Shown in pieces: positions 1 through 64,000 of a stretch of DNA of 64,000 nt. Under the pieces are notes generated by a model. The model ran no database searches and had not been told where the DNA came from. It saw only the letters and a list, made by a program, of their open reading frames with translations. The position numbers were made by a program, and so were the translations under genes. The stretch spans positions 90,184-154,183 of the forward strand of contig JADFYE010000002.1 of the NCBI GenBank assembly GCA_015233195.1, in the 5' to 3' direction. How positions within the stretch are numbered: the stretch's first letter is position 1; each line of letters starts with the position of its first letter. This DNA comes from Candidatus Omnitrophota bacterium (GTDB lineage: Bacteria; Omnitrophota; Gorgyraeia; Zapsychrales; Zapsychraceae).

Positions 1-1719
1 AGTAATATGTTCAGCTCCTGAAGCAGTAAACATTTCAATATTACTGGCGTACTCTTCCAATCCTTCTTCGCGTAATTTCTTTAAAATTGGCTTAGCTACT
101 CTTTCAGCAATTGTTTCTCTAACAAAAGGTACTGCCTGTGTTGTTTCAATGGTTTTACCTTCTCCCGCAAGCTCTGTTTTTATTGATTCTTTTACATCAT
201 AACCTGCTTGTTTACTGAGCAAATCCCAATCCCACTCACTCATCTTAGGCGCAAACCTTGATTCTATATATCGTTTATACGCACTTCCTGTCATTAGAAT
301 AAACCGCACTTTTAAATCTCGATTTTTCTTCATCAAACGAAAAGCCCGAACTATTTGTTCTAAATTTTCATCCAAGATAGGAAAGACTTGATCCTGAGTT
401 GCTCCAGGCATTAAAGTTCTATTCATATCCAAAACAAATGTCACCTGTTTAACGGGTTGCTCCAAATCCATTTGAGGTGGAATTTGCATATCTATCTGTT
501 TTTCCTGCCCATTAATAACAGCATGAGCTGAATATCTACTGCCTCTAATAATTGTTGATCGTAAAAACCTTCTAAAATCTTCCTTAGTTCTAATAAGCAT
601 TGCATTATCTGTTTTCAAAATCACTTCTACAGAGCGTTGCTCTCCAGTTGGTACAATTTTCGCCGCCTCTGCTTTTTTGATAATCATCGCGCTATCTGTA
701 AATCCTCCGGAAAAATACTTCCGAGGTATAATTTGTTTGGTTTGCGGATTGTATTCTTCTTTGATTACGTTATAAACTCCAGATTTAAAAGCTTTCATGT
801 ATTGATCGTAAATTTTCTGAGGCGATAGATCGGAAGTCGAGGGCAAAAGGTTATTGACTTTATTTTTTCCAACATAAACTTTATTTAAAATGCTGTTTTG
901 TACGACGTCCTTATACCATTTAGCAAGGATAAGCGAATAGAACATTTGACGTAAAGGCGCAAAATTCTTGCCGGTGTTAACTTCTTTTTCGATCTCAGGT
1001 ACAATCATGTTACGGATTATTTGAGTAGAAATATCTTTTTTTTGATAGTCATTCTCCGTCATTACTTTTAATTTAGCCTCAGTAATATAGACGGTGTTTT
1101 CGTGTTCATAAATTGTGGCAGATTCAGGCATGATCCAAACTTTATTAAACGTATCAAGAGGAATATCAGTTGTGCCAAATTCTTTTTGTGCTCGGGCGTA
1201 AATCCGATCCCACAATTCACGTCCAGCTTCGCCTTCCGGACGCATTAATGTCGCAGTTAATTGCTTTAAAATATAATCTTGTGCTAATAAATCTTGACCT
1301 AATTCGATTTTTCCTAAATCTTTTGGAATAATACGGTCTGGTTCATTTGGTGAGAGGTTTACCCATAAATCTTTTTGCGGAACAGTCATTGCAGCTAAAA
1401 AATAATTGATTAGTTTTTTAGATTCCGAGCGCAGCGAAGCCTCTGCGCTTTGATTTGCCTTTTGCAAATCAGCAGAGGTTAATTCATTCCCAGTATCCAA
1501 AATAAACTCGAATTTAAATGGATTGTCAGGATTAACTGTTACGCCTTTAAGTAAAGTCGGAACAAATGCTGGACTCATACCAACCATTGCCCCAGGGGCA
1601 GGAAGCCCTAGCACATCTGCTCTAGCTGTAGACGCTGGCATTAAACACTGCAACCCAAAAATCACAGCAATGACCATGCAAACAAATTTTTTCAGAATAA
1701 AAAATCTTGAACTAAACAT
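1..1719 (-). CDS. Large secreted modular protein, paralog A (3' end cut by window edge): family N-terminal module plus HAD-like region
   Basis: Absent from the ORF track because it runs off the edge. My reverse translation from the ATG at 1719 gives MFSSRFFILKKFVCMVIAVIFGLQCLMPASTARA (signal peptide). It continues with NPFKFEFILDTG, LINYFLAAMTVPQKDLWVNLSP, GQDLLAQDYILKQL and PRKYFSGG. These are collinear with the N-termini of the 35517..39590 and 59194..62727 proteins. The frame stays open for 573 codons to base 1. Confidence 0.8.
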   Translation of the reverse strand, partial: MFSSRFFILKKFVCMVIAVIFGLQCLMPASTARADVLGLPAPGAMVGMSPAFVPTLLKGVTVNPDNPFKFEFILDTGNELTSADLQKANQSAEASLRSESKKLINYFLAAMTVPQKDLWVNLSPNEPDRIIPKDLGKIELGQDLLAQDYILKQLTATLMRPEGEAGRELWDRIYARAQKEFGTTDIPLDTFNKVWIMPESATIYEHENTVYITEAKLKVMTENDYQKKDISTQIIRNMIVPEIEKEVNTGKNFAPLRQMFYSLILAKWYKDVVQNSILNKVYVGKNKVNNLLPSTSDLSPQKIYDQYMKAFKSGVYNVIKEEYNPQTKQIIPRKYFSGGFTDSAMIIKKAEAAKIVPTGEQRSVEVILKTDNAMLIRTKEDFRRFLRSTIIRGSRYSAHAVINGQEKQIDMQIPPQMDLEQPVKQVTFVLDMNRTLMPGATQDQVFPILDENLEQIVRAFRLMKKNRDLKVRFILMTGSAYKRYIESRFAPKMSEWDWDLLSKQAGYDVKESIKTELAGEGKTIETTQAVPFVRETIAERVAKPILKKLREEGLEEYASNIEMFTASGAEHIT

Positions 1720-1800
1720 ATTAACTGCCTTAAATATAAATATTAGTAATTTTGTGAAAGTATAATATACAAATATACTGTTGGCAAGGCGACGTAAAAG

Positions 1801-2142
1801 TTAATAACCGTTGGAAGAATTACTGGCTACTAATTGTTCTAATTGTTTGGTCTGGGCTGCGGATAAATCAAAGAAATAAATAGCTAAACCTTCACCTGGG
1901 GCGATGCGGGATATGCGGGCATTACCTTCAATAACACTTTCGGGATCTTCATTATCCATCTGGATCTTGAATTTTAATTCATCATCACGTTTTAAATAAA
2001 CGTTATATTTCATCTCAACAAACGCAGCTTTTGTTGAAATGTCCCGTAACCGACCATTAATTGATACTTGCGGATCAATAATAATCAGAATCGGACGGAG
2101 AAAATTTACACGATTATATAAACGACGATTTGGATATTGCAT
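1801..2142 (-). CDS. PilZ-domain protein (putative c-di-GMP binding)
   Basis: 113 aa. It has an RRxxxR-like motif (NRRLYNRVNF) followed about 25 aa later by a D-x-S-x-x-G-like motif (RDISTKAAF), as in PilZ domains. Confidence 0.6.
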   Translation of the reverse strand: MQYPNRRLYNRVNFLRPILIIIDPQVSINGRLRDISTKAAFVEMKYNVYLKRDDELKFKIQMDNEDPESVIEGNARISRIAPGEGLAIYFFDLSAAQTKQLEQLVASNSSNGY

Positions 2143-2194
2143 ATGTTCCTTTGTACCATATTATTTTAAATTGAGCAACAAATCATATTAACTT

Positions 2195-4123
2195 TTAACT
2201 CCTAAGCTGCTTTTCGGAGTCAACCACGTCACGGTTGATAATATGCGCCAAATCTTTTACTTTTTTCCTAAACTCTTCAGTAACTGGACATTCAGCCATT
2301 TGCCGTAAAACTTGAATTATCATTCGGAAATATCTAACTACTTCGCCTTCATCGGCACTGGCTTGCTGACTGGCTTCACCAAAATCTTTTCCTCTTACCC
2401 AAGCATCAATCGCGTTTGTAAGATGAAAATACGATAACTTTGTCCGATCTTGTAGACCAGTAGAGCGTTCCATACGATTTATATGTTTAACTACCTCAAA
2501 AGTTTTATCCTGTATGCTTAAAATACGATGGTTCAAATGCGGTTTAGTCATGCCTTTACGCGGCTCATAAATTATAGCGCCGATAAGAATCGCCAATTCC
2601 GGCAAAGTCAATTTATCCAAATACCCCGCCTCAAACAATTCAGATAAAATTAATTCATATCCATAAATCTGCGACGCGAAATCACCTTTCTCAGTTAACC
2701 CTCTTCTATCTATATAACGTAGTTCTTTTAAAATATCAACCTTAGCCCGCATTGCATAAACCGCGCGCTTACGATTATTCTTACTCTCTTGATAAAAATG
2801 AAATGAGTCCGGATAAATATCATATAACCGTTCTCCATGCACCCGGTACAAATTCAAAATCGTGGCATAAGAAGCGTTGAATTGCGAATTAACTTTTTCC
2901 GGTCTGCCATAAACCACTCTTTGCAATTCTGCTGCAGAAATGTAATGTGGATTTACCCGACAAAAAACAAACCCTTCCACGTCTATAGAACGCCGTCCAG
3001 CTCGTCCTGCCATTTGATAAAAATCCCGCGTACGCAAAATTTCAAAACCTTTACGTCCATAATATTTACTTAGCTCGTCGAATATAACTGTGCGCGCCGG
3101 CATATTGATCCCTAAAGCAAAAGTCTCAGTCGTAAAAATAATACTCAAGAGCCGCTGAGTAAAAATCTGCTCTACTACTTCTTTTAGCGTAGGCAGCATT
3201 CCGGCATGATGATACGCAACACCTCGACCAACCAGAGAACGCAATTTTTCCGCACTGGGTTCACCGACCAGATCAAAACGTTTACATAACTTGTCAAACT
3301 CCTCTAAAATTTTAATTTTCTTTTCCTGGTCGAGAAAATCAAAAGTCATCATTTCTTCAGCCAATAATTCCGCCTGCTTACGACTGAACACAAAATAAAT
3401 ACACGGCAACCGATTCGCATCTTTAAGCTCTTGAACTAAAGTTGTAAGTCGGTTGGGATGTAATTTTACAGCATGCGGCACTCTTTGCGTAGGCGAACAA
3501 TGCCCTCCTGGATATTGATATCCATATTTTGCCAGTTTTTCCCAATCATCATAAATCTTGCTTTGGCACTGAAACAAAACTTTCAAAGGAACTGGTCGCC
3601 TATCCTCTTTAACAATCATTATCGGCTGACGATGTATTTGCTCTAGCCAATGTTTAAGCTCGTCTATATTAGGGATAGTTGCAGATAAACCCAACAGCCG
3701 CATATGCTCCGGCATAAATATCAAAGATTCTTCCCAAACTGTTCCCCGTTCGCTATCGTCGATGTAGTGGATCTCATCAAAAATAATCCAACCGTAACTG
3801 CTCAAATCCATATTAGGATCAAGGATCTTGTTACGGAATATTTCAGTAGTCATGATCAAGACCGGCGCTGATGAATTTATCGTCACATCACCAGTCAATA
3901 TACCTATCATTTCAGGATTAGTGGCTTGGAAATCACGGAATTTCTGGTTGGATAAAGCTTTGATAGGCGCAGTATAAATTACTTTCTGGCCACGTTTCAA
4001 TGCCTCTTGAATTACGTATTCAGCAATCGCAGTCTTACCCGCACCCGTCGGAGCAGAAACAATAACAGAGTGTCCCTGGTCTATATATTGAATGGCTTTT
4101 AATTGAAATTCATCATATATCAT
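2195..4123 (-). CDS. Ski2/HelY-like DEAD/DEAH-box superfamily-2 helicase
   Basis: Walker A is SAPTGAGKT, motif II is FDEIHYIDD, motif III is LSATIPN and motif VI is QMAGRAGRR. A long C-terminal helical extension is typical of Ski2-like helicases. Confidence 0.9.
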   Translation of the reverse strand: MIYDEFQLKAIQYIDQGHSVIVSAPTGAGKTAIAEYVIQEALKRGQKVIYTAPIKALSNQKFRDFQATNPEMIGILTGDVTINSSAPVLIMTTEIFRNKILDPNMDLSSYGWIIFDEIHYIDDSERGTVWEESLIFMPEHMRLLGLSATIPNIDELKHWLEQIHRQPIMIVKEDRRPVPLKVLFQCQSKIYDDWEKLAKYGYQYPGGHCSPTQRVPHAVKLHPNRLTTLVQELKDANRLPCIYFVFSRKQAELLAEEMMTFDFLDQEKKIKILEEFDKLCKRFDLVGEPSAEKLRSLVGRGVAYHHAGMLPTLKEVVEQIFTQRLLSIIFTTETFALGINMPARTVIFDELSKYYGRKGFEILRTRDFYQMAGRAGRRSIDVEGFVFCRVNPHYISAAELQRVVYGRPEKVNSQFNASYATILNLYRVHGERLYDIYPDSFHFYQESKNNRKRAVYAMRAKVDILKELRYIDRRGLTEKGDFASQIYGYELILSELFEAGYLDKLTLPELAILIGAIIYEPRKGMTKPHLNHRILSIQDKTFEVVKHINRMERSTGLQDRTKLSYFHLTNAIDAWVRGKDFGEASQQASADEGEVVRYFRMIIQVLRQMAECPVTEEFRKKVKDLAHIINRDVVDSEKQLRS

Positions 4124-4175
4124 ACTAAAAGTATACTGGGTAAAATAAGAATAAGAAATATTAATACAAAAAAAA

Positions 4176-4205
4176 GTGAAGGGCGATTAACCCTTCACTT
4201 TTTAA
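4176..4205 (-). terminator. Rho-independent terminator after the porin gene
   Basis: Stem gtgaaggg (4176-4183) pairs with cccttcac (4191-4198) around a 7-nt loop. A/T tracts lie on both sides, so it could act bidirectionally. Confidence 0.7.
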
Positions 4206-4227
4206 TTTATTCTATACGCCTATTACC

Positions 4228-5529
4228 TTAAAACGCGTAAATGACTGTAGATTGGATACGATTATCAGTTCCTTTGGAATTATCTCCAAAAACTGTTCCA
4301 AAATTTTGATATTCTAACCCAACCCAAAAATTATCAGTCAGTCTATATTTTCCGTTGGCGAATGTTGACCTATTCATTCTCCAGAAAGTATTAGTAGAAC
4401 TGTATGCTGCATAATAATCTGTATTAGTGAAATCTACACCAGCACCGGTATTGAATTCCCATTTCTTAGTCGGCTTAAATGTAACCTGTGCCCAACCACC
4501 ATTTGATTTAACTGCAGCTTTTAATGACCCGCCAGTCGGAACTGATGGGATAGGACTGCCGCCAAAGAAATCAGCTAATTGCTGACCAACATATGTTTCA
4601 CCGCTAAGATTAAATTTATCATTTAACTTCAATGTTGCATCAGTAGTGAAAGCCCAGATTGGTAAATTAGAGCCTACTGTCTGAGTATATTGACCAGCAA
4701 TACCGCCGACTCCTAATTTCAAAGATTTTCCAAATACTTTTCCATCCCAGCTCAAATGCGCGCCGCCAACTGGATAACCGCGATTTTCCTGGTCTGCATT
4801 TCTAGAATCCAATGCACCAACATCAGCTACAACTTTACCTCCCAAAATATCAGGCATATTATAGCTAAAACGTACTTGTGGATTACGTGCAGCTAAGTTA
4901 CCTGCACGCCATAAAGTACCAGTATTAAATATATTAGGATTTAACGGTGAGAAAAATGCCCAAGTCTGACCAGCTAAAACACTCCATTTAGGATATGCTA
5001 ACTTGGCATAACCATGACGCAAACGTAATTCAGGATTAGTTCCGGATCCGCTGCCTGCAGCAAAATCCGCCTCAATATTTCCGCTTAATTTTCCATCCGT
5101 ACCAACATCTGGACCAGATAAGTTAAAACCTAAACGGGTATTTCTTGGATCAATGTTAAAACTATCAACATTGTGGGTTGATGATTCATTTGGCGCACTA
5201 TATGCGGTTGGACTATTCTGTGAATCATCCCAAACCACATCAGTACGTGCGTACCCGTACATCTCAACTTGAACTGGTTGCTGCGCGGTCAAAGAAAACT
5301 TTCCTGATTGTGGGTTTGAAGGAGCAGCAACTGCTGGTGCTTCTACAGATTGATTTTTAAGCTCCGCAACTTCAGCTTTTAAAGATTGATTCTCTTGTTC
5401 CAAAGCATCTAAACGCTTTAAAATACTTTGCATATCAGCTTCTTGTGCATTAGCTAAAATTCCATAATTAGAAAATAAAAAAACAGAAATAATAAATGCG
5501 GAAACTGTTTTGAAAAATAATTTTCTCAC
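4228..5529 (-). CDS. Outer-membrane porin with N-terminal coiled coil
   Basis: Signal peptide is followed by the coiled coil LKRLDALEQENQSLKAEVAELKNQ. The rest is G/N/T/Y-rich with an alternating beta-strand pattern and ends in the aromatic ...STVIYAF. Confidence 0.7.
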   Translation of the reverse strand: MRKLFFKTVSAFIISVFLFSNYGILANAQEADMQSILKRLDALEQENQSLKAEVAELKNQSVEAPAVAAPSNPQSGKFSLTAQQPVQVEMYGYARTDVVWDDSQNSPTAYSAPNESSTHNVDSFNIDPRNTRLGFNLSGPDVGTDGKLSGNIEADFAAGSGSGTNPELRLRHGYAKLAYPKWSVLAGQTWAFFSPLNPNIFNTGTLWRAGNLAARNPQVRFSYNMPDILGGKVVADVGALDSRNADQENRGYPVGGAHLSWDGKVFGKSLKLGVGGIAGQYTQTVGSNLPIWAFTTDATLKLNDKFNLSGETYVGQQLADFFGGSPIPSVPTGGSLKAAVKSNGGWAQVTFKPTKKWEFNTGAGVDFTNTDYYAAYSSTNTFWRMNRSTFANGKYRLTDNFWVGLEYQNFGTVFGDNSKGTDNRIQSTVIYAF

Positions 5530-5707
5530 TTTTCTCTCCCTTATTAATTGTTAACAACTGGTCTATATAAGGCGGTTTTAAAAAATTATAATAAAAAATA
5601 CCGCATAGTTAAATATAAACACGAAAGTGTTTTTATTATAATATAAGAATTGATTTTGACCAGAAATATTTTAAATCACACCCAGACAAAGATTTACAAA
5701 AACCTCA

Positions 5708-6184
5708 TTAATGCCCCTGACCATGAAGCATTTTTATTGCGTGTTCTAACAGATCAATTATTGAAGATAAAGACTCAACCGCCCCAGCAGGGCTGCCAGG
5801 AAGGTTTATTATAAGAGAAGAACCACGTATTCCGCATATAGAACGAGATAAGTAAGCTCTTTTGGTTTTATCAGCTCCTAAACTGCGCATTGCTTCAGCT
5901 AAACCCGAAACTTCTTTATCAACAACTTCTTTAGTAACCTCAGGCGTAAAATCCCGCGGAGAAAGACCTGTTCCTCCATTGGTCAAGACCACATCACAAG
6001 CCAATTCATCACAAAAATAAATCAAACGATCGCGTATCTGCAAAGGATCATCTGGAATTATTTCGTATGCCTTAACTTGAAAAGGCTGATCTATTAAAAA
6101 TTCTTTAAGTCGTTTCCCTGTAACATCTTCTAAATTCCCCTTGCTTCTCGTATCACTAATCGTAAGAATAGCTATAGAATACAT
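5708..6184 (-). CDS. MogA/MoaB-type molybdenum cofactor biosynthesis protein
   Basis: 158 aa with the MoCF-biosynthesis signature VLTNGGTGLSPRD. It is the last gene of the Moco operon. Confidence 0.85.
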   Translation of the reverse strand: MYSIAILTISDTRSKGNLEDVTGKRLKEFLIDQPFQVKAYEIIPDDPLQIRDRLIYFCDELACDVVLTNGGTGLSPRDFTPEVTKEVVDKEVSGLAEAMRSLGADKTKRAYLSRSICGIRGSSLIINLPGSPAGAVESLSSIIDLLEHAIKMLHGQGH

Positions 6185-6624
6185 ATATTATTCCCTGGTC
6201 TAATAACACCGCCTTTTTCAACAACTGCAAATACCCCATCTGTAGGCATAACGCACATTCCTGCCTGGTCATAAATACGGCATTTATCGTGACATTCTTT
6301 GCCTTTTTGAGTAACTCGTAATATTACTTCCTCCCCCAGCCTTAAACACGTTCCTTCACTTAAACTAATCAAATCAATACCCGACACTGTAATATTTTCA
6401 GCAAAATCGCCTGGATTAACTTTAACCCCTTTTGCAGTAATTTTAGCAATAGAATCCATTGATAACAAACTTACCTGCCGAATTCCAAGACCAGCATGAC
6501 CGTCGCCCTCAACACCCCAATTTTCTTTCAGAAATATTTCCGGATGATTTATTTTCTTTTCACCTTTTTTTACCGAAGTAGAAACAGCCTCAACTTTTCC
6601 GCACATAATTACCGCTTTTCCCAC
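6172..6624 (-). CDS. MOSC-domain protein
   Basis: 150 aa of beta-barrel-like sequence (QVSLLSMDSI..., GDFAENITVSGIDL) lying between moaC and the mog-type gene. This is a typical position for a standalone MOSC protein. The true start may be the internal MCGKV. Confidence 0.65.
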   Translation of the reverse strand: MGKAVIMCGKVEAVSTSVKKGEKKINHPEIFLKENWGVEGDGHAGLGIRQVSLLSMDSIAKITAKGVKVNPGDFAENITVSGIDLISLSEGTCLRLGEEVILRVTQKGKECHDKCRIYDQAGMCVMPTDGVFAVVEKGGVIRPGNNICIL

Positions 6625-7021
6625 CTGATTTACACATTACTTTCACATCACCTATAACCATATCTTTATCAAACGCTTTACACATATCATAAATAGTCAA
6701 AGCACTGACTGATACTGCAGTTAACGCCTCCATCTCAAAACCGGTTTTTGCATGACCACGAATAACAGCACTGATAACAATTTGGTTTTTACCAAACTTA
6801 AATTCTATTTGAGCAAACTCAATAGCAATGGGATGACATAAAGGCAATAAATTCGGCGTTTGTTTAGCTGCCAATATTCCAGCCACCCGCGCAGTTTCCA
6901 AAACATCACCTTTGGGAATTTTTTTATCTTTAATCAGCTTAATAACACCAGGAGAAATATTTATCAATCCCTGAGCTACAGCTTCACGTTTAGTAACTAT
7001 TTTATCCGATATTTCTATCAT
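6590..7021 (-). CDS. moaC: Cyclic pyranopterin monophosphate synthase MoaC
   Basis: Conserved MoaC blocks are KGDVLETARVAGILAAKQTPNLLPLCHP and TGFEMEALTAVSVSALTIYDMCKA. Confidence 0.9.
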   Translation of the reverse strand: MIEISDKIVTKREAVAQGLINISPGVIKLIKDKKIPKGDVLETARVAGILAAKQTPNLLPLCHPIAIEFAQIEFKFGKNQIVISAVIRGHAKTGFEMEALTAVSVSALTIYDMCKAFDKDMVIGDVKVMCKSGGKSGNYVRKS

Positions 7022-7028
7022 ATTTTAA

Positions 7029-7967
7029 TTAACCACCAATTTGACTCATAAATATCTGACCTGACGGGAAACATTTATAATCAACACTATTCTTTACACA
7101 AATGCGTTCCTGTATACGCAATGCCAGCTCCTCGTCATTCATCTCTTGTAACAAGGGCTTCAAAGCCAAAGCATTCTCTTCATATAAACAAATTTTAAAT
7201 TTACCAGTAGGCGATATTCTCAACCTCGAACAATCCACGCAATTTTCCGAATGCGTATGAATAAAGCCTATCTGCTGTCCATTACCCAACGTAAAATATT
7301 TTGCCGGACCTAAAGATCTGAACTCAGACGGAAACAAACCATATTTAGCTTCACACAATTTTTTAATATCCTCTATTGGTATAAACAATCGTTCATCCCA
7401 AAGCGGAGTTATATGCATAAATTCAATGAACCTGCCAATCAACCCTCGACCATTAAAAAAATTAACCAAATCACAAACCTCATCATCATTCTGACCAGCC
7501 ATTATAACGCTGTTTACTTTAATATTATTAAAACCTTCGGCTTTCGCTTTATCAATCCCGGAAATAACTTTAATAAGATTGTCAGATCCAGTAAATTTTT
7601 TAAATTTTTGAGCATTTAAAGTATCTAAACTGACATTAACTCCGTCTAAACCTGCGATTTTTAACACCCGAGCTTTTTGCTCCAACAACACCGCATTTGT
7701 AGTCAAATGCACCTGATCTATACCCTGGATATTTTTAAACGCTTTAATCAATTCACCAATATCTTCTCTTAATAAAGGTTCTCCCCCAGTAAAACGGACG
7801 CTGCTAACGCCTAAACCTGCAAAAATTTTTCCCAACCTAAGCACCTGCTCAAAAGACAATAATTCCTCGTCGCTAAATAAATCCAAACCGCAGCATGGCA
7901 TACAATATGTACATCTTAAATTGCAGCGATCTGTAACGGATATTCTTAGATAATTGTAATTAGACAT
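7029..7967 (-). CDS. moaA: GTP 3',8-cyclase MoaA (radical SAM)
   Basis: It has the CNLRCTYCMP CxxxCxxC motif, the GGEPLLR motif and a C-terminal cysteine cluster (CVDCSRLRISPTGKFKICL). Confidence 0.9.
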   Translation of the reverse strand: MSNYNYLRISVTDRCNLRCTYCMPCCGLDLFSDEELLSFEQVLRLGKIFAGLGVSSVRFTGGEPLLREDIGELIKAFKNIQGIDQVHLTTNAVLLEQKARVLKIAGLDGVNVSLDTLNAQKFKKFTGSDNLIKVISGIDKAKAEGFNNIKVNSVIMAGQNDDEVCDLVNFFNGRGLIGRFIEFMHITPLWDERLFIPIEDIKKLCEAKYGLFPSEFRSLGPAKYFTLGNGQQIGFIHTHSENCVDCSRLRISPTGKFKICLYEENALALKPLLQEMNDEELALRIQERICVKNSVDYKCFPSGQIFMSQIGG

Positions 7968-9141
7968 ATTTTATTTTAATTTTTGTGCCGGCTTTAATAA
8001 ATTCTTGCTCTTCATCTAAAATTATTAAACTATTGGACTCAACACATGAACGCAGCACTCCTGAGCTTTGGTTATCATAAGGCATAGAATAAAAAACACC
8101 GTCTCGCCATTCAGTTTTAGCCCGGACAAAATATTTTAAACCTTTATCTTTAACAAAATCTTTTTCTAAAACCGCTTCCACTATCAACGGCGAATATTCC
8201 GCACCCTGCATTTTATACAGTACGGGTTTTACAAAATTTTCAAAAGTCACTGCAACTGATACTGGATTTCCCGGCAACCCGAATATTAAAACGTCATTGA
8301 TCTTACCAAATAAAACCGGCTTTCCTGGACGCTGTGCTACCTTATGAAATAAAATAGTACCTGACAATTCTTCCAAAGCTATATGTACCAAATCATATTT
8401 TCCGGCTGATACACCTCCGGATAAAAGTATCACATCCGAAGATAACCCCCGGCTTATGACCGTTTTAATCTCCTCGACTTCGTCTCGGACTATACCTAAT
8501 CTTACTACCTGACCGCCGCACATATCGACCATACCAGATAAAATATAATAATTGGCGTCAAAAATCGTCCCCTCCGATAAAATCTCATCTATATTTATTA
8601 TCTCATTGCCAGTTGATACAATCGCGACTTGTGGCTGATAACTGACCGCGACCTCAGTGCGTCCTACCCGTGCCAACATACCTAAAATCTCAGGAGTAAT
8701 CTTTTTGCCTTTACGCAACACAACCGTATTCTGCTTAACTTCCTCACCCTGACATCTGATATTTTCACCTTTTATCGAAGCTTTTAAAATCTCAACCTGC
8801 GCGACAGATATCAGTTTAGTGTGTTCAACCATTACCACACTATCCGCGCCATCCGGTATAATTCCACCAGTCATTATATTAACCGCTTCTCCGGAAGAAA
8901 TAGACCGAACAAATTTTTCGCCGGCTTTACTTTCTCCTACAACATTAAATATTTTTGATTTATCCTCGCTATTAACTGCGTAACCATCCATGGAGGAAAT
9001 ATCACAGGCAGGAATATCAAAATCAGCTGAAATATCAGCTGACAAAATCCTTCCTAAAGATAATTCAATAGGAATAGTATCAGACGGCAATTCCTTCACA
9101 TTATCAAAAACTATCTTTAATGCTTCATCGACTTTTATCAT
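7960..9141 (-). CDS. moeA: Molybdopterin molybdotransferase MoeA
   Basis: The MoeA N-terminal region includes SSMDGYAV. The MoCF domain includes ILLSGGVSAGKYD and FGLPGNPVS. It overlaps moaA by 8 nt. Confidence 0.9.
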   Translation of the reverse strand: MIKVDEALKIVFDNVKELPSDTIPIELSLGRILSADISADFDIPACDISSMDGYAVNSEDKSKIFNVVGESKAGEKFVRSISSGEAVNIMTGGIIPDGADSVVMVEHTKLISVAQVEILKASIKGENIRCQGEEVKQNTVVLRKGKKITPEILGMLARVGRTEVAVSYQPQVAIVSTGNEIINIDEILSEGTIFDANYYILSGMVDMCGGQVVRLGIVRDEVEEIKTVISRGLSSDVILLSGGVSAGKYDLVHIALEELSGTILFHKVAQRPGKPVLFGKINDVLIFGLPGNPVSVAVTFENFVKPVLYKMQGAEYSPLIVEAVLEKDFVKDKGLKYFVRAKTEWRDGVFYSMPYDNQSSGVLRSCVESNSLIILDEEQEFIKAGTKIKIKYV

Positions 9142-10130
9142 TAGAAAAATTGATAACCATTAGATTTACAAATTGAACAAACCACCCCCGCCTTATCTTT
9201 TTTACTCAAAATAACCCGACGGGCTTCTAAATATTTTTCTCCATTCCAAACCTCGTCAAAAGACTGCTTAACTAAATTACCATAATTATATTTCGCGCAA
9301 TCATACAAAGCGCCACATGGTACCACATCTCCGTTCCAATCCACAGTCAAAGTTTTCCAGGGTTTGGGACAAGAACGCTTTATTTGCTCGGGTATGATTT
9401 TATAATTATTATACGCCGGATCGTCAGGTATCCATTTCTTATCCCGTTTTACTGAAGTATTTATATCCTCAAATATTTCTTTTCCACAATTAATCCGCAT
9501 GCCGCTGGCAGAAAACCCAACCCCAATTTCTTTGGCTTTATCCCGAGCAAGACCTACTTCATGCTGATTATGTTTAAAAACCAAATATTTCCATTCCACA
9601 TAAAGTTTATCACTCTTCAACTCTTTTTTCTTTGCTACCAGTTTTCGCATATTAGCAATCACCCGCTCAATATTACCGCCTATCCGATATTGTTCATAAA
9701 CCGGTTGAGTAGCACCGTCGCATGACACATGTATAACATCCAGCCCATAACGCACTATCTGGTCGATCTGCTCGTCAGAAATAATATTAAAATTACTGTC
9801 TAAAACTATCCGTACTTTTGGTTTTTGTTCTTTAACATATTTTACAAACAACCCGATGTCTTTATTTAAAAACGGTTCACCCCAATTAAAAAAATCCAAA
9901 GTTAGAACAAACGGCTTAACCTTATCAAAAATAGTTTGGAAAGTCTGCAAAGACATCATACTCTTAGGAATGTCACGATTCTCAACATCATTAGTCGGAC
10001 ACAAAGGACAGCGCAGATTACATATATTACCCGGCTCAATCGATATTTTTTTAGGCAAATAATGCAGTTTTACCGCGCGTTTCTCCTCAATAACCTTAAA
10101 TAACCCATCTAATATCGGCACATATCCCAT
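9141..10130 (-). CDS. Radical SAM protein with C-terminal SPASM/twitch-like cysteine cluster
   Basis: It has the CNLRCPLCPT CxxxCxxC motif. The C-terminal cysteines are CPKPWKTLTVDWNGDVVPCGALYDC...VCSICK. Its last base overlaps the moeA start. Confidence 0.8.
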   Translation of the reverse strand: MGYVPILDGLFKVIEEKRAVKLHYLPKKISIEPGNICNLRCPLCPTNDVENRDIPKSMMSLQTFQTIFDKVKPFVLTLDFFNWGEPFLNKDIGLFVKYVKEQKPKVRIVLDSNFNIISDEQIDQIVRYGLDVIHVSCDGATQPVYEQYRIGGNIERVIANMRKLVAKKKELKSDKLYVEWKYLVFKHNQHEVGLARDKAKEIGVGFSASGMRINCGKEIFEDINTSVKRDKKWIPDDPAYNNYKIIPEQIKRSCPKPWKTLTVDWNGDVVPCGALYDCAKYNYGNLVKQSFDEVWNGEKYLEARRVILSKKDKAGVVCSICKSNGYQFF

Positions 10131-10144
10131 TTATTTACTCCTAT

Positions 10145-10200
10145 AAAAAAATCTCTTTTGATTTTATATATCAATTGGATATTATAATCAAAAGAGATTT
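10145..10200 (-). terminator. Strong hairpin with U-tract between the 234-aa gene and the rSAM/Moco operon
   Basis: A 14-bp inverted repeat pairs aatctcttttgatt (10150-10163) with aatcaaaagagatt (10186-10199). On the minus strand it is followed by a T-run (10145-10149), only ~15 nt before the rSAM start codon. Confidence 0.7.
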
Positions 10201-10216
10201 TAAATTACATAATTAT

Positions 10217-10900
10217 TTATTGTCCATACATAACTTTTAACTGTTCAACCTTAGGAAACGTCTGATAAAACTCGCCCTGAGGACCAACAAATCCAGTACC
10301 CGATCTTTTAATAACAACAGCATTAAAACCACCTTTACTATTAGGAATATTTACCGTAAAAGTATTATCATCTTGTGATGTTGCTAATGATGCATTACCT
10401 TGCGGTTCCATTGGAGCAACCGGTACCGTCTGAACTGTAGGCGCTACTAGTGTTGGCGCTACATTTACAACATTGATTATCGGTTGAGGAACAACCTGAT
10501 ATCCTTGCGTAGTGTAAACATAATAAACCCCGTCATACGTATAATAAGTTACTCCATTCAAAATAACCTGTTGGTAATAAGAAGGGATAGTTCTTACTCT
10601 AACACCTATAGGCGCACGTACTGCCACAAAATCACCAAACCTGCGGGTATAATAAATCCCATCTACATAATAGTAATCATCTCCGCCTGAATACAAATAC
10701 ACATAATTTCTAGGTAAAAATGACAAACGTAAACCAAAAGAAAAACGATTATGGTCTCTATCCCCAAAATCACGATCATGATGACTATACCCTCCACGAT
10801 CATTATCATCATGTCTGTCTCGGGCAAATGCCTGACCAGTGCTTGCAAAAACCGCTACCACGCTTAAAATTACTCCTAAACTAATAACTTTGTTTTTCAT
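10217..10900 (-). CDS. Secreted His/Asp-rich and Tyr-rich repeat protein
   Basis: I prefer the start at 10900 (MKNKVISLGVILSVVAVFASTGQAFA, a signal peptide) because a GGAGGG RBS lies upstream. The mature protein has an H/D/R-rich stretch followed by YYYVDGIYY / YYTYDGVYYVY repeats. Confidence 0.6.
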   Translation of the reverse strand: MKNKVISLGVILSVVAVFASTGQAFARDRHDDNDRGGYSHHDRDFGDRDHNRFSFGLRLSFLPRNYVYLYSGGDDYYYVDGIYYTRRFGDFVAVRAPIGVRVRTIPSYYQQVILNGVTYYTYDGVYYVYTTQGYQVVPQPIINVVNVAPTLVAPTVQTVPVAPMEPQGNASLATSQDDNTFTVNIPNSKGGFNAVVIKRSGTGFVGPQGEFYQTFPKVEQLKVMYGQ

Positions 10901-10999
10901 CTTGCTACCCTCCTGCCGCAAAAGTTTTATATAATTTCTTCAAACAATTAGACAAGTTTTAATCTCAGAAAGTTTCAATTTAAAACATAGCTATTTAAA

Positions 11000-12205
11000 T
11001 TAAGGTAAATAATTATTAAGCTTTAAATATTCTTGAATTCCTTTAGAAATTATAAAATTAGCTCTAGGTGAGAAATGAACCCGGAATATTTGATTTATAT
11101 CAGTATTAGGCTCCCAAAAATCAATAAGAGGTAATGCATCAATATACTGATAATTTTTCTTTTTGAAATAGTCTAACAACGGCTGATAAACTTTGGTCTT
11201 CTCCAATCTATATCGCTCTAAATCACTAGTTTCCGGAAAAATTACAATTACCGGCATTGAACCATCACGCTTTACCTCCTCGATAAATTTGTCAAATATC
11301 CTAGTTGTAATTTTAAAAGCTATTGAATCAACATTATAAGAACCGCCGGTTATTATGCCATCCCGCTGCTGCTTAAACCTATACCGAACAAGCTTAAACA
11401 ATCTCACTGAAGGTAAAAAATCAAATTTTCCAACATAATATTTACTATTAAAATAAAAATCATATTTACCGATTGCGCTTAAATGCTTCTCCGGATCAGA
11501 TAAAAATGTACGATAATCATTCTTCTGCCGAAAATAATTCGGCATCAACTGCAATTCATCATTCTTTAAATTGTAAACCGGCTTAGGAAAAAGTATATTA
11601 CCCCATTGCCAATAAAAAGGTCGATAATTATTAACATTACGAAATATATTCTCTGAAAGATACCCAATCAATACAATGTCCGGCTTAAAAGCTTTACCTT
11701 CTTTAATATACCGCCAATAAGCCTGATCCAAGCCATAAGCAGGCACACCAAAATTCATTACTTCAACATTAGGCAACATCTTTTCTAAAAAATATTCCCA
11801 TGTGTTAGTATCCAATACTCCTTCACAATAAGTAAATGAATCACCGAAAGCCGCAATACGTTTTTTAAAAGGATCTTTATTAACCGCATAATTACCAGGT
11901 CCTCGTGTACCACTAAAATTTGTGTATACTTTATCTGGCACTACCCAAAAGTTTTTACGCGGTTTCCACCCCAAATCCTTATCAAATTCTAAATATATCC
12001 TAGCCCAATCTTTCCCGTCTAAAATGGAATTAATAAAGTTTTTTTCACTGATAGAAAGAGTAAGTCGTACTGGTTCAAACCTTAATCCTTTGTATTTTGC
12101 TAATAATCCCAAAAATCCCCAACACAATAGCTCAATTAACAAATAAACAACAAGTATTGTTAACCATACTCGTTGATCTATTTTTACTTTTTCAAATATT
12201 TGCAT
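11000..12205 (-). CDS. SGNH/GDSL-like hydrolase with N-terminal membrane anchor
   Basis: There is an N-terminal TM helix. A GDS block (AAFGDSFTYCEG) sits about 130 aa in. The protein lies next to GT39 and deacetylase genes. Confidence 0.55.
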   Translation of the reverse strand: MQIFEKVKIDQRVWLTILVVYLLIELLCWGFLGLLAKYKGLRFEPVRLTLSISEKNFINSILDGKDWARIYLEFDKDLGWKPRKNFWVVPDKVYTNFSGTRGPGNYAVNKDPFKKRIAAFGDSFTYCEGVLDTNTWEYFLEKMLPNVEVMNFGVPAYGLDQAYWRYIKEGKAFKPDIVLIGYLSENIFRNVNNYRPFYWQWGNILFPKPVYNLKNDELQLMPNYFRQKNDYRTFLSDPEKHLSAIGKYDFYFNSKYYVGKFDFLPSVRLFKLVRYRFKQQRDGIITGGSYNVDSIAFKITTRIFDKFIEEVKRDGSMPVIVIFPETSDLERYRLEKTKVYQPLLDYFKKKNYQYIDALPLIDFWEPNTDINQIFRVHFSPRANFIISKGIQEYLKLNNYLP

Positions 12206-12512
12206 ATTAAAAAACCTTGCTGACCATAAATTATTAATTTATATATATTAAAATAACTTCAGATTTTTGGGTAACTAACCAACGTTCTTTTTTATTGATA
12301 ATTATCTCCCAGCAAGGTTGGAATAAAGATCGTGAAAAATCTTTAGCAAAAACTAACCTGATTGTATAAGAATTTATCTTTCGATTTTTGCGTTGTTTTA
12401 AAACAACAGATAATGCCTCTGTTTTGCCAACACTCAAATATTTTTTCTGCCCGGTTTTGCTCCAGTTAAAACCTCATCAACTTGCGCCCTGGTCTTAGAT
12501 CCGCCCCCAACT

Positions 12513-14174
12513 TTATAATCTCTCAAACCTAACTATATATTCATCCCCGATCTGTTTTAAAATTCGGATCTCATATAGCCCTGCAATATGCCGATTTAAT
12601 ATTTCAATATCCGAATCTTTTATAATTCCGTATATTTCCTTATAGTTGCTGAGAAAATTTAAAACTTTTTCCTGGGTATTTAAATAAGGTATGGGATGCG
12701 GGCTGAAATAATTATCTCCGCTATCAACTACTACAATTTTTTTATCAGTATAGAACCGTACTCCACGAGCATAAAATTTTGAAGCTATTACAGTTGTACC
12801 AACCGGATAATTTTTGATTAAATATTCACACGCAAATTTACCGGATATGTACGGCTCAATCTGCCCCATAGACATGAATCCTGCAGTTAAGAGAAACGGA
12901 ACCTGCAAAGACGTAAAAAATACGCCCCACTCATATTTTTTCTTAAGTATCAATACCAATAAGACTACCGCTATACCTAACGCTAATCCAACCAAAAAAT
13001 TTATTACTGAAGCCTGCGGCAAATAATTATAGTAATTAAAATGTATCACTCCTTTTGAAAATAAAATAAGCAGCAATGGCAAGACAAACATTTGAAGCAT
13101 GGACACCCATAAAAATATTTTTAACCATTTACTATCCTGTTTTTTAAACAACGCCTCGAGAAAAACACTAATCATAACCGCAAACGCAGGAAACGCAGGA
13201 AAAATATAACTCGCTAATTTTGAATGCGCGACCTGAACGATTAAAAACATACCTGCCACCCAACAAAATAAATAAAGATAAATCACCTCTGCCTTTTTAT
13301 CCATAATACGTTTCCATAAATAAAAAACAGATCCAATAGTTAAAACACTCCAAGGAAAAGTTCCACCGATCAAAGTCATGGGATAAAAATACCAACGGTC
13401 ACTGCTTTTATGTTCTGCTTCAATTATGCGGCGATAATGATCATTATAAAAAAATTCATGCGTAAACGTATGTCCGTAAAGTTTGATCATATAAACATAC
13501 CAAGGCAACGCTATCACAAAAAACAATACCCACCCCCAAAAAAAAGTTTTACTAAATAAAAATTTAATATCTTTTCGTAAAAACAAAAACAGTATTACCG
13601 CGGCAATAGGAAAGACTATTCCTAATAATCCTTTGGTAAGAACCGCTAAAGCTGAAAAAATAAAAAATCCCCATACCTCTTTACGGTTATCACTAACTGG
13701 TTTAGTATACGCCAAATAAAAATAAATCATTGCCAACAATATCCATACCGAAAAAATCATATCTGTAAACACCGTCCGTGCCAAACCAATATACATTCCC
13801 ATAGACATTAAACAAAGCGCGGCGAATAAAGCTTTGCGCGAATTTTTAAATACTTTATTCGTCCAAAGAAATATAGCCAAGCATCCGATTAAAGCGAATA
13901 CTGCTGGAAAAAAACGACTGGCAAAAGGCGTTTCGCCAAAAATTTTATATGCTAAACGAATACACCAATAAGTAAAGATTGGTTTTTCAAACTGCGGCTG
14001 ACCAAATAAATATGGAACCATCCAGGTCTTTTGCTGGATCATCTCTCTAGCGGTTTGACTATAAAAAACCTCATCTGGATTAGTTAAACTGATAATATTA
14101 TTACCGGCGATAAAAAACAACAATCCTAAAATAAAAACAATAAGAAAATTCCGTATAAAAATTTTATCTTTCAT
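12513..14174 (-). CDS. GT-C glycosyltransferase, family 39 / ArnT-PMT-like
   Basis: At least 10 predicted TM helices. The first loop carries a DE motif (NPDEVFYSQTAREM), typical of ArnT/PMT enzymes. A soluble C-terminal domain follows. Confidence 0.75.
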   Translation of the reverse strand: MKDKIFIRNFLIVFILGLLFFIAGNNIISLTNPDEVFYSQTAREMIQQKTWMVPYLFGQPQFEKPIFTYWCIRLAYKIFGETPFASRFFPAVFALIGCLAIFLWTNKVFKNSRKALFAALCLMSMGMYIGLARTVFTDMIFSVWILLAMIYFYLAYTKPVSDNRKEVWGFFIFSALAVLTKGLLGIVFPIAAVILFLFLRKDIKFLFSKTFFWGWVLFFVIALPWYVYMIKLYGHTFTHEFFYNDHYRRIIEAEHKSSDRWYFYPMTLIGGTFPWSVLTIGSVFYLWKRIMDKKAEVIYLYLFCWVAGMFLIVQVAHSKLASYIFPAFPAFAVMISVFLEALFKKQDSKWLKIFLWVSMLQMFVLPLLLILFSKGVIHFNYYNYLPQASVINFLVGLALGIAVVLLVLILKKKYEWGVFFTSLQVPFLLTAGFMSMGQIEPYISGKFACEYLIKNYPVGTTVIASKFYARGVRFYTDKKIVVVDSGDNYFSPHPIPYLNTQEKVLNFLSNYKEIYGIIKDSDIEILNRHIAGLYEIRILKQIGDEYIVRFERL

Positions 14175-14916
14175 GCGCCTCCTGCATTTTTATAAGTTCC
14201 CCCACAGTAACAAACCTATACCCTTTTTTACGTAATAGTTCTGCCAACTGACCAATAACTTTTACAGTTTCTATCCGACTTCCACCTTCAGGCTTAATCA
14301 CTCCTCCCGCATCATGAAATAAAATTATATCGCCGGGTCTATCCTTCTTATCCACATAATTAAGAATTAATTTATCATCAAAAGTAACCCAATCTTTAGT
14401 ATTTATCCTCCATAAAACTATGGTATACCCTAATTTTTGTATTTCTTTTTTTTGCTTACTATTGATCCAAGCTTTGGGCGGTCTAAATAAAGTGGGCGTT
14501 TGACCTGTAATCCGCTCAATAACTGCTTCACCATCTCTCACTTCTTTCATCGCATCTGCTAACGGCAGATCAAATAAAACTTTGTGGTTCATGGTATGAT
14601 TGCCAATTTCATGTCCTTCAGCTATTATCCGTTTAACTATATCCGGATATTGCTGCACATGTTTTCCAACCAAAAAAAATGTTGCATGGATATGTGCTTT
14701 TTTTAACTCATCTAATATCAGCGGCGTCCATTTTTCTGATGGTCCGTCGTCAAAAGTCAAAGCAACTACCTTTTCTGACACATTTGCATGATAAAAAGTT
14801 TTTTTGCGAAACATAACTGACTGATCCCAAAATATCGTTATTGCCACAAAAACAATAACGCCAGTCAGCGCAGCAATTATAATTCTAATTTTATGTATAC
14901 TAAAAAACGCCCACAT
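14164..14916 (-). CDS. Polysaccharide deacetylase (NodB homology domain)
   Basis: It has the TFDDGP motif, an H-x4-H metal motif (GHEIGNHTMNH) and the RPP motif (LFRPPKA), plus an N-terminal TM anchor. Confidence 0.85.
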   Translation of the reverse strand: MWAFFSIHKIRIIIAALTGVIVFVAITIFWDQSVMFRKKTFYHANVSEKVVALTFDDGPSEKWTPLILDELKKAHIHATFFLVGKHVQQYPDIVKRIIAEGHEIGNHTMNHKVLFDLPLADAMKEVRDGEAVIERITGQTPTLFRPPKAWINSKQKKEIQKLGYTIVLWRINTKDWVTFDDKLILNYVDKKDRPGDIILFHDAGGVIKPEGGSRIETVKVIGQLAELLRKKGYRFVTVGELIKMQEAHER

Positions 14917-14979
14917 ATTTATATCTTTCTAATTAAATTTCGTCTTTTATAACATAAAAGGAAGCTGGATACAACTTTA

Positions 14980-15008
14980 AAAAAAAGGCAACCCATTTCT
15001 GAGTTGCC
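14980..15008 (-). terminator. Rho-independent terminator after the PEP-CTERM gene
   Basis: Stem ggcaac (14987-14992) pairs with gttgcc (15003-15008). The A-run at 14980-14986 gives a U-tract on the minus strand. Confidence 0.6.
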
Positions 15009-15037
15009 TATTATTCTAAATATAAAATTATTACTTA

Positions 15038-15595
15038 TTATTTTCTGCGAGCAAAAGCTAAACCACTCAAACCAGTACCAAAAAGTAATAATGAAATCGG
15101 TTCAGGAACTACATTACTAGTTTCGTTTATAGACATATTATCAACGCTTGGCCAAAACCCATTGTAATATGGAGCATTACCTGGGGCATAAAACGTGAAA
15201 GAAGAAATATTCTCTGTGTCAACACTTACATTAAGCCAAGTATTCCAAGCTGTATAATTTGTCAGATCAATAGTTGATGCCCAAACTTGTTGGTGAGACG
15301 AATCAAATGCTGCGATATCGATAAATCGTCCTGATCCTCCACCGTATCCTTCCCAAGGCATAGCATTCATTTGAAAACTGTTAACCCGGGTTGGAGAAGT
15401 GAAATAAATAAAATCATTACTATCATATTGCTCATTATAAAGATGTCCGCCGCCATCACCATTCCAAGTCATCTGTCCACCTAAAGTTACACCTAAAGTA
15501 CTTGGATCATCAAAAGTCAACATTGTGGCTGATGCTTTTCCGGCAAAACCCGCGATAACTAACACTGCTACTGCCAAACTTAACAACTTACGCAT
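15038..15595 (-). CDS. PEP-CTERM sorting-domain protein
   Basis: Signal peptide is MRKLLSLAVAVLVIAGFAGKASA. The C-terminus VVPEPISLLLFGTGLSGLAFARRK has the canonical layout of PEP motif, TM helix and basic tail. Confidence 0.85.
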   Translation of the reverse strand: MRKLLSLAVAVLVIAGFAGKASATMLTFDDPSTLGVTLGGQMTWNGDGGGHLYNEQYDSNDFIYFTSPTRVNSFQMNAMPWEGYGGGSGRFIDIAAFDSSHQQVWASTIDLTNYTAWNTWLNVSVDTENISSFTFYAPGNAPYYNGFWPSVDNMSINETSNVVPEPISLLLFGTGLSGLAFARRK

Positions 15596-15697
15596 ATATA
15601 TCTCCTCTGTTAAAAATAATTAATATGTCTAATTAATAAATGGAAGATAAATGTAATATATCATCATCGCATTGTCAACCCCCCAGTCTATGACATA

Positions 15698-16663
15698 CTA
15701 TGACATCAAATTAAACCAAAGCCCTATCTCCGAAAAATATTTTTCTACAGTTTTAGCCCGGCAAATCTTTTGGTACAAAACATTACCTTTTTCTATGTTT
15801 TTAGACCAATAAAACCATAATTCTTTCATCTTATCCAAAACATGCGCTGAGCCGCTATAATTTTCCTGATAAACTGCCAATAAAGCATTATGAAACGCCA
15901 TAAACTTTTTCGCCCGTTCCTCTTTCGTCGCTGAGCTAATGCCTTTTATTGCTTCCGGCAAAAAAGGATCAGCAATCCCGCCCCGACCAATCATCCATCT
16001 TTTTATTTTAGGAAAACGGCTGTTTAACTTTTTAAATGTTTCTATCGAATTTATATCGCCGTTATAAACCACAGTGTGTTTAGTCAAAGGTAAGCATACC
16101 GCAAACGCGTCGACATCCGCAACACCTTTATACATTTGTTTTCCAGTACGAGGGTGGATTATTATTTCTTCTAAAGGAAAAACGTTAAGCCGTGGTAAAA
16201 GCCGCAGAATATCTTCTGAATTTTCCCGTCCTAACCGAACCTTTAATGATAATTTATTCGGAATATTTGGCATCACCTGTTCTAATATTGAAACAATCTT
16301 ATCCGGGTAAGCCATCAATCCTGAACCGCGGTCTTTATTCCTAACTTTTGGCAAAGGACAACCTAAATTCCAATTCACCGTATCATAACCCAGATCAAAC
16401 ATCGCCTTAGCTAGCACCATAAAATCATCCGCATCTTTACTTAAAATTTGCGGGATTATTTTTCCAGCAAAATTATTACATTCAGGTAAAATATCTTTTA
16501 ACCGCGCCCGTTTAACCTGCGACCCCTGGGAACTCGCCACAAACGGAGTTACTACCGCGTCATATCCGGAAAAATATTTAGAATACACATCACGATAAAA
16601 ATGATTGGTAACGCCTTGGATAGGCGCCATGTATAAATACGGAAAAACTATTCCTGCAGTCAT
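15698..16663 (-). CDS. tRNA-dihydrouridine synthase family protein
   Basis: A Dus-like TIM barrel is indicated by MAPIQGVTNHFYRD, NLGCPLPKV (catalytic Cys region) and IIHPRTGKQMYKG. Confidence 0.8.
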   Translation of the reverse strand: MTAGIVFPYLYMAPIQGVTNHFYRDVYSKYFSGYDAVVTPFVASSQGSQVKRARLKDILPECNNFAGKIIPQILSKDADDFMVLAKAMFDLGYDTVNWNLGCPLPKVRNKDRGSGLMAYPDKIVSILEQVMPNIPNKLSLKVRLGRENSEDILRLLPRLNVFPLEEIIIHPRTGKQMYKGVADVDAFAVCLPLTKHTVVYNGDINSIETFKKLNSRFPKIKRWMIGRGGIADPFLPEAIKGISSATKEERAKKFMAFHNALLAVYQENYSGSAHVLDKMKELWFYWSKNIEKGNVLYQKICRAKTVEKYFSEIGLWFNLMS

Positions 16664-16675
16664 TCTTTTATTTTC

Positions 16676-18283
16676 CTAATATTTCCAAAAACCACTTTGT
16701 ATCGTATCCAACAATACTTGAGTATTTATCAGCGTTAAATCATGCGGTTTTTTATCGCCCAGAGTAAATCTTAGATATATTTCCTGTTCATAAACCTTAT
16801 TAACATCTTTATTATCCTGCATTTTATATACCAGAACTAAAGCATCATTCGTGCTGCCAAAATTCATACCAATAATTTTCCAGCCCTTGTCTTTAACAAT
16901 CTCTCTAAACATACAATTATAAATAGAAAAAATATTGTCTTTAAAATTCGTAGTCAACGTCCCAAACTCGTCATATCTTGCCTGGGCGGCAAACTTAGAC
17001 GGATATACCAAAAATAAATCGTTCTTTCCATAATTTAAAATATCTTGCATGGCATTTTTAATATACCTAACCTCTAAATTACTCGGCAGAACCCGGTAAA
17101 TATAAACATTCTTCGCAGCGAAAAACCCGCCCACAATAGCGCCGGCAAACAATAGTCCGACGAATAATTTTTTAAATTTTTTATCCGATAAAACCGAACA
17201 CCAATATTTTACAGATAAAACCAACGCCACCATCGTCAGAACACTAATCCCAACACAACAACGATAAAACGGAGCATTACCCTTAGACACTAAATTAGGT
17301 AAAAAACTCATAAAAAAACAAATAATGAAGAGCAAAGCAAAAAACCAAAATTGCTGTTTATTTTTTGAGATCACAGCTTTAATTAAAAACGTAATTACAA
17401 TTATTCCGCCTATAACAACTGCGACCCATACTTTAGGAAAAACATTCCAAAGATTCAAAGTGTTAAATAATGGTTCTCGTACAAACCAACTTAATTTATT
17501 CATCACATCAAAAGACAATCCTGTAGTGTTATATACTGGATTGATCACGTTTCCGGCATTGACATAATCAGCATAATGTTTATTAAACTGTAAATATCCG
17601 AAATATCCCGCCAAGCCTAAGAACCCGGTATAAAAGTAATTAACTGCTTTTTTGAAAAGCTCTTGAACAGGCTGTTCGTTTTTTGCGGCAAAAAGATAAA
17701 GAAAAACCATAACCCAATAAAACGCTATACCCGACTGGTAAATCAAGCACGAACCTAAAAGTAAAACAGCTGATACGACCACGAATTTATTAATTAACCT
17801 TTTTGTTAAAGTATCGTTTATAGAAATTTTACTAGCAGACCAGGCTGACAGAATCGAAAGCAATAACGCAAAAGGCGCATGGCTAACCAAACTCCACGAT
17901 ATATAAACCTCAAAAGGCGGTAAAGTCAATATCATCAAAGAAACCAAAAATGCTTGCAACCGGTTAGACAAAATCTTCTCTAAAAAATACATAAAAACTC
18001 CGCCGCATATACAAACCTGGACCAACGCGAAATATCTCAAAATTCTAAGACCATCCAAATCATTTATTAACCAGCTGGCGATTGAATAATATACCGTACT
18101 TCCCGGACGACCTAATGCCTGAAAAAAATCACGGTAAACATGCACTGGGAATGGACCAAAACCTTTTACAAACAAAGAAAAATCGTCTGAGTATCCATAA
18201 TTCATAAAAAAAGCCGGAAAAAATATTAATGATAAAACCATTAACAATAATGACGGGTAAAGATATTTTTCGTAACGTGCCAT
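16676..18283 (-). CDS. Polytopic membrane protein, possible GT-C glycosyltransferase
   Basis: About 12 hydrophobic segments. An acidic motif sits in the first loop (NYGYSDDFSLF). A soluble C-terminal domain follows. There is no diagnostic catalytic motif beyond this. Confidence 0.5.
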   Translation of the reverse strand: MARYEKYLYPSLLLMVLSLIFFPAFFMNYGYSDDFSLFVKGFGPFPVHVYRDFFQALGRPGSTVYYSIASWLINDLDGLRILRYFALVQVCICGGVFMYFLEKILSNRLQAFLVSLMILTLPPFEVYISWSLVSHAPFALLLSILSAWSASKISINDTLTKRLINKFVVVSAVLLLGSCLIYQSGIAFYWVMVFLYLFAAKNEQPVQELFKKAVNYFYTGFLGLAGYFGYLQFNKHYADYVNAGNVINPVYNTTGLSFDVMNKLSWFVREPLFNTLNLWNVFPKVWVAVVIGGIIVITFLIKAVISKNKQQFWFFALLFIICFFMSFLPNLVSKGNAPFYRCCVGISVLTMVALVLSVKYWCSVLSDKKFKKLFVGLLFAGAIVGGFFAAKNVYIYRVLPSNLEVRYIKNAMQDILNYGKNDLFLVYPSKFAAQARYDEFGTLTTNFKDNIFSIYNCMFREIVKDKGWKIIGMNFGSTNDALVLVYKMQDNKDVNKVYEQEIYLRFTLGDKKPHDLTLINTQVLLDTIQSGFWKY

Positions 18284-18295
18284 ATCCTGCCTTTC

Positions 18296-19144
18296 TTAAC
18301 CAATTTTAACCCGAAATTTTTCAACCATAACATCCGGGTCATACGAAGCTTTAGCAGTTTTCAACGCTAAAATACCCATGTCCTGTTCCAAATTAATCCA
18401 CTCATATTTCTGAGGTAATATGTTAGCAAACTGATTAAACATGTATTGATACAGCCCTTTAAACTTGCGCTTGCCTTTGGCAAAATGCAAACAAAACATC
18501 GTAGAATTCAATTCCTCGCCTAATAAAAAACCCGCAGGTTCATTATTAACATAATAAATACCCCCGCACAAAACTAAATCATCATATAATTCCAAAGCTT
18601 CCCTGCAATTAAAATAATCCGTCTTATTTTTTTCTTCCCCCATATCCGCTTGCCAAGCATCCAAAATATTAAACGCGTCAGCCATCCGCTCTTTAATTAA
18701 AGGCAAAGCCTGAACCTTATATGCAGCTAAAAATTGATTAAGCAAATTTTTTTTACTGTGTAATTTCTGACCCTTATAGGTAGATAACCGCTCAACCTTA
18801 AAAACATAATCCGAATCATTTTTGTTAAAACTAATTTCTGCACCGCTCGACGTAAATATCTCAGTCCATTCTTTTGGTATCGGATAAATAAAATCAATAT
18901 CTTTTGCTGCTTCCAATAAATACGAAATATCGACCCCGCTAAGATTTTCTGTGGGCATAATAAACTTCTGCCCTTCTTGAGTTTGACCCCTAATTAAATA
19001 TTTATCCCCCAGGGCTAGTAACTCATATTTATACATGTCCCTGAACAAATAGATGCTAGCAAAAGTATACTCGGAAAGAAATATGGGGATGCGTTTAAAG
19101 CGCTCATTTAATAATTGTTGATGTTCTAAAGAAATCTTAAACAT
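18296..19144 (-). CDS. DUF2156-like protein (resembles the aminoacyl-phosphatidylglycerol synthase C-terminal, GNAT-fold domain)
   Basis: 282 aa and soluble. The N-terminal block SEYTFASIYLFRDMYKYE and the overall length and pattern match my recollection of standalone DUF2156 / MprF C-terminal domains. I could not verify this by search. Confidence 0.5.
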   Translation of the reverse strand: MFKISLEHQQLLNERFKRIPIFLSEYTFASIYLFRDMYKYELLALGDKYLIRGQTQEGQKFIMPTENLSGVDISYLLEAAKDIDFIYPIPKEWTEIFTSSGAEISFNKNDSDYVFKVERLSTYKGQKLHSKKNLLNQFLAAYKVQALPLIKERMADAFNILDAWQADMGEEKNKTDYFNCREALELYDDLVLCGGIYYVNNEPAGFLLGEELNSTMFCLHFAKGKRKFKGLYQYMFNQFANILPQKYEWINLEQDMGILALKTAKASYDPDVMVEKFRVKIG

Positions 19145-19161
19145 AAAATATTATATCATCC

Positions 19162-20013
19162 TTAATTCAGAGGCGCTTTCAATAATTCAACCCAATGTTC
19201 TATCCAGCCTGACCCATGAGTCGCGCCGCGTACAACAGTAATTTTTTTATGGTTATTGTCGCCCATTTTTTCTACAAATGACTGCGCCATAAAACCCGGC
19301 ACTATTTTATCCGATCCCCCTACAAAATGTCTTTGAGGTAGTGCTGCGATCTTATCTGCCACGTCCAAAGGATTAAGCGATCCGTAGAGCTGGCTTACAT
19401 GATGATAAGCACTCCACTCCCTTATATCTAAATTACCAGCAACTGTGCGCAAAGTAACAACATCACTACGCGCTGCTGCAACCAGTACTGCTAATGCCCC
19501 ACCGCCTGAATACCCCACCAGTTCTATAGCGCTAGCACCTGACTTTTCTTTCAAGGCATCAATTACTTTACTCATAGCCTCAACCACTTCAGGAGCAAAA
19601 CGTTTTTTTGACCAATAACTTGAATCACACTTTGGTAAATCAACATTTAAAAATTGTCCTGGTCTTGCAATATAAGCAACATTATCCGACGGGTCAAGTA
19701 CAGCTAAACGTAAACCAAGCGGATTTAAAGGGGTGGGATCATCTGAAAGTTTATATTTACTTTTCCAAGCGTGTCCATCGCCTTCAATATAAACCCGTAA
19801 AATAGGTGCTAGCACTCTATTATTAAATTTTTGGTAAGTTAAAAGATAAAAATCATTAGCAGTAACATATTCTTTTTTGAATCCGGATTTACTAGCTATA
19901 TCCTCGCTGACCTGCGCCCTATTCTGGAACGCCGGAATTGTAGCGCAACCGCATAAAGCCGGTAATAATAAAACAATTACCAAATTAAAAATTAATTTTA
20001 TTTTATTCATCAT
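19162..20013 (-). CDS. Alpha/beta-hydrolase lipoprotein (possibly VirJ/AcvB-like)
   Basis: A lipobox-like signal (LLLPALCGC) is present. The nucleophile elbow is GYSGGG (GxSxG), with a C-terminal His (GATHGSGW). Confidence 0.6.
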   Translation of the reverse strand: MMNKIKLIFNLVIVLLLPALCGCATIPAFQNRAQVSEDIASKSGFKKEYVTANDFYLLTYQKFNNRVLAPILRVYIEGDGHAWKSKYKLSDDPTPLNPLGLRLAVLDPSDNVAYIARPGQFLNVDLPKCDSSYWSKKRFAPEVVEAMSKVIDALKEKSGASAIELVGYSGGGALAVLVAAARSDVVTLRTVAGNLDIREWSAYHHVSQLYGSLNPLDVADKIAALPQRHFVGGSDKIVPGFMAQSFVEKMGDNNHKKITVVRGATHGSGWIEHWVELLKAPLN

Positions 20014-20059
20014 TACCCTAAATTAATAACCCCGGAATGACCCGGGGCTATATTTTATC

Positions 20060-20080
20060 GGGAGGGTTACAAACCCTCCC
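20060..20080 (-). terminator. GC-rich hairpin downstream of the autotransporter gene
   Basis: Stem gggagggtt (20060-20068) pairs with aaccctccc (20072-20080). A second hairpin, ccccgg/ccgggg, lies about 20 nt further downstream and is followed by a T-rich tract on the minus strand. Confidence 0.55.
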
Positions 20081-20109
20081 CTACGAAACAACGTCTGACT
20101 TCTTTCATC

Positions 20110-23100
20110 TTACCAGAATTTATAGAGCAGTTTTCCTGATCCATAAATACCTAAAAACTCATCTTCTATTTCTGTATCTCCAGTAACGACTATGGAAAGA
20201 TCATTTTTAAAATCAAAAGCCAATTGTCCTCCTAAATTATAACTGGTCTTATCTTTATCCGATCCATTAACCACAAATGGTCCGCCGCCGCCAGTATATC
20301 TCGAGGTGATTTTCAAATTATCATTAATAATATCTTTTAACCATGTGCCGTGAAATTCCGGAATAAAATTACCCCAGCTGAGTCCACGCATAGGAAAAGA
20401 GATACTCGCGCCCAAGCCCGACTGCAAATTATCATAATTCTGAGGATCTACCTTTAAATTCAAACCTCCGGCATCAGTCTCAGTATAACCAGCTATCCGG
20501 GTATGACTATACTGAAGTGAAGCTAACGGTGTAAACTCCAAACTACTCATAATATTAAAAGTATAACCAGTCCTTAAAGTACCATCATATTGCTGCCCAT
20601 CATATTGTGCTTTTGCTATCCTGTTTATCCCGCCGATATTAATATCCCGGCGACCATCATACCAGTTCCACGCGAACGCGCCTACACCGTCAATAAAGAA
20701 CGGAACTTCAACATTATGATATCCGGCGTATAAAGAACCTTGCGCGCTTTGAATATCTGTTCTTCCCTCATTAACTTCTGAATTAACTTGACCCATAGCA
20801 TAACCACCACTGCCGCCAAACATTATTGAATCAGTTACCTGCATTTCCTCACCAATAGCCGTGCCACCGTTCCAGGCTTTATACCCATCAATACCATGCA
20901 GCCTTTTTTGATTTAAATAACTGCCATAAGTTTTTCCCCAAGCCCTGCCGGATTTTTCGCAATCACCCGACGATAGCCCGCTATCAATATTTGACTGAAT
21001 TTTATTTAAACTTGCTTCAATTGCGTCAAGCTCTCGATTTATAATGTCTGCAGTACTTAATTTAGCTTTTTTTCTTTCATCATTCAAAGCTAGCTCAACC
21101 CTTTGTATTCTTTCAAAAGAAGTATTTATAAAATTACGAAGCGAAGTGCGGCTGACATTTAAAGCTCCCCCATCTACCGCCGGATAAACCGTATCCAACG
21201 CAGCAGTTACTTGGTCATCACTTAAACCATCAAGGGTAGTCAAAACATTAGCCATATCACTAGTAGGATTTGTAACATTATCTAAAGCAGCACCTGCAGC
21301 TCTAGCATTAGCATTAGACCCTAAACTACCAAATCCGTTTGCCATACGGCTAGCAGTTAAAATCAAATCCCCGCCTGAACTTGAAAGTGAAAATGTAGCT
21401 CTAGAACTATTATATGTAAGTGTCGGAATATTTACCCCTGATCCGCCGTTACCATCTATGATCGTAAACCTAGCATTATTCGGAACATACGCAGCAACAT
21501 TAACATCAACAATACTCGTACCTGAAACAACCGCTGCTGCAACAGACTCAACTTTACCAGAAGTTGAAACGCTATCAATTGTAACTTTGAGTTTTGATCC
21601 AGCAGCCTGAGTATAAACCCCTGCAGCAGTTGTTCCGATCCCTAATGAAAAGGTGTGAGCGCCTACATCCAAAACCGCGGTAGGATCTGCTGCTAGACTC
21701 AAATCTCCGTTAATCGTATGATTGCCGCTGAGCGTAACTGTACTTCCCGCCTTAATATTAGTAACTGAGGCATAAATATCATTATTTAAAGCCGTAGCTC
21801 CGTTAAAATTTACTGCAGCTAATTCTTTAACAGCGTCACCCATATCCCCGCCGGTTGATGTTGCTCCTAAAAACGTCAACGTACCTGTACCATCATTCGC
21901 TGTTGTAACCATGCTATGAATATTATGTCCGCTTGCAATTCTCAGTTCATTATTATCCTCAAACTCAACATTTTGCGCATTAATATCGCCGTCGATTGTA
22001 ACTGTTCCCTGTCCGCAATAAAGCGTGTTGACTGCTGAACCACTTATACCAATATTCCCTGTTGCTGAACCATCCCCGAGAAAAACAACATCTCCGGTAT
22101 TATTTCCAATAATTGTTCCGGTAAAATTTACCTCGTCAGTTAGCTCTAAATTATTTGATAAGTTATCCGATAAATCTACCGTTGTAATGTTTGAATCAAA
22201 GGTCAACCGCGCAACAGACCCGCCAGAGACATTTAAGTTATGAGCATAAACCAATTGTTCGAATTCCGCTGTCGCGCCTCCATTAACATTAATAGTCCCC
22301 ACATAATGGGCAGTATCCGCAACCCCTACATTTCCATCAATAACTGAAGATCCGTTTTGTACTGTTATGTTACCAGTATTGTTTGCAGTTATTCCTCCAG
22401 TCGTCAAATTAGCCCCGTTATCCAAAATCAAAGTACCATTATGACTACCAAAAGCTACATTAGAAATATTAGAACTTTCCTGCAATTTAACAACACCTTC
22501 ACCAGCACCAGATGCACCTGTAAAATTAAGATTCGAAGCATTAACCGCATGCACAAAAGTCGCAGTAGAACCTACACCCACTTGAGCGCTGATTGTTCCA
22601 ATCCTATGACCAGCATTTGCTCCTACAGTCCCATCAATTGTAGAATTACCTAACAGAGTCAAAGTGCCTGTATTAGTAGCTGAAATATTACCTGTCATAT
22701 TCGCGCCATCTGCCAAACGAAACTCACCATTATTAACACCAAAAGCTACATCTCCAGTTAAATTAGCGCCAGTTCCTAAAATAAATTTACCCGCAGCGTT
22801 TAAACTTACATTCGTTGGACTCGCAACACTGCCATTGGTTGCACCTTGCAATTCTACAGACCCAGTGCTGTTAATATTAAGCGCTTTAACAAAAAGATCA
22901 TCTTCAAAAATTACTTCTTTTCCTGCTGCTCCTTGCGCATCCACAGTTGCTAAACGATTTCCATCTGAGCCAACAGTTCCGGAAATAATTGATGACCCTA
23001 ACAACTCTAATGTTCCATGTGTTCCGATATCGTTAGTAGTGGTGATCGCGCCAGTTAAATTCACACCATCTTCAAGCGTTAAAATTCCATCATGTGTTCC

Positions 23101-24129
23101 AAAATCTACTGTTGTGATATCATTTACTCTACCCGCAGCATACTTTAATGTTATTTGCCCATCACCAGTAAAATCAAGATTTGAAGCATATATGTTAACA
23201 TTAAAATTAGAATTTGATCCGTTAGCGCCTGCTTCAATCGTATCCAACCTAGCAGTAGTACCCAAACCAATCGTCCCTGATCTGGCAGTAGTAGCAATCC
23301 CTATCTCACCTATAACATCAGTACTACCTTCCAGTTTCAACGTCCCAACATTATTAGCAGTAATACTTGAAACTTCTAAAGTTGTATCATCACCCATGCT
23401 TAACTTGCCATTATTACTACCAAATGCGACAGTTAAAATATCAGAATCGCCAGTTAATCTTACCTCACCTACATCACTAAAATTAAGGTTATTAGCATAT
23501 ACATTACTATTCAAAGTCGAAGTTGACGTATTTCCTATGCCAACATTAATATTATTAATACGCGTATTACTCGTAGCTTTACTTCCCACCACCCCATTTA
23601 TAGTATTATTTCCATTTAACGTTAAAGTACCCACATGATCTCCATTTACAAAAATTCCAGTTCCAGTACTTCCATCACCAAGCGTCAAATTAGTTGAGTC
23701 AGCCAAAATCAAATTACCGTTATAAGCACCAAAATCTATTTTATCAATATACTCATCGCCTTGAAGTCTTAAGGTGGTTGGCGCCGATGCTGTTATGACC
23801 CCAGAATAATCAAGTAGAGTCAGTCCCTGGGCCGCACTTCCAATATTGCCAATAATTAAAGACCCAGTATTGTTCGCATCTAACTCGGCTATCACTCCTG
23901 GGTTTGCAATATCTATTTCAATAATAGATTTAACCTCATTTGCCCCATTGTCTGTCTGATAAATCCCGGTAGCGTCCGTAGAGAAAATATCCGTATAAGT
24001 TAATCCGAACGTACCTGGATCCGATGCCCAGGTTTTTGTTTCACCAGCATTAATATCAACAGCTCTACTTATAGTTGGAATTAAAAAGATAGAAGATAAG
24101 ATAATAAATAAAGAAAGAAATTTTTTCAT
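20110..24129 (-). CDS. Autotransporter (type Va) with long repetitive passenger domain and C-terminal beta-barrel
   Basis: A signal peptide is followed by ~900 aa of degenerate ~90-100-aa G/N/T-rich repeats (e.g. NLNFTG...VAFGSHNGTLxLxDGANLTG...NNTGTLTLLGNSTIDGTVG). The ~280-aa C-terminal barrel ends in ...GKLLYKFW. Confidence 0.8.
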   Translation of the reverse strand: MKKFLSLFIILSSIFLIPTISRAVDINAGETKTWASDPGTFGLTYTDIFSTDATGIYQTDNGANEVKSIIEIDIANPGVIAELDANNTGSLIIGNIGSAAQGLTLLDYSGVITASAPTTLRLQGDEYIDKIDFGAYNGNLILADSTNLTLGDGSTGTGIFVNGDHVGTLTLNGNNTINGVVGSKATSNTRINNINVGIGNTSTSTLNSNVYANNLNFSDVGEVRLTGDSDILTVAFGSNNGKLSMGDDTTLEVSSITANNVGTLKLEGSTDVIGEIGIATTARSGTIGLGTTARLDTIEAGANGSNSNFNVNIYASNLDFTGDGQITLKYAAGRVNDITTVDFGTHDGILTLEDGVNLTGAITTTNDIGTHGTLELLGSSIISGTVGSDGNRLATVDAQGAAGKEVIFEDDLFVKALNINSTGSVELQGATNGSVASPTNVSLNAAGKFILGTGANLTGDVAFGVNNGEFRLADGANMTGNISATNTGTLTLLGNSTIDGTVGANAGHRIGTISAQVGVGSTATFVHAVNASNLNFTGASGAGEGVVKLQESSNISNVAFGSHNGTLILDNGANLTTGGITANNTGNITVQNGSSVIDGNVGVADTAHYVGTINVNGGATAEFEQLVYAHNLNVSGGSVARLTFDSNITTVDLSDNLSNNLELTDEVNFTGTIIGNNTGDVVFLGDGSATGNIGISGSAVNTLYCGQGTVTIDGDINAQNVEFEDNNELRIASGHNIHSMVTTANDGTGTLTFLGATSTGGDMGDAVKELAAVNFNGATALNNDIYASVTNIKAGSTVTLSGNHTINGDLSLAADPTAVLDVGAHTFSLGIGTTAAGVYTQAAGSKLKVTIDSVSTSGKVESVAAAVVSGTSIVDVNVAAYVPNNARFTIIDGNGGSGVNIPTLTYNSSRATFSLSSSGGDLILTASRMANGFGSLGSNANARAAGAALDNVTNPTSDMANVLTTLDGLSDDQVTAALDTVYPAVDGGALNVSRTSLRNFINTSFERIQRVELALNDERKKAKLSTADIINRELDAIEASLNKIQSNIDSGLSSGDCEKSGRAWGKTYGSYLNQKRLHGIDGYKAWNGGTAIGEEMQVTDSIMFGGSGGYAMGQVNSEVNEGRTDIQSAQGSLYAGYHNVEVPFFIDGVGAFAWNWYDGRRDINIGGINRIAKAQYDGQQYDGTLRTGYTFNIMSSLEFTPLASLQYSHTRIAGYTETDAGGLNLKVDPQNYDNLQSGLGASISFPMRGLSWGNFIPEFHGTWLKDIINDNLKITSRYTGGGGPFVVNGSDKDKTSYNLGGQLAFDFKNDLSIVVTGDTEIEDEFLGIYGSGKLLYKFW

Positions 24130-24251
24130 TCTACTCCCCCTTTAGAAAAGAATGATAAAGTTCAGGTCCGCCCAAACGCGAGCCCATATTATGTAGTTAT
24201 TTATATTATAGGAGGGATTTAAAAAAATTCATATTACGAAATGAAAAATTT

Positions 24252-25973
24252 TCACTTTGCATAAATCGCGCCATCCGCGAAAATTTTAAACTCTTTTAAC
24301 AATAATTTATCCTTTACTTCTGCCGCTTCATACAAACAATCTTGTTTCTTATTGAACCAAATAAAAAATACCGATTCTTTCTTTTTGATATCTTGTGCCA
24401 ATCGTTCCAAATCATCATTACGATAAAACTCCGTCGGACATTTATCCTTTTTGGGTGTTTTAAAAGTTGTTTTACCAGATAAACTATAAACAGCTTCCGG
24501 AACATTACTATATAATTCACCCTCCAACTTATTATTTCTCAACCATTTAAACAACTCAGACTCGCGATACACAATCACATTAAAACCGCCTGCACCATTA
24601 AGCAAAAATGTGGAAAATCTTTCTACCACCCTTACGCTGGAATAAATAAGAAAAATTATTACCAAACAATTTATTATAAGCGCGGCTCGTTTATAATTTT
24701 TTACTGCAGTTAAAAAGTTTACAATGCTTACAAACATCAGCAGAATTAATAATGGATATATAGGCGCGAGCAATCTATCCGTCACATTATAAGCAGTTTC
24801 TTTAGCCGAATAGATCGTCATAAAACCCAAATAAAATATAACCACAATCACGATCGATAAAATCCCATTCCCCTCGCTATTCGCGCGCTCTTTATTCTTT
24901 GAATAAAAATAAATATTTATGCAAACTAAAAATAAAATTACACCGCACAAAATAATTGACCTCAAAAATAACGGCACGCTTCCCGGTAAAATCCACAATG
25001 ACATAACATTCAAAAGACTTTTTACAGCCCGAGAAAATTCAAAAATATGTTCCGGAGCCCGAACTCCGGTCAAAGTGGCAGAAACCGCGTAATTGCGAAA
25101 CAGCCACATCCCAAATAAAACAGACGTAGCTATCGTAAACACTAACGCGTGATTTATATTCTCTCTAACCCCCTTACCTTTAGTTAAAAATAAAATACTA
25201 ATAAAACCAGCGCCTATAACAAATATTCCCGCGTATCTTTGCATGCACGCAAAAATAACAAATACCGTAGTAAAAAATAAATTGTGTGGGTTTGGTCTTT
25301 CCAAATATCTAGTCAAAGCTATGGCGAATAACAAAATAAACAAGGCAAACAAAATATCAGAATGGACAAACACTGAAGCTGTTAATAAAGGGGAAGATAA
25401 AAATATTGCCATTACCCCAGCAATAATATATAGAGAAGTTTTAACTTTTTTTTGTAATAATATGCCAGTAAAAAACACAATCAATCCAAAAGCTATAGCA
25501 TTAATCCATTGCGCAGCGATTAAAGTATTAACTCCCAATAAATAAAAAAAACCTAACAAAACCGAAAATAAAGGCGGCCAATCCACAAAATATGAACCAT
25601 TAAAAACTATCAGCCCTTTCCCTTTTACTAAATTCTCTCCAGCTGTTAAATAAAACATCGAATCCGAATTTACGCCCGGTCCATACTTTGAAGTTGCAAT
25701 TAATACAAGAATAACTGCGCATATACTCAAACCCGAAATAAACAATTCAATTTTATTTAAAATTATAGACCAGTATGCAACTAACCACACTCCAAATAAA
25801 AATATGAAAAATGAAAAAGCGATATCTATTTTTTGATAATAATGCTCGAGAGGATTAGTAAAAAAAATTTTAACAATACTATGCCCCCCAAAAAAATAAA
25901 AAACACAACAAAAAAGCAACGCGATAAACGCGGCAAATAAAAAATTAAATTTTTTTGAACAATATTTATCCAT
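24252..25973 (-). CDS. Polytopic membrane protein, possible GT-C glycosyltransferase
   Basis: At least 12 hydrophobic segments. An early loop motif (GPGVNSDSMFYLTAGENL) resembles the GT-C acidic loop. A soluble C-terminal domain follows. Confidence 0.5.
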   Translation of the reverse strand: MDKYCSKKFNFLFAAFIALLFCCVFYFFGGHSIVKIFFTNPLEHYYQKIDIAFSFFIFLFGVWLVAYWSIILNKIELFISGLSICAVILVLIATSKYGPGVNSDSMFYLTAGENLVKGKGLIVFNGSYFVDWPPLFSVLLGFFYLLGVNTLIAAQWINAIAFGLIVFFTGILLQKKVKTSLYIIAGVMAIFLSSPLLTASVFVHSDILFALFILLFAIALTRYLERPNPHNLFFTTVFVIFACMQRYAGIFVIGAGFISILFLTKGKGVRENINHALVFTIATSVLFGMWLFRNYAVSATLTGVRAPEHIFEFSRAVKSLLNVMSLWILPGSVPLFLRSIILCGVILFLVCINIYFYSKNKERANSEGNGILSIVIVVIFYLGFMTIYSAKETAYNVTDRLLAPIYPLLILLMFVSIVNFLTAVKNYKRAALIINCLVIIFLIYSSVRVVERFSTFLLNGAGGFNVIVYRESELFKWLRNNKLEGELYSNVPEAVYSLSGKTTFKTPKKDKCPTEFYRNDDLERLAQDIKKKESVFFIWFNKKQDCLYEAAEVKDKLLLKEFKIFADGAIYAK

Positions 25974-27526
25974 TATTTATGCAGCACGCTGTGTTTAATA
26001 CTATAAGAAAAGTAAACTATTATTCCGATAATAAGCCACACCACAAATCGTATCCAGGTGATCATGGGTAAGCTGGTCATAAGAAAAACGCAAGAAGCAA
26101 CTCCTAAGAGTGGAAAGATTGGATTAAATGGAACTTGAAAAGCGCGATGACGATGCGGTTCTTTTACCCGCAAAATAATAATACCAAAACACACCAGCAC
26201 AAATGCGAACAGTGTACCAATATTAGTCAGGTCTATCATTTCATCAATATTGGTAAAAGCGGCAATGGATGCGATTATCACACCAATAAAAATCGTCGAT
26301 ACATACGGAGTTTTAAATGTTTTATGCACTTTAGAAAACATGGTGGGCAGAAGCCCGTCGCGCGACATTGAGAAAAATATTCTGGACTGCCCAAGCTGTA
26401 AAACTAAGAGCACTGCTAACTGCGCGGCAATCGACCCAAATGCCACAATTATCGACGCCCAGCCTAAATTAATATGCTGCATAGCTAATGCTAAAGGTTC
26501 AGCTTTTTCATGCGCCAATGAAGTAGTCAACAATGAGTAAGGAATAATACCAGTGAATACCGCAGCGACCAGCATATAAATTATCGTGCACACGATCAAA
26601 GAACCGATAATCCCGATCGGCATGTCCCGTTTAGGATTACGGGTTTCTTCTGCCACAGTAGAAATACAATCAAATCCGATATAAGCAAAAAACGCGATAG
26701 CAGCGCCTGCTTTTATACCAGCAAATCCATTCGGCGCAAACGGCACCCAATTTTCCGGCTTAATATGCATCGCCCCAATTGTTATAAAAAATCCTAAAAC
26801 CAATAATTTAATAGCAACTATAAACATGTTGAATTTTGAACTCTCTTTAATCCCTATCACCAAAATAATGGTAAGAAAAAGCACAATCAAGCTCGCCGGT
26901 AAATTGCAAATGATAGGCACACCAAAAATATGCGGCGCGCCATTAACTGCCAGCCAAGCTTTTTGTAACGCAGGTGTTATTTGTTCAAAAGGTGTGCCAG
27001 TATTTAATAATTGAACTGCTTTATTGAAGCCCTGAAATGCAGAACGGTAATCCAGCGTAGACCAAGCAGGAAAATCAAAACCTAAACTGTGAAACAACCC
27101 GACAAAATAACTCGACCAGCTGATCGATACCGCAATACTCCCGACACAATATTCCAACATAAGATCCCAACCGATTATCCAAGCAACCAATTCACCAAAG
27201 GAAGCATAAGCATAAGTGTAGGCGCTGCCAGAAATCGGAACTAAAGAGGCAAATTCCGCGTAACATAAAGCCGCGAAACCGCAAGCCACCGCAGTCAAAG
27301 CAAAAGAAACAATCAAAGCTGGTCCAGCTCCCGGTCGAACCGCATCCCCCGCCACTGCTGTGCCTACAGTCGCAAAAATACCAGCGCCGATTATAACGCC
27401 TACCCCTAAAAGAATAAGCTCGAGCGGACCTAAAACTTTTTTTAAATGATTCTCTGAATGTTGGGCATCAGCGAGTATCGCGCTAAGGTCTTTAAGCTTG
27501 AAAAGTTTTTTTGAAAGATTTTTCAT
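25973..27526 (-). CDS. APC-superfamily amino acid permease (cationic amino acid transporter-like)
   Basis: 517 aa with ~14 TM segments. It has the N-terminal GVGVIIGAGIF motif and the FAYIGFD block typical of APC/CAT permeases. Confidence 0.85.
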   Translation of the reverse strand: MKNLSKKLFKLKDLSAILADAQHSENHLKKVLGPLELILLGVGVIIGAGIFATVGTAVAGDAVRPGAGPALIVSFALTAVACGFAALCYAEFASLVPISGSAYTYAYASFGELVAWIIGWDLMLEYCVGSIAVSISWSSYFVGLFHSLGFDFPAWSTLDYRSAFQGFNKAVQLLNTGTPFEQITPALQKAWLAVNGAPHIFGVPIICNLPASLIVLFLTIILVIGIKESSKFNMFIVAIKLLVLGFFITIGAMHIKPENWVPFAPNGFAGIKAGAAIAFFAYIGFDCISTVAEETRNPKRDMPIGIIGSLIVCTIIYMLVAAVFTGIIPYSLLTTSLAHEKAEPLALAMQHINLGWASIIVAFGSIAAQLAVLLVLQLGQSRIFFSMSRDGLLPTMFSKVHKTFKTPYVSTIFIGVIIASIAAFTNIDEMIDLTNIGTLFAFVLVCFGIIILRVKEPHRHRAFQVPFNPIFPLLGVASCVFLMTSLPMITWIRFVVWLIIGIIVYFSYSIKHSVLHK

Positions 27527-27665
27527 GCGTTAACAAATTAACGTTTAAATTAATGAGCCAACCACTCCGGCTTACGGTGAGATTGTACACAATGTAAATA
27601 TATTATAACTGATAAATATTTCAAACAAAAATATAAAAAATAGATAAATGTATTAAAATGATTTT

Positions 27666-28316
27666 ATGGAATTAGACCTGAAAAAAATATACGCCCATAG
27701 ATTTGAAGCTGACCTTGCCTTCCGCAAAAAAATGTGGGAAATTCTGTGCACTGACTTTTTCCAAAAATATATACCGCCCAATGCCCATGTGCTCGAAGTA
27801 GCTGCAGGATACTGCGAATTTATCAATCATATAAAATGCGAGAAAAAAACCGCGCTGGATCTAAATCCGGATATTAAAAAATTCGCTAACTCAGACGTAA
27901 AAACAATTTTATCAACTTCTACTAATATGGATCAGGTTCCAGACTCATCCTGTGACGTAGTGTTTGTTAGCAATTTTTTTGAACATCTAAGCAAACCTGA
28001 CATAGCTAAAACTATTCGAGAAATTTTTAGAGTTTTAAAAGTCAATGGACGTTTTCTGGTTCTGCAGCCAAACATCCGTTTATGCGTTAAAGATTATTGG
28101 AGTTTCTTCGACCACATTACACCGTTAGATGATAAAAGCTTGTCGGAAATATTGGAAGTAACCGGATTCAAAATCGTAGAAACCAAATTAAGATTTTTAC
28201 CCTTCACTATGAAAAGCAAGCTTCCTAAATCAACTTTCCTAATTCGTTGGTATTTAAAATTACCCTTAGCGCAATTTATTTTCGGAAAACAAACCTTCAT
28301 TTACGCGCAAAAATAA
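27666..28316 (+). CDS. Class I SAM-dependent methyltransferase
   Basis: Motif I-like VLEVAAGYCEF is present. An acidic residue follows beta-2 (ALDLNPD). The post-III block is LKVNGRFLVLQPN. Confidence 0.75.
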   Translation: MELDLKKIYAHRFEADLAFRKKMWEILCTDFFQKYIPPNAHVLEVAAGYCEFINHIKCEKKTALDLNPDIKKFANSDVKTILSTSTNMDQVPDSSCDVVFVSNFFEHLSKPDIAKTIREIFRVLKVNGRFLVLQPNIRLCVKDYWSFFDHITPLDDKSLSEILEVTGFKIVETKLRFLPFTMKSKLPKSTFLIRWYLKLPLAQFIFGKQTFIYAQK

Positions 28317-28892
28317 TTATCCGTGTATCTTTTTCAAAAGCCAAGCCATATTCTCGCCTAATATCTTCATGGTCAGCATGCCTTCTTCATCCTTGAGCAC
28401 GTCTCCGATTTCGCGACCTAAAGCAAAATTCCAATAAGAAGAGCTGGCTATCATTATTTCACTAATCGTAAAAAAATGATTAATAGTATCAAACGCATGG
28501 ATCGATCCCCCGCGACGGACAGCCGTTACAGCAGCACCTACTTTACGTCTAAACATTGAATCATTAGCGCGGCTGACCAAACAAGCCCGGTCGATCAAAG
28601 CTTTCATCTCAGACGAAACATCTGCAACATAGACCGGCGAACCAAGAATAATACCATCTGCGGTACGCATCTTCTCAATACACTCGTTGATAGGATCATC
28701 CTTGATCACACACTGATTATTTTTATTTTTGTAGCAACCATAACACGCGGTACACCCATGCACCGTCTGACCCGCCAACTGGATAAGTTCGCATTCAATC
28801 CCTTCTTTTTTCAACTCATCAAAAACTTTATTAATCAAAATCGCAGTGTTACCGTCTTTGCGACCGCTGCCGTTAATACCAATAACTTTCAT
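28317..28892 (-). CDS. Flavodoxin-like FMN reductase / iron-sulfur flavoprotein
   Basis: The FMN-binding N-terminus is MKVIGINGSGRKDGNT. A compact Cys cluster (HGCTACYGCYKNKNNQC) follows, then the SPVY motif. Confidence 0.75.
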   Translation of the reverse strand: MKVIGINGSGRKDGNTAILINKVFDELKKEGIECELIQLAGQTVHGCTACYGCYKNKNNQCVIKDDPINECIEKMRTADGIILGSPVYVADVSSEMKALIDRACLVSRANDSMFRRKVGAAVTAVRRGGSIHAFDTINHFFTISEIMIASSSYWNFALGREIGDVLKDEEGMLTMKILGENMAWLLKKIHG

Positions 28893-28904
28893 AAAACCTC
28901 CTCT

Positions 28905-31900
28905 TTACGCCGGAATTCTTACTTTAAAAACTGTACCTTTACCTAAAGAACTTTGAACCGTAATATCCCCTCCATGTTTCCTAATAATATTATATACAAT
29001 AGATAAACCAAGCCCTGTACCTGCTCCAACATCTTTCGTTGTAAAAAAAGGATCAAACACCCGCGGAATGTCGCTCTCCTGAATGCCTGACCCTGTATCA
29101 GCGACTTCAATAAAAACTGATCCGGATTTTAAATATGTACTAAGCGTGATCCTGCCTTGCTCCCCTATAGCTTCAGCTGCATTAACCAACAAATTTATAA
29201 AAACTTGTTCTAATTGACGAGGATAACACAAAACCTGCGGAAGCTCAGCATATTCTTTCACAATTTTAATTTTTTCTTTCAATATATTTTGAATGATGCT
29301 CAAAGCACGGTTGATCGCCTCATGTATATCAGCTTTTTGTTTTTCTTCTTTATCTTCCCTTACAAAAGTTCTTAGATCAAACACAATCCGTTTAACCCGC
29401 TCTGCTCCTTCATTAGTCTCAGTAATGAGCCGACGAAAATCAGAAAGAATATTTCCCATGTTTTGAGTATTCTGAAAATCTTTAATACCCAGCAAGGTAT
29501 CTTTAACTTGCGAAGAAAGTTCCCCCGGAAGAATAGATTCAAGATTATCATAAAGCTGTAGAACTTTTTCAATAGTTTCAGCATATCTATCAAGCACTGA
29601 AATATTCGCGATAATATAAGCCATGGGATTATTTATCTCGTGAGCAACACCTGCAGCCAGCCGACCCAGAGATGCCATCTTCTCTGCCTGCAACAACTGA
29701 TTGTTCACCTCTACTAATTCTTTTGTTCTCTTTTTAACCTCTTGTTCCAAATGCTGACGATATTGATTCAATTCATCTTCCGCTTGTTTACGCGCAGTAA
29801 TGTCATTAAACATTGTCAAATAACATTGCTCGTTATTAATAGTAATCACTTCGCCTGAAAAAAGACCAGTGTGAATTTTTCCATCTTTTGCCCGAATCAA
29901 ACACTCGAACGCATCAATAGAACCCTTTTCAGAAATAACTTTATATGCCTTGACCCTATCATTAATATCAACCCAAAGTTTTAAATCAAGTGACGTCTTA
30001 CCAATAACCTCTTCGTGCGAATATCCCATTAATTTAGTGAACGCATTATTTACATCAATGTATGCGCCATTCTTTACCTTTGATAAAGCCATTGATACTG
30101 GGTTCATTTGAAATGCCATAGCAAATTTCTCTTCGCTCTTACGCAAAGCTTCTTCCACCCTCTTACTCTCAGTAATATCCCGTATAACCCCGAATATTTG
30201 TTGCGGCGAACCATCTGGTGATCTTTTATAAATACATTCATGACTTTCCAGCCAACGCCACTCACCATTTTTATGTTTCATGCGATAGCTCAAATTAATT
30301 ATTTCATAATCCTTAGCTTGGCTATATTTCGGAATAGTATTTTTGTTATAAAAAACAAAATCTTCCGGATGCATCAAATTCTGAATAACAGTACTTCCAA
30401 ATTTATGTAATTCTTCAACCGTATAGCCAAGCACTCTCTGAATACCCTCATTAACATAAACATTTATTTTTTCTACTAGGTCATAAATAAAAACAATATC
30501 GGGATTTAAATTTACCAAAGATTCAATAAACTTCGTTCTCTCATATAATTTTTCTTCAACCACCTTGCGTTCTGTTATATCGTGTATAATACCAATCACG
30601 CCTATTATGTTTCCGTCAACATCCTTCTGTGGACCATAGGTAGAAGAAAACCAACCTAGTTTATTAGTTTGTTGTACATGATAACGCAACTGCACAGCTA
30701 CTACAGTTTCTCCTTTTAAAGCCCGCTCCAGCAATATATCTACACCCTGTTCGCGCAAATGAGGAAATAACTCTAAAGCATTCTTCCCTATAACCTTCTC
30801 CGCAGCCATACCAGTCAAACGCTCCATAGCAAAATTCCAAACTATATATTTTAATTGCCGGTCGTATACAATAATCCCTTCAGCAGCGTTTGATATAATC
30901 TGATCGGAAAATTGTTGTGCCTCTATTAATGATATAGTCTGTTTTTTAATTTCGTAATTTAGACGCTCTCTATGCGAAAGCACATACGAAAGATAAAGCG
31001 CGAGTAGTATAGTGAGGAACGCTCCTATAGGAAGAAAAAGCCAAGCAGCCAACAAATAATTTTTTTCAACATAAGCGGTGCTCGGAAAAAAATCAATTTC
31101 CCATTCACGTCCGGCAAAAGTAATTATCCGCACCGCATGCGGTGCAGGCGGAAATAGTGGCACATTTAAAAGTTTTAATTTTTCTTTACTTACAGGATGT
31201 TTATAAATCAACCGCTTTTCACCTGAAGCTGAAAGATCTATCAACTCAAAACCAACCTCATGCAAAGGCGAATGACCAAACGCTGCAGATAAGAACATAT
31301 CTATGCGGAAAATTGCCATTGAAAACCCTTGTATAGCAGCACGACGTTCTTCAACTGTTTTAGTCGGCAACCCTTTACCATAAACCGGAACTAAAATTGC
31401 AAAACCTGGTTTTAAAGCTGCTCCCACCAGTTTGATCTGTTCACTAGCAGTAGGCTCTCCAGTATCCAAAGCGCGTTGCAAAGCCGCTCTTCGTTCGGGG
31501 GTAGAACCAATATCAAATCCTAGCGCCTGTTGTGTCTCATTATCTATAGGCTCTACATAAAATATCGGAAAATACTTATCCCTATTTCCTACAGGAATTT
31601 TTTTATTTTTATCATCCCTCTCAAAAAACATAAAGTTAGAATTTATTTCTTTACGACCCTCGTCTTCAAAACGGTCCCGCTCTTTTGCTGGTACAACCGG
31701 CACCCATTCCAGCGCCCTAAGTTCACTACGATAAACAAAAAAAGAATTCATTAAAGCCGCAAACTCTTTCCGGTCAACATTACCGAACGTCTCAAAATAC
31801 CGGCTTAGAGACTTAGTAACCAGAATAGCCTCTTCCAAATCATGTTTTACCAACTCGACCAGGAGATTTATATCACTATCAAAACGGGTACGGAAAGATT

Positions 31901-32033
31901 TTTCTTCGGCGCGTTGAATTTGCCAAAATACCATACTGGTAATAAAAAAACCAATAAGAATAATAATCATCACGACCGTAAAAATTCGACCGGATTGCAA
32001 TTTTTGCAGTAAAATTCTAGCTTTTTCTACCAT
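28905..32033 (-). CDS. Sensor histidine kinase: CHASE-like periplasmic domain, three to four PAS domains, HisKA and HATPase_c
   Basis: Two TM helices flank a ~280-aa extracytoplasmic domain. PAS repeats are recognisable (...DITERK, DITESK, DITARK ends). The H-box is GVAHEINNPM, the N-box LLVNAAEA, G1 DTGSGI and G2 GTGLGLS. There is no receiver domain and no adjacent response regulator. Confidence 0.9.
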   Translation of the reverse strand: MVEKARILLQKLQSGRIFTVVMIIILIGFFITSMVFWQIQRAEEKSFRTRFDSDINLLVELVKHDLEEAILVTKSLSRYFETFGNVDRKEFAALMNSFFVYRSELRALEWVPVVPAKERDRFEDEGRKEINSNFMFFERDDKNKKIPVGNRDKYFPIFYVEPIDNETQQALGFDIGSTPERRAALQRALDTGEPTASEQIKLVGAALKPGFAILVPVYGKGLPTKTVEERRAAIQGFSMAIFRIDMFLSAAFGHSPLHEVGFELIDLSASGEKRLIYKHPVSKEKLKLLNVPLFPPAPHAVRIITFAGREWEIDFFPSTAYVEKNYLLAAWLFLPIGAFLTILLALYLSYVLSHRERLNYEIKKQTISLIEAQQFSDQIISNAAEGIIVYDRQLKYIVWNFAMERLTGMAAEKVIGKNALELFPHLREQGVDILLERALKGETVVAVQLRYHVQQTNKLGWFSSTYGPQKDVDGNIIGVIGIIHDITERKVVEEKLYERTKFIESLVNLNPDIVFIYDLVEKINVYVNEGIQRVLGYTVEELHKFGSTVIQNLMHPEDFVFYNKNTIPKYSQAKDYEIINLSYRMKHKNGEWRWLESHECIYKRSPDGSPQQIFGVIRDITESKRVEEALRKSEEKFAMAFQMNPVSMALSKVKNGAYIDVNNAFTKLMGYSHEEVIGKTSLDLKLWVDINDRVKAYKVISEKGSIDAFECLIRAKDGKIHTGLFSGEVITINNEQCYLTMFNDITARKQAEDELNQYRQHLEQEVKKRTKELVEVNNQLLQAEKMASLGRLAAGVAHEINNPMAYIIANISVLDRYAETIEKVLQLYDNLESILPGELSSQVKDTLLGIKDFQNTQNMGNILSDFRRLITETNEGAERVKRIVFDLRTFVREDKEEKQKADIHEAINRALSIIQNILKEKIKIVKEYAELPQVLCYPRQLEQVFINLLVNAAEAIGEQGRITLSTYLKSGSVFIEVADTGSGIQESDIPRVFDPFFTTKDVGAGTGLGLSIVYNIIRKHGGDITVQSSLGKGTVFKVRIPA

Positions 32034-32155
32034 GTTTAATTTCTAATTTTTCAAATATTAAAATCAGATTATAGACATAATATTATTTTTATTATACTCT
32101 TCCTTTAAAAAATGAAGAGAATTTTTTACCGCTACCCTTACTTATTCTAAATATA

Positions 32156-32184
32156 TTGTGTAAACTGAATTTGTTTGTTATAAT
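32156..32184 (+). promoter_or_regulatory. Putative sigma70-type promoter for the GPH/MFS transporter
   Basis: TTGTGT (32156-32161), a 17-nt spacer, then TATAAT (32179-32184). It lies about 60 nt upstream of the ATG at 32245. Confidence 0.4.
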
Positions 32185-32244
32185 CCAAAACTTAAAATAA
32201 ATAACAAGTGGGCTAGTCCCTATTTATAAAAACCGGAGGCAGTA

Positions 32245-33747
32245 ATGGCACAAGCAACAGGTCAATCGACCCACCATGTGACAGCTAAAAACGACCGTAT
32301 TCCTTTTTTACAAAAAGTTATATATGGTATTGGCTCGTTCGTTAACCAATTTGCAGGCGCTGCTACAGGTTCACTAATTTTGGTCTTGAATCTCGGGCTC
32401 GGTGTGAATCCAGTGTTGGTCGGATGGGTCGGCGCGATCCCGCGTTTTTTAGACGCATTTTCCGATCCTTTAATCGGATACAGTTCAGATAACACGCGCA
32501 CCAGATTCGGACGCCGCAAACCGTGGATCTTTTTCGGCGCTTTGTTCTCCGGTGTTTTACTGGCATTAATGTTCCAATTGCATAAAGGACACGGCGAATA
32601 TTTTTATTTTTACTGGGTACTGGGCTTCCAACTTTTATTTGTACTAGCATTCGCGTGTTATTCCATTCCCTGGATCGCTCTTGGCTATGAAATGACTCCG
32701 GATTATCATGAGCGCACGCGCTTGCAGGCATACGCGAGCTTTTTCGCTCAGCCAGTCTGGATAATCGCGAACTGGCTCCCGCTCCTAATCACAGCTAAAG
32801 CGGCTGAATTAAAATTTGGTGTTATTAAAATTTTCACGTTCACTTCGCCGTTTACAGATATCACCCATGCTGTGCGCGTGATCGCGCTCATCGTCGGAAT
32901 CTGTATCACTGTGTTCGGGGTTCTTCCCGCACTTTTCAATAAAGAACATTTTGCTAATCTGCCGAAACCTGAAAAGAAAAATTATAAGGGCGTTATCAAA
33001 GACCTGATTCACAATTGCGCCACATCTTTTAAATGCAAACCATTCGTTAAACTGGTTACTGTAACATTTCTGATCTTTAACGGATTTATGCTCGCCTCCG
33101 CGTTTACTGCTTACGTCGTGTTCTTCTATGTATTCGGCGGACAGCCGACAATGGATTTAATGTATCAAAATGGCGGAACATTGCTGGGTGTTTTTGGGAC
33201 GGTGAGCCCTATTTGCACGACTTTTCTAGCGATCCCATTGACATCATGGATCTCAACCAAACTCGGCAAACGAAAAACTTTTTTTATCACCATGTCCCTT
33301 GCCATTTTTGGTTATTGCCTCAAATGGGTTGGATATAACACTGCTCATCCGTATTTACTGCTGATCGCAGCGCCATTCTTGGCTTTTCATTTGGGATCAT
33401 TGTTCACGATCGTATGTTCCATGATCGCGGATGTGTGCGATCTCGATGAACTTGAAACAGGCACGCGCCGTGAGGGTATGTTCAGCGGGATTTATTGGTG
33501 GATCCTTAAATTAGGTATAGCAGGCGCGACTCTTATCACAGGATATTTGCTCAATTGGACCGGATTCAAACAAGAACTTGGTCTTCACCAATCTGTTAGC
33601 ACGTTATTTTACATGAGGCTTTGCGACGTAGGCATACCGATTATCACGTCTTTGATCGCGATCTATATTTTTATGAATTTTGAAATTTCTGAAGACCGCG
33701 CGTATGAAATCCGCAAAGAACTGGAACGAAGACGAGGAAAAGCGTAA
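32245..33747 (+). CDS. MFS transporter, glycoside-pentoside-hexuronide (GPH/MelB-like) family
   Basis: 12 TM segments. The loop 2-3 motif is DAFSDPLIGYSSDNTRTRFGRRKPW, typical of GPH cation symporters. Confidence 0.8.
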   Translation: MAQATGQSTHHVTAKNDRIPFLQKVIYGIGSFVNQFAGAATGSLILVLNLGLGVNPVLVGWVGAIPRFLDAFSDPLIGYSSDNTRTRFGRRKPWIFFGALFSGVLLALMFQLHKGHGEYFYFYWVLGFQLLFVLAFACYSIPWIALGYEMTPDYHERTRLQAYASFFAQPVWIIANWLPLLITAKAAELKFGVIKIFTFTSPFTDITHAVRVIALIVGICITVFGVLPALFNKEHFANLPKPEKKNYKGVIKDLIHNCATSFKCKPFVKLVTVTFLIFNGFMLASAFTAYVVFFYVFGGQPTMDLMYQNGGTLLGVFGTVSPICTTFLAIPLTSWISTKLGKRKTFFITMSLAIFGYCLKWVGYNTAHPYLLLIAAPFLAFHLGSLFTIVCSMIADVCDLDELETGTRREGMFSGIYWWILKLGIAGATLITGYLLNWTGFKQELGLHQSVSTLFYMRLCDVGIPIITSLIAIYIFMNFEISEDRAYEIRKELERRRGKA

Positions 33748-33772
33748 AATATAAACTGGAACTTAAAAAAAT

Positions 33773-34711
33773 ATGGACGAAAATAATAATAAAAACATAC
33801 ATTCAAAACCAGTTATTATTTTTCCATACCGAGGGTATGAAAATAATAAACAGTGTGAATGGTATTTCTGGTGGACAGTTGACCGGTGCAAAGAAATTGA
33901 TCCCCGACCAATTGTCATGCTGCCAAGAGATACGGTCATCCGACAAGAAGCTGCGTCTTTTATAAAAGATGAAAGATACCATACTCTTGAAGTTGTGCAA
34001 ACCTGGTCGGTGGATACCTGTCAGACCTGGCTTGCAGGTTGGGGTCATGTGCTTGATAATTATCCTGACGTAGAACGAATCGTTCAAATACCAGGCGATA
34101 TTGATTATGTTGACGAAGACGTCGAATTTTATAATAATCTTAAAGCCTTTATCGAAACCACTAGTTCAGATATTGCCATAGGCGATTTTAGAACCGGCGA
34201 CCAATATAGCGCAAAAAGTTTGGTAGATACTTACGGCACTTATTCATTGCTGGCAAACTGGTTTCCTGAGATATCACGAAGCATACGATCTTTGCCGCTT
34301 AATAGACCACGGTCTGAATTCCTTAATATCAAAACATCAGTTTTGCGCGATATTATAATAAATAACAGAAATTTTGCATATGAACAAACTCTAAACTTTC
34401 TCATCAAATGCTGGAATTATGATGAAGCTAAATGGAAATATAATATATCCGTATCTCTTTTAGGAACATTGTCCGACAACAAATCTTTCAGAAATTATAG
34501 GGCTTGTATCGACCAGATAGAGCGAATTGAACGAATGCTTTCTTTATTATGGCGAGAAATCAAAGCGCCCAAAAAACGAGACGGTGTCAGCGATAAAGAG
34601 TTCGAGCAGAGATATACCTCATTCAGTAATGAATACGACAAACTCTCCACTAAATCAAACGGAATTATGGATACTGCCAGAATTACGCTAAGATCTCTCC
34701 TGGGCGTATAA
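33773..34711 (+). CDS. Hypothetical protein, co-oriented with the GPH transporter
   Basis: A 312-aa ORF starting 25 nt after the transporter stop. It has acidic clusters (IPGDIDYVDEDVEF) but no motif I can assign confidently. Confidence 0.5.
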   Translation: MDENNNKNIHSKPVIIFPYRGYENNKQCEWYFWWTVDRCKEIDPRPIVMLPRDTVIRQEAASFIKDERYHTLEVVQTWSVDTCQTWLAGWGHVLDNYPDVERIVQIPGDIDYVDEDVEFYNNLKAFIETTSSDIAIGDFRTGDQYSAKSLVDTYGTYSLLANWFPEISRSIRSLPLNRPRSEFLNIKTSVLRDIIINNRNFAYEQTLNFLIKCWNYDEAKWKYNISVSLLGTLSDNKSFRNYRACIDQIERIERMLSLLWREIKAPKKRDGVSDKEFEQRYTSFSNEYDKLSTKSNGIMDTARITLRSLLGV

Positions 34712-34736
34712 ATCTGAAATAAATTATAAATAAAAA

Positions 34737-34765
34737 AGCAGCCCATTTTTGAGCTGCTTTTTTTA
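34737..34765. terminator. Bidirectional rho-independent terminator between convergent genes
   Basis: Stem agcagc (34737-34742) pairs with gctgct (34753-34758). An A-run lies upstream and a T-run downstream. Confidence 0.7.
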
Positions 34766-34788
34766 TATTTGACCCGTTAATTGATTTT

Positions 34789-35367
34789 TTATTTGCGTCT
34801 GCGAACTAAAACTAAACCGCTTAACCCGCTGCCCAACAATAACAAAGACATTGGTTCAGGCACCACTGATTGATTGCCCTCTCCGCCAATGATCTCCATC
34901 TCTGATAACCCTGCCCAGTGCGATCCACCAACAACTTCATATTTTGCATACCGCATATCAAGCCCATAGGTTCCAAACGATAATGTTCTGGTCCAATCAA
35001 CTTCATCCACAAATGTTCCGGAAGCGACCAAAGTCCAATCCGTATTATTTGTGCCTGTATAAAAATTATAATCATTCGTATAGCCAGCATACTGACCATC
35101 CGGAGGATACATTGTGGTAAGAACAATTTGATTTACATTGTAAACATTTTGTAAATCCACGGTCACCCAATATGGGTTAGCTTCCGTAGCATGACCATTG
35201 GCCACCCAAGTCGTATAAAGATCACCATCAATTGCATTCGATGCAGGGAAATATTCGCTGTTAGCTGTTGCGATAGCGCCTAAAGCCAAATTCGTAGCGC
35301 ATACCGGCGTAGTCCACAAAAGTGCTACTCCAAACATAAACACTAAACTTAAAATAAAATTCCGCAT
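34789..35367 (-). CDS. PEP-CTERM protein with discoidin (F5/8 type C)-like domain
   Basis: I prefer the start at 35367 (MRNFILSLVFMFGVALLWTTPVCA) because an AAGGAAG RBS precedes it. NLALGAIATANSEYFPASNAIDGDLYTTWVA is typical of discoidin domains. The C-terminus is VVPEPMSLLLLGSGLSGLVLVRRRK. Confidence 0.8.
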   Translation of the reverse strand: MRNFILSLVFMFGVALLWTTPVCATNLALGAIATANSEYFPASNAIDGDLYTTWVANGHATEANPYWVTVDLQNVYNVNQIVLTTMYPPDGQYAGYTNDYNFYTGTNNTDWTLVASGTFVDEVDWTRTLSFGTYGLDMRYAKYEVVGGSHWAGLSEMEIIGGEGNQSVVPEPMSLLLLGSGLSGLVLVRRRK

Positions 35368-35516
35368 AAACTTCCTTTCGCTAAACTTGGTAATTATTCT
35401 TAGTTGATGACAATGCCTTGTCATTAAATTTATAAAAGTGAAGAGAACTATACGATATGATATAGCATATGTCAATAGGACATACCTACCCAGAGTAGGA
35501 CAAGATTAGAATCAGT

Positions 35517-38500
35517 TTACTGTTCAAAAATTTGCAGAAAATTTGTAACTGGCATAATTTGGAGGATTGTAAAAGTAACACCACTCACTTGCGCGGCATC
35601 AATTTCTATTCCATTAAAATTAAATTTAAAATCTTCTCCTCCATTTTTAACCTGCATACTCATCTGCGCAGGGTCTAAGTCAATCCCGCCTGTACTTTGC
35701 TTTTCCTCGTTAAGATACTTTTCGGGTGATTGTAAAATATCGCTTAATTTCTCTATGATTTTCTGTCTTTGACTATCTTTAATAATATTGCGATAAAATA
35801 GGTCATTACGTGAAAGCTCCTCTAATAAAATCCTCAATTCCTGCGGATACGTACGTAAAACATCCATAACCTTTGCCCATATAGCTTGCCTATACTCAGG
35901 AGGAGAAGAAACATTCTTTCCTTCTAAAAAAACAATTGTTTCAAGATTATGTAAAACATAATGTCGTATTTTTTTCTTCATAACCGGCATTTCTTTACCG
36001 CTTAATAAATGGTCCGTATAAACTTCCAGCCGACTAGCCATATTCCAAGGCTGGGCATCATCCATTGCCTTTAGAACACTAGCATTATGCTCATTAAATT
36101 CTACTGGTTTTTCAAAAGCCAATTTATCTTCCCATAAATCCAAACCCATGGCTCTGGTCCTCTGTTCCAACGCTTTGAATGAATCATCTAAGAAACTTAT
36201 TTCTCTCTCAATTAAGAAAGGTTTATGTTGCTTAAATAAAAATGACATCGTCCCGGCTCCTCTGATTTTAGGAGCAAAATCAGAAGATACCAAAAGCTGT
36301 TGAAATAATTCCTGAGGCATATTTTTCCAAAAACTAATAATGATAACTTTTTGATCCTTTTCAATAATCCACGAGTTTTCTCCCAGTACCAGTACGCCGG
36401 GTAACTTATACGGATCAGCCGGGAACCTATTTGAATAACCCCTTTGTCCTGCTCCTAAGTCAAACAGCACTACCGGTCCAGAGACATTAGCATTGATTAA
36501 ATCCTGCACATAATTTTCTAATCCTTTGAGACTATGTAAATACGCAACCGCCCATTTCATGTGTTCAAGACCCTCTCTACGGACACCTAATTTATCCAAC
36601 AACTCTCGTCTCTCCTCTAAAGTGCGTATTGCCTTTACTTGGGCATTTCCATTAACACCAACACCTAATGTCCCTGGCATAAAACCAGTGGCAAAAAAAT
36701 CCTGCTGTAAATCGCCGAATGTCTTTCCAAAATTTAAATTATCAAAATCACTGATATTAATAGTTCTTTCTACAGCGGCTTTGGGTTTCCATAAAGTTGG
36801 CAAATACTTAATTAACACATAATCATTTCTTTGAGCCATACCATCTTCAATAGTAACGAGCTCTTGTGGTTTATTAATGATTGTAGCAGTAAAATTCTCA
36901 TCCTTAACTTTATAAGCCAATATACGAATACCTTGAACCGTCTGAGCTACAAGACTCCCATTAATAGCAGGTTCAATTAACGGCAACCAACGATTTGTGA
37001 TTTTATCCTCTGTAATTAAAAAAATTGGATTAGAAGGATACCTTTCCTTTAACTTTAATAATAATCCCCAAGCAATTACGGTATCCCCACGACCATCCCT
37101 CAGGTAAGGCAGTGAAAAATAAATAGGCATATTCGGATTGCGCACTTGCTCAGATATCTTTTCTTGCCAACCCATTTCCTGTTCCCAAAGGTCTAAAGAT
37201 TCCACCGACCAATCATCACTCACACAGGTCTTCGCAAATGGAACCCAATCCTTTTGAAAATACATAGCCAGCAGATCATAAACTCCGCGCAAATCCCTTA
37301 AATAACATGTAGCCAGAGAATTCTGCACAGAAACAACTATTTGCTGGGCTTCCAAAGACTGCGGTTCCATACCTGCCCATATTTTAAAACTAATCGCCAA
37401 ATGCAAAGCCACCACTTCCATGCGCAAATAGGCATTTATATCTAAAGCCCTAGGTTCAAATAAAGGTAATGCCTGACGCAAAGCTTCTGTATCAACAAGC
37501 CCATCCCTTATCCAACCCATTGCAGCCTGCGCCAGAGCTTTAAACCAGTAACTTTGATAAAACCACCGATCTTGATCTTTTTTCAGAAAATCAAACCGTT
37601 TAGCTAAAATTAAAAATAATTCATTGCGTTTGGAAGGATCCAACTCTTTAAACCATTGCCTAGATGCAACAAACATTTTTTGTTCTTCTCCTGAATTCCC
37701 AAAAAAAGTTGATTGAGTCCATTGCTCCGCAAAATGTTTATAATATTCATCCGGATTATTTAATTGGGCATTGTCTGTCTTTACCGCCCTATATGCTGCC
37801 ATCGCGTCCTCGCCATTGTCAGAATCAAATTTTGACCAAAATTTAAGAACAATTTTTGTTCCTTTTCCTGGAAATGATTCTATATCAAATTGATCTGCTG
37901 TCGCTCTTGCCAATGGTAATCCGACTCCAGTACCGCCAGCCGCAGTTGCCCCTTCCGGCTCTGCTGACAGTCCATGAGGTTCAGATAAATCGCCTCGGAA
38001 TGCCGCCTCAATGTCCTGTATACCTTTGCCATGATCCATGATAAATATTTCTACCCCCATTCGACCAACATCAAAAATGGGGCGGCTTAAAATAACCCCA
38101 TAGTCTGCATAAAAATATGTGTTTAAAATCAATTCAATAATGGCTGATTTAATATTATCTTTCCGGTTGTTAGAGATCAAATGACTTATCGGTCTTAAAA
38201 TACGTGAAGCGACAACAGAAGCTTCAAGTCCACCGACTTCATGCGGCCAATACCCCTTAAATGCAGTTCCTTTGATCAGAGCAACTTGTTCTTCCGAAGG
38301 AGGAGATATCCGTGTATATCGTTTTAATTGTTCCACTAAAGCCAAACTTTTTTCAACATCACCCATTTGAAGATAGGACCATAACTCTTTAATAACGCCA
38401 TCGGAAAACATCGCTCCATCTGCTGACGGATTAGATATACTCCTCATCATATCCATATCACCAACAACCTCTATCAATGGTTTGGATAGTGCAGCCATGT

Positions 38501-39590
38501 CTTTAGGCGCAATCCTCGCTAAATCCAGAAATTCTATTACTGGAGTAATATTTCCAACTACCCCGCCGGAAAAATATTTCCTTGGCAAAAATTGATTTGT
38601 AAGCGGATCTGGTTCTTCTTTTATGTAGTTGTATACGCCTTTTTTAAAAGCTTGGATGTATTGTTGATAAATTTGTTCCGGGTCTCCACTTAAATTTTTT
38701 GTTGATAACAAATTACCGATTTTATTTTGGTTAGAATAAACTTTATTAAAAATACTGTCTTTAATTTTCTTTTTGTACCACGTAGCTAAAATTAATGAAT
38801 AAAATACCTGACGTAATTGCGTAAAATTTTTACCTTCATTAACTTCTTTTTCCAGCGCGGGAATTATGATCTGCTTTAAAATTTCTTGATTGATCCCCTC
38901 ACTTTTTACCTTTAACCTTTCACCTTTTTTCTGTGATGCCGCATAATCTATCTCTGTCATCACCTTCAAATGATTTTCCAATACAAAGGCTGTTCCCCCG
39001 CTTTCATAAACCACCGCCTTCTCGGGAACTATCCAAACTTTATTAAATGTATCTACGGGAATATCTGTCGTTCCATATTTGGCTTGAGCCTGAGCATAAA
39101 CTTTTTGCCAAAATTCTTTGCCTAATTGGCTTTCAGGATAAATTAAACTTGCGGTAATTTGTTTTAACAAATAATCTTGCGCCAATAAATCGCGGCCCAT
39201 TTCAGTTTTACCAAATGCTTGCGGTACAATGCGGTCTTTTTCATAAGGAGAAAGATTGACCCAAAGGTCTTTTTCAGGAATAGTTAAAGAAGCAAGGAAA
39301 TATTTGATCAAACGATTGGCTTCTTGTCTAAATTCTTCTTGTGACATTTCAGCACCGTGATCGCGAAGCGATTTTACGGTGTCACCAGTATCTACAAAAA
39401 AATTAAACTTGAACGGATTTTGCGGGTCTAATTTAATGCCTTTTAGCACTGCAGGATTGAAAGCAGGACTTAGCGATACCATTTGCCCAGGTGCAGGCAG
39501 ACTAACTTCCTGAGCATAAATTGGATTTGACCCCAGAATGCTAGTGCAGACAAAACACAAAAGAATAAATAGAGAAAGTATCTTTTTCAT
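35517..39590 (-). CDS. Large secreted modular protein, paralog B: family N-module, GHKL ATPase-like domain, ~700-aa unknown region and 'GGID' C-terminal tail
   Basis: Signal peptide is MKKILSLFILLCFVCTSILGSNPIYAQ. The N-module is shared with paralogs A and C. The GHKL-type boxes are ELILNTYFYA (N box), MDHGKGI (G1) and GGTGVGLPLA (G2). The C-terminus is GGIDLDPAQMSMQV... Confidence 0.85.
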   Translation of the reverse strand: MKKILSLFILLCFVCTSILGSNPIYAQEVSLPAPGQMVSLSPAFNPAVLKGIKLDPQNPFKFNFFVDTGDTVKSLRDHGAEMSQEEFRQEANRLIKYFLASLTIPEKDLWVNLSPYEKDRIVPQAFGKTEMGRDLLAQDYLLKQITASLIYPESQLGKEFWQKVYAQAQAKYGTTDIPVDTFNKVWIVPEKAVVYESGGTAFVLENHLKVMTEIDYAASQKKGERLKVKSEGINQEILKQIIIPALEKEVNEGKNFTQLRQVFYSLILATWYKKKIKDSIFNKVYSNQNKIGNLLSTKNLSGDPEQIYQQYIQAFKKGVYNYIKEEPDPLTNQFLPRKYFSGGVVGNITPVIEFLDLARIAPKDMAALSKPLIEVVGDMDMMRSISNPSADGAMFSDGVIKELWSYLQMGDVEKSLALVEQLKRYTRISPPSEEQVALIKGTAFKGYWPHEVGGLEASVVASRILRPISHLISNNRKDNIKSAIIELILNTYFYADYGVILSRPIFDVGRMGVEIFIMDHGKGIQDIEAAFRGDLSEPHGLSAEPEGATAAGGTGVGLPLARATADQFDIESFPGKGTKIVLKFWSKFDSDNGEDAMAAYRAVKTDNAQLNNPDEYYKHFAEQWTQSTFFGNSGEEQKMFVASRQWFKELDPSKRNELFLILAKRFDFLKKDQDRWFYQSYWFKALAQAAMGWIRDGLVDTEALRQALPLFEPRALDINAYLRMEVVALHLAISFKIWAGMEPQSLEAQQIVVSVQNSLATCYLRDLRGVYDLLAMYFQKDWVPFAKTCVSDDWSVESLDLWEQEMGWQEKISEQVRNPNMPIYFSLPYLRDGRGDTVIAWGLLLKLKERYPSNPIFLITEDKITNRWLPLIEPAINGSLVAQTVQGIRILAYKVKDENFTATIINKPQELVTIEDGMAQRNDYVLIKYLPTLWKPKAAVERTINISDFDNLNFGKTFGDLQQDFFATGFMPGTLGVGVNGNAQVKAIRTLEERRELLDKLGVRREGLEHMKWAVAYLHSLKGLENYVQDLINANVSGPVVLFDLGAGQRGYSNRFPADPYKLPGVLVLGENSWIIEKDQKVIIISFWKNMPQELFQQLLVSSDFAPKIRGAGTMSFLFKQHKPFLIEREISFLDDSFKALEQRTRAMGLDLWEDKLAFEKPVEFNEHNASVLKAMDDAQPWNMASRLEVYTDHLLSGKEMPVMKKKIRHYVLHNLETIVFLEGKNVSSPPEYRQAIWAKVMDVLRTYPQELRILLEELSRNDLFYRNIIKDSQRQKIIEKLSDILQSPEKYLNEEKQSTGGIDLDPAQMSMQVKNGGEDFKFNFNGIEIDAAQVSGVTFTILQIMPVTNFLQIFEQ

Positions 39591-39617
39591 TAATAAGTAA
39601 AAGATACTATATAAATA

Positions 39618-40346
39618 TCAATAATGCCAATCGGATGGTTTATTAATAGATTCGTTTAATTTATTTATTTCACTTTTTGACAAAAGACGCCATTTACCGG
39701 ACAGCAATCCTTCCAGGCGGATGTGCATGATCCGTACCCGTTTTAATTTCAGGACCCGATAACCGAGTTCATGCGTCATCCGGCGGATTTGAAGATTTAA
39801 TCCCTGCGTGAGAATAATCGAAAATGAATGTGGGGAGAGCATATTGACCTTACACGGTTTGGTCTTAACCCAAGACTGAATGACCGGATTAAAAATTTTA
39901 ACTCCGGCTGACATTTTTTTAACAAAAGATTCTGTAATCGGTTTATCAACATCTACCAAATATTCTTTTTCATGTTCAAACTCGCTGCGCAAAATTTTAT
40001 TCACAATCATGCCATCGTTGGTAAGCAGAATTAATCCGGACGAATTTTTATCAAGTCTCCCGACCGGGAAAATCCGCTCAGGATATCCAATAAAATCAAT
40101 AATATTATCTGGATTACTTTGATCCGTCGTTGATTCAACCCCGCGCGGTTTGTTAAAAGCCAAATACACAGTTTCCGGACGCGTTTCAATACGTTTACCG
40201 CCGATAGTAACAATATCATTCTCGCCGACATCAGTTCCAAGTTGAGCTTTTGCGCCATTAAAAAGCACCTTCCCATCACTGATCAATCTATCCGCTTCCC
40301 GCCTAGAACAATGACCGGTTGAACTGATAAATACATTAATTCGCAT
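39618..40346 (-). CDS. RsuA/RluB/E/F-family rRNA pseudouridine synthase with S4 domain
   Basis: An S4-like N-terminus (CSRREADRLISDGKVLFNG) is followed by the catalytic motif VGRLDKNSSGLILLTNDG. Confidence 0.85.
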   Translation of the reverse strand: MRINVFISSTGHCSRREADRLISDGKVLFNGAKAQLGTDVGENDIVTIGGKRIETRPETVYLAFNKPRGVESTTDQSNPDNIIDFIGYPERIFPVGRLDKNSSGLILLTNDGMIVNKILRSEFEHEKEYLVDVDKPITESFVKKMSAGVKIFNPVIQSWVKTKPCKVNMLSPHSFSIILTQGLNLQIRRMTHELGYRVLKLKRVRIMHIRLEGLLSGKWRLLSKSEINKLNESINKPSDWHY

Positions 40347-40395
40347 ATTATTCAGGCTCCAAATAAATAACAGCTATCCCTATCTATGGCATGAT

Positions 40396-41526
40396 CTATT
40401 TCAATGTATAACTCGTGCTCCGTCCACCTGCGGCGTCTTTTCTGAGAATCCCTTTTTCCATAAGATCAAGAATATCTCTCAACGCCGTGTCTTGGGAGCA
40501 TTTTGTAATCTTTGCCCATTTAGTAGACGTGAGTTTACCCTCAAATCCATCAAACAATTTATTGACCATCATTTTCTGCCGTTCGTTGATCGCCCCGGAT
40601 GAATGCTTTTCCCAAAATTGTGCTTTTTTAAACACACCTGCTAATGTGCTTTCCGTTGATACAAGAGCCCGGTCGAGACAAGTCAAGAACCACTCAAGCC
40701 AAGTCGTAATATCAACGCTGGCACCTTTCTGCGTCTTCTCAAGCACATCATAATAAACACTTCGTTCCTTACGGATCTGGACAGACATGCTGTAAAAACG
40801 TTGCGCACTACCATCGGTCCGCGCCAATTGCATATCCGTGATCGCTCGTGCGATGCGCCCATTCCCATCCTCAAAAGGATGGATTGTTACAAACCATAAA
40901 TGCGCAATCGCCGCCTTTAAAACTGGATCAAAACCCTTCGAATCACTTGTGGTGAGCGAAGTCGAACCATTAAACCATGATAGATAACTCTTCATTTCTT
41001 GATTCAAACGATCTGCGCTAGGAGCTTCAAAATGGACACGTTCCCGCCCAACGGGTCCAGAAACGACTTGCATCGGACCATCTTTATCATCACGCCATAC
41101 ACCAATTTTTATTTTTCGCATTCCACTGCGTCCCCCAGGGAACATCGCGGCATGCCAACCGAATAAGCGGTCTTTTGTGAGTGGTTTTTTAAAATTTTGC
41201 GTAGCGTCAAGCATCATCTCAACCACCCCTTCCACATGACGGTCAGAACCAACAAGTCCAGCAATGTCCATCCCGAGTCTTCGCGCAATAGATGAACGAA
41301 CCTGACCAGGATCAAGCTTCTCACCTTCAATCTCGCTGCTTTTCAACACATCCAACGTAAGCGTCTGCAAGACCGCTTCCATGCGTAATGAAAAGCCTAA
41401 AGATTCCATCCGACCCATGAGTCGCCCTTGACGATTTCGTACTGTTCCAAGCTGCGCCGCGATCTTTTCGTGACTCCATGTAAATTGAGGCCAATTTTTA
41501 AGTTGATATATATATTTCATACTCAT
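40396..41526 (-). CDS. Fic-family protein (AMPylase-type) with N-terminal DUF4172-like region and C-terminal wHTH
   Basis: The canonical Fic motif is HPFEDGNGRIARA. The N-terminal block is LKNWPQFTW.... Confidence 0.9.
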   Translation of the reverse strand: MSMKYIYQLKNWPQFTWSHEKIAAQLGTVRNRQGRLMGRMESLGFSLRMEAVLQTLTLDVLKSSEIEGEKLDPGQVRSSIARRLGMDIAGLVGSDRHVEGVVEMMLDATQNFKKPLTKDRLFGWHAAMFPGGRSGMRKIKIGVWRDDKDGPMQVVSGPVGRERVHFEAPSADRLNQEMKSYLSWFNGSTSLTTSDSKGFDPVLKAAIAHLWFVTIHPFEDGNGRIARAITDMQLARTDGSAQRFYSMSVQIRKERSVYYDVLEKTQKGASVDITTWLEWFLTCLDRALVSTESTLAGVFKKAQFWEKHSSGAINERQKMMVNKLFDGFEGKLTSTKWAKITKCSQDTALRDILDLMEKGILRKDAAGGRSTSYTLK

Positions 41527-41542
41527 ACTCCCTTAATTCATT

Positions 41543-41605
41543 TGCGGAGAAGACACTATTTATATCCGCATCTTATGCGGAGAATATAGCACGTATTCTC
41601 CGCAT
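41543..41605. promoter_or_regulatory. Repeated GCGGAGAA operator-like boxes upstream of fic
   Basis: GCGGAGAA occurs at 41544-41551. A perfect inverted repeat pairs GCGGAGAATA (41577-41586) with TATTCTCCGC (41594-41603) across a 7-nt spacer. The boxes lie 20-80 nt upstream of the fic start codon. Confidence 0.5.
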
Positions 41606-41972
41606 GCACAAGAGTATTTTATGATTTAATATGTTTCCGCAAGCGCGACTCACATTCAAACGTTATTATAATTCGTGACAGGCACTAATTAAGGGACACG
41701 ATTAAAATATCCCCTCCGGGGTAAACCAGTGACCTAATGTCTTCTGCCTTTGAATAACAACAAAATTTTTTTTTTTACCCCCCCACCCTGTGGGGAGGGG
41801 CAGGGGCAGGGGGGGGGGAATACAATAAAAACATATAAAAACATAGTCTACAGGACACGATTGCCCTTCGCTTTGCTCAGGGATTGGCTTTTCTCCTATT
41901 AAAAAATGAAAAAGCCAATAGAACGACGGCTTCGCCGTTGCACGCTCAGTCACGCGCTCACGCCTTCAAATT

Positions 41973-42003
41973 AAAAAAGGCCACCTAAAAGGTGACCTTT
42001 TTT
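41973..42003 (-). terminator. Probable ancestral tRNA-fMet terminator, now next to the partial tRNA copy (attL side)
   Basis: Stem aggccacc (41978-41985) pairs with ggtgacct (41991-41998) with one mismatch. On the minus strand it is followed by a T-run (A-run 41973-41978). It lies directly 3' of the duplicated tRNA 3' segment. Confidence 0.6.
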
Positions 42004-42006
42004 AAT

Positions 42007-42062
42007 TTGGTTGCGGGGACACGATTTGAACGTGTGACCCCCAGGTTATGAGCCTGGTGAGC
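42007..42062 (-). repeat. attL: 55-56-bp duplicate of the 3' part of tRNA-fMet
   Basis: tggttgcggggacacgatttgaacgtgtgacccccaggttatgagcctggtgagc is identical to 53572-53626. The two copies diverge immediately afterwards (ccca... versus tacc...). Confidence 0.9.
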
Positions 42063-42135
42063 CCACCCACAACTTATTGATAAATATAAACTTATGAAAA
42101 TTAAAAATCAAATGTGACGGATTTGTGACAATCAC

Positions 42136-42465
42136 CTATTCAGCCAATTTACAGCATGCTTCACTAAAACTTATAATGTCCTTTTCAAGAGCAATATCTT
42201 TTTCTAAATTAAAACAATTGCAAATATGTTCGCCTACATCATGCAAATAACAAATGACTTCCTGTAGAATTAAAAAAGTATATTTTTTAAAAATATTTGC
42301 GTCGTTAATATTTACCGTAAAATGAGTCATGTGAGAAAAATTACATAAAAACGCATAGTCACTTTTATATTTTTCAAGCAACCCAACATCTTCGGCGCGT
42401 TTTTCTACAAAAACACCGCCTAATTTATGTTTCATAGCACTAATGTTGGCTGTTCGGTCGTTCAA
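42136..42465 (-). CDS. Hypothetical protein, downstream partner of the DUF4238-like/SEC-C gene
   Basis: A 109-aa ORF starting 19 nt after the stop of the 823-aa gene, on the same strand. No motif recognised. Confidence 0.5.
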   Translation of the reverse strand: MNDRTANISAMKHKLGGVFVEKRAEDVGLLEKYKSDYAFLCNFSHMTHFTVNINDANIFKKYTFLILQEVICYLHDVGEHICNCFNLEKDIALEKDIISFSEACCKLAE

Positions 42466-42484
42466 TGATCAACGACAATTAAAA

Positions 42485-44956
42485 TTACTGATTAGAGAAA
42501 GATTCTATATATAAAGAAAGCGGCAAAGATTTTAAATATTTTTCGTGTCCAGCGTGTGCCAATAACAAGCGATAAACTGTGCTAGCGCTATGACCTGATG
42601 GAGCAATCTTGGCATTTAGCCTATACTTTTTCTGAATTACTTTAAAAGTCTCTGGGCAAACTTCATTTTTCCTTTTAATAAACTTTTCAATTGATGCACT
42701 CATATTTTTTCTGGCAAAATTCATTTCCTGTATTAAATTATCAATTTGTGATTTATTTGTTGGCGTCTCCTTTTGAACAGTGCACCAAATGTGTTTTAGC
42801 GCAGTCTTAATATGCTGTAACTCTCCTTCTTTTAATGTTAATAAAAGATCCTTCTGATCAGGAAACTCAACAAAATCAATTTCCAAATTCGTCATATATT
42901 TTTCAATAGCTTGCCATTCAGAATGTCCATCTCCATAATAATTATTAACAGATTCACAAATTTCAAACCATCTGTGTTGATGATAAGTTAGTATAAACGA
43001 ACCTGTTGATTGAGCTAAAAACAAACCCAATTCAAGATTGGGACTTAAATGCGCAATGTGCATCTGACAAAATTCTTCATCACTTTCATGAAGCTGTAAT
43101 GAAGCCAACGGATCTTGCTCTCTATTTATCTTAATTTCCACAAGAGTTTTTTCAAGTTGCTCATCGTTGATTTCAGGCATATGATGCTTAATAAATAATC
43201 TTATACGCTCATCAGGCAAATTAAACATACCTCTTATCACGTCTTCCATAGCCAACTTTTTCATTGACAGCATTACCTTCTCATCAATTTTCATTGTTTT
43301 ACACCGGTTTTGTGACGCTTCCATAATTTGTTGTCTTAATTCAAAGTCAAAATTCATTGGATCAGGAATCATATTGACCTTGCCAATTTCTATTAATGGC
43401 ATAAATGAAATAAAAAATAAAATGTTCTTTAATGTTTCTTGTCTAAACGTGGAAGGATTATTTATTGGATTGTATTCTTTAGGAAGAACATTTGCATTAG
43501 CAAACGGATTAATAATTAATATCTCATCTGCATATAAAGAAAATGCCGCAACATCCTTATAAGCAACACGCGGATCCAATAAACCTGAATAAAGCGCACG
43601 TGATATTTTTTTATCTGGCTTTGGCAATAAAGCCATTAAATCTGTTTCAGTTGGCCAAAGACTCGCGAAAACTTTATGAATTTCTATTATTTTATCATCA
43701 CTAAACTCTCGTCGAATTTGTGTCCAATCCTTTTTATCTAACTCAAGAATTTTTGTAAGAATCCGAAAAAACATTAAATTCCGTTCTCGGATACTTAATT
43801 CTGTCCATGACGACCTTTCCTCCATTGTTTTATCATAGCAACATCTCTTATATTTTTTAGCGCTTCCGCAAGGACAAGGGTCATTTACACCGATCTTGCC
43901 TTCTTTAGGTTCTTTTTTAAAAAAATTTGCTTCTGGGTGAGTTCTGCCATACTCATCGCTATAAAAATATGTGCCATCTTTATTTTGGCCATAAACTTCC
44001 CCTCCATAATTATAAAGCTTGTCTTTAGGTGGCAACAACACCTTACCTATCTCCGTCCAAGAGCTTTGAATAAATTTCTCAGGGTAAAGCCATTCTTTAT
44101 TTTCAGCAGCTAAAAATTGTTTTGATCGTAGCTTAATCATAAGATTTATTTTGGCAACTTCGTTGTCTTGTAACTCCCTTTTACAAATTATATTATCCAT
44201 TCTCCCTAAAGTATTTCGGAACGACTTCGCGTTAGCTCTATATATTTTAGGATCAGATAAATCAGGGTTACGGGCATAATCTAAGTTAGTAAGAATCAAA
44301 CAACGGGCACTATCTAGAGGGAAAACTGTTTGGGTTGCTTTCATTTCGATTCGAGGATCGTTAGGATATATACATTCTTCACTATTAGGAGGACAAGCAT
44401 AATTATAAGTTGTAATGGGATGATCAGAAACTATAAATTTTATTTTTGATTTTCTTGCATACACTATCTCTTTAACAGACTCAAACCAAAGTGTGCAATG
44501 CAATTGCCTAATTTTCTGCATTTCAAATAACAACTGATTATGTGTCAAATTTGGATACTTTGACTTCAGCCAAGCAAGCCCTTTCGGAGTACGAATTTTC
44601 TGTATATCAATGTATTCAAAAAACTTCTCAAAATTATTATGTAAATTTTCAAATTCCTGTTCAGCCATTGCACTCACAGCATTAAGACCTACATTATCAA
44701 TTTTCCCAAAAAGATAACGTTCAATGTCATCATTTAAAAATCCGTAATAATGTGTCGTATATAAATCTTTTTGGCAGAAACATTGACTAGGGCTAAAAGG
44801 ATAATTGATTGCTTTATCTTGTTTCTTGTGCCCATTGGGTAATTCTATTAGTTGTGGGCATAGATTTAAGTAATAAAAAGTGCTTTTTGAAGAAGATAAA
44901 AATCTCTTCTGATACCACTTTGGAACATAATGATTTCTACGTGTAATATCAATCAT
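42485..44956 (-). CDS. DUF4238-like N-terminal domain, SEC-C zinc motif and ~440-aa uncharacterised C-terminal region
   Basis: The N-terminus RRNHYVPKWYQKRFL and the block FIVSDHPITTY match my recollection of the DUF4238 signature. The SEC-C motif DPCPCGSAKKYKRCC is encoded at 43835-43885. Confidence 0.7.
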   Translation of the reverse strand: MIDITRRNHYVPKWYQKRFLSSSKSTFYYLNLCPQLIELPNGHKKQDKAINYPFSPSQCFCQKDLYTTHYYGFLNDDIERYLFGKIDNVGLNAVSAMAEQEFENLHNNFEKFFEYIDIQKIRTPKGLAWLKSKYPNLTHNQLLFEMQKIRQLHCTLWFESVKEIVYARKSKIKFIVSDHPITTYNYACPPNSEECIYPNDPRIEMKATQTVFPLDSARCLILTNLDYARNPDLSDPKIYRANAKSFRNTLGRMDNIICKRELQDNEVAKINLMIKLRSKQFLAAENKEWLYPEKFIQSSWTEIGKVLLPPKDKLYNYGGEVYGQNKDGTYFYSDEYGRTHPEANFFKKEPKEGKIGVNDPCPCGSAKKYKRCCYDKTMEERSSWTELSIRERNLMFFRILTKILELDKKDWTQIRREFSDDKIIEIHKVFASLWPTETDLMALLPKPDKKISRALYSGLLDPRVAYKDVAAFSLYADEILIINPFANANVLPKEYNPINNPSTFRQETLKNILFFISFMPLIEIGKVNMIPDPMNFDFELRQQIMEASQNRCKTMKIDEKVMLSMKKLAMEDVIRGMFNLPDERIRLFIKHHMPEINDEQLEKTLVEIKINREQDPLASLQLHESDEEFCQMHIAHLSPNLELGLFLAQSTGSFILTYHQHRWFEICESVNNYYGDGHSEWQAIEKYMTNLEIDFVEFPDQKDLLLTLKEGELQHIKTALKHIWCTVQKETPTNKSQIDNLIQEMNFARKNMSASIEKFIKRKNEVCPETFKVIQKKYRLNAKIAPSGHSASTVYRLLLAHAGHEKYLKSLPLSLYIESFSNQ

Positions 44957-45117
44957 ATTATAAGTAATTATTTACTAAATTCGTTATATATGCAATTATG
45001 ATTTTCAACTAAAGAAAATATTATTTAGCCATTGAATAAACGAACATTTAATCAACCCCTTAGAATAAGCAATTTCCCTGTAAAAAAACTTGTACCCTTT
45101 ATTCAACCCTTACATCT

Positions 45118-45772
45118 TTAGACACCCGCAAGAACTATCCACTTTAAGAATAACATCACGTGCTTTAAGAAATACCTCAGAAAGAAAACATCAAACTCCG
45201 GCATATACATATCCGCGTTTTCGTTTATACACTTAGTATAAAATTCGTAATTCTCATAACATTCTTGAGGTAGACCACCAAAATCAATAATTTCATGTAA
45301 TAGCTCATTGAGATCTTCTCGTCGAATATTTCAACATTATATGGCGAAATAGATGTGATAATATTATGGTTAATTACTCGCTTATTTTTAAAATAAAAAA
45401 TTATAAATACTTCGACATAAAGATTTTGGAAAGTTGAAAAAACTTCGGCAAGCTCTTGAGATGAGGTTATAGCCAATCCCTTCGGATTAAAGCTTAACCC
45501 TTTTTCAACGAGAAACTTTTTTGCGACGTCCGATAGGGAACCCTCGGTTCCACTATCCCCTCGGATATTTTCAATGTGCTCGTCTGCTTTTTGCTGATAT
45601 TCTTTTTCTTTGATTTCATACGCGACTTCCGTTTCCTTAACAGTATCGTGAATATCTAATTTTTTTTCTTCAATAAAGCGTTAAACGATTTCGTGTCTCG
45701 TAAGAACGGAGCTAATGGGCTGATAAGGTAAGAAACTTTTGATTTTTTCTTCTGCTTTTTTATGACTTTCAT
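45118..45772 (-). pseudogene. Disrupted ORF (at least two frameshifts, one in an A8 run)
   Basis: After a GGGAGA RBS, the ATG at 45772 gives MKVIKKQKKKSKVSYLISPL...ALLKKKN*, which stops inside gaagaaaaaaaattag. The next frame continues LDIHDTVKETEVAYEIKEKEYQQ...FKNKRVINHNIITS. A further shift gives EDLNELLHEIIDFGGLPQECYENYEF... Confidence 0.45.
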
Positions 45773-45923
45773 CTATATTCTCCCAAAAAACTTTTTGTTA
45801 TTCTGACAATTATATTATCATGGCTTTCTGTCTTGTCAATAGCCTCCCTACCGACGCTGTCTGATATTTATTCACACCCTTGTTTTCGGTTTTCTTCAGG
45901 GGTAAAGTTCTTTGAAAAGCTAA

Positions 45924-46070
45924 CTAAGTTTTCTTGTCTTGTGTGTTAGGGTTTTTCCCAGTCTTCTTCGCCGAAAGTATAGCCTTCTTCATTGCTCGGT
46001 TCATCCTGATCCGCTGTTCGTATAATCTCTGCTCTTCTGGATTCGGGTATTTTTGATTGATCGCTGTCAT
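45924..46070 (-). CDS. 48-aa truncated paralog of the 126-aa protein at 47867..48247
   Basis: MTAINQKYPNPEEQRLYEQRIRMNRAMKKAILSAKKTGKNPNTQDKKT aligns with MEEPRFQNPKQQKLYDLQIKLNRAMNKAILSAKMTGHKI. The upstream leader is also duplicated. It is below the ORF-track size cut-off. Confidence 0.5.
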   Translation of the reverse strand: MTAINQKYPNPEEQRLYEQRIRMNRAMKKAILSAKKTGKNPNTQDKKT

Positions 46071-46165
46071 TTTTTATTTCCTCCACTACCGGTCTTACTT
46101 ATTTATGCGACTCTATTAATAACTTTACTATTTAATGCTGTCTGGGAGTTAGCTTTATTCCTCAT
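45958..46165. repeat. Diverged ~200-bp duplication, copy 1 (copy 2 at ~48141..48340)
   Basis: ccagtcttcttcgccgaaagtatagccttcttcattgctcggttca aligns with ccagtcatcttcgctgaaagtatagccttgttcattgctcggttca. Similarity continues through the start codon and a leader containing ctattaata. Boundaries are approximate. Confidence 0.7.
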
Positions 46166-46218
46166 GGTTTCCCTCAGCTTAGCTAATTCCTTTGCAATGG
46201 AACGCATACGCATATGAT

Positions 46219-46350
46219 CCTGATCTAGGATATTATTGGGATATACCAATGTCATATCAATTCGATGCAAATGCCGTACCCGAGCCGACCACGATATTGC
46301 TATTTAGCGCGGGATTAGGTTTATTATTTAGAAAAAAGCCCTGTTCATAA
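46219..46350 (+). pseudogene. C-terminal remnant of a PEP-CTERM protein inside the island
   Basis: The plus-strand frame reads ...YYWDIPMSYQFDANAVPEPTTILLFSAGLGLLFRKKPCS*. That gives a PEP motif (from 46276), a TM helix and a basic tail. An in-frame stop just upstream leaves no N-terminal body. Confidence 0.6.
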
Positions 46351-46387
46351 GAACGAGGCTTCAACTTTTCTGCGCATGGTAGATAAG

Positions 46388-46606
46388 CTATTTAACTTCT
46401 TCGAATCTTCGCTCCCCGCATTTGGTGCAGGCAATTTTAATATGTGACCTACCGTATGCACTCAGCATTACAAACTTATGCCCGAATATCTCACACCTAA
46501 TTTTTATTAAGACCTCCGACCACTTCTTTCGAGATGATTTTAATGATACGCAGTTTTCTAATAAGTCCCGCGAACTCTTCCGAAGACATTTCATCTCTTG
46601 CCTCAT
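46388..46606 (-). CDS. Small zinc-ribbon-like protein
   Basis: 72 aa. Cysteine and histidine pairs occur in CEIFGHKF...CTKCGERRF. It lies directly downstream of the HExxH gene. Confidence 0.4.
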   Translation of the reverse strand: MRQEMKCLRKSSRDLLENCVSLKSSRKKWSEVLIKIRCEIFGHKFVMLSAYGRSHIKIACTKCGERRFEEVK

Positions 46607-46716
46607 CCAATATCTTTATTTTTGTTTCATTGTCTTGCGCCGACATAACGCCTTTTATTATAGGATCAAAAATTTTAAGATTATCTCCAGCACGTGCGCT
46701 ATTTGCCTTACCACCA

Positions 46717-47604
46717 CTAACGCTGATTCTCTAATTCAACATAACAGTCGGTATTATATTGAGCTATTCCGCGGCAATTACCACAAACGACATCTTGACA
46801 ACCTTTGTCCAATTTGATGCGTAATCTTTGAAAACAAAATGGGCATAAAACAACGGCACTCTCGAAATCCTTATCTTTTAATAGCTGACCTTTCCTATGC
46901 ATATAACTTACAACACCGTCGCGAAAACAGTCCCTTCCCTCCCCAAACAATAATTTCATTATTTCTTCATTTTTAATCGATTTGATTTGTGCATACAACG
47001 CCAAAGCATAACCCAATTCATCATTCGTTAAATAAGGCTTAATATTCTTTTTACTTATCCTCTCCTCATTTCCAACAACTTCCGATTTAGTACAAGGGGT
47101 TAACCCATTCAATAAAAAAATTCCCATTCCCAGATAAATTGTCATTAAATCCGTATAACGTTCATTATCAATCCCGTTATAAATCTCCAAATTATTGTCT
47201 TTTAAAAAAACATGTGAAATTTCATGCGACAGGCAAGCAGCTATTTGTCGTTTATCTTCCATAAAAAAATTATCAATCTCTATAAAATAATCGGTCCCGT
47301 TTCTTTGGACTACTGCCGCGCTTGACAAATTTCCTGAAAACCCAACAATAACTTGCCGCATATTGATATTCAAATTAGCCGCAATCCGACGTGTTAATTC
47401 CATACTATAAATTACACCGTCACCAAAATCTATCCCTTCATCAGTAATGAATGACTGACGTCGCAAAATCGGATGTTTAATTTTACTAATACCATGAAAA
47501 TTTTCTTCTATCCATGACCTTTTTGCCGCGACGTTAAAATATATTTTCGTCTTTTTTTCTTTTTTTTTAAAACCATTAAACATATTGTTCCTTTGTAAGA
47601 TCAA
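46717..47604 (-). CDS. Putative HExxH zinc metallopeptidase with C-terminal zinc ribbon
   Basis: The HExxH motif is CLSHEISHVFL, in an ImmA/IrrE-like context. The C-terminal four-cysteine ribbon is CPFCFQRL...VVCGNCRG. The start may be the internal MFNGF at 47583. Confidence 0.55.
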   Translation of the reverse strand: MILQRNNMFNGFKKKEKKTKIYFNVAAKRSWIEENFHGISKIKHPILRRQSFITDEGIDFGDGVIYSMELTRRIAANLNINMRQVIVGFSGNLSSAAVVQRNGTDYFIEIDNFFMEDKRQIAACLSHEISHVFLKDNNLEIYNGIDNERYTDLMTIYLGMGIFLLNGLTPCTKSEVVGNEERISKKNIKPYLTNDELGYALALYAQIKSIKNEEIMKLLFGEGRDCFRDGVVSYMHRKGQLLKDKDFESAVVLCPFCFQRLRIKLDKGCQDVVCGNCRGIAQYNTDCYVELENQR

Positions 47605-47866
47605 AAACTAAATAAAGAACCATCTTTTAATCTGTTAGAGGGAATCCTGCAACCATCTACCATCTTTATCCCCATTCTTAAATTATAACTCTTTATGCTT
47701 ACGCCAAAAATCATCCTCATCATTAATCTCTAAAACCTTCTTACCATCAGAATCTAATAAGACTAAGTTCCTTTTCTTTAGATAAAACATTCACAACATC
47801 ACTATCCGAAACAAAAAATGGAAAGGCGATTAAAAATAATATAGTAAACAAATACTTTCTCCTGCC

Positions 47867-48247
47867 TTAACCCTCATCATTTAAACAAAAATCAGCCAAA
47901 ATTTCCCCAGTATTCTTATCAATAACCACACAATTTGATGAGCAAAGAGACATGTTACCAAGTATTTCCGGATATATAACACACCAAGCGGCTTTTCCCT
48001 CCCATCGTTTCGCTAAATTATCAAAACCATATATTCGCTGACGATTGAAATTTACCTCATCAACTGTATAAACAAATACCGCGTTTTTAAGCGCATGCCC
48101 TAAAGCTATTTCTCGCGCACGATCTTTTGTAATTTTATGTCCAGTCATCTTCGCTGAAAGTATAGCCTTGTTCATTGCTCGGTTCAGCTTGATTTGCAGA
48201 TCGTATAATTTCTGCTGCTTCGGGTTTTGAAACCTCGGTTCTTCCAT
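47867..48247 (-). CDS. Hypothetical 126-aa protein (full-length copy of the duplicated module)
   Basis: The ORF has an RBS-like GGGGGAAATAA upstream. Its N-terminus is paralogous to the 45924..46070 peptide. Confidence 0.5.
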   Translation of the reverse strand: MEEPRFQNPKQQKLYDLQIKLNRAMNKAILSAKMTGHKITKDRAREIALGHALKNAVFVYTVDEVNFNRQRIYGFDNLAKRWEGKAAWCVIYPEILGNMSLCSSNCVVIDKNTGEILADFCLNDEG

Positions 48248-48340
48248 TATTTATTTCCCCCGGTGATGGTCTTTTTTCCCTCCACCACGCTATTAATAGC
48301 TTAACTATTTCGCACTGTCCAATAGTTAAACTTTGGCTTC
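48141..48340. repeat. Diverged ~200-bp duplication, copy 2
   Basis: See copy 1 at 45958..46165. This copy covers the 5' coding end and the leader of the 126-aa gene. Confidence 0.7.
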
Positions 48341-48506
48341 TATCAGCATAGTTATTTACCTTTGTTTATTTCAACAATTATAATATAAATAAGCGACAAC
48401 GTGATGTCGTAAACATTCGAAATTCATCATCGCACAAGACCTACCTTTGACCTTAACTCCTTTGCGGTTTGGGTATCTCCAAAAATATCAGCAACCTGCG
48501 CCTGAC

Positions 48507-49046
48507 TTAACATTCCGTGTAATCATATATTGCTAATGCCTGGCTTGTCTCTAAATTAATAATTAGGCATTTTTGATTAAAATGAATAGAAAAAAAAGAA
48601 CTTTTAGGTGAAACCACAACGAGCGTTGTCTCTTTTTTTAAAATATTTTTTAAACGATCCATACTAACAACTTGATTATCGACTTTTCGAAAATCAAATT
48701 CCTCATTAGGTAAAATCCTTACCCATTCATCAAAATCAGTAAGTAGTTTATCTATTTCCCAAGCACTAATATGCGGTAACTTATTAATAATAAAATTTAT
48801 AGATTTAAGACTAATACTGCTTACAACGAGCGAGTATCCATAATAAAATAGAACAGAAACAACAAGTCCAGATAAAATAACTGCTACAAAAGCACCTATT
48901 GGTATAACTTTTACCCAATAATCTCCAAACTGAAACTCAATAAGTCGTGCTAAATAATCATATAGACTCAAACAAACGATCATGACTGAAAACCACAACA
49001 CCATACGAAAAATAAAACTAAAAAATTTTTTCATCAATTTATGCAT
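48507..49046 (-). CDS. Membrane protein (two N-terminal TM helices plus a soluble C-terminal domain)
   Basis: 179 aa. The hydrophobic segments are FSFIFRMVLWFSVMIVCLSLY and VIPIGAFVAVILSGLVVSVLFYY. Confidence 0.5.
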   Translation of the reverse strand: MHKLMKKFFSFIFRMVLWFSVMIVCLSLYDYLARLIEFQFGDYWVKVIPIGAFVAVILSGLVVSVLFYYGYSLVVSSISLKSINFIINKLPHISAWEIDKLLTDFDEWVRILPNEEFDFRKVDNQVVSMDRLKNILKKETTLVVVSPKSSFFSIHFNQKCLIINLETSQALAIYDYTEC

Positions 49047-49126
49047 AATATTCTCCTTAATTAAATAACTATATCACCCAAGCCGTTTGGTGTAAAGAAT
49101 GGCGCGCTTCCTTTATAATTCAAAAC

Positions 49127-49348
49127 ATGGATAATGAAAGAGAGATAGTAAGTATATTTTCTAAACACCTGCGGAAATTGAGAATTAAAAATAATTTAAC
49201 TCAAGAAAAATTAGCCGAATTAGCGGATATTTCTTATAAAAATATCCAATACCTTGAATCAAAAAATCCAACCTGTCCGAACCTCATAACACTTAACAAA
49301 ATTGCTAACGCCTTCAAAATTTCTCTCTCGAAACTATTAAATTTCTAA
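49127..49348 (+). CDS. XRE-family helix-turn-helix regulator
   Basis: LRKLRIKNNLTQEKLAELADISYKNIQYLESK is a classic HTH_3 pattern. It is paralogous to the protein at 50929..51138. Confidence 0.8.
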   Translation: MDNEREIVSIFSKHLRKLRIKNNLTQEKLAELADISYKNIQYLESKNPTCPNLITLNKIANAFKISLSKLLNF

Positions 49349-49714
49349 CAACGCTGATTCAACTACCTTACTTCCATAACGACCTAAAATTTTATTAATC
49401 TCTGCTTCAGACTTATTAGGAAGTTTAAATCTCAAATCCTCCTCACTCTTTATCTCTTCATAGCCCATATTTTTTAATATTATTTTAGTGTTTCCATCCG
49501 ATAAATCTAATATATCCATCCATTTCCCTGCACTGACGACATATACTGCACTCACATTACGAACTTCCCCATTCGGACATCTAAAGACTAGTCGGTTAGC
49601 TTTAAAGCAATTCTCAACCGTCCTGTATCCATTAAGAAGAATGGCGTATTCTATTTTTTCAGAGATACCAACTTCAGATTCTAATTTTTTTAATCTACTT
49701 TGATAATTCTTCAT
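49337..49714 (-). CDS. Hypothetical protein
   Basis: A 125-aa ORF that converges on and overlaps the XRE gene by 12 nt. No motif recognised. Confidence 0.4.
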   Translation of the reverse strand: MKNYQSRLKKLESEVGISEKIEYAILLNGYRTVENCFKANRLVFRCPNGEVRNVSAVYVVSAGKWMDILDLSDGNTKIILKNMGYEEIKSEEDLRFKLPNKSEAEINKILGRYGSKVVESALLEI

Positions 49715-49800
49715 TCCTATTGCTCCCTCAAAAGAAATTTATTGTACTATTATTCACACAAAAAAAGACCTTCAGGTTCTATACCTGATTTTAAAGAGTC

Positions 49801-50862
49801 TTAACCTACTGTAATCATTTCACTTAAAGCATCAGGTGCATTTGTTTGTGCCAATTTTGTGCCATTTAGCTGGTCCAAACAATTAACGGCAAGTGTTTTA
49901 TGGTAACAACTTAGATGAGCATAGCGTAAAGTCATTTTGATGTCTTTATGGCCTAAAAGTTCTCTGACCGTATTTAAATCGATTCCTGCCATTACTAATT
50001 GCGAAGCAAATGTGTGCCGCAAGTCATGAAAACGAAAATTTGTAATCTCCGCGCTTTCCAAAGCGGAATAAAATGATTTCTTTATATCCACAAACGCATT
50101 CCCGGTTTTACCAACAAAAATAAAGGGGCTATCCGGCATTTTTCTCACTCGAAACAATATGCTTTTAACCGTCTCATTCATTGGAATTTCCCGCATTTCA
50201 TTATTTTTTGTTCTTAGCAAAAATATAATTCCCCGGTTCACGTCCACGTCGTGCCATTTAAGATTAAAAATTTCTCCCTTTCTCATGCCAGTATTTAAGG
50301 CAAACTCCACAATATCTTTTAAATAACCCTCGCATTGTTCCAATAAGCGCTTTATTTCCTCTTTTTCCAAATATCGGGTTCTTTGATTATTCAATTTATA
50401 AAACTTAACCTTTGCCACCGGATTGATGCCATTGTATTTTTCCCATTCGATCGCCTTATTAAACATGGTCTTTAAGGTACACAACACTTTATTAACGCTT
50501 GATTTACTTACTTTTTTAAGATGATCTATTTTTAAACGTTCAACATCAATAACTTTTATTTCATGCAAAAAGCGATCACCAAAATATTCATTTAAATGCT
50601 CCATATTATGTTTTTCAGATTTACCCCAAGTAGGACGGTTTGGCTTCAGATGGAGATCAATATATTCTGCGGAAAAGTCTTTAAAATTAACTTTTGAATG
50701 ATTTCTAATATCTAAAAATTTGTTCTCAGCAATATCAACCAACCTTTTTTTAAGGATAGTTTCTGCAATGGCTTTATTGGGGGCAACAACCTCCCTTATT
50801 CTTCGTCCATTACACGAAAAATCAATACCCCATTTATTTCCTCTTTTAAATACTTTTGCCAT
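49801..50862 (-). CDS. Tyrosine-type site-specific integrase
   Basis: I prefer the start at 50862 (MAKVFKRGNKWGIDF...). The catalytic region has TGMRKGEI (Arg), HDLRHTFAS (HxxR) and LGHKDIKMTLRYAHL (the Tyr). Confidence 0.9.
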   Translation of the reverse strand: MAKVFKRGNKWGIDFSCNGRRIREVVAPNKAIAETILKKRLVDIAENKFLDIRNHSKVNFKDFSAEYIDLHLKPNRPTWGKSEKHNMEHLNEYFGDRFLHEIKVIDVERLKIDHLKKVSKSSVNKVLCTLKTMFNKAIEWEKYNGINPVAKVKFYKLNNQRTRYLEKEEIKRLLEQCEGYLKDIVEFALNTGMRKGEIFNLKWHDVDVNRGIIFLLRTKNNEMREIPMNETVKSILFRVRKMPDSPFIFVGKTGNAFVDIKKSFYSALESAEITNFRFHDLRHTFASQLVMAGIDLNTVRELLGHKDIKMTLRYAHLSCYHKTLAVNCLDQLNGTKLAQTNAPDALSEMITVG

Positions 50863-50928
50863 AGCTATAATATACACCCAACAATCATTGGGTGTCAATA
50901 TTTATATACCTATTTATAATAGGGTGTT

Positions 50929-51138
50929 ATGAAAACTAAAGAAACATTTAGTAACAACGTTAAAAAATATCGCCAAAAGAACAACCTGACTCAAGAAGAG
51001 CTCTCAGAGATTTCAGGCGTCGCTTACAAATACATTCAAAAAATCGAAGGTAAAACTACACCCAACGTAGGAATTGATTTAGTTGAAAAATTAGCTAAAG
51101 CATTAAAAACAACATCCTCAAAACTCCTTGAATCTTAA
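50929..51138 (+). CDS. XRE-family HTH regulator, divergent from the integrase
   Basis: The HTH_3 pattern is VKKYRQKNNLTQEELSEISGVAYKYIQKIEGK. Confidence 0.8.
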   Translation: MKTKETFSNNVKKYRQKNNLTQEELSEISGVAYKYIQKIEGKTTPNVGIDLVEKLAKALKTTSSKLLES

Positions 51139-51329
51139 CTTATACTGTCAACCTTTACCGCTTTCAACCAAACCATAATTTCTTTCCGATTAAATTTCAC
51201 TAACCGTCCTATTTTATAATAAGGAAATTTTCTCGTATGCACCCAAGCATAAACCGTGCTTTCCTTTACACCTAGAAAGCTGGCTAATTCTTTTATCCCT
51301 AAATAACGATCATCCGTAAAACTGTTCAT
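51135..51329 (-). CDS. Excisionase-family (MerR/AlpA-like) DNA-binding protein
   Basis: YLGIKELASFLGVKESTVYAWVHTRKFPYYKIGRLVKFNRKEI matches the helix-turn-helix excisionase pattern. Confidence 0.75.
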   Translation of the reverse strand: MNSFTDDRYLGIKELASFLGVKESTVYAWVHTRKFPYYKIGRLVKFNRKEIMVWLKAVKVDSIS

Positions 51330-51709
51330 TTTCGCCCGTTGTCCTGTAACATAACTTTTTCTTCAATTTTATCTAACCGCTCTTCAATTTTTTCTATCTC
51401 GTGCGATCTAAAAGCAAAATTTAAAATATCTTTATAAACTAACCTTTTAAGCTCCGGACCTTCCTCGTCCATAAGTTCAATTAATCCTTCCACCGCTTTG
51501 ATCATAGCGTATTTCAAACGCTGCATACTAGCATTAATGACTTCTTCTCGTTGTCGTTTAAGTTCATTTTTAAAAACCTCATCTTTAAGCCAATAATATA
51601 TCGTGGTTTTGCTTATTCCTGTTTTCCGGCTTGCCTCCTCAATAGATGCTGAAGAAATGATATTGGCAATCGCAAGATACTGATTATTTTTTAATTTTAG
51701 TTTATCCAT
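51326..51709 (-). CDS. HTH protein resembling a phage small-terminase / regulator N-terminal domain
   Basis: The HTH SIEEASRKTGISKTTIYYWLKDEVFKNELKRQREE is followed by a helical tail. It is translationally coupled (ATGA overlap) to the excisionase gene. The function is inferred only from pattern resemblance. Confidence 0.4.
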   Translation of the reverse strand: MDKLKLKNNQYLAIANIISSASIEEASRKTGISKTTIYYWLKDEVFKNELKRQREEVINASMQRLKYAMIKAVEGLIELMDEEGPELKRLVYKDILNFAFRSHEIEKIEERLDKIEEKVMLQDNGRK

Positions 51710-51801
51710 ACTTAAAGCCCCTTTATGTGTTCAAAATCGTTCACTTTAGTGCAATAATGATAATTTGTTCACTGCCTTTTTATTTTTTAAAAATACTTAA
51801 C

Positions 51802-51984
51802 TCAAGTCTGTAATTTTTGATTAAAACGACCTTTCATATTGCCAATCCCTTTCCTGTTTGGATTCTTACCCATTCTGAAAGGATAAATTGGACATCCCGG
51901 TATTAAACAATCACGAATTTCACTTGGTTGACCATTAGAACACTCTAAACATTTTTCTCTGATTGATCTTATTGGTGTATTCAT
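51802..51984 (-). CDS. Small zinc-finger protein
   Basis: 60 aa with the four-cysteine pattern CLECSNGQPSEIRDCLIPGCPIYPFRMG. Confidence 0.5.
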   Translation of the reverse strand: MNTPIRSIREKCLECSNGQPSEIRDCLIPGCPIYPFRMGKNPNRKGIGNMKGRFNQKLQT

Positions 51985-52107
51985 CGCCTACCTTAATTTC
52001 CTTTTATATACATAAACATGATTTTCTTAGCTTTAGCTCTATTCTTTATCCATGCCAAGCATTATCTATATCTCAGCTTTTATCCTTATCCAAGCTTGAT
52101 CTAAAAA

Positions 52108-52187
52108 CCCGAGCCTCCGTATGCTTGTGTATGTCTCAGTTGGTAGAATAGTAAGACCAGTGCTGAGAAGAGTTCCGGAGGCCCGGG
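52108..52187 (-). ncRNA. Structured RNA element / complex terminator downstream of the 101-aa gene
   Basis: The outer 12-bp stem pairs cccgagcctccg (52108-52119) with cggaggcccggg (52176-52187), with one mismatch. A nested 6-bp stem (tctcag/ctgaga) is visible on the minus strand, where the structure is followed by a T-run. Confidence 0.35.
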
Positions 52188-52192
52188 AAAAA

Positions 52193-52498
52193 TTATAAAA
52201 TTTTATCAATTTCATATTTTGTTTGGTTTCTTTTACCAGTTCTTTTAATAAGAAGATAATCCCCTATTGAATAAACGCACATTTGTTTTGCTAATTCCCT
52301 TGATGTTCTGTCCCAAAACAACTCTTTTCCTTCAACCTCTAATTTGTAACGTACACATTCCACCTTTGTACCCTGAAAAGTTGTTTGCACCTTTTCAGCA
52401 CCAAGCAATCTAACTGATTTTTCTTCACCATCCGGTAAATCAAAAAACTGCGACTTGCTATCAACAAAACTGTTTAAAACATTTTTTAAATCTGACAT
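52193..52498 (-). CDS. Hypothetical protein
   Basis: A 101-aa ORF with a GAGGAGG RBS upstream. No motif recognised. Confidence 0.5.
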   Translation of the reverse strand: MSDLKNVLNSFVDSKSQFFDLPDGEEKSVRLLGAEKVQTTFQGTKVECVRYKLEVEGKELFWDRTSRELAKQMCVYSIGDYLLIKRTGKRNQTKYEIDKIL

Positions 52499-52616
52499 TT
52501 GAACCTCCTCATTTAAAATATTAAAAAAAAATCCTACGGATGTACTCCATAGGATCTAACTATAATATAAATTTAAACTATTTCCACGACGGATTAGTGC
52601 AAATAAGCCTTATATG

Positions 52617-53399
52617 CTATTTGCCAGAAACTTCCTCGATCATTTTTCTACACGATGCATAGTCTCTCTTTACTTTTTGTTTTCCATATTCAGGATTAGC
52701 AACAAAGTCTTTTGGGTAAAACTTAGCAGCTATTTGGGCCCAGCCCCATTTCTTCTTTTCTCGATAATCAAAAATTTTCAAATTACATTCATATCTATCA
52801 AATCTTTTTCTATTGTCTTTTTTAATCTTTGGGCATTCAACAGCATGCCAGATCTTCATAAGGTCTGTCATGTCTTGAATAATTCTTTCCAAAGTGCCAT
52901 TGACCCTTACCGCAAATTTTAAACATTGGATTTGTGGATCATTCACAATATTTAATTTGCCATCTCCGTGTGTTAATTCAAAAACACATTTTTCGTTTCT
53001 CTCAAAATCACGAACTATACTTTCACAAAAATACGCTGGATATTTATCACAATAAGCATCATTCAACTTATAACCAACTTCCACCATCGTCTTAAATTCT
53101 TTTTCTAGATGACCTTTTATGTTCATTGACACAGACTTATATAATTTGAAAAAAGGAATTAATGGATTAACAGGTATACGCAACCCAAATTTCTTTTTAA
53201 AAATTGCACAATGTTTTAACCTATAATTTTGCACTACATTTAATATATTGCTTTTCAGATTATTTAAACCGTTTTGATAAAGCTCAAAATCACCTTTATA
53301 TTCTTCATTCCTTCGCAAAAACTCCCATCTAAAACCATAAATCAAATATCTTTCTTCTTGTGCAGTAGTCAGCTCATTTATCTTTTTTTTTGCTTTCAC
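52617..53399 (-). CDS. Hypothetical protein with a 'WEFLRRN' (DUF6499-like) N-terminal motif
   Basis: YLIYGFRWEFLRRNEEYKGDFE resembles the W-E-F-L-R-R-N-x-x-Y motif I recall from mobile-element-associated proteins. This is the first gene inside attR. Confidence 0.45.
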   Translation of the reverse strand: MKAKKKINELTTAQEERYLIYGFRWEFLRRNEEYKGDFELYQNGLNNLKSNILNVVQNYRLKHCAIFKKKFGLRIPVNPLIPFFKLYKSVSMNIKGHLEKEFKTMVEVGYKLNDAYCDKYPAYFCESIVRDFERNEKCVFELTHGDGKLNIVNDPQIQCLKFAVRVNGTLERIIQDMTDLMKIWHAVECPKIKKDNRKRFDRYECNLKIFDYREKKKWGWAQIAAKFYPKDFVANPEYGKQKVKRDYASCRKMIEEVSGK

Positions 53400-53531
53400 T
53401 TTTTTCTCCTAAAAAGTTAAAGGTACAAGTAATCCATGTGCCGGATTTGTGCCAACTTTGTGTCAAAACTGGTCAAAATTCATGATAATTGGTAGTAATT
53501 GTAGCTTTTTAGAAAGGATTTGGCAAGAACC

Positions 53532-53562
53532 AAAAAACCCGACTATCTCGTCGATAATCGGG
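53532..53562 (-). terminator. Island-encoded terminator following the reconstituted tRNA-fMet
   Basis: Stem cccgactat (53538-53546) pairs with ataatcggg (53554-53562) with one mismatch. The A6 run at 53532-53537 gives a U-tract on the minus strand. It lies 10 nt from the tRNA 3' end. Confidence 0.6.
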
Positions 53563-53570
53563 CTTTTATA

Positions 53571-53626
53571 TTGGTTGCGGGGACACGATTTGAACGTGTG
53601 ACCCCCAGGTTATGAGCCTGGTGAGC
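53571..53626 (-). repeat. attR: the 3' 55-56 nt of the intact tRNA-fMet, identical to attL
   Basis: Exact match to 42007-42062. Confidence 0.9.
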
Positions 53627-53648
53627 TACCTGGCTGCTCTACCCCGCG
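53572..53648 (-). tRNA. Initiator tRNA-fMet (anticodon CAT)
   Basis: The reverse complement is CGCGGGGTAGAGCAGCCAGGTAGCTCACCAGGCTCATAACCTGGGGGTCACACGTTCAAATCGTGTCCCCGCAACCA. It is 77 nt with an encoded CCA. It has the C1xA72 mismatch and the CTCATAA anticodon loop. The sequence is close to my recollection of E. coli tRNA-fMet. Confidence 0.9.
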
Positions 53649-53661
53649 GCTATCTTTACTG

Positions 53662-53937
53662 CTATTTCTTTTTCGCAGGCTGCTGGTCGATCCTATAGAT
53701 CACTTCCCCTTCCCGCGCTACGCCCATTTTTTCTCTGGCTACTTCTTCCAGATATACAGGGTCGCCTTCTATTTTTCTTCTTTCATTCACCAAATCACGG
53801 TTATCTTTTTCAAGATCTTTGATCTGCTGTTGATATTCCGCGATCTGTTTTTTCTGATCCTGAATCTTTTTATACGACGGTAAAAACACGATCAAAATAA
53901 ACAAAGTTGTTATAAATAATGTGAACGCGTTTTTCAT
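53662..53937 (-). CDS. ftsB: Septum formation initiator family protein (FtsB/DivIC-like)
   Basis: 91 aa with an N-terminal TM helix and a coiled coil (QIAEYQQQIKDLEKDNRDLVNERRKIE). The conserved tail is DPVYLEEVAREKMGVAREGE. It sits in the typical position downstream of eno. Confidence 0.7.
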   Translation of the reverse strand: MKNAFTLFITTLFILIVFLPSYKKIQDQKKQIAEYQQQIKDLEKDNRDLVNERRKIEGDPVYLEEVAREKMGVAREGEVIYRIDQQPAKKK

Positions 53938-53990
53938 ATCCGAGAATTCATTAGTATAAAGGTTTTCTTTTTTTCGTCAAGCAAAACAAT

Positions 53991-55262
53991 TTACCAAATC
54001 TTTCTCCAGAGTGAACCACCGTATACTGCTTTGCTTCCCAATTCTTCTTCAATACGTAATAATTGATTATATTTTGCTAAACGGTCAGTTCTGGATAATG
54101 AACCAGTCTTGATCTGTCCAACACCAGTTGCAACTACCAAGTCAGCAATAGTCACGTCTTCAGTTTCACCTGAACGATGTGACATAATCGATGTATATTT
54201 ATTTTTACGTGCCAAATCAATAGTATCTAAAGTTTCGGACAAACTACCAATCTGATTAACTTTAATCAAAATCGAGTTAGCAATCTTTTTATCAATACCC
54301 ATTTTCAAACATTTTACGTTAGTCACAAAAAGATCGTCGCCTACTAATTGAACGTTGCCGCCGATCTTTGCGGTTAATTCCTGCCAGCCGTCCCAGTCAT
54401 TTTCATTCAAACCGTCTTCAATTGAGATTAACGGGAATTTTTTGATCATTTCAGCGTAAACATCGACCATCTGTGATGATGTCAATTGTTTGCCATCAAA
54501 TTCATATTTTCCATTTTTATAAAATTCAGATGAAGCAGCATCTAAAGCGATAAAAATATCTTTATCAGCTTTGTATCCGGCTTTAGCAATAGCTTCCAAA
54601 ATAACTTCAATACCTTCCGCATTACTACGTAAGTTCGGAGCAAAACCGCCTTCATCGCCTACTGAAGTGCTCAATCCCTTAGCTTTTAAAATTGATTTTA
54701 AAGTATGAAAAACTTCGCAAGCCATACGCATTGCTTCTGAAAAAGTCGGAGCGCCGACCGGAGCGATCATAAACTCTTGCACGTCCAAATTGTTATCAGC
54801 ATGCGCGCCGCCGTTGATGATATTCATTAAAGGAACTGGTAAAATTTTAGCTTCTTCTCCGCCTAAAAATCTATAAAGCGGTTGTTTAGCTTCACAAGCT
54901 TCGGCTTTAGCACAAGCCATTGATACACCTAAAATCGCGTTAGCGCCAAGTTTGCTTTTAGTGTCTGTACCGTCTAAACCAATCATAATTTTATCGATCG
55001 CGCGAAATTTTGCTTCTTTACCAACAACAGCGCTGGATATCACAGTATTAACATTATTCACTGCTTTTGAAACACCTTTTCCCATCCAGCGTGATTTATC
55101 ACCGTCACGAAGTTCAATAGCTTCCCGTTCGCCGGTTGAAGCTCCTGATGGAACTGCCGCACGACCAAAAGCGCCATTATCTAATGTTACATCGACTTCA
55201 ACGGTAGGATTACCGCGGGAATCAATAATTTGACGACCCTTAACTTTTACGATCTTACCCAT
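53991..55262 (-). CDS. eno: Enolase
   Basis: Enolase signature blocks include [26 protein letters not shown] and [25 protein letters not shown]. Confidence 0.97.
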
Positions 55263-55465
55263 AAATCCACCTCTCTATAAGTATAATGTTAAAAACCTTT
55301 TTAATATTTGATTGCGTCAAAATAACACAAATCCCCAGCTTAGTCAAGAAAACCCTCCGTAACCCCGGGGGTTGCTTTTGGTTGTTTTACTTTTTTTTAA
55401 TTAATTGATATGGTAGACTTGTAGCATAACTTGTTGTTTAACCTGTATTTAGAGAGAATAAAGCC

Positions 55466-58045
55466 ATGGCGAAATGTTGTCCTCCTCCACAAAATAATAG
55501 TTTTGAAACATTTGATAATAATAAAAAATATAAAAATGATCCTTTTAAAAAATTTCTTATTTTCCTCAAACTAAATGCGGCTTGGATCATATTTTGGATT
55601 GTAATAATTCTGGTCGCTATTGCATCAGTCTTATTTATTAATTATTGCTTCACCAATTTCGGTCAAATGGAAGGCTATTACAAAAAATCCATGTCTGCAC
55701 AAATGGCTTTAATGCTGCCGATGTTTGCATTAGTGCAATTAATTACTCTTCCTATGTATTTATTAATGAATTACTGGTTAATGCAAGGCGGCGGAATTGG
55801 TACACTTAAAAAAGGCAGCGTCAACCCAAAAGACATGGAAGTAAAATGGGCAGATGTTATCGGCATGGAAGATGCTAAAAAAGACGCTTGGGAAGTTGTC
55901 GAACTTTTACGCAATCAAAAACTTTTACAGCAAGTCGGCGGCAAAATAATTAAAGGCACGCTTTTAATCGGTCCTCCCGGATGCGGTAAAACTTATTTAG
56001 CTAAAGCGATTGCAACCGAATGCGAAATGCCATTAATTTCCACAGTCGGAAGCGAATTCGTATGTATGTTCGTAGGACAAGGCGCGGCAAAAATGCGTTC
56101 ATTATTTAAGAAAGCGCGTAAACTTGCTAAACTCCACGGCGGCTGTATTATTTTTATCGACGAGATTGATTCTTTTGCCCGACCGCGTACCGGCGAAAGC
56201 GGTTTTGGCGCTTCCTCCTCCATGAATGCTACTGTTAACCAATTCCTGACTGAATTAGACGGGCTTAATGCCAAAGAAAACAACATTGTAATTATAGCAG
56301 CGACGAACGTTGAAGAAGAAGAACTTGAACCAGCGATCATGCGTTCTGGACGTTTTGACCGTAAAATCCGAGTTGAAAAACCAACCTCTAAAGAACGTGA
56401 AGCCTTAATCACATATTATTTAGGTAAAGTGCAATCCGATGCCGGCATTGATATCCCAGCTTTAGCTGACCACTGTAAATGGTTTTCTCCATCTGATATC
56501 AGCAACATGGTCCGCGAAGCAGGTATTATTGCGTTACGCGATAAACGGTTAAATATCTCTAAACCCGACTTGGATGAAGCAGTAAAACGTATTATGACTT
56601 CAATTGAAAAAATGGGCGGAGATAAAATCCTAAGTCAAAAAGTCAATGTCAAATGGGATGAAGTTATTGGCATGAAAGAAATAAAAGAAGAAGCCTGGGA
56701 AATAGTTGAGTTACTGCGCGACCGGCAAAAACTTCAAAAGATTGGCGGTAAAATTGTAAAAGGTATTTTGTTTTTTGGTCCTCCAGGATGCGGCAAAACT
56801 TATATAGGCAAAGCCATGGCAACCGAATGCGGTTATCCCTTTATTTACAAATCCGGCAGTGAAATCGGAGGAATTTTTATCGGGTTAGGCGCAAAAGCTA
56901 TCAAACATTTATTTGATGAAGCCCGTAGACTAGCCCGCGCTGAAGGCGGTTGTATTATTTTTATCGACGAGATTGATACTATTGCCCGGCATCGCGTTTC
57001 CGAATTTGGTTTTGGCGGCGGTCAAGATCACAATCAAACCATCAATCAGTTATTAACTGAGATGGACGGATTAAGACAAAATGAAAATAATATTATTCTC
57101 ATGGGCGCTACTAACGCGCAGGAATTTGAACTTGATTCAGCCTTAATGCGGGCTGGACGGTTTGAAAGAAAAATTTATGTTACATTGCCAAATCTCAAAG
57201 ACCGGGAAGAATTATTTAAATTTTATTTAGCCAAAGTATCAACTGAGCCTGATGTTAAACCTGATATCTTATCCCGACGTACTTTATGGTTTTCCCCGGC
57301 TGATATCGACAATATGATCCGTGAGGCTGGTCTTATCGCCTTACGCGATAAACGTGAAGTGATCTCATACAAAGATCTATCTAAAGCCTATGACCGAATT
57401 TTATACGGCGCAAAATCCAACACCAATTTAAGTCCTCAAGAAAAAGAATGGGTCGCGTACCATGAATCAGGTCACGCGATAATCGGCTATATTCTTAATC
57501 CTACAGACGATGTAATTAAAGCTACCATCATACCTCATAAGGGCGCATTAGGTTTTGTTGCTCCTCGAGCAAGAGAAGAATATCATATCCAAACCCGGGA
57601 ATGGTTTATTGCTAGGATTAAGACTTGCGTTGCCAGTTACGCGGCGGAAATGATCAAATTCGGTTCTACTGGCAGCGGCGTAGGCGGCGGACCAGGCTCT
57701 GATTTTTTTACCGCTATGGAATTGGCTAAATCCATGGTCTGGAATTACGGCATGGGACCCTCTGGTCTCGTGGGTGATTTTACAGCAATGGAAAGCTTGC
57801 GTTATAAAATAAATGATAATGCGTTTTTATCAGAAAAAACCCGAGAACGGTTAAATGATGACGTGCAGTCAATTTTACAAAACTGCATCAAAGATGTTAC
57901 TGATATGCTTAATCAAAACCGAGGACTACTTGACCATTTCGCCCAGCAATTAGTAGAAAAAGGCGAGCTGGAATACGACGAGATCGAGACCATATTCAAT
58001 CAATTTAATGTAAAACCCTTGACTCGAAAAAGCTTAAATAATTAA
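55466..58045 (+). CDS. FtsH-like membrane metalloprotease with two tandem AAA+ modules and an M41 peptidase domain
   Basis: There are two N-terminal TM helices. Walker A (GPPGCGKT), Walker B (IIFIDEID) and an SRH region (SGRFDRKI / AGRFERKI) each occur twice. The pore loops are MFVG and IFIG. The HEXXH motif is HESGHAIIGY. Confidence 0.85.
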   Translation: MAKCCPPPQNNSFETFDNNKKYKNDPFKKFLIFLKLNAAWIIFWIVIILVAIASVLFINYCFTNFGQMEGYYKKSMSAQMALMLPMFALVQLITLPMYLLMNYWLMQGGGIGTLKKGSVNPKDMEVKWADVIGMEDAKKDAWEVVELLRNQKLLQQVGGKIIKGTLLIGPPGCGKTYLAKAIATECEMPLISTVGSEFVCMFVGQGAAKMRSLFKKARKLAKLHGGCIIFIDEIDSFARPRTGESGFGASSSMNATVNQFLTELDGLNAKENNIVIIAATNVEEEELEPAIMRSGRFDRKIRVEKPTSKEREALITYYLGKVQSDAGIDIPALADHCKWFSPSDISNMVREAGIIALRDKRLNISKPDLDEAVKRIMTSIEKMGGDKILSQKVNVKWDEVIGMKEIKEEAWEIVELLRDRQKLQKIGGKIVKGILFFGPPGCGKTYIGKAMATECGYPFIYKSGSEIGGIFIGLGAKAIKHLFDEARRLARAEGGCIIFIDEIDTIARHRVSEFGFGGGQDHNQTINQLLTEMDGLRQNENNIILMGATNAQEFELDSALMRAGRFERKIYVTLPNLKDREELFKFYLAKVSTEPDVKPDILSRRTLWFSPADIDNMIREAGLIALRDKREVISYKDLSKAYDRILYGAKSNTNLSPQEKEWVAYHESGHAIIGYILNPTDDVIKATIIPHKGALGFVAPRAREEYHIQTREWFIARIKTCVASYAAEMIKFGSTGSGVGGGPGSDFFTAMELAKSMVWNYGMGPSGLVGDFTAMESLRYKINDNAFLSEKTRERLNDDVQSILQNCIKDVTDMLNQNRGLLDHFAQQLVEKGELEYDEIETIFNQFNVKPLTRKSLNN

Positions 58046-58052
58046 TTTATTT

Positions 58053-59111
58053 ATGAAAAAAATATTTATTTCCCTTTTATGCTTAATCTTATGCGCGTGC
58101 GGTAAGCCAAAAGATGAAAGCATTACTTTAACTGAAGCGCATAAAAAATTTAAAAAGATCTGCGCGGAAGAAAATTTGAGCATGCGGATGTTTCCCTTAT
58201 CCAAAACAGTTTGGATATACATACCGCTGAAAGTAAGTTTATTCTCGACAAAGTCTACAGGTGATGAACCAAAGATCACCAACACTTACAAAAACCGTTA
58301 CAAAGTAAATTATTTAGAAAGCACTTTCGATAAACAAACCTTCTCTATCGATTACGATATTGGTCCCAGCCGCGCGTATGACATAAATTATGGATATGGG
58401 TCAAGTTATTCCCAAGAATTTTATTCAGCTTATCAGAAAGTTTTGCAAAACATATTAAGAGCATATTTTGATATTAAACCGTCGGAAAAAACCCAAATAT
58501 CAGTTAATTTAGCTGAAAATAAAATTGAATCAAAACCTATTAATGATTATGAAAAAAAATCAGGAGCTCCGGATTTTTTTGTGGTAGTAATCGCAGATAT
58601 AAACGGCGGTATTGAAACCCAGACCTTATTCTATCTTGAAGACCACAAACGCACCACTACTCAAAGTATTCCACCTGATGAAGCTAATAAACGATTTATT
58701 ATGGAACCAGCTGGGTCACCTAAAATAATCAATGATGAAAAAGGCACACATTTAAAAATACATGAAATAACCTGGCCCGAATTTTTATCTAAACAAATAA
58801 AAATGCGCGTACAATTTTTATATCAATACAGTGAGTTTGCTCCAGAGCAGAATATTGCCCTCTCAATTGCAAATACCGCGGCACTTACCTTTAAAACCTA
58901 TAATTACGGATATTACGATTCACTGATATTAAATGATCTAAAAGATACAAAACAAAAAATTTATACGCCCGCAGAAATCAATGAATTAAAAAAGAATTTG
59001 AAGGAAGCGGAAACTAAAGGTAGATATCAAACCATAAAATTCGACCCGAAAACTTTTTCACCAAAATCTGCAGACGAAGAAACGAAAACCGAAAAAACTG
59101 ATAAACCTTAG
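58053..59111 (+). CDS. Lipoprotein of unknown function
   Basis: The lipobox is LCLILCACGKP. The gene starts 8 nt after the ftsH-like stop, so it is probably co-transcribed. Confidence 0.6.
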   Translation: MKKIFISLLCLILCACGKPKDESITLTEAHKKFKKICAEENLSMRMFPLSKTVWIYIPLKVSLFSTKSTGDEPKITNTYKNRYKVNYLESTFDKQTFSIDYDIGPSRAYDINYGYGSSYSQEFYSAYQKVLQNILRAYFDIKPSEKTQISVNLAENKIESKPINDYEKKSGAPDFFVVVIADINGGIETQTLFYLEDHKRTTTQSIPPDEANKRFIMEPAGSPKIINDEKGTHLKIHEITWPEFLSKQIKMRVQFLYQYSEFAPEQNIALSIANTAALTFKTYNYGYYDSLILNDLKDTKQKIYTPAEINELKKNLKEAETKGRYQTIKFDPKTFSPKSADEETKTEKTDKP

Positions 59112-59130
59112 CAAAAACCCCTCACCCTAA

Positions 59131-59155
59131 CCCTCTCCCCAAAGGTTGGAGAGGG
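59131..59155. terminator. GC-rich hairpin between convergent genes
   Basis: Stem ccctctcc (59131-59138) pairs with ggagaggg (59148-59155). Confidence 0.55.
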
Positions 59156-59193
59156 AATCAATTACTTAACGTCAACTTTACATATAAAAATTT

Positions 59194-62100
59194 TTACTCT
59201 ACCCACTGTGATAAATCTTTAATCGGTGAGATATTTGTGATTACCGGAGCCACTGCTTCCATATTCAGCATTGCAGAATCAATATTTTGTAAATTATAAA
59301 CCGGCATAACAAAACCGCCGCCCTCCTGCGACACCTTCATGCTCAGAGCCGCAGGATTAAAATCAATCCCACCTTTAGTATCCTCGCGCGCTTTTATATG
59401 CAGATACCGCTCCCCATCAAAATTCAATTCGTACTCATCCCTAAAAAGTATTTTTATGCGTGCAACAATGGCTCCTAGCATCTCAGCCGCATCAAATTCC
59501 GATTTATCTTTGTACCGTTCATATATTTCTTTTAAATCATGAGAATTGCGCCCAACAATCCTCACAATATTCTCTACTGAATCCATCAAATCCATATATT
59601 GGGGGAACGTATCAAATTGCTGATACAATAATTTATCCGGATTATCAAATATATTCATTTCTTCATTACCATTTCTAACATAACTTAATTCTATACCAAC
59701 TACATACTCAAAAAATACCATTTTATCCCCGGTTTTTTTAAAAACAAAAAAAGTAGTATTGTGTCCAGCCATAAGAATGCCCCCCTCATTCAACATTGTG
59801 CCCATACGCTGAATAGCGTCAGCCGTTTCTTGAGCCGTATAATAATCATCAAAAACATTCGCAACCCGAATAACATTCACCTTTTGCTTAATACCCGATA
59901 GTCCAAAACCAGATTTTACAAAAGTAAGATTATCGGTTTGTTCTTTCCTTACCGGGTCGAAACTTATATTCCCTTCACTTTCTATCAGATCCTTTTCTTT
60001 AGTAAAATCTTTCTTACTATAGAAGTCTAATCCCAAATGTTTACGCATTAATTTATCGCGTATTGCTATCGCCTTTTCTTTAACCATCTTACTTTCGGTT
60101 TCATCCAAAGTCTTGTGAAGAAAACCTGTGCCGATCTTTTCAACCGCATCAACAAATATTACGCGATGCTCAACCTGTCCGGTTACCTGATTATAATTAA
60201 TTTCAAAAAACACACTATACATATCTGTTTCATTTTTAGAAAAATTAACAACATAATCTGGAATGTTTAAATCAACACCAATAACATTAGCGGTTTTAAC
60301 CACTTTTTTTGCTAATTCAACCGTTGTTATAGGTGGAAATCCTATTCCAAAATCTATAACAGTTGATCTTCCTTCGCTTTTATTATGCTTCAAATAGTCT
60401 GCAATATATTCGTCCATTGACCCATTACGATCACCGGTTATTCCCAATGTAATTTTCCCGTCCAGGTTAGAATGACCATTTAAACGTTCCTCGGTGGTTT
60501 TTATCAATGCCCTTAATCGTATTGTTTCCGGATCACCATTAAATTCTGTATTTAGGACTTCATAATCTGTATTAAAACTTTCGACTTTAACAAAAGTTAG
60601 ACCGGCTGAAAACTCAATACCAATATCCCTCATGCGATCTGTTTTTTCTTGATATGTATCCCCTCCAATATTTTTCCCTTTCAAAAAATTCATGGCTTTT
60701 AAACTTAAAAAATTACGATAGAAATTAAGAGCATAGCGCGGATCGATCCTCGCCATCATTTCATCAAACAAAGGATATTCGATATCCGTAACACCTAAAA
60801 CATCTGAAAGTTTTTTATCTGAAGAAAAATCAGCAGCCCTTAACTTTTGAAAGAACGCAAATGTTTCTAATTTATAAATCTCCCATTTATATTCGCCAGC
60901 CAAATTACGCGTTGCGTCTAAAAATTCACTAAAATTCTCTGTAGTCATATACCAACTAAGTTTATCCGCAAATTCAGAGAAAACCGGAGCTAATTGCAAA
61001 GCAGCCACCTTATATTCAGGCTCTAAGTCTTTCAAAATTAATTTATAGTTATCATATGCTTGACTCCCCTCAATAAAAGGAAACTCACTCCGCTGTATGA
61101 TCGCTTTGATAAATAAAAATTCTTGCGAATTAATTCCAAAAATCTCCTTCAAAAAAGAACCGCTCTCCTTTGCAAAATCAGCGTCAAGAAGAGCCAATGT
61201 TCTTACAACACTTGGTGGAGCCATATGCGGATCATTGTCATGCAATATTCCCGCAATAAAACATAAATTCAGCAAATCCTCGTCTGTTATACCTAAAGCC
61301 TTAGCAAAAACAACTATCTTTTCAGCAGTACGTTTAGAATGTTCCCAAGTATGATACCCTGACTTAGGATACCCCTCCATAAACTCTGAATCATTTTCAA
61401 AATATTCTATAATTTTTTCACGGCTTTTTCTTATCGCAGGTAAATCATCCCTCGCTGACTTAGCTGAAAACATAGCATGATCACGCGTATCGCTGTCCAT
61501 TTGCCAACTCAATAATGCCAAATCATGACCTTTCATTTGCACGCCCGGATTAGTCCCCCTTGCAATCAGTGCATTATCCAAAACCACCCCGCCTGAAAAA
61601 TACTTACGCGGAATAATCTGCTGATTGATAGGATCATATTCTTCCTTAATAAAATCGTATGCACCTTTTTTAAAAGCTGAAACATACTGCTTGTATATTT
61701 TCTGTACTGCCTGACTATCGTCTGATTCAAGCCCTTTAATTTTTTGATTGTTTACATATGATTTTAAAGGATTACTTATTGCAGCTTTTAATTTCTTTTT
61801 ATACCAAGTAGCCAAAAGCATAGCTTGATAAATTTGACGCAGCTTGGCAAAAGTCTTACCTTCATTAACTTCTTTCTCAACTGCAGGTAAAATAACTTTT
61901 CGGAAAACTTCAGTTGATATGCCGGATATTTGTTTTAGATCTTCAGCTTTAACATGACCCAATCCGTGCCGATCGCTATTTTTATTCATATCGAGTGCTA
62001 GATAATCTTCGTCGAGCATGACCTTTAATTTAGCTTCAGTAATGAACGCGCCTTTTTTATGTTCATAGATCTTTACCGTACCCGGGACAATCCAAACCTT

Positions 62101-62649
62101 ATTAAAAGTTTCCACCGCAAGATCCAAAGAAGACCCTTGCTGTTTACCATTCTTATAAAGTTTGCCATATATCTCATCCCAAAATTTTTGACCAAATTCT
62201 CCATCAGGATACATCAAAGACGAGACTAATTGTTTAAGCATATAATCTTGTGCCAAAAGATCACGACCCATTTCAGTCTGTCCAAAAACTTGCGGTATAA
62301 TCCGGTTTTTTTCATACGGAGAAAGGTTAACCCACATCTGGTCTTCAGGAACAGATAAAGAGGCAAGAAAATATTTAATAAGCTGATTAGCTTCTTGTTC
62401 GAACTCGTTAACCCCGTGATCGTGCAGCGATTTTACGGGACCTTTATCAACAATAAACTCAAACTTAAAAGGATCCTGCGGATCAATGTTCAAGCCCTGT
62501 ACTTGCACCGGCTGATACGCTGCGGTTAATCCAATCAACTGCAAAGCAGGCGCTGATGAAATATTTTGCGCTAACACAGACGACGGCGCCAACATATTTG
62601 TACAAAAACAAATACTAACAATAAACGCGCATATTTTTCTCATATTCAT
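59194..62649 (-). CDS. Large secreted modular protein, paralog C: family N-module, HD-domain, Rossmann methyltransferase-like region and 'GGID' C-terminal tail
   Basis: The likely start is 62649 or 62643 (MNMRKICAFIVSICFCTNMLAPSSVLAQ, a signal peptide). The N-module is shared with paralogs A and B. The HD pattern is HTWEHSKRTAEK...IAGILHDNDPH. The motif-I-like block is VIDFGIGFPPITT. The C-terminus is GGIDFNPAALSMKV.... Confidence 0.85.
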   Translation of the reverse strand: MNMRKICAFIVSICFCTNMLAPSSVLAQNISSAPALQLIGLTAAYQPVQVQGLNIDPQDPFKFEFIVDKGPVKSLHDHGVNEFEQEANQLIKYFLASLSVPEDQMWVNLSPYEKNRIIPQVFGQTEMGRDLLAQDYMLKQLVSSLMYPDGEFGQKFWDEIYGKLYKNGKQQGSSLDLAVETFNKVWIVPGTVKIYEHKKGAFITEAKLKVMLDEDYLALDMNKNSDRHGLGHVKAEDLKQISGISTEVFRKVILPAVEKEVNEGKTFAKLRQIYQAMLLATWYKKKLKAAISNPLKSYVNNQKIKGLESDDSQAVQKIYKQYVSAFKKGAYDFIKEEYDPINQQIIPRKYFSGGVVLDNALIARGTNPGVQMKGHDLALLSWQMDSDTRDHAMFSAKSARDDLPAIRKSREKIIEYFENDSEFMEGYPKSGYHTWEHSKRTAEKIVVFAKALGITDEDLLNLCFIAGILHDNDPHMAPPSVVRTLALLDADFAKESGSFLKEIFGINSQEFLFIKAIIQRSEFPFIEGSQAYDNYKLILKDLEPEYKVAALQLAPVFSEFADKLSWYMTTENFSEFLDATRNLAGEYKWEIYKLETFAFFQKLRAADFSSDKKLSDVLGVTDIEYPLFDEMMARIDPRYALNFYRNFLSLKAMNFLKGKNIGGDTYQEKTDRMRDIGIEFSAGLTFVKVESFNTDYEVLNTEFNGDPETIRLRALIKTTEERLNGHSNLDGKITLGITGDRNGSMDEYIADYLKHNKSEGRSTVIDFGIGFPPITTVELAKKVVKTANVIGVDLNIPDYVVNFSKNETDMYSVFFEINYNQVTGQVEHRVIFVDAVEKIGTGFLHKTLDETESKMVKEKAIAIRDKLMRKHLGLDFYSKKDFTKEKDLIESEGNISFDPVRKEQTDNLTFVKSGFGLSGIKQKVNVIRVANVFDDYYTAQETADAIQRMGTMLNEGGILMAGHNTTFFVFKKTGDKMVFFEYVVGIELSYVRNGNEEMNIFDNPDKLLYQQFDTFPQYMDLMDSVENIVRIVGRNSHDLKEIYERYKDKSEFDAAEMLGAIVARIKILFRDEYELNFDGERYLHIKAREDTKGGIDFNPAALSMKVSQEGGGFVMPVYNLQNIDSAMLNMEAVAPVITNISPIKDLSQWVE

Positions 62650-62750
62650 AATAAAGTCCGGGTAAAGATACACCCGCCCCCTTAATACAATATAAGTATA
62701 AGACATATTAGGTAAGAAAAACGTCAAATTGGGATGAGATAAGAAAACGT

Positions 62751-63350
62751 TTACTTCACGTCAACTCTACGTCCAGAAATCTTTAATCTACCTTCAGCAA
62801 ACAAGGCTACTGCTTTAGGATAAATAACATGCTCGACTTTATGAATCTTCTCTTCCAGCCCTGCTAAAGTTTCACCCTCTTCGATCTTAACAGTCTCCTG
62901 GGCTATGATAGGACCATGATCCATTTTATCGTCTACAAAATGTACAGTAACTCCGGTTACTTTCGCGCCGTAAGTGAAAGCATCCTTTATTCCTTGCATC
63001 CCCTTAAAAGACGGTAACAATGAAGGATGAATATTTATAATCTTGTTCGGAAATTCTTTAATAAAAAACGGTGTTAACAATTTCATATAACCAGCCATAA
63101 CAATAAAATCAATACCAGCGTCTTTAAGATGAATAACAATATCCCGGTCATAACTTTGCGGGGTAGCATAATCTTTTCTTACCAAACATAAAGTCGGGAT
63201 GCCCGCGACTTTTGCCCGTTCCAGCGCGAATGCTTTTCGATTATCTGAAAACACCATGGCTAATTCAGCTTTTATATTCCCAGCTTTAACCGCATCAATA
63301 ATCGCCTGTAAATTAGAACCATTGCCTGAAGCAAAAACCGCAAATTTCAT
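62751..63350 (-). CDS. purN: Phosphoribosylglycinamide formyltransferase
   Basis: PurN blocks are ASGNGSNLQAIIDA, INIHPSLLPSFKG and HFVDDKMDHGPIIAQ. Confidence 0.9.
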   Translation of the reverse strand: MKFAVFASGNGSNLQAIIDAVKAGNIKAELAMVFSDNRKAFALERAKVAGIPTLCLVRKDYATPQSYDRDIVIHLKDAGIDFIVMAGYMKLLTPFFIKEFPNKIINIHPSLLPSFKGMQGIKDAFTYGAKVTGVTVHFVDDKMDHGPIIAQETVKIEEGETLAGLEEKIHKVEHVIYPKAVALFAEGRLKISGRRVDVK

Positions 63351-64000
63351 TGTATCATCCTCTCTTTTGCCTTAAATTCGCCCCTAAATAATCCTACCAC
63401 ACCAATCAAACACGTAATACTTCCCGCTGTAATCAAAATATGTTGAGTACCTACATATTTTGACGCCCATGAACTCAATAACATTGATAATAAAAATGCT
63501 AAATGGATAACAATCTCCAAAGCGCTAAAAACTTTTCCCCGCATTTTCTCGTCGCTAACTACCTGCGCTACAGTATTCGTCGCTATAAATATCGGTCCAA
63601 TAAACAAGCCCAACAACGACGCCAAAGCCCCGGCTAACCAAACATTGGGATACAATTTTACCAAGTACGCAAAAATAATTAACATTATCCCTGCACTTAT
63701 AAAACTGGCAAAGATCGTCTTGTACCATACAAGTTTTTTACCCCATTTACCATAAGCCAACGCGCCCAAAAATAAACCAGCGCCCAAGCAAACTGCTAAA
63801 CCGCCGAGATGTTTCGTAACACTGCCGAACGACTGCTGAATAAAAACAATTATAACTACATATACTGATCCTGCCATAAACAAAATAGCAAATAACATAT
63901 CAATGATAAAACGTATCTCTTTATGCGTCATCAAATATTTTATCCCGTCCCGCAAATCTTCCCAAAATCCAACTTTAATTTTACCTACCAGTTCTTTACC
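63347..64000 (-). CDS. MFS-type transporter (5' end beyond the window)
   Basis: Six hydrophobic segments are visible. The frame stays open upstream of the listed Met at 63955 to the window edge (…KELVGKIKVGFWEDLRDGIKYL…). It overlaps purN by 4 nt. Confidence 0.6.
   Translation of the reverse strand, partial: GKELVGKIKVGFWEDLRDGIKYLMTHKEIRFIIDMLFAILFMAGSVYVVIIVFIQQSFGSVTKHLGGLAVCLGAGLFLGALAYGKWGKKLVWYKTIFASFISAGIMLIIFAYLVKLYPNVWLAGALASLLGLFIGPIFIATNTVAQVVSDEKMRGKVFSALEIVIHLAFLLSMLLSSWASKYVGTQHILITAGSITCLIGVVGLFRGEFKAKERMIQ

What the first reader, a model, noticed from the sequence alone, without database searches (positions are those of the whole stretch)
1..1719. Unannotated edge gene is a third family member with a HAD-like payload
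The ORF track shows only two short plus-strand ORFs here (637..828 and 1523..1765). The minus strand, however, is open for 573 codons from the ATG at 1719 to base 1. It encodes a signal peptide and the full family N-module.

After PRKYFSGGFTDSAM and a second TDNAML linker comes VTFVLDMNRTLMPGA...VRFILMTGS. This resembles HAD-superfamily motifs I and II, with Asn replacing the second Asp of DxDxT. The C-terminus lies outside the window, so the presence of the GGID tail cannot be assessed.
Basis: seen in the sequence. Interest (0 to 1): 0.55.

Follow-up and report, generated by a model that had tools for sequence, protein, structure and literature searches.

The report
Exported multi-enzyme protein with degenerate HAD domain
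The window edge cuts through an intact 1389-residue exported protein of an uncultured Omnitrophota bacterium, one of a large uncharacterised family that carries swappable enzyme domains; here the first is a real but probably inactive HAD-type phosphatase fold.

Summary
The minus strand from 1719 to 1 is open for 573 codons, while the other five frames have 22-54 stops. These 573 residues are the exact N-terminus of a database protein of 1389 aa (MBF0483331.1, named "aldo/keto reductase", Omnitrophica MAG). The gene is therefore intact and already annotated; it is only cut by the window edge.

Its parts are a Sec signal peptide, the family N-module ending PRKYFSGG, DxAM linkers, a ~420-aa HAD-like unit, an aldo/keto reductase, a weak GNAT match and the GGID tail.

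No sequence library recognises the HAD unit. An AlphaFold model of it (pLDDT 87) gives 48 significant PDB matches, all C2-capped HAD phosphatases (ISN1, trehalose-6-P phosphatase, PMM). Six of its eight homologs have the canonical DxDxT motif. This protein and its nearest relative have DxNxT, and also Asn where the other six have the likely motif-III Lys. The unit is therefore probably a ligand-binding or very slow phosphatase.

The N-module and tail match no solved fold. The family has more than 1700 members, and every member that carries a source name is from Omnitrophota. How the family works is inferred, not shown; the most likely reading is exported or effector-like carriers of enzyme cassettes.

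The parts
1759..1787 (-). Promoter-like site TTGCCA-17-TATACT upstream of the gene (weak evidence)
   Evidence: 10 of 12 matches. The number of such sites in the region is not above the shuffled expectation.
1618..1719 (-). Start codon and Sec-type signal peptide (residues 1-34, MFSSRFFILKKFVCMVIAVIFGLQCLMPASTARA|D)
   Evidence: The hydropathy peak at residues 12-30 is the only TM-like segment apart from the tail. K10/K11 precede the hydrophobic core, and A-x-A sits at residues 32-34. An AAGG RBS lies 8 nt upstream. Cleavage is inferred, not tested.
703..1617 (-). Family N-module (residues 35-339), ending PRKYFSGG
   Evidence: It is 51% and 41% identical to the two window paralogs. 1715 database proteins match with E<=1e-5, and every one that carries a source name is from Omnitrophota. 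There is no Pfam or NCBIfam match. The AF2 model of this module in the minimal member P0109 has pLDDT 85-95 but no PDB or BFVD fold match.
544..702 (-). Linker region with two DxAM motifs (DSAM 342-345 = window 696..685; DNAM 371-374 = window 609..598)
   Evidence: DxAM occurs 150 times in 130 family proteins, against 10.8 +/- 3.0 in shuffles, and it sits at domain boundaries.
1..543 (-). N-terminal 181 residues (393-573) of the ~420-aa HAD-like unit: a beta-hairpin, core strand 1 with motif I, helix, strand 2 with motif II, and the start of the C2 cap. The unit continues to about residue 815, outside the window.
   Evidence: AF2 model and Foldseek, alignment A1, exhaustive phmmer.
415..429 (-). 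HAD motif I, D431-M-N433-R-T435 (nucleophile Asp kept; the Asp+2 general acid/base is replaced by Asn, codon AAT at 423..421)
   Evidence: D431 is invariant in 8 of 8 members. The N433 column is Asp in 6 of 8 and Asn in this protein and P0122. It lies at the C-terminal end of model strand E41-47. It aligns with DLDGT of OtsB.
289..291 (-). HAD motif II Thr (T477 in ILMTGS), directly after core strand 2
   Evidence: The column is Ser or Thr in 8 of 8 members. It aligns with 'LISG' of OtsB.

Best explanation
Window 1..1719(-) is the 5' 41% of an intact gene for a 1389-residue protein of an uncultured Omnitrophota bacterium. The protein has a Sec signal peptide, so it is probably exported.

Shown. 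The domain order is signal peptide (1-34), conserved N-module (35-339), DxAM-marked linkers, a ~420-aa HAD-fold unit with a large C2 cap (about 393-815), an aldo/keto reductase (840-1043 and beyond; the D884/Y889/K915/H957 tetrad is present by motif), a weak GNAT acetyltransferase match (about 1188-1253), and a ~60-aa C-terminal 'GGID' domain (from 1311).

Shown. It belongs to a family of more than 1700 proteins, apparently specific to Omnitrophota. The N-module and the GGID tail are constant in this family. Between them sit interchangeable cassettes of normally cytoplasmic domains: NUDIX, HEAT, ankyrin, NDK, methyltransferase, HATPase, HD, receiver, AKR, GNAT and HAD.

Inferred. The HAD unit keeps the nucleophile Asp, the motif-II Thr and the motif-IV acidic pair. 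It has Asn in place of the Asp+2 general acid/base, and Asn where the six canonical homologs have the probable motif-III Lys. It most likely binds a phosphorylated sugar- or nucleotide-like ligand without turning it over efficiently, as a specificity or regulatory module. At most it hydrolyses substrates with good leaving groups.

Inferred, weakest step. The constant N-module and tail serve export, anchoring or delivery. The enzyme cassettes need NADPH and acetyl-CoA, so they would act in a compartment that holds these cofactors. That would be a host or prey cell, in line with the proposed predatory or parasitic lifestyle of Omnitrophota.
For: Intact gene. The 573-aa translation is an exact prefix of P0121 (1389 aa). 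P0121 is MBF0483331.1, on a 162,961-bp contig.

Domains. Pfam Aldo_ket_red matches with E=3.9e-17, 62.7 bits against a cut-off of 24. Acetyltransf_1 gives 18.4 bits against 20.7. AKR structures match in the PDB. The tail aligns with 45 other tails.

HAD fold. The AF2 model has pLDDT 87.2. All 48 significant Foldseek PDB hits are HAD enzymes of the IIB kind. Motif I and II align with OtsB. Sub-threshold motif-I hits go to HAD hydrolases 3s6j and 4qjb.

Degenerate active site. In alignment A1, DMNRT and DLNRT appear in P0121 and P0122, against DxD[RKEG][TV] in the other six. 'FSN' in the same two stands against 'F[DS]K' or 'VDK' in the other six, at the start of the helix 19 residues before GD of motif IV. 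In PfISN1, the best structural match, D172N is inactive on IMP, binds IMP with Kd 4.5 uM, and is 91-fold more active on pNPP (PMC7320144).

Still under constraint. The unit is 47% identical to P0122 over 455 aa, and the N-modules of the two proteins are 46% identical.

Cassette behaviour. All 7 other carriers of the unit begin with the family N-module, but the unit sits at different positions and next to different domains. Payload Pfams vary widely among 120 members.

Export. The only hydrophobic segments are the N-terminal signal and the tail.

Lifestyle context. See PMC10066038. Omnitrophota long proteins co-carry MTase, HATPase, GNAT, HAD and HD domains (bioRxiv 10.64898/2026.06.07.730766).
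Against: HAD membership rests on a predicted structure built from only 8 sequences. TM-scores are modest (about 0.40), rmsd is 6-8 A, and identity is about 10%.

Every sequence-profile test was negative or not significant: Pfam, NCBIfam, PDB profiles and cap-deleted constructs. HHalign gave a probability of 7.7%.

The motif-III assignment comes from secondary-structure register and spacing, not from a 3D superposition. An alternative Lys (K709, in 'FTK') lies 5 residues upstream. It is conserved as K or R in 6 of 8 members, including this protein.

Asp+2 -> Asn does not abolish all chemistry, as the pNPP activity of ISN1 D172N shows.

No secretion system, immunity gene or processing protease lies next to any of the three window copies. 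Nothing here shows export beyond the Sec signal. No experiment exists for any family member. The DNA beyond window base 1 could not be fetched, so intactness rests on the deposited protein sequence.
Confidence: 0.6

Rival explanations
1. The HAD unit is a fully functional enzyme with altered chemistry. With Asn at Asp+2, and K709 (FTK) serving as the motif-III Lys, it would act on substrates that need no general acid, such as acyl phosphates, phosphoanhydrides or phosphoramidates. Alternatively it would form a long-lived aspartyl-phosphate, as P-type ATPases and receiver domains do. It would work in series with the fused AKR and GNAT on one metabolite.
For: The nucleophile Asp, the motif-II Thr and the motif-IV GDxxxD are all retained. 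PfISN1 D172N is 91-fold more active on pNPP. The DxN + SN state is shared with P0122 at only 47% identity, so it is a maintained state rather than decay. K709 is present in this protein. The fusion to two intact-looking enzymes suggests a working pathway.
Against: Two catalytic columns change together in exactly the same two proteins, which is the usual signature of lost catalysis. In characterised HAD phosphatases, Asp+2 -> Asn abolishes activity on natural substrates. K709 lies inside a beta strand of the model rather than at the helix start, where type IIB enzymes carry their Lys.
Confidence: 0.27
2. The protein is not delivered to another cell. It is a periplasmic or surface-attached multi-enzyme protein of the producer itself, part of an enzyme-studded envelope or coat. 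It would be a small-scale version of the giant Omnitrophota proteins, with the N-module and GGID tail as envelope anchors.
For: There is a Sec signal but no adjacent specialised secretion genes. The same cassette set (MTase, HATPase, GNAT, HAD, HD) is reported in Omnitrophota giant proteins, most of which are membrane-associated. [quoted passage not shown] Minimal members carry a hydrophobic segment between the N-module and the tail.
Against: AKR and GNAT domains need NAD(P)H and acetyl-CoA, which are not expected in a periplasm or outside the cell (established biochemistry). Receiver, DnaJ, RNAP-alpha-CTD and NDK payloads make little sense outside a cytoplasm.
Confidence: 0.3
3. The resemblance to HAD motifs is coincidental, and the segment is an unrelated alpha/beta domain.
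For: No Pfam, NCBIfam or PDB sequence-profile hit was found. HHalign probability is only 7.7%.
Against: All 48 significant structural matches are HAD enzymes, with probability 1.00 and E down to 5.7e-11. All four motifs occur in the right order, on the right secondary-structure elements, and are conserved across 8 homologs. Six of those homologs have the canonical DxDxT.
Confidence: 0.04
4. The gene is a pseudogene or an assembly chimera that is truncated or frameshifted beyond the window.
For: The DNA beyond base 1 could not be retrieved.
Against: The deposited product is a continuous 1389-aa protein on a 163-kb contig, with recognisable AKR, GNAT and tail domains in the order seen in other members.
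Confidence: 0.03

Closest known systems
IMP-specific 5'-nucleotidase ISN1 (Plasmodium falciparum 6rmo/6rme; yeast 8jb3), a HAD enzyme with a C2 cap
   Same: It is the best structural match (Foldseek E=5.7e-11 over about 385 aligned columns). Both have a HAD Rossmannoid core, a large alpha/beta C2 cap and an N-terminal extension. The natural DxN of this protein equals the engineered D172N substrate-trapping mutant.
   Different: Identity is about 10% and TM-score about 0.40. There is no hit to any ISN1 or HAD sequence model. The cap is larger, with about 210 residues inserted between motif II and motif III. The unit is embedded in an exported multidomain protein rather than being a cytosolic tetrameric enzyme. 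The IMP-stacking Trp and the ATP effector site were not examined.
Trehalose-6-phosphate phosphatase (OtsB/Tps2 C-terminal domain; 5dxl, 6qj6, 5gvx, 1u02), HAD type IIB
   Same: It is the second group of structural matches (E 8e-9 to 2.5e-6 for these entries). HHalign aligns motifs I and II in register with E. coli OtsB. By eye, motif IV 'GDSL[NT]D' resembles OtsB 'GDDLTDE', and 'DKADEI' in homologs resembles 'SKGEAI'.
   Different: There is no Pfam Trehalose_PPase hit. Asp+2 and the probable motif-III Lys are both Asn here. The list of matches also contains the catalytically dead Tps3 C-terminal domain (5hus), which is a precedent for pseudo-phosphatase HAD-IIB domains.
Multi-enzyme long and giant proteins of Omnitrophota (West-Roberts et al. 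2023, bioRxiv 10.1101/2023.11.21.568195; bioRxiv 10.64898/2026.06.07.730766)
   Same: They come from the same phylum and carry the same repertoire of fused cytoplasmic-type domains: HAD, GNAT, HATPase_c, methyltransferase, HD, NUDIX and HEAT. Most have a signal peptide or TM segments. Members of the present family reach 3741 aa (P0126).
   Different: Those papers deal with proteins far longer than this 1389-aa one (the 2026 preprint's catalogue is framed around proteins of 10,000 aa and more). As far as I could find by term searches, they do not describe the ~300-aa N-module ending PRKYFSGG, the GGID tail or the DxAM linkers.
Modular multi-effector toxins (MARTX) and polymorphic toxin systems
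   Same: This is a functional analogy only: constant terminal regions flank variable, shuffled enzymatic cassettes, with many paralogs per genome.
   Different: There are no RTX-type repeats, no cysteine protease domain, no adjacent immunity genes and no T1SS or T6SS genes. The payloads are metabolic or regulatory domains rather than recognised toxins. The variable part is internal, not C-terminal. Nothing was tested experimentally.

Membership tests
HAD superfamily | Rossmannoid alpha/beta core fold shared with solved HAD enzymes | tested here: met
   The AF2 model (pLDDT 87.2) gives 48 of 48 significant Foldseek PDB hits to HAD enzymes, best E=5.7e-11. TM-scores are only about 0.40.
HAD superfamily | Motif I nucleophile Asp at the end of core strand 1 | tested here: met
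   D431 is invariant in 8 of 8 homologs, is the last residue of model strand E41-47, and aligns with the first Asp of OtsB DLDGT.
HAD superfamily | Motif I second Asp (Asp+2, general acid/base) in DxDx[TV] | tested here: not met
   N433 (codon AAT, window 423..421). The column is Asp in 6 of 8 homologs, and Asn here and in P0122.
HAD superfamily | Motif II Ser/Thr at the end of core strand 2 | tested here: met
   T477. The column is Ser or Thr in 8 of 8, directly after strand E86-92, and aligns with OtsB 'LISG'.
HAD superfamily | Motif III Lys | tested here: inconclusive
   The position that fits the type IIB register is the start of the helix 19 residues before GD. It is Lys in the 6 DxD homologs but N714 here and in P0122. 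An alternative, K709, lies in the preceding strand. No 3D superposition was possible. The residue lies outside the window.
HAD superfamily | Motif IV acidic residues (GDxxxD or DD) at the end of core strand 4 | tested here: met
   G732-D733-S-L-N-D737. G and the second D are invariant in 8 of 8, and the first D is present in 7 of 8. The motif sits at the end of strand E344-348. It lies outside the window.
HAD superfamily | Match to a curated HAD sequence model (Pfam or NCBIfam) | tested here: not met
   No HAD family was reported for the full protein, the payload alone or cap-deleted constructs, with E thresholds up to 10. The PDB profile search found only sub-threshold motif-I hits.
HAD type IIB (C2 cap) | An alpha/beta cap inserted after the motif-II strands and before motif III, with no C1 cap in the flap after motif I | tested here: met
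   Only about 18 residues separate motif I from the next helix. About 210 residues of mixed helix and antiparallel strands lie between roughly model residue 103 and 315. The best matches (ISN1, T6PP, PMM) are all C2-capped. The cap was judged from secondary-structure order, not from a superposition.
Omnitrophota N-module / GGID-tail family (uncharacterised, unnamed) | N-terminal signal peptide followed by a ~300-aa module ending [RK][KQ]YFSGG | tested here: met
   120 of 123 members examined carry the end motif.
Omnitrophota N-module / GGID-tail family (uncharacterised, unnamed) | C-terminal ~60-aa domain GGID[LMF]...FDPAM...GFxPVIINIxP...LLGL | tested here: met
   It is present at 1311-1372 of the full-length protein, outside the window.
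Aldo/keto reductase (PF00248) | Pfam score above the gathering threshold, and the catalytic tetrad Asp-Tyr-Lys-His | tested here: met
   62.7 bits against a cut-off of 24. D884 and Y889 (DTAAAYG), K915 (IATKGG) and H957 (FYVHSA) were located by motif. The tetrad assignment is by inspection. The domain lies outside the window.
GNAT acetyltransferase (PF00583) | Pfam score above the gathering threshold, and the acetyl-CoA motif A (Q/R-x-x-G-x-G/A) | tested here: inconclusive
   18.4 bits against a cut-off of 20.7. 'RGKG' is present at 1230-1233.
Polymorphic-toxin or MARTX-like effector systems | A dedicated secretion apparatus, an adjacent immunity gene, or an autoprocessing protease domain | tested here: not met
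   The neighbours of the three window copies are PilZ, a helicase, a pseudouridine synthase, a Fic protein, PurN and an FtsH-like protein. No protease domain was found in P0121. The protein is therefore not filed in this family; only an analogy is drawn.

The most novel reading that the evidence does not exclude
The N-module/GGID-tail family is a previously undescribed, phylum-specific delivery scaffold of predatory or parasitic Omnitrophota. Its members are Sec-exported polyproteins. The novel-fold N-module and the C-terminal GGID domain would mediate attachment or translocation. The DxAM linkers would be processing sites that release cytoplasmic-type enzymes and pseudo-enzymes, such as this DxN HAD unit, inside prey cells. 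This would be a functional analogue of MARTX toxins built from unrelated parts.
Probability: 0.15. Interest if true: 0.8.

Novelty: new variant of a known kind. Interest (0 to 1): 0.45.

Why it matters
For the finding itself, a gene hidden by a window edge turns out to be complete. A motif-level guess (HAD with DxN) is confirmed at fold level. It also defines a HAD subfamily that no current sequence model detects. Two members of that subfamily have lost two catalytic residues together, which is a natural equivalent of the D172N trapping mutant of ISN1.

More broadly, the gene belongs to a family of more than 1700 exported proteins that appears restricted to Omnitrophota. The constant parts of this family match no known fold, and I found no description of them in the literature searched. 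The variable parts are the same cytoplasmic-type cassettes found in the giant proteins of that phylum.

Omnitrophota are uncultured, and their proposed predatory or parasitic biology is inferred from genomes. A tractable 0.5-1.4 kaa version of the giant multi-enzyme proteins offers a way to test where these enzyme arrays go and what they do, starting with the minimal members of about 530 aa.

Tried and rejected
Sequence-family searches on the payload all failed.
- Pfam and NCBIfam on the 573-aa fragment, and Pfam on residues 401-573, gave nothing relevant.
- phmmer against PDB sequences gave nothing.
- The word-indexed homolog search with the payload gave 0 hits. All true relatives are longer than 1000 aa, and that tool listed only proteins shorter than 1000 aa. 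It also missed the protein itself.
- A profile of the 8-member unit against PDB sequences gave no HAD hit.
- The C-core profile gave only a spurious lectin repeat hit.
- The N-core profile gave only sub-threshold HAD motif-I hits.
- Cap-deleted 'core-only' constructs against Pfam at E<=10 gave nothing.
- HHalign of the C-core against OtsB was uninformative.

Extending the DNA beyond base 1 failed. The look-up of encoding contigs has no record of the protein. The GTDB species-representative scan found only two other family members, L001 and L002, and not this MAG.

A first alignment for the N-module plus tail model (A2) was discarded, because MAFFT placed the tail fragments on the N-module. It was rebuilt from full-length natural members.

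The tail-profile search returned only short fragments, so it could not show whether the tail occurs without the N-module.

Literature searches found no description of the family.

The pseudogene reading and the 'motif coincidence' reading were considered and rejected (see rival explanations).
Full report
**1. Observation**

Translating window 1719..1 on the minus strand gives 573 codons without a stop, starting at an ATG. The other five frames of the same stretch have 22-54 stops, as expected for DNA of 36% G+C. The ORF lister shows only 637..828(+) and 1523..1765(+) here, because it omits ORFs that run off the source.

- PRKYFSGG at residues 331-338
- DSAM at 342-345
- DNAM at 371-374
- DMNRT at 431-435 (window 429..415; Asn codon AAT at 423..421)
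- ILMTGS at 474-479

The N-terminus (MFSSRFFILKKFVCMVIAVIFGLQCLMPASTARA|D) has the charge, hydrophobic core and A-x-A pattern of a Sec signal peptide. It is the only TM-like segment apart from the hydrophobic end of the tail. An AAGG ribosome-binding site lies 8 nt upstream, and a TTGCCA-17-TATACT site lies at 1787..1759. Promoter-like sites are not enriched over shuffles in this region.

**2. Third family member**

tblastn of the 573 residues against the window finds two paralogous N-modules. One is at 39614..38505 (51% identity, E=5e-120) and one at 62643..61558 (41%, E=8e-91). They belong to two ORFs:
- 35517..39590(-), 1357 aa, with a weak HATPase_c match
- 59194..62727(-), 1177 aa, with weak HD and CheR-type methyltransferase matches

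Both ORFs end in a GGID tail.

A database search with the 573 residues gave 1715 proteins at E<=1e-5. Every one that carries a source name is Candidatus Omnitrophica or Omnitrophota, except one fragment labelled Pacearchaeota and one from an unclassified bacterial bin of a hydrothermal-vent metagenome. All of them match only the N-module, covering at most 71% of the query. Their precomputed Pfam domains are very diverse: NUDIX, ankyrin, HEAT, NDK, epimerase, DnaJ, receiver, RNAP-alpha CTD, M48 and others.

**3. The rest of the gene**

An exhaustive phmmer of residues 380-573 against 1.84 billion representatives found only 10 proteins. The best, P0121, is 100% identical over the query and 1389 aa long. 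The window translation is its exact prefix. P0121 is GenBank MBF0483331.1, 'MAG: aldo/keto reductase [Candidatus Omnitrophica bacterium]', on a 162,961-bp contig. The paralog at 35517..39590 is MBF0483359.1 (HQL25_01500), on a contig of the same length.

So the gene is neither unannotated in the public record nor a pseudogene. It ends with ...LDSAMESDLGGIDMSAVGFRRVDGTGPKIEFNFDPAMLQEFQSGEFKAIITNIVPLSSVLPLLGLAP..., which is a complete GGID tail. I could not retrieve the DNA beyond base 1, so intactness rests on the deposited protein.

Pfam on the full protein finds two domains:
- Aldo_ket_red at 840-1043 (E=3.9e-17, above the gathering score)
- a sub-threshold GNAT at 1188-1253

AKR structures are the only PDB sequence hits. 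The AKR tetrad residues can be located by motif. Nothing is reported for residues 385-825.

**4. Is the payload a HAD domain?**

The segment is part of a ~420-aa unit (P0121 about 393-815). This unit recurs at 27-47% identity in seven other proteins of 1392-3741 aa. All seven also begin with the family N-module. In the database searched, the unit is therefore a cassette private to this family. It sits at different positions and next to different domains in different members: a receiver in P0122, a methyltransferase in P0125, and a Rossmann domain in P0127.

Alignment A1 shows four motifs:
- Motif I, F-x-x-D-x-[DN]-x-[TV]. The first Asp is invariant. The second position is Asp in six members (DVDRT twice, DMDET, DIDKV, DVDKT, DIDGT) and Asn in P0121 and P0122.
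- Motif II, a hydrophobic run ending in Ser or Thr.
- 'ISLF[DS]K'.
- 'GD[ST]xxD'.

AlphaFold2 on A1 gave a confident model (pLDDT 87.2, pTM 0.86). Motif I lies at the end of strand 41-47 and motif II directly after strand 86-92. A ~210-residue alpha/beta insertion follows, and GD lies at the end of strand 344-348.

Foldseek against the PDB gave 48 hits with E<=1e-3, and every one is a HAD enzyme:
- P. falciparum and yeast IMP-specific nucleotidase ISN1 (best E=5.7e-11)
- trehalose-6-phosphate phosphatases
- PfHAD5/PMM
- the Tps3 pseudo-phosphatase domain

Of these, ISN1 is documented as C2-capped in the paper read; that T6PP and PMM are type IIB enzymes is from established knowledge. HHalign of A1 against E. 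coli OtsB aligns motifs I and II in register, but weakly (E=0.0045, probability 7.7%).

**5. State of the active site**

In addition, there is a position at the start of the helix that follows the last cap strand, 19 residues before GD. This is the register of 'SKGEAI...GDDLTDE' in OtsB. At that position the six DxD members have Lys, and P0121 and P0122 have Asn (N714). So two catalytic columns change together in the same two proteins.

This motif-III assignment is an inference from spacing and secondary structure. A second Lys (K709, in 'FTK') lies 5 residues upstream and cannot be excluded without a superposition.

For the closest solved relative, PMC7320144 reports that PfISN1 D172N is inactive on IMP, binds IMP with Kd 4.5 uM, and is 91-fold more active on pNPP. 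The unit is as conserved between P0121 and P0122 (47% over 455 aa) as their N-modules are (46%), so it is under constraint.

The most likely reading is a ligand-binding or very slow phosphatase module. The main rival is an enzyme with altered chemistry on good-leaving-group substrates.

**6. The family scaffold**

Of 123 members examined, 120 have the [RK][KQ]YFSGG end motif at about residue 305-400. 49 have GGI[DA][LMF] within the last 120 residues, and most of the others appear to be fragments from short contigs. The tails align as GGID[LMF]N...G.G[IV].F.FDPAM...GF.PVIINI.P...LLGL.

Natural minimal members (P0109, P0096, P0013; 533-585 aa) consist of the N-module, a partly hydrophobic linker and the tail. 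An AF2 model of P0109 built from 54 natural members has pLDDT 85-95 over most of the N-module and about 85 over the tail, with a disordered linker. It has no significant match in the PDB (best E=1.3) or in BFVD (best E=1.1). Pfam and NCBIfam have no model for either part.

The motif D-x-A-M occurs 150 times in 130 family proteins, against 10.8 +/- 3.0 in shuffles. It lies right after PRKYFSGG, before the tail and between payload domains, and it occurs ten times in P0122.

The three window copies are dispersed. Their neighbours are housekeeping or otherwise unrelated genes (PilZ, a Ski2-like helicase, the Moco operon, a pseudouridine synthase, a Fic protein, PurN), not secretion genes.

**7. 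Mechanism**

Shown: the domain composition, the signal peptide features, the cassette variability and the apparent restriction to one phylum.

Inferred: export by Sec. The constant N-module and tail would act as an export, anchoring or delivery scaffold. The cassettes would be exchanged between DxAM-marked boundaries.

The payloads depend on NAD(P)H, acetyl-CoA or ATP, or are regulatory domains, so they would be useless in a periplasm. I therefore favour action inside another cell. This fits the predatory or parasitic lifestyle proposed for Omnitrophota (PMC10066038). It also fits the same cassette set reported in their giant proteins (bioRxiv 10.1101/2023.11.21.568195; bioRxiv 10.64898/2026.06.07.730766).

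This step is weak. The alternative, an envelope-anchored enzyme array of the producer itself, is nearly as likely.

**8. Comparison, novelty and scores**

The HAD unit works like, and folds like, a type IIB HAD phosphatase (ISN1 or T6PP). It fails the canonical motif-I test at Asp+2, probably fails motif III, and matches no curated HAD model. I file it as a divergent, probably degenerate HAD-IIB-like domain, not as a member of ISN1 or T6PP.

The whole protein resembles the multi-enzyme long proteins of Omnitrophota. It belongs to a defined sub-kind (N-module, DxAM linkers, GGID tail) that I did not find described.

Novelty: new variant of a known kind. Interest: 0.45. The specific finding is a solid but incremental annotation. 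The family behind it is the more interesting object.

Noticed in passing
window 685..696 and 598..609 (DSAM, DNAM); family-wide in P0001-P0131: The four-residue motif D-x-A-M is about 14-fold enriched in the family (150 observed against 10.8 +/- 3.0 in shuffles). It marks domain boundaries: after PRKYFSGG, between payload domains and before the GGID tail. It occurs ten times in P0122. It could be a linker signature, a recombination joint or a processing site.
   Followed up: partly
window 703..1617 (-) and the homologous modules at 38505..39614 and 61558..62643: The ~300-aa N-module shared by more than 1700 Omnitrophota proteins is modelled confidently (pLDDT 85-95 in P0109). It has no significant fold match in the PDB or BFVD, and no Pfam or NCBIfam model. 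The same holds for the ~60-aa GGID tail.
   Followed up: partly
P0109, P0096, P0013 (database proteins): Natural minimal family members of 533-585 aa have no enzyme payload. They consist only of the N-module, a partly hydrophobic linker (a strong TM-like segment in P0013 at 448-466) and the GGID tail. They would be useful for testing what the scaffold itself does.
   Followed up: partly
window 59194..62727 (-): The listed TTG start of this paralog adds about 26 residues before a normal-looking signal peptide (MNMRKICAFIVSICF...). The product of the TTG start is not in the protein collection, so the real start is probably the ATG near 62649.
   Followed up: partly
window 55466..58045 (+): An 859-aa FtsH-like protein with two complete AAA modules (GPPGCGKTY appears twice) followed by an HESGHA zinc-protease motif. 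Canonical FtsH has one AAA module.
   Followed up: no
window 2195..4123 (-): A Ski2-like DEAD/DEAH helicase with a C-terminal DSHCT (NUC185) domain (E=5e-25). This domain is best known from eukaryotic and archaeal Ski2/Mtr4 and from actinobacterial HelY.
   Followed up: no
window 5708..10130 (-): A molybdenum-cofactor biosynthesis cluster (MogA-like, MOSC, MoaC, MoaA, MoeA) followed by a radical SAM/SPASM protein. This is ordinary chromosomal context for the family member at the window edge.
   Followed up: no
window 40396..41526 (-): A Fic-family protein with the HPFEDGNGR motif lies upstream of the second family member, separated from it by a pseudouridine-synthase-like gene.
   Followed up: no
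whole window: GC skew is negative in almost every 2-kb bin (cumulative -6.4). In the regions listed (1-12 kb, 36-41 kb, 58-64 kb) most long ORFs are on the minus strand. This is consistent with the window lying on a single replichore.
   Followed up: no
tool behaviour: The word-indexed homolog search listed only proteins shorter than 1000 aa. It missed the query's own full-length protein and all carriers of the HAD-like unit. The exhaustive representative search found them.
   Followed up: yes

Follow-up and report, generated by a model that had tools for sequence, protein, structure and literature searches.

Paralogous genes in the window

The window, the whole 64-kb stretch of Candidatus Omnitrophota DNA that was analysed, carries three paralogous genes, A, B and C, all on the minus strand. 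Paralog B (35517..39590; 1357 aa plus stop in the ORF translation) is 100% identical to the MAG protein HQL25_01500 of Candidatus Omnitrophica, annotated as 'hypothetical protein' (P0001 in the full-length search). Paralog C (59194..62649) has a probable ATG start (MNMRK...) within a longest ORF that reaches a TTG at 62727, and paralog A (1..1719) is partial, with its C-terminus lying beyond the window. All three proteins begin with a predicted Sec-type signal peptide followed by an N-module that ends in YFSGG (N-module HMM E=1.6e-144 for A, 7e-195 for B and 7e-157 for C).

In B, the predicted signal peptide MKKILSLFILLCFVCTSILGSNPIYA, followed by QE (39513..39590), was recognised in the sequence from an n-region, an h-region and an AxA-like site that are conserved in the family alignment. 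The N-module (aa 27-343; 38562..39512), which is 46-52% identical to those of A and C, includes the motif GIKLDPQNPFKFNFFVD (aa 51-67; 39390..39440), corresponding to a predicted beta-hairpin in the model of a homolog. Downstream of it lie the linker motif DGAM (aa 391-394; 38409..38420), a copy of [DN]xA[MQ], and a cargo region with weak similarity to a histidine-kinase-like ATPase domain (aa 470-584; 37839..38183; Pfam HATPase_c, E=1.2e-4, below the curated cutoff; NCBIfam spIIAB-like, 2e-5). The N-module of C extends to YFSGG (61588..62568) and contains GLNIDPQDPFKFEFIVD (62446..62496), the counterpart of the B motif; it is followed by the linker motifs DNAL, DLAL and DHAM and by a cargo with weak Pfam matches to HD and CheR-like methyltransferase domains. 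Paralog A shows the same order of signal peptide, N-module, YFSGG, linker motifs (DSAM and DNAM) and cargo.

Translation and the tail HMM place a C-terminal tail of subtype 1 at 35520..35699 in B (aa 1298-1357, with GGID at aa 1301-1304) and a 60-aa tail of a divergent subtype at 59197..59376 in C. The sequence-only reading had proposed that B and C share a conserved tail, and this was borne out: the two tails, of about 57 aa, have 32% identity over 59 aa (pairwise blastp, E=2e-8), and a tail profile built from other family members, with B and C excluded, matched aa 1299-1354 of B at E=3.9e-27 and aa 1117-1175 of C at E=3.4e-14. Among the 530 ORFs of at least 40 aa in the window, only B and C were positive with this profile. 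Because a profile that contains neither protein matches both, the similarity reflects homology and not chance. The positions assigned to the tails were also right, the minus-strand ORFs 35517..39590 and 59194..62727 ending exactly in the peptides that had been quoted. A plus-strand reading of the two tail intervals was rejected, as it yields no ORF and its translations are stop-filled or meaningless. Paralog B ends in ...IMPVTNFLQIFEQ and C in ...ISPIKDLSQWVE, and the tails of the family end in ...NLPxxLGL followed by polar extensions.

A large protein family in Omnitrophota

The tail reaches well beyond B and C, to which the earlier reading had allowed that it might be confined. In a search of 1.84 billion proteins, the tail profile matched 5,380 cluster representatives at E<=1e-3 and 1,945 at E<=1e-10, and in the best 150 of the 5,380 no more than about 32 residues follow the match. 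A full-length search returned more than 4,785 relatives, with N-modules 46-71% identical and unrelated middles; in about 110 of the 120 best relatives the tail lies 57-102 aa from the end. Genome matches in GTDB fell nearly all on Omnitrophota MAGs, some as tandem clusters, with at least 6-7 loci per genome detected by one narrow pattern, the subtype-2 tail alignment A3, which biases the loci towards subtype 2. Thus, thousands of proteins have homologous tails, which sit at or near the C-terminal end and go together with the N-module.

Neither the N-module nor the tail is modelled in Pfam or NCBIfam, where whole proteins and 56 isolated tails gave scattered chance matches only. A sequence search of the PDB with the N-module returned nothing (best E=0.088, VPS35), and literature searches on the family, its motifs and Omnitrophota effectors found no description of it. 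The proteins carrying N-module and GGID tail thus appear to constitute a very large, previously undescribed and probably exported family of Omnitrophota. Existing annotations call its members 'hypothetical' or wrongly name them for the cargo domain (e.g. 'sensor histidine kinase', 'glycosyl hydrolase').

Constant ends and variable cargo

Family members are built in a common order: a signal peptide, an N-module of about 310 aa ending in YFSGG, a linker, a variable cargo, and a tail of about 57 aa starting with GGID. The N-termini consist of a positive n-region, an h-region and A-x-A or AQA, after which the mature protein has a conserved beginning, (D/E)FxLPAPG. Cargo types, as read from precomputed Pfam annotation of relatives and from a Pfam search of B and C, include methyltransferases, kinase-like ATPases, glycosyltransferases, phosphatases, receiver domains and many unknowns.

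The linker after the N-module holds one to four [DN]xA[MQ] motifs, and further copies lie between cargo and tail in about 60% of the members examined, often 3-20 aa upstream of the tail; upstream of the tails of both B and C the motif is absent. Against an expectation of 0.006 per 10 aa, the motif occurs at 0.13-0.42 per 10 aa after YFSGG and at 0.29-0.37 just upstream of GGID, a 20-70-fold enrichment on both flanks of the cargo.

Nearly every complete tail-bearing ORF also encodes a signal peptide and the same N-module, and most tail ORFs lying wholly inside a genome locus have the N-module in full. The idea that the tail commonly occurs without it was rejected: short tail-only matches from metagenomes look like fragments, and in the genome loci most tail ORFs that lack an N-module follow one in an ORF just upstream, in another frame or past an in-frame stop. 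A few tail ORFs have no detectable N-module (L040, 532 aa; L028, 148 aa; L070; L076).

Comparison with known sorting signals

The sequence-only reading took the tail for a dedicated sorting, secretion or assembly signal in the manner of PEP-CTERM, LPXTG or T9SS C-terminal domains. What stood of this is a widely distributed, conserved C-terminal element of signal-peptide proteins; the likeness to the three systems did not hold, as the tail is coupled to one N-module. PEP-CTERM and LPXTG signals and T9SS C-terminal domains are appended to otherwise unrelated proteins. Since the GGID tail is almost always joined to one N-module on the same polypeptide, it is not a free-standing sorting tag.

The tail does share with the PEP-CTERM/exosortase, LPXTG/sortase and GlyGly-CTERM/rhombosortase systems a short signature motif close to the C-terminus of exported proteins. 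The signals of those systems combine such a motif with a transmembrane helix and a basic cluster, whereas the GGID tail is twice as long, is nearly always joined to the same N-module in intact ORFs and has neither a hydrophobic or transmembrane helix nor a basic cluster in B, C and the family tail sequences inspected. With the T9SS C-terminal domain of Bacteroidota (Por_Secre_tail) it has in common that a conserved C-terminal element is carried by Sec-signal proteins with diverse domains, is restricted to one phylum and is present in many copies per genome. However, the T9SS domain is an autonomous Ig-like beta-sandwich of about 70-100 aa on otherwise unrelated proteins (PMC11285876), whereas the GGID tail of about 57 aa has no predicted autonomous fold and is tied to one N-module; at the 60 aa used for modelling it is too short to hold the seven strands of that sandwich. 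None of the 56 tails matched a sorting-domain model in Pfam or NCBIfam; for Por_Secre_tail/TIGR04183, B and C remained unmatched at E<=0.1 and the 56 tails at E<=1.

Clustering of neighbouring genes at 77 loci revealed no conserved partner gene, and no sortase-like, secretin or T9SS genes were consistently located near family loci in the window and the 77 loci. Within the 64-kb window there are no PorK/L/M/N/Sov/PorU genes, and the neighbours have housekeeping functions (pseudouridine synthase, Fic, PurN-like formyltransferase, enolase, FtsH, Moco biosynthesis). A true PEP-CTERM protein is encoded adjacent to B (34789..35475).

These data bear on the view that the tail alone is an autonomous sorting or secretion signal, read and perhaps removed by an envelope machine in the style of a T9SS, exosortase or sortase, with the N-module as an unrelated domain. 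Its C-terminal position, its conservation and its restriction to signal-peptide proteins of one phylum would suit such a role, as would the frequent [DN]xA[MQ] copies shortly upstream, which resemble processing sites, and a T2SS/T4P-like locus has been reported as conserved across Omnitrophota (bioRxiv 10.1101/2023.11.21.568195). However, intact tail ORFs almost never lack the N-module, the tail has no transmembrane helix or basic end, sorting-domain models and a conserved neighbour gene are missing from the tails and loci searched, and the N-terminal hairpin tracks the tail subtype (see below). We regard an autonomous signal as unlikely.

Relationship between the N-terminal hairpin and the tail

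The sequence-only reading had further noted that the tail echoes the N-terminal motif of the same proteins and had speculated about strand complementation. When the tail profile was compared with the isolated N-motif, hhalign reproduced the proposed alignment, GI(D/K)LxP...F(K/R)FxF, over 14 aligned columns with a 10-aa gap (P~0.01); the score of 15.2 compares with 9.5+-1.8 for column shuffles, and none of 80 shuffles reached it. Against the whole N-module, however, the N-motif was not picked, the best hhalign match lying elsewhere and being insignificant (P=0.058, probability 0.9%). As homology between the two ends, the echo is thus marginal in these profile alignments.

Covariation between the N-module and the tail centres on the N-terminal hairpin. 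The top APC-corrected mutual-information pairs all involve the hairpin (B aa 54, 55, 57, 63, 65, 66), the i/i+2/i+4 face of a neighbouring strand and tail residues i/i+2, and the hairpin accounts for six of the eight N-module columns from which the tail subtype is best predicted. The residues at the centres of the hairpin and the tail strand combine D/E with H/K/R in 75 cases and H with D/E/N in 34, while for the same residue pair H-H occurs 0 times and D-D twice. Within the N-module, the hairpin is the best predictor of the tail subtype, including a His/Asp swap, although this correlation is confounded by the split into two clades. That split dominates the data, and the covariation may go back to a single ancient event or a few and not to an interface. 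The correlation nevertheless lends indirect support to the idea of strand pairing behind the echo.

Structure prediction with AlphaFold2 was performed on the 758-aa family member P0023 (MSA of 47 rows). The counterpart of the N-motif is carried by two hairpin strands, E30-36 and E44-49, but confidence for the full-length protein was low (mean pLDDT 56.6; tail below 50), and no docking of the tail on the N-module was seen in this model. Foldseek retrieved nothing from the PDB for it at E<=0.001. Modelled alone, the 60-aa tail reached a mean pLDDT of 59 with almost no secondary structure and no fold. The prediction that the tail does not fold alone is compatible with folding on a partner.

The echo could also mean that N-motif and tail are homologous beta-strand units that arose by internal duplication and join head-to-tail in trans, polymerising into chains or a matrix in a manner similar to cohesin and dockerin. 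The hhalign score against shuffles, the complementary H/D pattern, the lack of docking in cis in the model and the many copies per genome are consistent with such assembly, whereas the small number of aligned columns and their gap, the insignificant comparison with the whole N-module and the clade structure that confounds the covariation argue against it; we consider it rather improbable. The dockerin of cellulosomal enzymes is likewise a C-terminal module, of about 60-70 aa, which is borne by many secreted enzymes and docks onto a partner domain. A dockerin consists of duplicated EF-hand-like helices that bind Ca, and its Pfam model (Dockerin_1) matched neither B and C nor any of the 56 tails. 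In contrast to dockerin, the putative partner of the GGID tail, the N-module, is located on the same polypeptide.

A proposed bipartite frame for exchangeable cargo

The account that we tentatively prefer, at somewhat less than an even chance, is that the GGID tail forms the C-terminal half of a bipartite frame, made of N-module and tail, for the export, delivery or assembly of exchangeable cargo. The tail would not act alone; its strand-rich segment may pair with the N-terminal hairpin region of its own N-module or of that of another copy, and the two together would represent the constant part that is recognised when the proteins are exported, delivered or assembled. The [DN]xA[MQ] motifs on either side of the cargo would mark its boundaries and, judging from their placement in the sequence, might serve as processing sites. 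Export is suggested by the signal-peptide-like N-termini, and the family most plausibly supplies exchangeable effectors, a role made plausible by the fact that ATP- and SAM-using enzymes of intracellular type carry a signal peptide. An effector function also fits the life of Omnitrophota, which have been described as host-dependent or predatory (PMC10066038; bioRxiv 10.1101/2023.11.21.568195).

The proteins might instead not be secreted, being periplasmic or fixed in the membrane by an uncleaved N-terminal anchor; the tail would then serve oligomerisation or regulation in multidomain signalling and metabolic proteins associated with the membrane. In favour of this, the cargos are ATP- or SAM-dependent enzymes and receiver domains of a typically intracellular kind, and a 2026 preprint describes similar enzyme modules on membrane-associated long Omnitrophota proteins (bioRxiv 10.64898/2026.06.07.730766). 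We consider it improbable, however: the N-termini resemble classical cleavable Sec signals and lead into a conserved mature start, and with an N-in topology and no later transmembrane segment the whole chain beyond the helix would lie outside the cytoplasm.

For a bipartite frame around exchangeable cargo, the closest functional analogy may be the MARTX toxins, in which conserved N- and C-terminal regions enclose a mosaic of exchangeable enzymatic effector domains, with short processing sites at the domain boundaries. MARTX toxins have long glycine-rich repeat arms, are exported by a T1SS without a Sec signal and are released by an internal cysteine protease domain; glycine-rich arms, the T1SS route and the cysteine protease domain are absent from the GGID-tail family in the Pfam and NCBIfam searches. 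In a bolder version of our account, which is possible but doubtful, the family would represent a phylum-specific, undescribed modular delivery system in which hundreds of interchangeable enzyme cargos are clasped between N-module and tail, the two joining in cis or head-to-tail in trans, with [DN]xA[MQ] as release points; it would parallel effector display of the MARTX or T9SS type, with Sec as its export route, and provide the effector arsenal of these bacteria.

The Omnitrophota, ultra-small bacteria that have not been cultivated, are believed to live as predators of other microbes or in dependence on them. With thousands of members, many copies per genome, a signal peptide, constant ends and an exchangeable enzymatic middle, the family is a concrete candidate for the repertoire of effectors or surface-displayed proteins in this phylum. 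The profile models of N-module and tail, which would fill a gap in Pfam and NCBIfam, the boundary motif [DN]xA[MQ] and the predicted contact patch between hairpin and tail strand provide testable handles. If the family does form a delivery system, it would be the source of an effector arsenal in ultra-small, host-dependent or predatory bacteria.

A shared N-module and unrelated middles in three paralogs, with a shared tail in two

The C-terminal tail, a conserved segment of about 57 aa starting with GGID, was found on two of three paralogous proteins, all encoded on the minus strand: paralog B (35517..39590, 1357 aa) and paralog C (59194..62727, probable ATG at 62649). The third, paralog A, is partial (start at about 1719), and its C-terminus is out of view because the gene continues past the window's left end. 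Common to A, B and C are a Sec-type signal peptide (in B, MKKILSLFILLCFVCTSILGSNPIYA ahead of QE) and an N-terminal module of about 310 aa (N-module), which is 41-52% identical among the paralogs and ends in a near-invariant YFSGG. The middle regions are unrelated to one another, with a weak HATPase_c-like region in B and weak HD and CheR-like methyltransferase matches in C. The sequence of paralog B is 100% identical to P0001, annotated as a 'hypothetical protein' in a Candidatus Omnitrophica MAG.

The sequence-only reading had placed a shared tail at 35520..35699 and 59197..59376; these coordinates are right and the peptides it quoted are the exact C-terminal ends of B and C, the coding strand being minus and the plus-strand translations nonsense. 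The two tails are 32% identical across 59 aa. A profile built only on the family's other tails, with B and C excluded, still matched both (E=3.9e-27 and 3.4e-14, respectively) and nothing else among the 530 window ORFs screened; the proposed likeness is therefore real homology. No Pfam-A or NCBIfam model matched the tail or the N-module, using whole proteins and isolated tails, and a sequence search of the PDB returned no relative of the N-module.

A phylum-restricted and highly expanded family

A search with full-length B yielded more than 4,785 significant relatives, a lower bound, with an N-module 46-71% identical to that of B. Their lengths vary widely (758-2348 aa), as do their middle, or cargo, domains, which include SAM methyltransferases, HATPase_c, GT2 and GT1 glycosyltransferases, receiver domains, HAD and histidine phosphatases, guanylate kinase, a MutS-like ATPase and TPR; most middles have no Pfam match whatever. 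In about 110 of the 120 best matches a GGI(D/N) motif lies 57-102 residues from the C-terminus. Tails fall into two main subtypes, type 1 (GGIDLNPAQMSMQVKKEGQDFKFDFNGTEIDAAQVTGATFTIRTMTPVTNLPQILGL) and type 2 (GGIDLTPANMNLQTQNAGEEIKFHLDPAMLQQLQNAPGFVPVIINIQPMTDLRQFLGL), the tail of B being type 1-like and that of C a divergent outlier.

The profile search suggested by the sequence-only reading revealed a wide spread: a profile from 56 tails of both subtypes (alignment A1), run exhaustively with HMMER against 1.84 billion cluster representatives, matched 5,380 proteins at E<=1e-3 and 1,945 at E<=1e-10, and in the best 150 of the 5,380 the match ended at most about 32, usually at most 15, residues from the C-terminus. 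Scanning GTDB species-representative genomes for the type-2 pattern only gave 77 loci, almost all from Omnitrophota MAGs; the remaining labels (several 'uncultured Planctomycetales', one 'Alphaproteobacteria', one 'bacterium') probably reflect labelling or binning issues. This single narrow pattern alone detected 6-7 loci in several genomes, and three family ORFs lie together in some of the 12-kb loci.

The motif [DN]xA[MQ] is strongly enriched in two stretches, the 60 residues that follow YFSGG (0.13-0.42 per 10 aa; 1-4 copies, often 2-4) and the 20 that precede GGID (0.29-0.37 per 10 aa; one copy), at about 20-70-fold over the 0.006 per 10 aa expected from shuffled sequences, and is near background elsewhere; thus the same short linear motif delimits the cargo on both sides. 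Related motifs follow the N-module in A (DSAM, DNAM), B (DGAM, 38409..38420) and C (DNAL, DLAL, DHAM), and [DN]xA[MQ] is absent before the tails of B and C. Its role may be that of a site for processing or recognition, or of a structural strand. The family is phylum-restricted and highly expanded, with a boundary motif and a hypervariable middle between constant ends.

Recurrent insertions, such as VIPAKAGIQ, SPSRLPS..LNVKAPQG, LSSPNALIGDP, RHPERSEGSQ, SRLRGNDN and FGDDNGG, occur in variable loops of the N-module (around B aa ~70 and ~215) and in the tail loop that follows QVK, in homologs including P0008, P0011, P0022, P0005, P0072, P0099 and P0113; they look like a small DNA repeat that entered in frame and is translated and tolerated.

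Coupling of the tail to the N-module

Most tail ORFs lying wholly within the 77 GTDB loci have a complete N-module at the N-terminus, and the others are for the most part truncated at the limit of the 6-kb flank. In most exceptions an N-module ORF lies directly upstream, in another frame or with one in-frame stop between (L015, L026, L030, L046, L051); these split genes are pseudogenes or assembly errors. The many short metagenomic tail matches without an N-module look like contig-end fragments. A handful of tail ORFs in the loci lack a detectable N-module (L028, 148 aa; L040, 532 aa; L070; L076). The sequence-only reading had compared the tail to a sorting signal, which is partly right in spirit; the tail is not an autonomous tag. 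PEP-CTERM, LPXTG and T9SS C-terminal domains are found on unrelated proteins, whereas the GGID tail is coupled to the N-module.

The L040 ORF (nt 4609..6204) combines a type-2 tail with a pilin-like hydrophobic segment near its N-terminus (AFTIIELVIVISVLA), which could represent an uncommon alternative N-terminus or else a remnant. The L028 ORF directly follows a full family member. Splits in MAGs (also L028 and L055) consist of a frameshift or single in-frame stop between N-module and cargo; together with the three-ORF loci and the L028 ORF, they suggest either that these genes turn over rapidly or decay into pseudogenes, or that the assemblies contain errors. Some long members also show partial internal matches, confined to the tail's first 12-20 residues (GGIDLxP...), besides the terminal tail (P0121 aa 618-636; P0123 aa 19-30; L046 ORF aa 351-373).

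Covariation between the N-terminal hairpin and the tail

The tail had also been proposed to echo a segment of the N-module (N-motif; B aa 51-67, 39390..39440). With the isolated N-motif, hhalign recovered the proposed alignment (GI(D/K)LxP, a 10-aa gap, F(K/R)FxF) over 14 columns (P=0.01, probability 4%), scoring 15.2 against 9.5±1.8 for column-shuffled controls, with 0/80 shuffles as high; against the whole N-module, however, the best profile-profile match fell near YFSGG and not on the N-motif (P=0.058, probability 0.9%). As evidence of homology between these sequences, the match is marginal.

Residue pairs at the strand centres were tallied over 158 non-redundant proteins, X being the central residue of the N-motif F(K/R)F-X-F and Y that of the tail (F/I)(K/R)F-Y-(F/L). 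D/E at X was paired with H/K/R at Y in 75 proteins and H with D/E/N in 34; H-H never occurred, D-D occurred twice, and B has N-N. The top APC-corrected mutual-information pairs between N-module and tail all involve the N-motif hairpin (B aa 54, 55, 57, 63, 65, 66), an i/i+2/i+4 set in strand two of the neighbouring long hairpin, and positions 236/237; on the tail side they involve i/i+2 positions in GxTFTI and in DFKF. The N-motif hairpin and the tail subtype are correlated, and this hairpin holds six of the eight best predictor columns among 309 in the N-module. Such covariation would be expected of a hairpin/tail interface and points towards the strand complementation proposed earlier; it is suggestive only, because the split into two subfamilies dominates the signal, which may stem from few independent events.

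In an AlphaFold2 model of a full-length homolog (P0023, 758 aa, 47-row alignment; mean pLDDT 56.6) the N-motif forms a beta-hairpin (strands 30-36 and 44-49). The N-module reached pLDDT 55-87 and the tail <50, without confident docking of the tail at this alignment depth, and Foldseek found no PDB match to the model at E<=1e-3. Modeled alone with alignment A1, the tail showed almost no secondary structure, at pLDDT 59; this low confidence is compatible with either folding on a partner or a shallow alignment.

Genomic and envelope context

In the window, B and C are surrounded by genes that have housekeeping roles or no relation to the family (pseudouridine synthase, Fic/DUF4172, formyltransferase, MFS, enolase, FtsH-like AAA protease, Moco biosynthesis, glycosyltransferases, amino-acid permease, autotransporter, outer-membrane protein). 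When the non-family ORFs of the 77 loci were clustered, no gene family occurred in more than eight loci. The dedicated membrane machine envisaged in the sequence-only reading was found beside family genes neither in these loci nor in the window.

Directly downstream of B lies a 228-aa protein (34789..35475, minus strand) that carries a discoidin (F5/8 type C) domain and, at its C-terminus, a PEP-CTERM motif whose match falls narrowly short of the curated cutoff (E=5e-4), so exosortase-type sorting probably operates in this genome. A 1339-aa protein (20110..24129, minus strand), which starts with a signal peptide and ends in an autotransporter beta-domain (Pfam E=6e-50), shows a diderm envelope with T5SS; its passenger is long, repetitive and Gly/Thr/Asn-rich. 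Judging by these neighbours, the organism is thus diderm, with Sec, T5SS and probably an exosortase-type system. Upstream of B on the minus strand are a DUF4172+Fic protein (40396..41526, two genes away) and, further on, an 823-aa protein (42485..44956) with a SEC-C-like metal-binding motif (CPCGSAKKYKRCC).

Functional interpretation

A full-text literature search returned no description of the family or of the motifs GGIDL, YFSGG and WVNLSPYE. Omnitrophota have been described as ultra-small, host-dependent or predatory (PMC10066038), with giant proteins beside a conserved T2SS/T4P-like locus (10.1101/2023.11.21.568195) and enzyme-rich, membrane-associated long proteins (10.64898/2026.06.07.730766); none of these three works describes the N-module/tail frame. 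In functional terms the nearest parallels are T9SS cargo, MARTX toxins and dockerin-bearing enzymes; tests excluded membership in each of these or gave it no support.

The GGID-tail family is real, widespread and undescribed in the libraries and literature searched, and it fits an already known theme, that of conserved termini around polymorphic secreted cargo. We propose that tail and N-module would act jointly as a bipartite constant module, the tail pairing in cis or in trans with the hairpin region, and that this module may serve to export, deliver or assemble exchangeable cargo. The presence of intracellular-type enzymes behind a signal peptide points to effectors that would act in another cell.

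Follow-up and report, generated by a model that had tools for sequence, protein, structure and literature searches.

A GHKL domain inside a signal-peptide protein

Why does a protein with an export signal at its N-terminus contain a domain that resembles small cytoplasmic kinases, and where could such a domain act? The question is raised by a gene, called paralog B here, at positions 35517..39590 on the reverse strand of the 64,000-nucleotide stretch of Omnitrophota DNA analyzed (the window). All features of this gene given below lie on the same (-) strand. The gene encodes 1357 amino acids followed by a stop codon, its reading frame is open across all 1357 codons, and the product is 100% identical to the MAG protein HQL25_01500 of Candidatus Omnitrophica bacterium at NCBI.

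An earlier note on this DNA had proposed a GHKL-type ATPase fold at 37833..38228, an interval that corresponds exactly to residues 455-586 of the ORF. The four motifs it quoted were found in place: the N box ELILNTYFYA (aa 486-495, 38106..38135), the G1 box MDHGKGI (aa 518-524, 38019..38039), the G2 box GGTGVGLPLA (aa 552-561, 37908..37937) and the predicted terminal strand pair FPGKGTKIVLKFW (aa 573-585, 37836..37874). An exhaustive phmmer search with aa 380-625 against 1.84e9 representative proteins returned 366 matches at E<=1e-3, the best of them, other than the protein itself, at 6.3e-10. Nearly all were small proteins (median 156 aa) aligning to aa ~459-587, and the nearest relatives are stand-alone SpoIIAB/RsbW/RsbT-like serine kinases of 130-190 aa, less than 45% identical to the domain studied here. 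We aligned it with 50 small kinases (51 sequences in total). All eight invariant columns are kept, namely E486 and N490 of the N box, D519 and G523 of the G1 box, G555 and G557 of the G2 box, and G512 and G577. Near-invariant columns, such as G521 and L558, are kept at nine of ten positions, the sole exception being K522 of the G1 box in place of the usual proline; in the terminal strand pair G575, T578 and W585 are conserved together with G577. The N-box, G1 and G2 positions bind Mg-ATP in characterized GHKL proteins, and N490 occupies the position of the Mg-ATP ligand. Thus the putative Mg/ATP-binding asparagine and the invariant glycines of both G boxes are all retained.

With the Pfam HATPase_c model (gathering score 26.4) the full-length protein scored 23.0 bits and the module by itself 27.0 bits, and HATPase_c_2 reached 26.4 bits against a gathering score of 27.4. 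In NCBIfam the sole matching family was spIIAB (TIGR01925), at 29.7 bits against an equivalog cut-off of 135. A search of the PDB with the single sequence of the GHKL region gave E values of only ~0.4-1, and an alignment profile was needed: the profile of the 51 sequences matched SpoIIAB at 3e-17 and RsbW at 5e-7, which places the nearest relatives of the domain in that class. An AF2 model of aa 429-605 had a mean pLDDT of 82.6 and a pTM of 0.77, with low confidence only at an insertion in the ATP lid (aa 540-552). When this model was compared with the PDB by Foldseek, 138 matches were obtained at E<=1e-3, and all 50 among the matches listed have the GHKL fold. SpoIIAB structures were at the top (1L0O, 1TID, 1TIL, 1TH8 and 1THN; E ~1e-7, TM 0.65-0.73 on the target); CA domains of histidine kinases and PDKs ranked next. 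Overall, sequence, profile and predicted structure bear out the proposed fold, and aa 459-587 (37830..38216) are almost certainly a SpoIIAB-type GHKL domain with the Bergerat fold, homologous to the stand-alone kinases.

Relationship to anti-sigma kinases and histidine kinases

The earlier note had likened the layout of the domain to SpoIIAB/RsbW-type serine kinases and had seen no HisKA or partner-switching domain in the protein; both statements agree with our searches. SpoIIAB, RsbW and RsbT (HATPase_c_2, TIGR01925; PDB 1L0O, 1TID, 1TH8, 6M36) are the best matches by sequence, profile and structure, and they share with the predicted domain the Bergerat fold, the order of strands and helices, the N-box E/N, the DxGxG of G1, the G2 glycines and an 'ES.PG.GT.v...KW' strand pair. 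They are, however, small cytoplasmic proteins of ~135-160 aa, whereas here the domain is an internal part of a signal-peptide protein of 1357 aa. It also has an N-terminal extension of ~65 aa that they lack, and its ATP-lid region (37935..37991) contains a 13-aa insertion, DLSEPHGLSAEPE (aa 534-546). Together with the replacement of proline by lysine in G1, this insertion could mean that nucleotide handling differs.

Pfam and NCBIfam searches of the 1357-aa protein detected no HisKA, STAS or PP2C domain. Nor were the usual partners of such kinases (STAS, sigma factor, PP2C) encoded among window ORFs of at least 150 aa, a size range above that of a ~110-aa STAS protein. The CA domain of histidine kinases (HATPase_c) is another member of the superfamily and shares the ATP-binding motifs, but the Pfam match is marginal, HisKA/DHp and a phospho-acceptor histidine are missing, and the segment upstream is modeled as the beta1-alpha1 of the SpoIIAB type. 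The sequence 'YWPHEVGG' (aa ~446-453) was considered as a degenerate H box and rejected; there is no HisKA match and the model places it in a SpoIIAB-like beta1. A genuine sensor kinase of the window (28905..32033) scores 91 bits for HATPase_c.

No close orthologue of the GHKL cassette was present among the 1.84e9 representatives, where only the protein itself scored below 1e-10, and no GHKL match was found elsewhere in the protein family described below (none of 119 listed members, none of 82 related loci). Such a singleton, with borderline Pfam scores, a lid insertion and an altered G1 box, might be a relic, that is, a domain captured by shuffling in a fast-evolving family and since deprived of function. 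We consider this quite unlikely, given that the invariant positions and nine of ten near-invariant ones are intact, the fold is confidently predicted and the long ORF is uninterrupted.

The protein belongs to a modular family

The earlier note did not recognize that the GHKL domain is one cassette of a very large modular family of Omnitrophota. Members have a fixed layout: a signal peptide, an N-module of ~320 aa, variable cargo and a C-tail of ~57 aa. In paralog B the predicted Sec signal peptide (aa 1-26, 39513..39590) is followed by the conserved, family-defining N-module (aa 27-346, 38553..39512), which runs from 'LPAPGQMV..LSPAF..LKGIK' to 'PRKYFSGG', and by linker 1 (aa 347-394, 38409..38552), whose final residues are the tetrapeptide DGAM (aa 391-394, 38409..38420). 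The GHKL cassette (aa 395-593, 37812..38408), composed of the N-terminal extension and the SpoIIAB-like core, lies between this motif and a second one, EDAM (aa 594-597, 37800..37811), situated 9 aa past the end of the GHKL fold. The GHKL domain is one of two cargo cassettes of paralog B and not an independent protein. The other, module 3 (aa 599-1295, 35706..37796), is related solely to P0002, a family member without the GHKL (39% identity over ~600 aa), and it matched nothing in PDB or Pfam. A possible likeness of its aa ~825-865 to the N-terminus of GT9 heptosyltransferases was not confirmed and was dropped. The chain ends in the conserved C-terminal tail (aa 1299-1357, 35520..35696; GGIDLDPAQMSMQVKNGGEDFKFNFNG...VTNFLQIF).

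The family comprises at least 4785 clusters. Their similarity to the query is confined to its N-terminal ~25-31%, and their Pfam cargo varies widely. About 70 columns of the N-module are invariant, and the module of paralog B is 46-71% identical to those of other members. Its signature, 'LPAPGQMV...WVNLSPYEKDRI...TFNKVWIVP...PRKYFSGG', follows a Sec-type signal, and no family or fold was matched in the searches made. Of 120 members, 110 end in the C-tail (signature 'GGIDLxPA...F.I....PV.NL...LGL'), which was matched by no CTD model of Pfam or NCBIfam; a database search with the tail only retrieved seven short fragments. At least 589 family loci were found, and the 80 retained are all in Omnitrophota/Omnitrophica MAGs or in TPA bins labeled 'uncultured Planctomycetales'. 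With many copies per MAG, the family is apparently restricted to Omnitrophota and massively expanded there, and it is apparently described nowhere in the literature that we found. A phage origin was dismissed, as merely 3 loci occur in 2.9 million viral contigs.

Three members are present in the window. Paralog A (59194..62649, (-) strand) shares the signal peptide, the N-module (47% identity) and the C-tail with paralog B but differs in its cargo, with DHAM after the N-module. Paralog C (1..1695, (-) strand), the N-module of which is 52% identical, is cut off by the edge of the window after 565 aa, before any stop codon, and contains DSAM and DNAM. The ORF at 20110..24129 (1339 aa), a candidate for paralog A, is an autotransporter and not a paralog.

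Family members are 0.75-2.4 kaa long. Their cargo includes HATPase_c, receiver, methyltransferase, glycosyltransferase and HAD domains as well as nucleotide kinases, and the names given in source annotations include methyltransferase, guanylate kinase and MutS ATPase. HATPase_c scored well above threshold in at least 6 of 120 members and never together with Pfam HisKA; receiver domains are also present.

A cargo set of methyltransferases, glycosyltransferases, receivers and HEAT/TPR repeats is unlike that of classical toxins, an observation that counts against a delivery role.

A tetrapeptide at the module borders

The motif D-x-A-M was observed 393 times in the family against 15.4 occurrences expected, a 25-fold enrichment. 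In the other ORFs of the window (14,954 aa) it does not occur at all, and its density is 0.11 per 1000 aa in 708 neighbor ORFs against 1.5-2.35 in the family. Among nine strongly scoring HATPase_c cargo matches examined, six have the motif 0-10 aa past their C-edge. In paralog B the GHKL domain is flanked by DGAM (from aa 391) and by a variant, EDAM (from aa 594), and in a model of the member P0007 the motif is located within a linker of low pLDDT. As judged from sequence, D-x-A-M is a family-specific tetrapeptide that delimits cargo cassettes.

Since each border motif ends in methionine and precedes a cargo module, the cassettes might be freed in the producing cell by internal initiation at that methionine or by cleavage before export, so that the N-module only would be exported. 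The start codon of paralog B has no obvious Shine-Dalgarno sequence, and initiation independent of such a sequence may therefore be normal in this organism, which would favor the idea. Around the D-x-A-M sites, however, no Shine-Dalgarno sequence and no conservation at the DNA level beyond the codons were found, and the aspartate and alanine before the methionine are conserved in the protein, which makes no sense for an untranslated leader. Furthermore, in 110 of 120 members the same reading frame closes with the C-tail, a sign that the chain is produced and functions in one piece. Release of the cassette in the producer thus seems very improbable.

The signal peptide and the topology of the protein

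The N-terminus, MKKILSLFILLCFVCTSILGSNPIYA|QE, is built like a signal peptide (MKK, a 17-aa hydrophobic core and SNPIYA|QE) and contains the sole hydrophobic segment of the protein, according to rule-based prediction. Complete N-termini were available for 109 family members: 101 of them have a positive n-region, the net charge over the 30 aa past the hydrophobic core is zero or negative in 103, and a (-3,-1) site directly precedes the conserved mature end in 93. Alanine at -1 and proline at -4 are each at least 90% conserved in the family. A lipoprotein or Tat signal was ruled out, as neither a lipobox nor a twin-arginine motif is present. By these rules the segment is oriented N-in and looks like a cleavable Sec signal rather than a reversed anchor (the earlier note had named an uncleaved anchor as an alternative), and it resembles the signal peptide of the autotransporter in the window. 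We regard it as probable that the GHKL domain is a cassette of an exported modular family.

Were the N-terminal segment an uncleaved tether, or without function, the GHKL domain would be a cytoplasmic partner-switching or signaling kinase fused to other domains. Such a placement would give the cargo the easiest access to ATP, SAM and NDP-sugars; the authors of work on the giant proteins of Omnitrophota admit that topology predictions may be wrong (bioRxiv 10.1101/2023.11.21.568195), and a cytoplasmic placement has been favored for those giants that have TM segments only (10.64898/2026.06.07.730766). This is nevertheless unlikely in view of the N-in/C-out charge distribution and the conserved cleavage region with its helix-breaking proline. 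It also has to contend with the similarity to the signal of the autotransporter, which must use Sec, and with the lack of STAS, PP2C and sigma-factor genes among window ORFs of at least 150 aa.

The puzzle stated in the earlier note, a putative ATP-binding domain in a place where ATP is not expected, is real, but it is not particular to paralog B and concerns the family as a whole. Cytoplasmic enzymes predicted to lie outside have been noted before for the giant proteins of Omnitrophota (bioRxiv 10.1101/2023.11.21.568195; 10.64898/2026.06.07.730766).

Where the cassette may act

The reading that we prefer, with a probability of roughly 0.4, is that of a modular carrier that is exported and bears ATP-dependent cargo, which would act in the cytoplasm of another cell. 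If the signal peptide is functional, Sec would take the whole mature protein across the inner membrane. Head and tail, both invariant, would be handles for a conserved envelope or export machine, a role suggested by their conservation pattern alone because both match nothing known, and the D-x-A-M motifs would be processing or hinge points in flexible linkers. As the cargo is mostly dependent on ATP, SAM or NDP-sugars, its site of action should be one where these cofactors exist; the cassettes would most likely act in the cytoplasm of the prey or host cell to which predatory or parasitic nanobacteria attach. Omnitrophota have been proposed to be predators or parasites (PMC10066038), and RNA of an Omnitrophota predator has been seen inside prey cells (PMC13153191). 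There the GHKL cassette may bind ATP and then phosphorylate a target on Ser/Thr or sequester it, in the manner of SpoIIAB and RsbW, whose targets are STAS proteins and sigma factors. Action of this cassette in the cytoplasm of another cell is put forward tentatively.

Alternatively, the protein may be exported but kept in the periplasm or on the surface of the producer as part of an Omnitrophota 'coat', the GHKL domain acting without cytoplasmic ATP as an anti-sigma-like sequestering or scaffold domain, or as a sensor or user of nucleotides from lysed prey. SpoIIAB-type proteins also act by stoichiometric binding. The signal peptide, with no further TM segment, puts the protein outside the inner membrane, and the gene adjoins one for a PEP-CTERM surface protein with which it is possibly co-transcribed. 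No injection system was found: no linked transporter, protease or immunity-like partner is a conserved neighbor across the 80 loci or in the window, and the family genes are dispersed and do not adjoin T2SS or pilus loci. The lack of such linked genes also counts against action in another cell. Glycolytic domains predicted to lie outside the cell have been interpreted as enzymes that process substances there (bioRxiv 10.1101/2023.11.21.568195). On the other hand, the invariant N-box, G1 and G2 residues are all kept although the nearest relatives are so distant, which is hard to square with a nucleotide-independent role, and the family repeatedly carries other cofactor-dependent enzymes. We know of no ATP pool in the bacterial periplasm. 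Retention at the producer is, in our opinion, rather unlikely.

Under the reading of an exported carrier, the biochemistry of the GHKL domain is familiar and only its location is exceptional. Should the signal peptide work, then Omnitrophota export domains that depend on ATP, SAM or nucleotide sugars in thousands of proteins. In that case the site of action is another cell, or else the present view of the space outside the inner membrane of these nanobacteria is wrong. At 0.75-2.4 kaa the family is far more tractable than the giant proteins of 10-150 kaa that show the same paradox. Its invariant head, tail and four-residue motif are all amenable to mutation, tagging and detection in proteomes, which opens to direct test the way in which Omnitrophota attack other cells or exploit them.

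Comparison with known systems

The giant proteins of Omnitrophota ('Archaeovorins'; bioRxiv 10.1101/2023.11.21.568195, 10.64898/2026.06.07.730766; eLife PMC12419801) come from the same phylum and have, behind signal peptides, a similar set of domains (HATPase_c, methyltransferase, HAD, HEAT/TPR, PPDK_N, glycosyltransferases). They pose the same topology puzzle, and it has been suggested that they are cut after translation to give several products (bioRxiv 10.1101/2023.11.21.568195). They differ from the family in size (10-147 kaa) and in having TM helices and SecA or C39 domains; the protein studied here has one hydrophobic segment and no such Pfam match. Targeted searches of the giant-protein papers revealed no mention of the N-module, the C-tail or the D-x-A-M borders.

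A second point of comparison is the cargo of the type IX secretion system, T9SS (PMC11285876, and general knowledge), which like the family combines a Sec signal with a conserved C-terminal element on unrelated proteins. Such cargo has no conserved N-module, and the C-tail of the family is shorter (~57 aa), matches no CTD model of Pfam or NCBIfam and is not accompanied by a Por-type C-terminal domain (Pfam, isolated pieces, E<=10). T9SS is a system of Bacteroidota.

In its logic the architecture parallels that of MARTX toxins, in which conserved N- and C-terminal regions flank variable effector domains that are freed by autoprocessing. By analogy, the family would share with them invariant ends, swappable enzyme cassettes and short sites in the linkers between cassettes. 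Neither sequence nor domains indicate kinship, as no RTX repeats and no cysteine-protease domain were found in paralog B (Pfam, isolated pieces, E<=10), and MARTX toxins are secreted by a type I system without a Sec signal. It is a speculative idea, and one we hold to be doubtful, that Omnitrophota possess a new delivery or display platform. Polyproteins of cytoplasm-type enzymes, exported by Sec, would travel on the C-tail and an N-module whose fold would be new, would be cut or would hinge at D-x-A-M, and would reach the cytoplasm of prey, where cassettes such as the SpoIIAB-like kinase would rewire signaling. Such a platform would be a functional analogue of the MARTX toxins, evolutionarily unrelated to them.

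Identification of the GHKL domain

Translation of the 1357-residue open reading frame at 35517..39590 (minus strand), here called paralog B or the target, showed that the GHKL interval 37833..38228 on the same strand corresponds exactly to residues 455-586. The N box (residues 486-495), G1 box (518-524), G2 box (552-561) and closing motif FPGKGTKIVLKFW (573-585), on which the earlier note had based its proposal of a GHKL fold, were all located in the protein. An exhaustive phmmer search of 1.84 billion representative proteins with residues 380-625 gave 366 matches at E≤1e-3, the best non-self match being at 6.3e-10; the 149 matches listed, whose median length is 156 aa, align to residues ~459-587. 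The resemblance to GHKL proteins is far above chance.

Alignment with 50 matches revealed that the target keeps 8 out of 8 invariant columns (E486, N490, G512, D519, G523, G555, G557 and G577), which include the N-box asparagine N490 and the G-box glycines G523, G555 and G557. Nine of ten near-invariant columns are also kept, the exception being position 522 (Pro to Lys), and the ATP lid carries a 13-residue insertion. Against the gathering score of 26.4, Pfam HATPase_c fell short on the whole protein (23 bits) and just passed on the module in isolation (27.0 bits). A PDB search with a profile built from the cassette and the 50 matches reached SpoIIAB crystal structures (3e-17) and RsbW (5e-7); the sole NCBIfam match was the anti-sigma F factor model, far under its equivalog cut-off. 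A non-functional relic might be suspected from the substitution at position 522 and the expanded lid, and is opposed by the retention of every invariant column; we consider it improbable.

The AlphaFold2 model of residues 429-605 has a mean pLDDT of 82.6 and a pTM of 0.77, with disorder in the lid insertion only. Foldseek comparison of this model with the PDB placed SpoIIAB entries at the top (E about 1e-7, TM 0.65-0.73 normalised on the target), followed by histidine-kinase CA domains and pyruvate dehydrogenase kinases. The upstream stretch 'YWPHEV', considered as an H box, was rejected: in the model it supplies beta strand 1 of a SpoIIAB-type fold. The proposed fold is borne out by phmmer, motif columns, profile search and predicted structure alike, and the reading of it as SpoIIAB/RsbW-like and lacking HisKA holds, the best profile, NCBIfam and Foldseek matches all belonging to the SpoIIAB/RsbW/anti-sigma class. 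The domain is almost certainly a GHKL ATPase.

The head/tail family

In a database search, a hypothetical protein from a Candidatus Omnitrophica MAG proved 100% identical to the target. The search matched at least 4785 clusters, and in nearly every case the similarity is confined to the initial 25-31% of the query. The proteins concerned, which we name the head/tail family, are 750-2350 aa long and share a signal peptide, an N-module of ~320 aa, variable cargo and a C-terminal tail of ~57 aa; precomputed Pfam domains in the remainder differ widely. The N-module corresponds to residues 27-346 of the target, closing with 'PRKYFSGG'; about 70 of its columns are invariant across 65 sequences. The tail, with the pattern GGIDLNPAQMSMQVKK.G.DFKF.FNG..IDAAQVTGATFTIRTMTPVTNL..LGL, is present in 110 of the 120 members of the family set. 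Neither element gave a match in Pfam (even at E≤10), NCBIfam, PDB sequences (profile search), the PDB (Foldseek) or BFVD; the N-module model (pLDDT 70-90) consists of helices and two beta hairpins. The observation is of an intact-looking SpoIIAB-type GHKL cassette in a protein of head/cargo/tail design.

With each species represented by one genome, a genome scan gave at least 589 loci of the family. The 80 loci retained all come from MAGs of Omnitrophota or from TPA bins bearing the label 'uncultured Planctomycetales', with single MAGs supplying 6-9 of these top 80, and only three family loci were found among 2.9 million viral contigs. The genes are dispersed, any one neighbour recurring in at most 6 of 80 loci. 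The window holds two further members: paralog A (59194..62649, minus strand), whose cargo is without a Pfam match and includes a stretch 'H..HD' of HD-like form, and paralog C (1..1695, minus strand), which starts at 1695 and extends past the left window edge. At only 47-52% N-module identity to the target, both come from old duplications. Directly upstream of paralog C is a small PilZ-domain gene (1801..2142, minus strand); a 2023 preprint reports pilZ genes adjoining Omnitrophota giant genes.

Signal peptide

The N-terminus of the target, MKKILSLFILLCFVCTSILGSNPIYA/QEV, was judged by sequence rules (charge, core and cleavage site). Its n-region is basic, its hydrophobic core spans 17 residues, and helix breakers and a V-x-A site are present; no other hydrophobic segment occurs in the protein, and neither a lipobox nor a twin-arginine motif was seen on inspection of the N-terminal sequence. 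In the 109 family members whose N-termini are complete, the n-region is net positive in 101, the 30 residues past the hydrophobic core have a net charge ≤0 in 103, and a (-3,-1) site falls within eight residues ahead of the conserved mature N-terminus in 93; Ala at -1 and Pro at -4 are conserved at ≥90% across the family. Because of these charges, the cleavage site and the conserved Ala and Pro, no rule applied predicts an uncleaved anchor that would keep the bulk of the protein cytoplasmic. By rule, the target carries a Sec-type signal. An autotransporter must use Sec, and the one in the window (20110..24129, minus strand; 1339 aa, with a long Gly/Asn/Thr-rich repetitive passenger) has a signal peptide closely like that of the target. 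Absence of any export would dispose of the topology problem and is opposed by these family-wide N-terminal features; it is quite unlikely.

Border motif and limits of the cassette

The analysis of the 120 family members revealed 393 occurrences of D-x-A-M against 15.4 expected from composition, a 25-fold over-representation, with at least one in 116 members. The rate within the family is 1.5-2.35 per 1000 aa; it is 0.11 per 1000 aa, the background, in 708 ORFs from the neighbourhood of related loci, and there are none in 14,954 aa of other window ORFs. The motif lies within 80 residues past the N-module in 96 of 112 members (median 33) and within 25 residues ahead of the tail in 46 of 112. Inter-motif spacing has a median of 271 aa, which is domain-sized. 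D-x-A-M follows the C-terminal edge of HATPase_c by 0-10 residues in P0014, P0031, P0036, P0042, P0048 and P0076, all numbered members of the set, and lies inside a low-confidence linker in the model of another, P0007. Paralog A has DHAM (61471..61482) and paralog C has DSAM and DNAM (682..693 and 595..606).

In the target, DGAM (residues 391-394; 38409..38420) and the variant EDAM (594-597; 37800..37811) bracket 199 residues, 395-593, and mark the two borders of the GHKL cassette; the motif itself might serve for processing or for docking. Residues 599-1295 (35706..37796, minus strand) form a large third module with no family, PDB or fold assignment in Pfam and PDB searches. Its single known homologue is in P0002, the only other protein with this module (39% identity over ~600 aa). 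Since P0002 has the same head and third module and no GHKL cassette, the cassette is separable. Freeing of the cassette within the producer, through initiation at an internal site or through cleavage ahead of export, would suit such borders; we regard this as the least probable alternative.

Genomic surroundings

Immediately downstream of the target gene is a PEP-CTERM protein gene with an F5/8 type C lectin-like domain (34789..35475, minus strand). A terminator-like hairpin (34763..34732) lies past that gene. Since nothing resembling a terminator was detected in the interval separating it from the target gene, the two genes may share a transcript. A second PEP-CTERM protein is encoded at 15038..15595 (minus strand). 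Two genes upstream of the target is a Fic/DUF4172 gene (40396..41526, minus strand), in the top-GC 2-kb bin of the window (0.44). The region ~42000..53650 is probably an integrated element, with tRNA-Met (53572..53648, minus strand), a tyrosine integrase (49801..50898, minus strand), a DUF4238 and SEC-C protein (42485..44956, minus strand) and GC of about 0.33, the flanks being higher. An FtsH-like protein of 859 aa (55466..58045, plus strand) has two AAA modules and an M41 peptidase domain. GC skew is negative almost throughout the window and nearly all genes are on the minus strand, which places it on one replichore with strong strand bias.

Recurring cargo and proposed explanation

Canonical HATPase_c domains (56-164 bits) were found in at least six other proteins among the best 120 members, none of those bearing HATPase_c having Pfam HisKA. 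Receiver domains likewise occur as cargo in this set, and source annotation adds SAM-dependent methyltransferases, guanylate kinase, MutS ATPase, nucleotidyltransferase and sugar-phosphate enzymes. The topology puzzle raised in the earlier note is therefore family-wide: it is real, as judged from the rule-based signal peptide, and not peculiar to one protein.

We favour, at a probability of about 0.8, the explanation that the domain is a cassette of an exported modular family. The whole mature chain would cross the inner membrane, with some conserved component of the envelope or of export recognising its invariant head and tail. TPS domains, T9SS CTDs and MARTX ends are known cases of this pattern and are analogies only. 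The D-x-A-M sites could serve in processing or as hinges, and cofactor-dependent cargo might become active in the cytoplasm of another cell. There, to speculate by analogy, a STAS-type protein might be phosphorylated, or a regulator sequestered, by the SpoIIAB/RsbW-like module. An epibiotic life as predators or parasites has been proposed for Omnitrophota (PMC10066038), and RNA of one such predator was observed inside dead prey cells (PMC13153191), which makes macromolecule transfer at least plausible. Action in another cell's cytoplasm remains a tentative reading, with the odds somewhat against it; the stronger claim, that the family is an undescribed delivery or display platform, is more doubtful. 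A periplasmic or surface ('coat') role, in which cytoplasmic ATP has no part, would agree with the Sec-type signal and leave the conserved ATPase columns and cofactor-type cargo unaccounted for; it is unlikely.

Comparison with known systems

The domain is a new, divergent GHKL superfamily member and would work most like SpoIIAB/RsbW. In contrast to those proteins, it does not reach the curated family score, is an internal cassette of a 1357-aa protein rather than of stand-alone size, has no partner genes in the protein or among window ORFs of at least 150 aa, and carries a predicted Sec-type signal where they are cytoplasmic. For these four reasons we do not call it an anti-sigma factor.

The export paradox is already in the literature for Omnitrophota giant proteins. 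One preprint describes HATPase_c, methyltransferase, HAD, PPDK and glycolytic domains behind signal peptides; its authors were unsure of the localisation calls and proposed proteolytic processing (bioRxiv 10.1101/2023.11.21.568195). Another re-interprets a 147-kaa 'metabolic cluster' protein as having a signal peptide together with TM helices (bioRxiv 10.64898/2026.06.07.730766), and histidine-kinase relay domains have been noted in gigantic Omnitrophota proteins (eLife PMC12419801). The targeted passages of this published work contain no mention of the N-module, tail or D-x-A-M. Giant proteins resemble the head/tail family in domain content; the family differs from them in size and in being without TM, SecA and C39 elements, and has on its side a defined head, a defined tail and a border motif.
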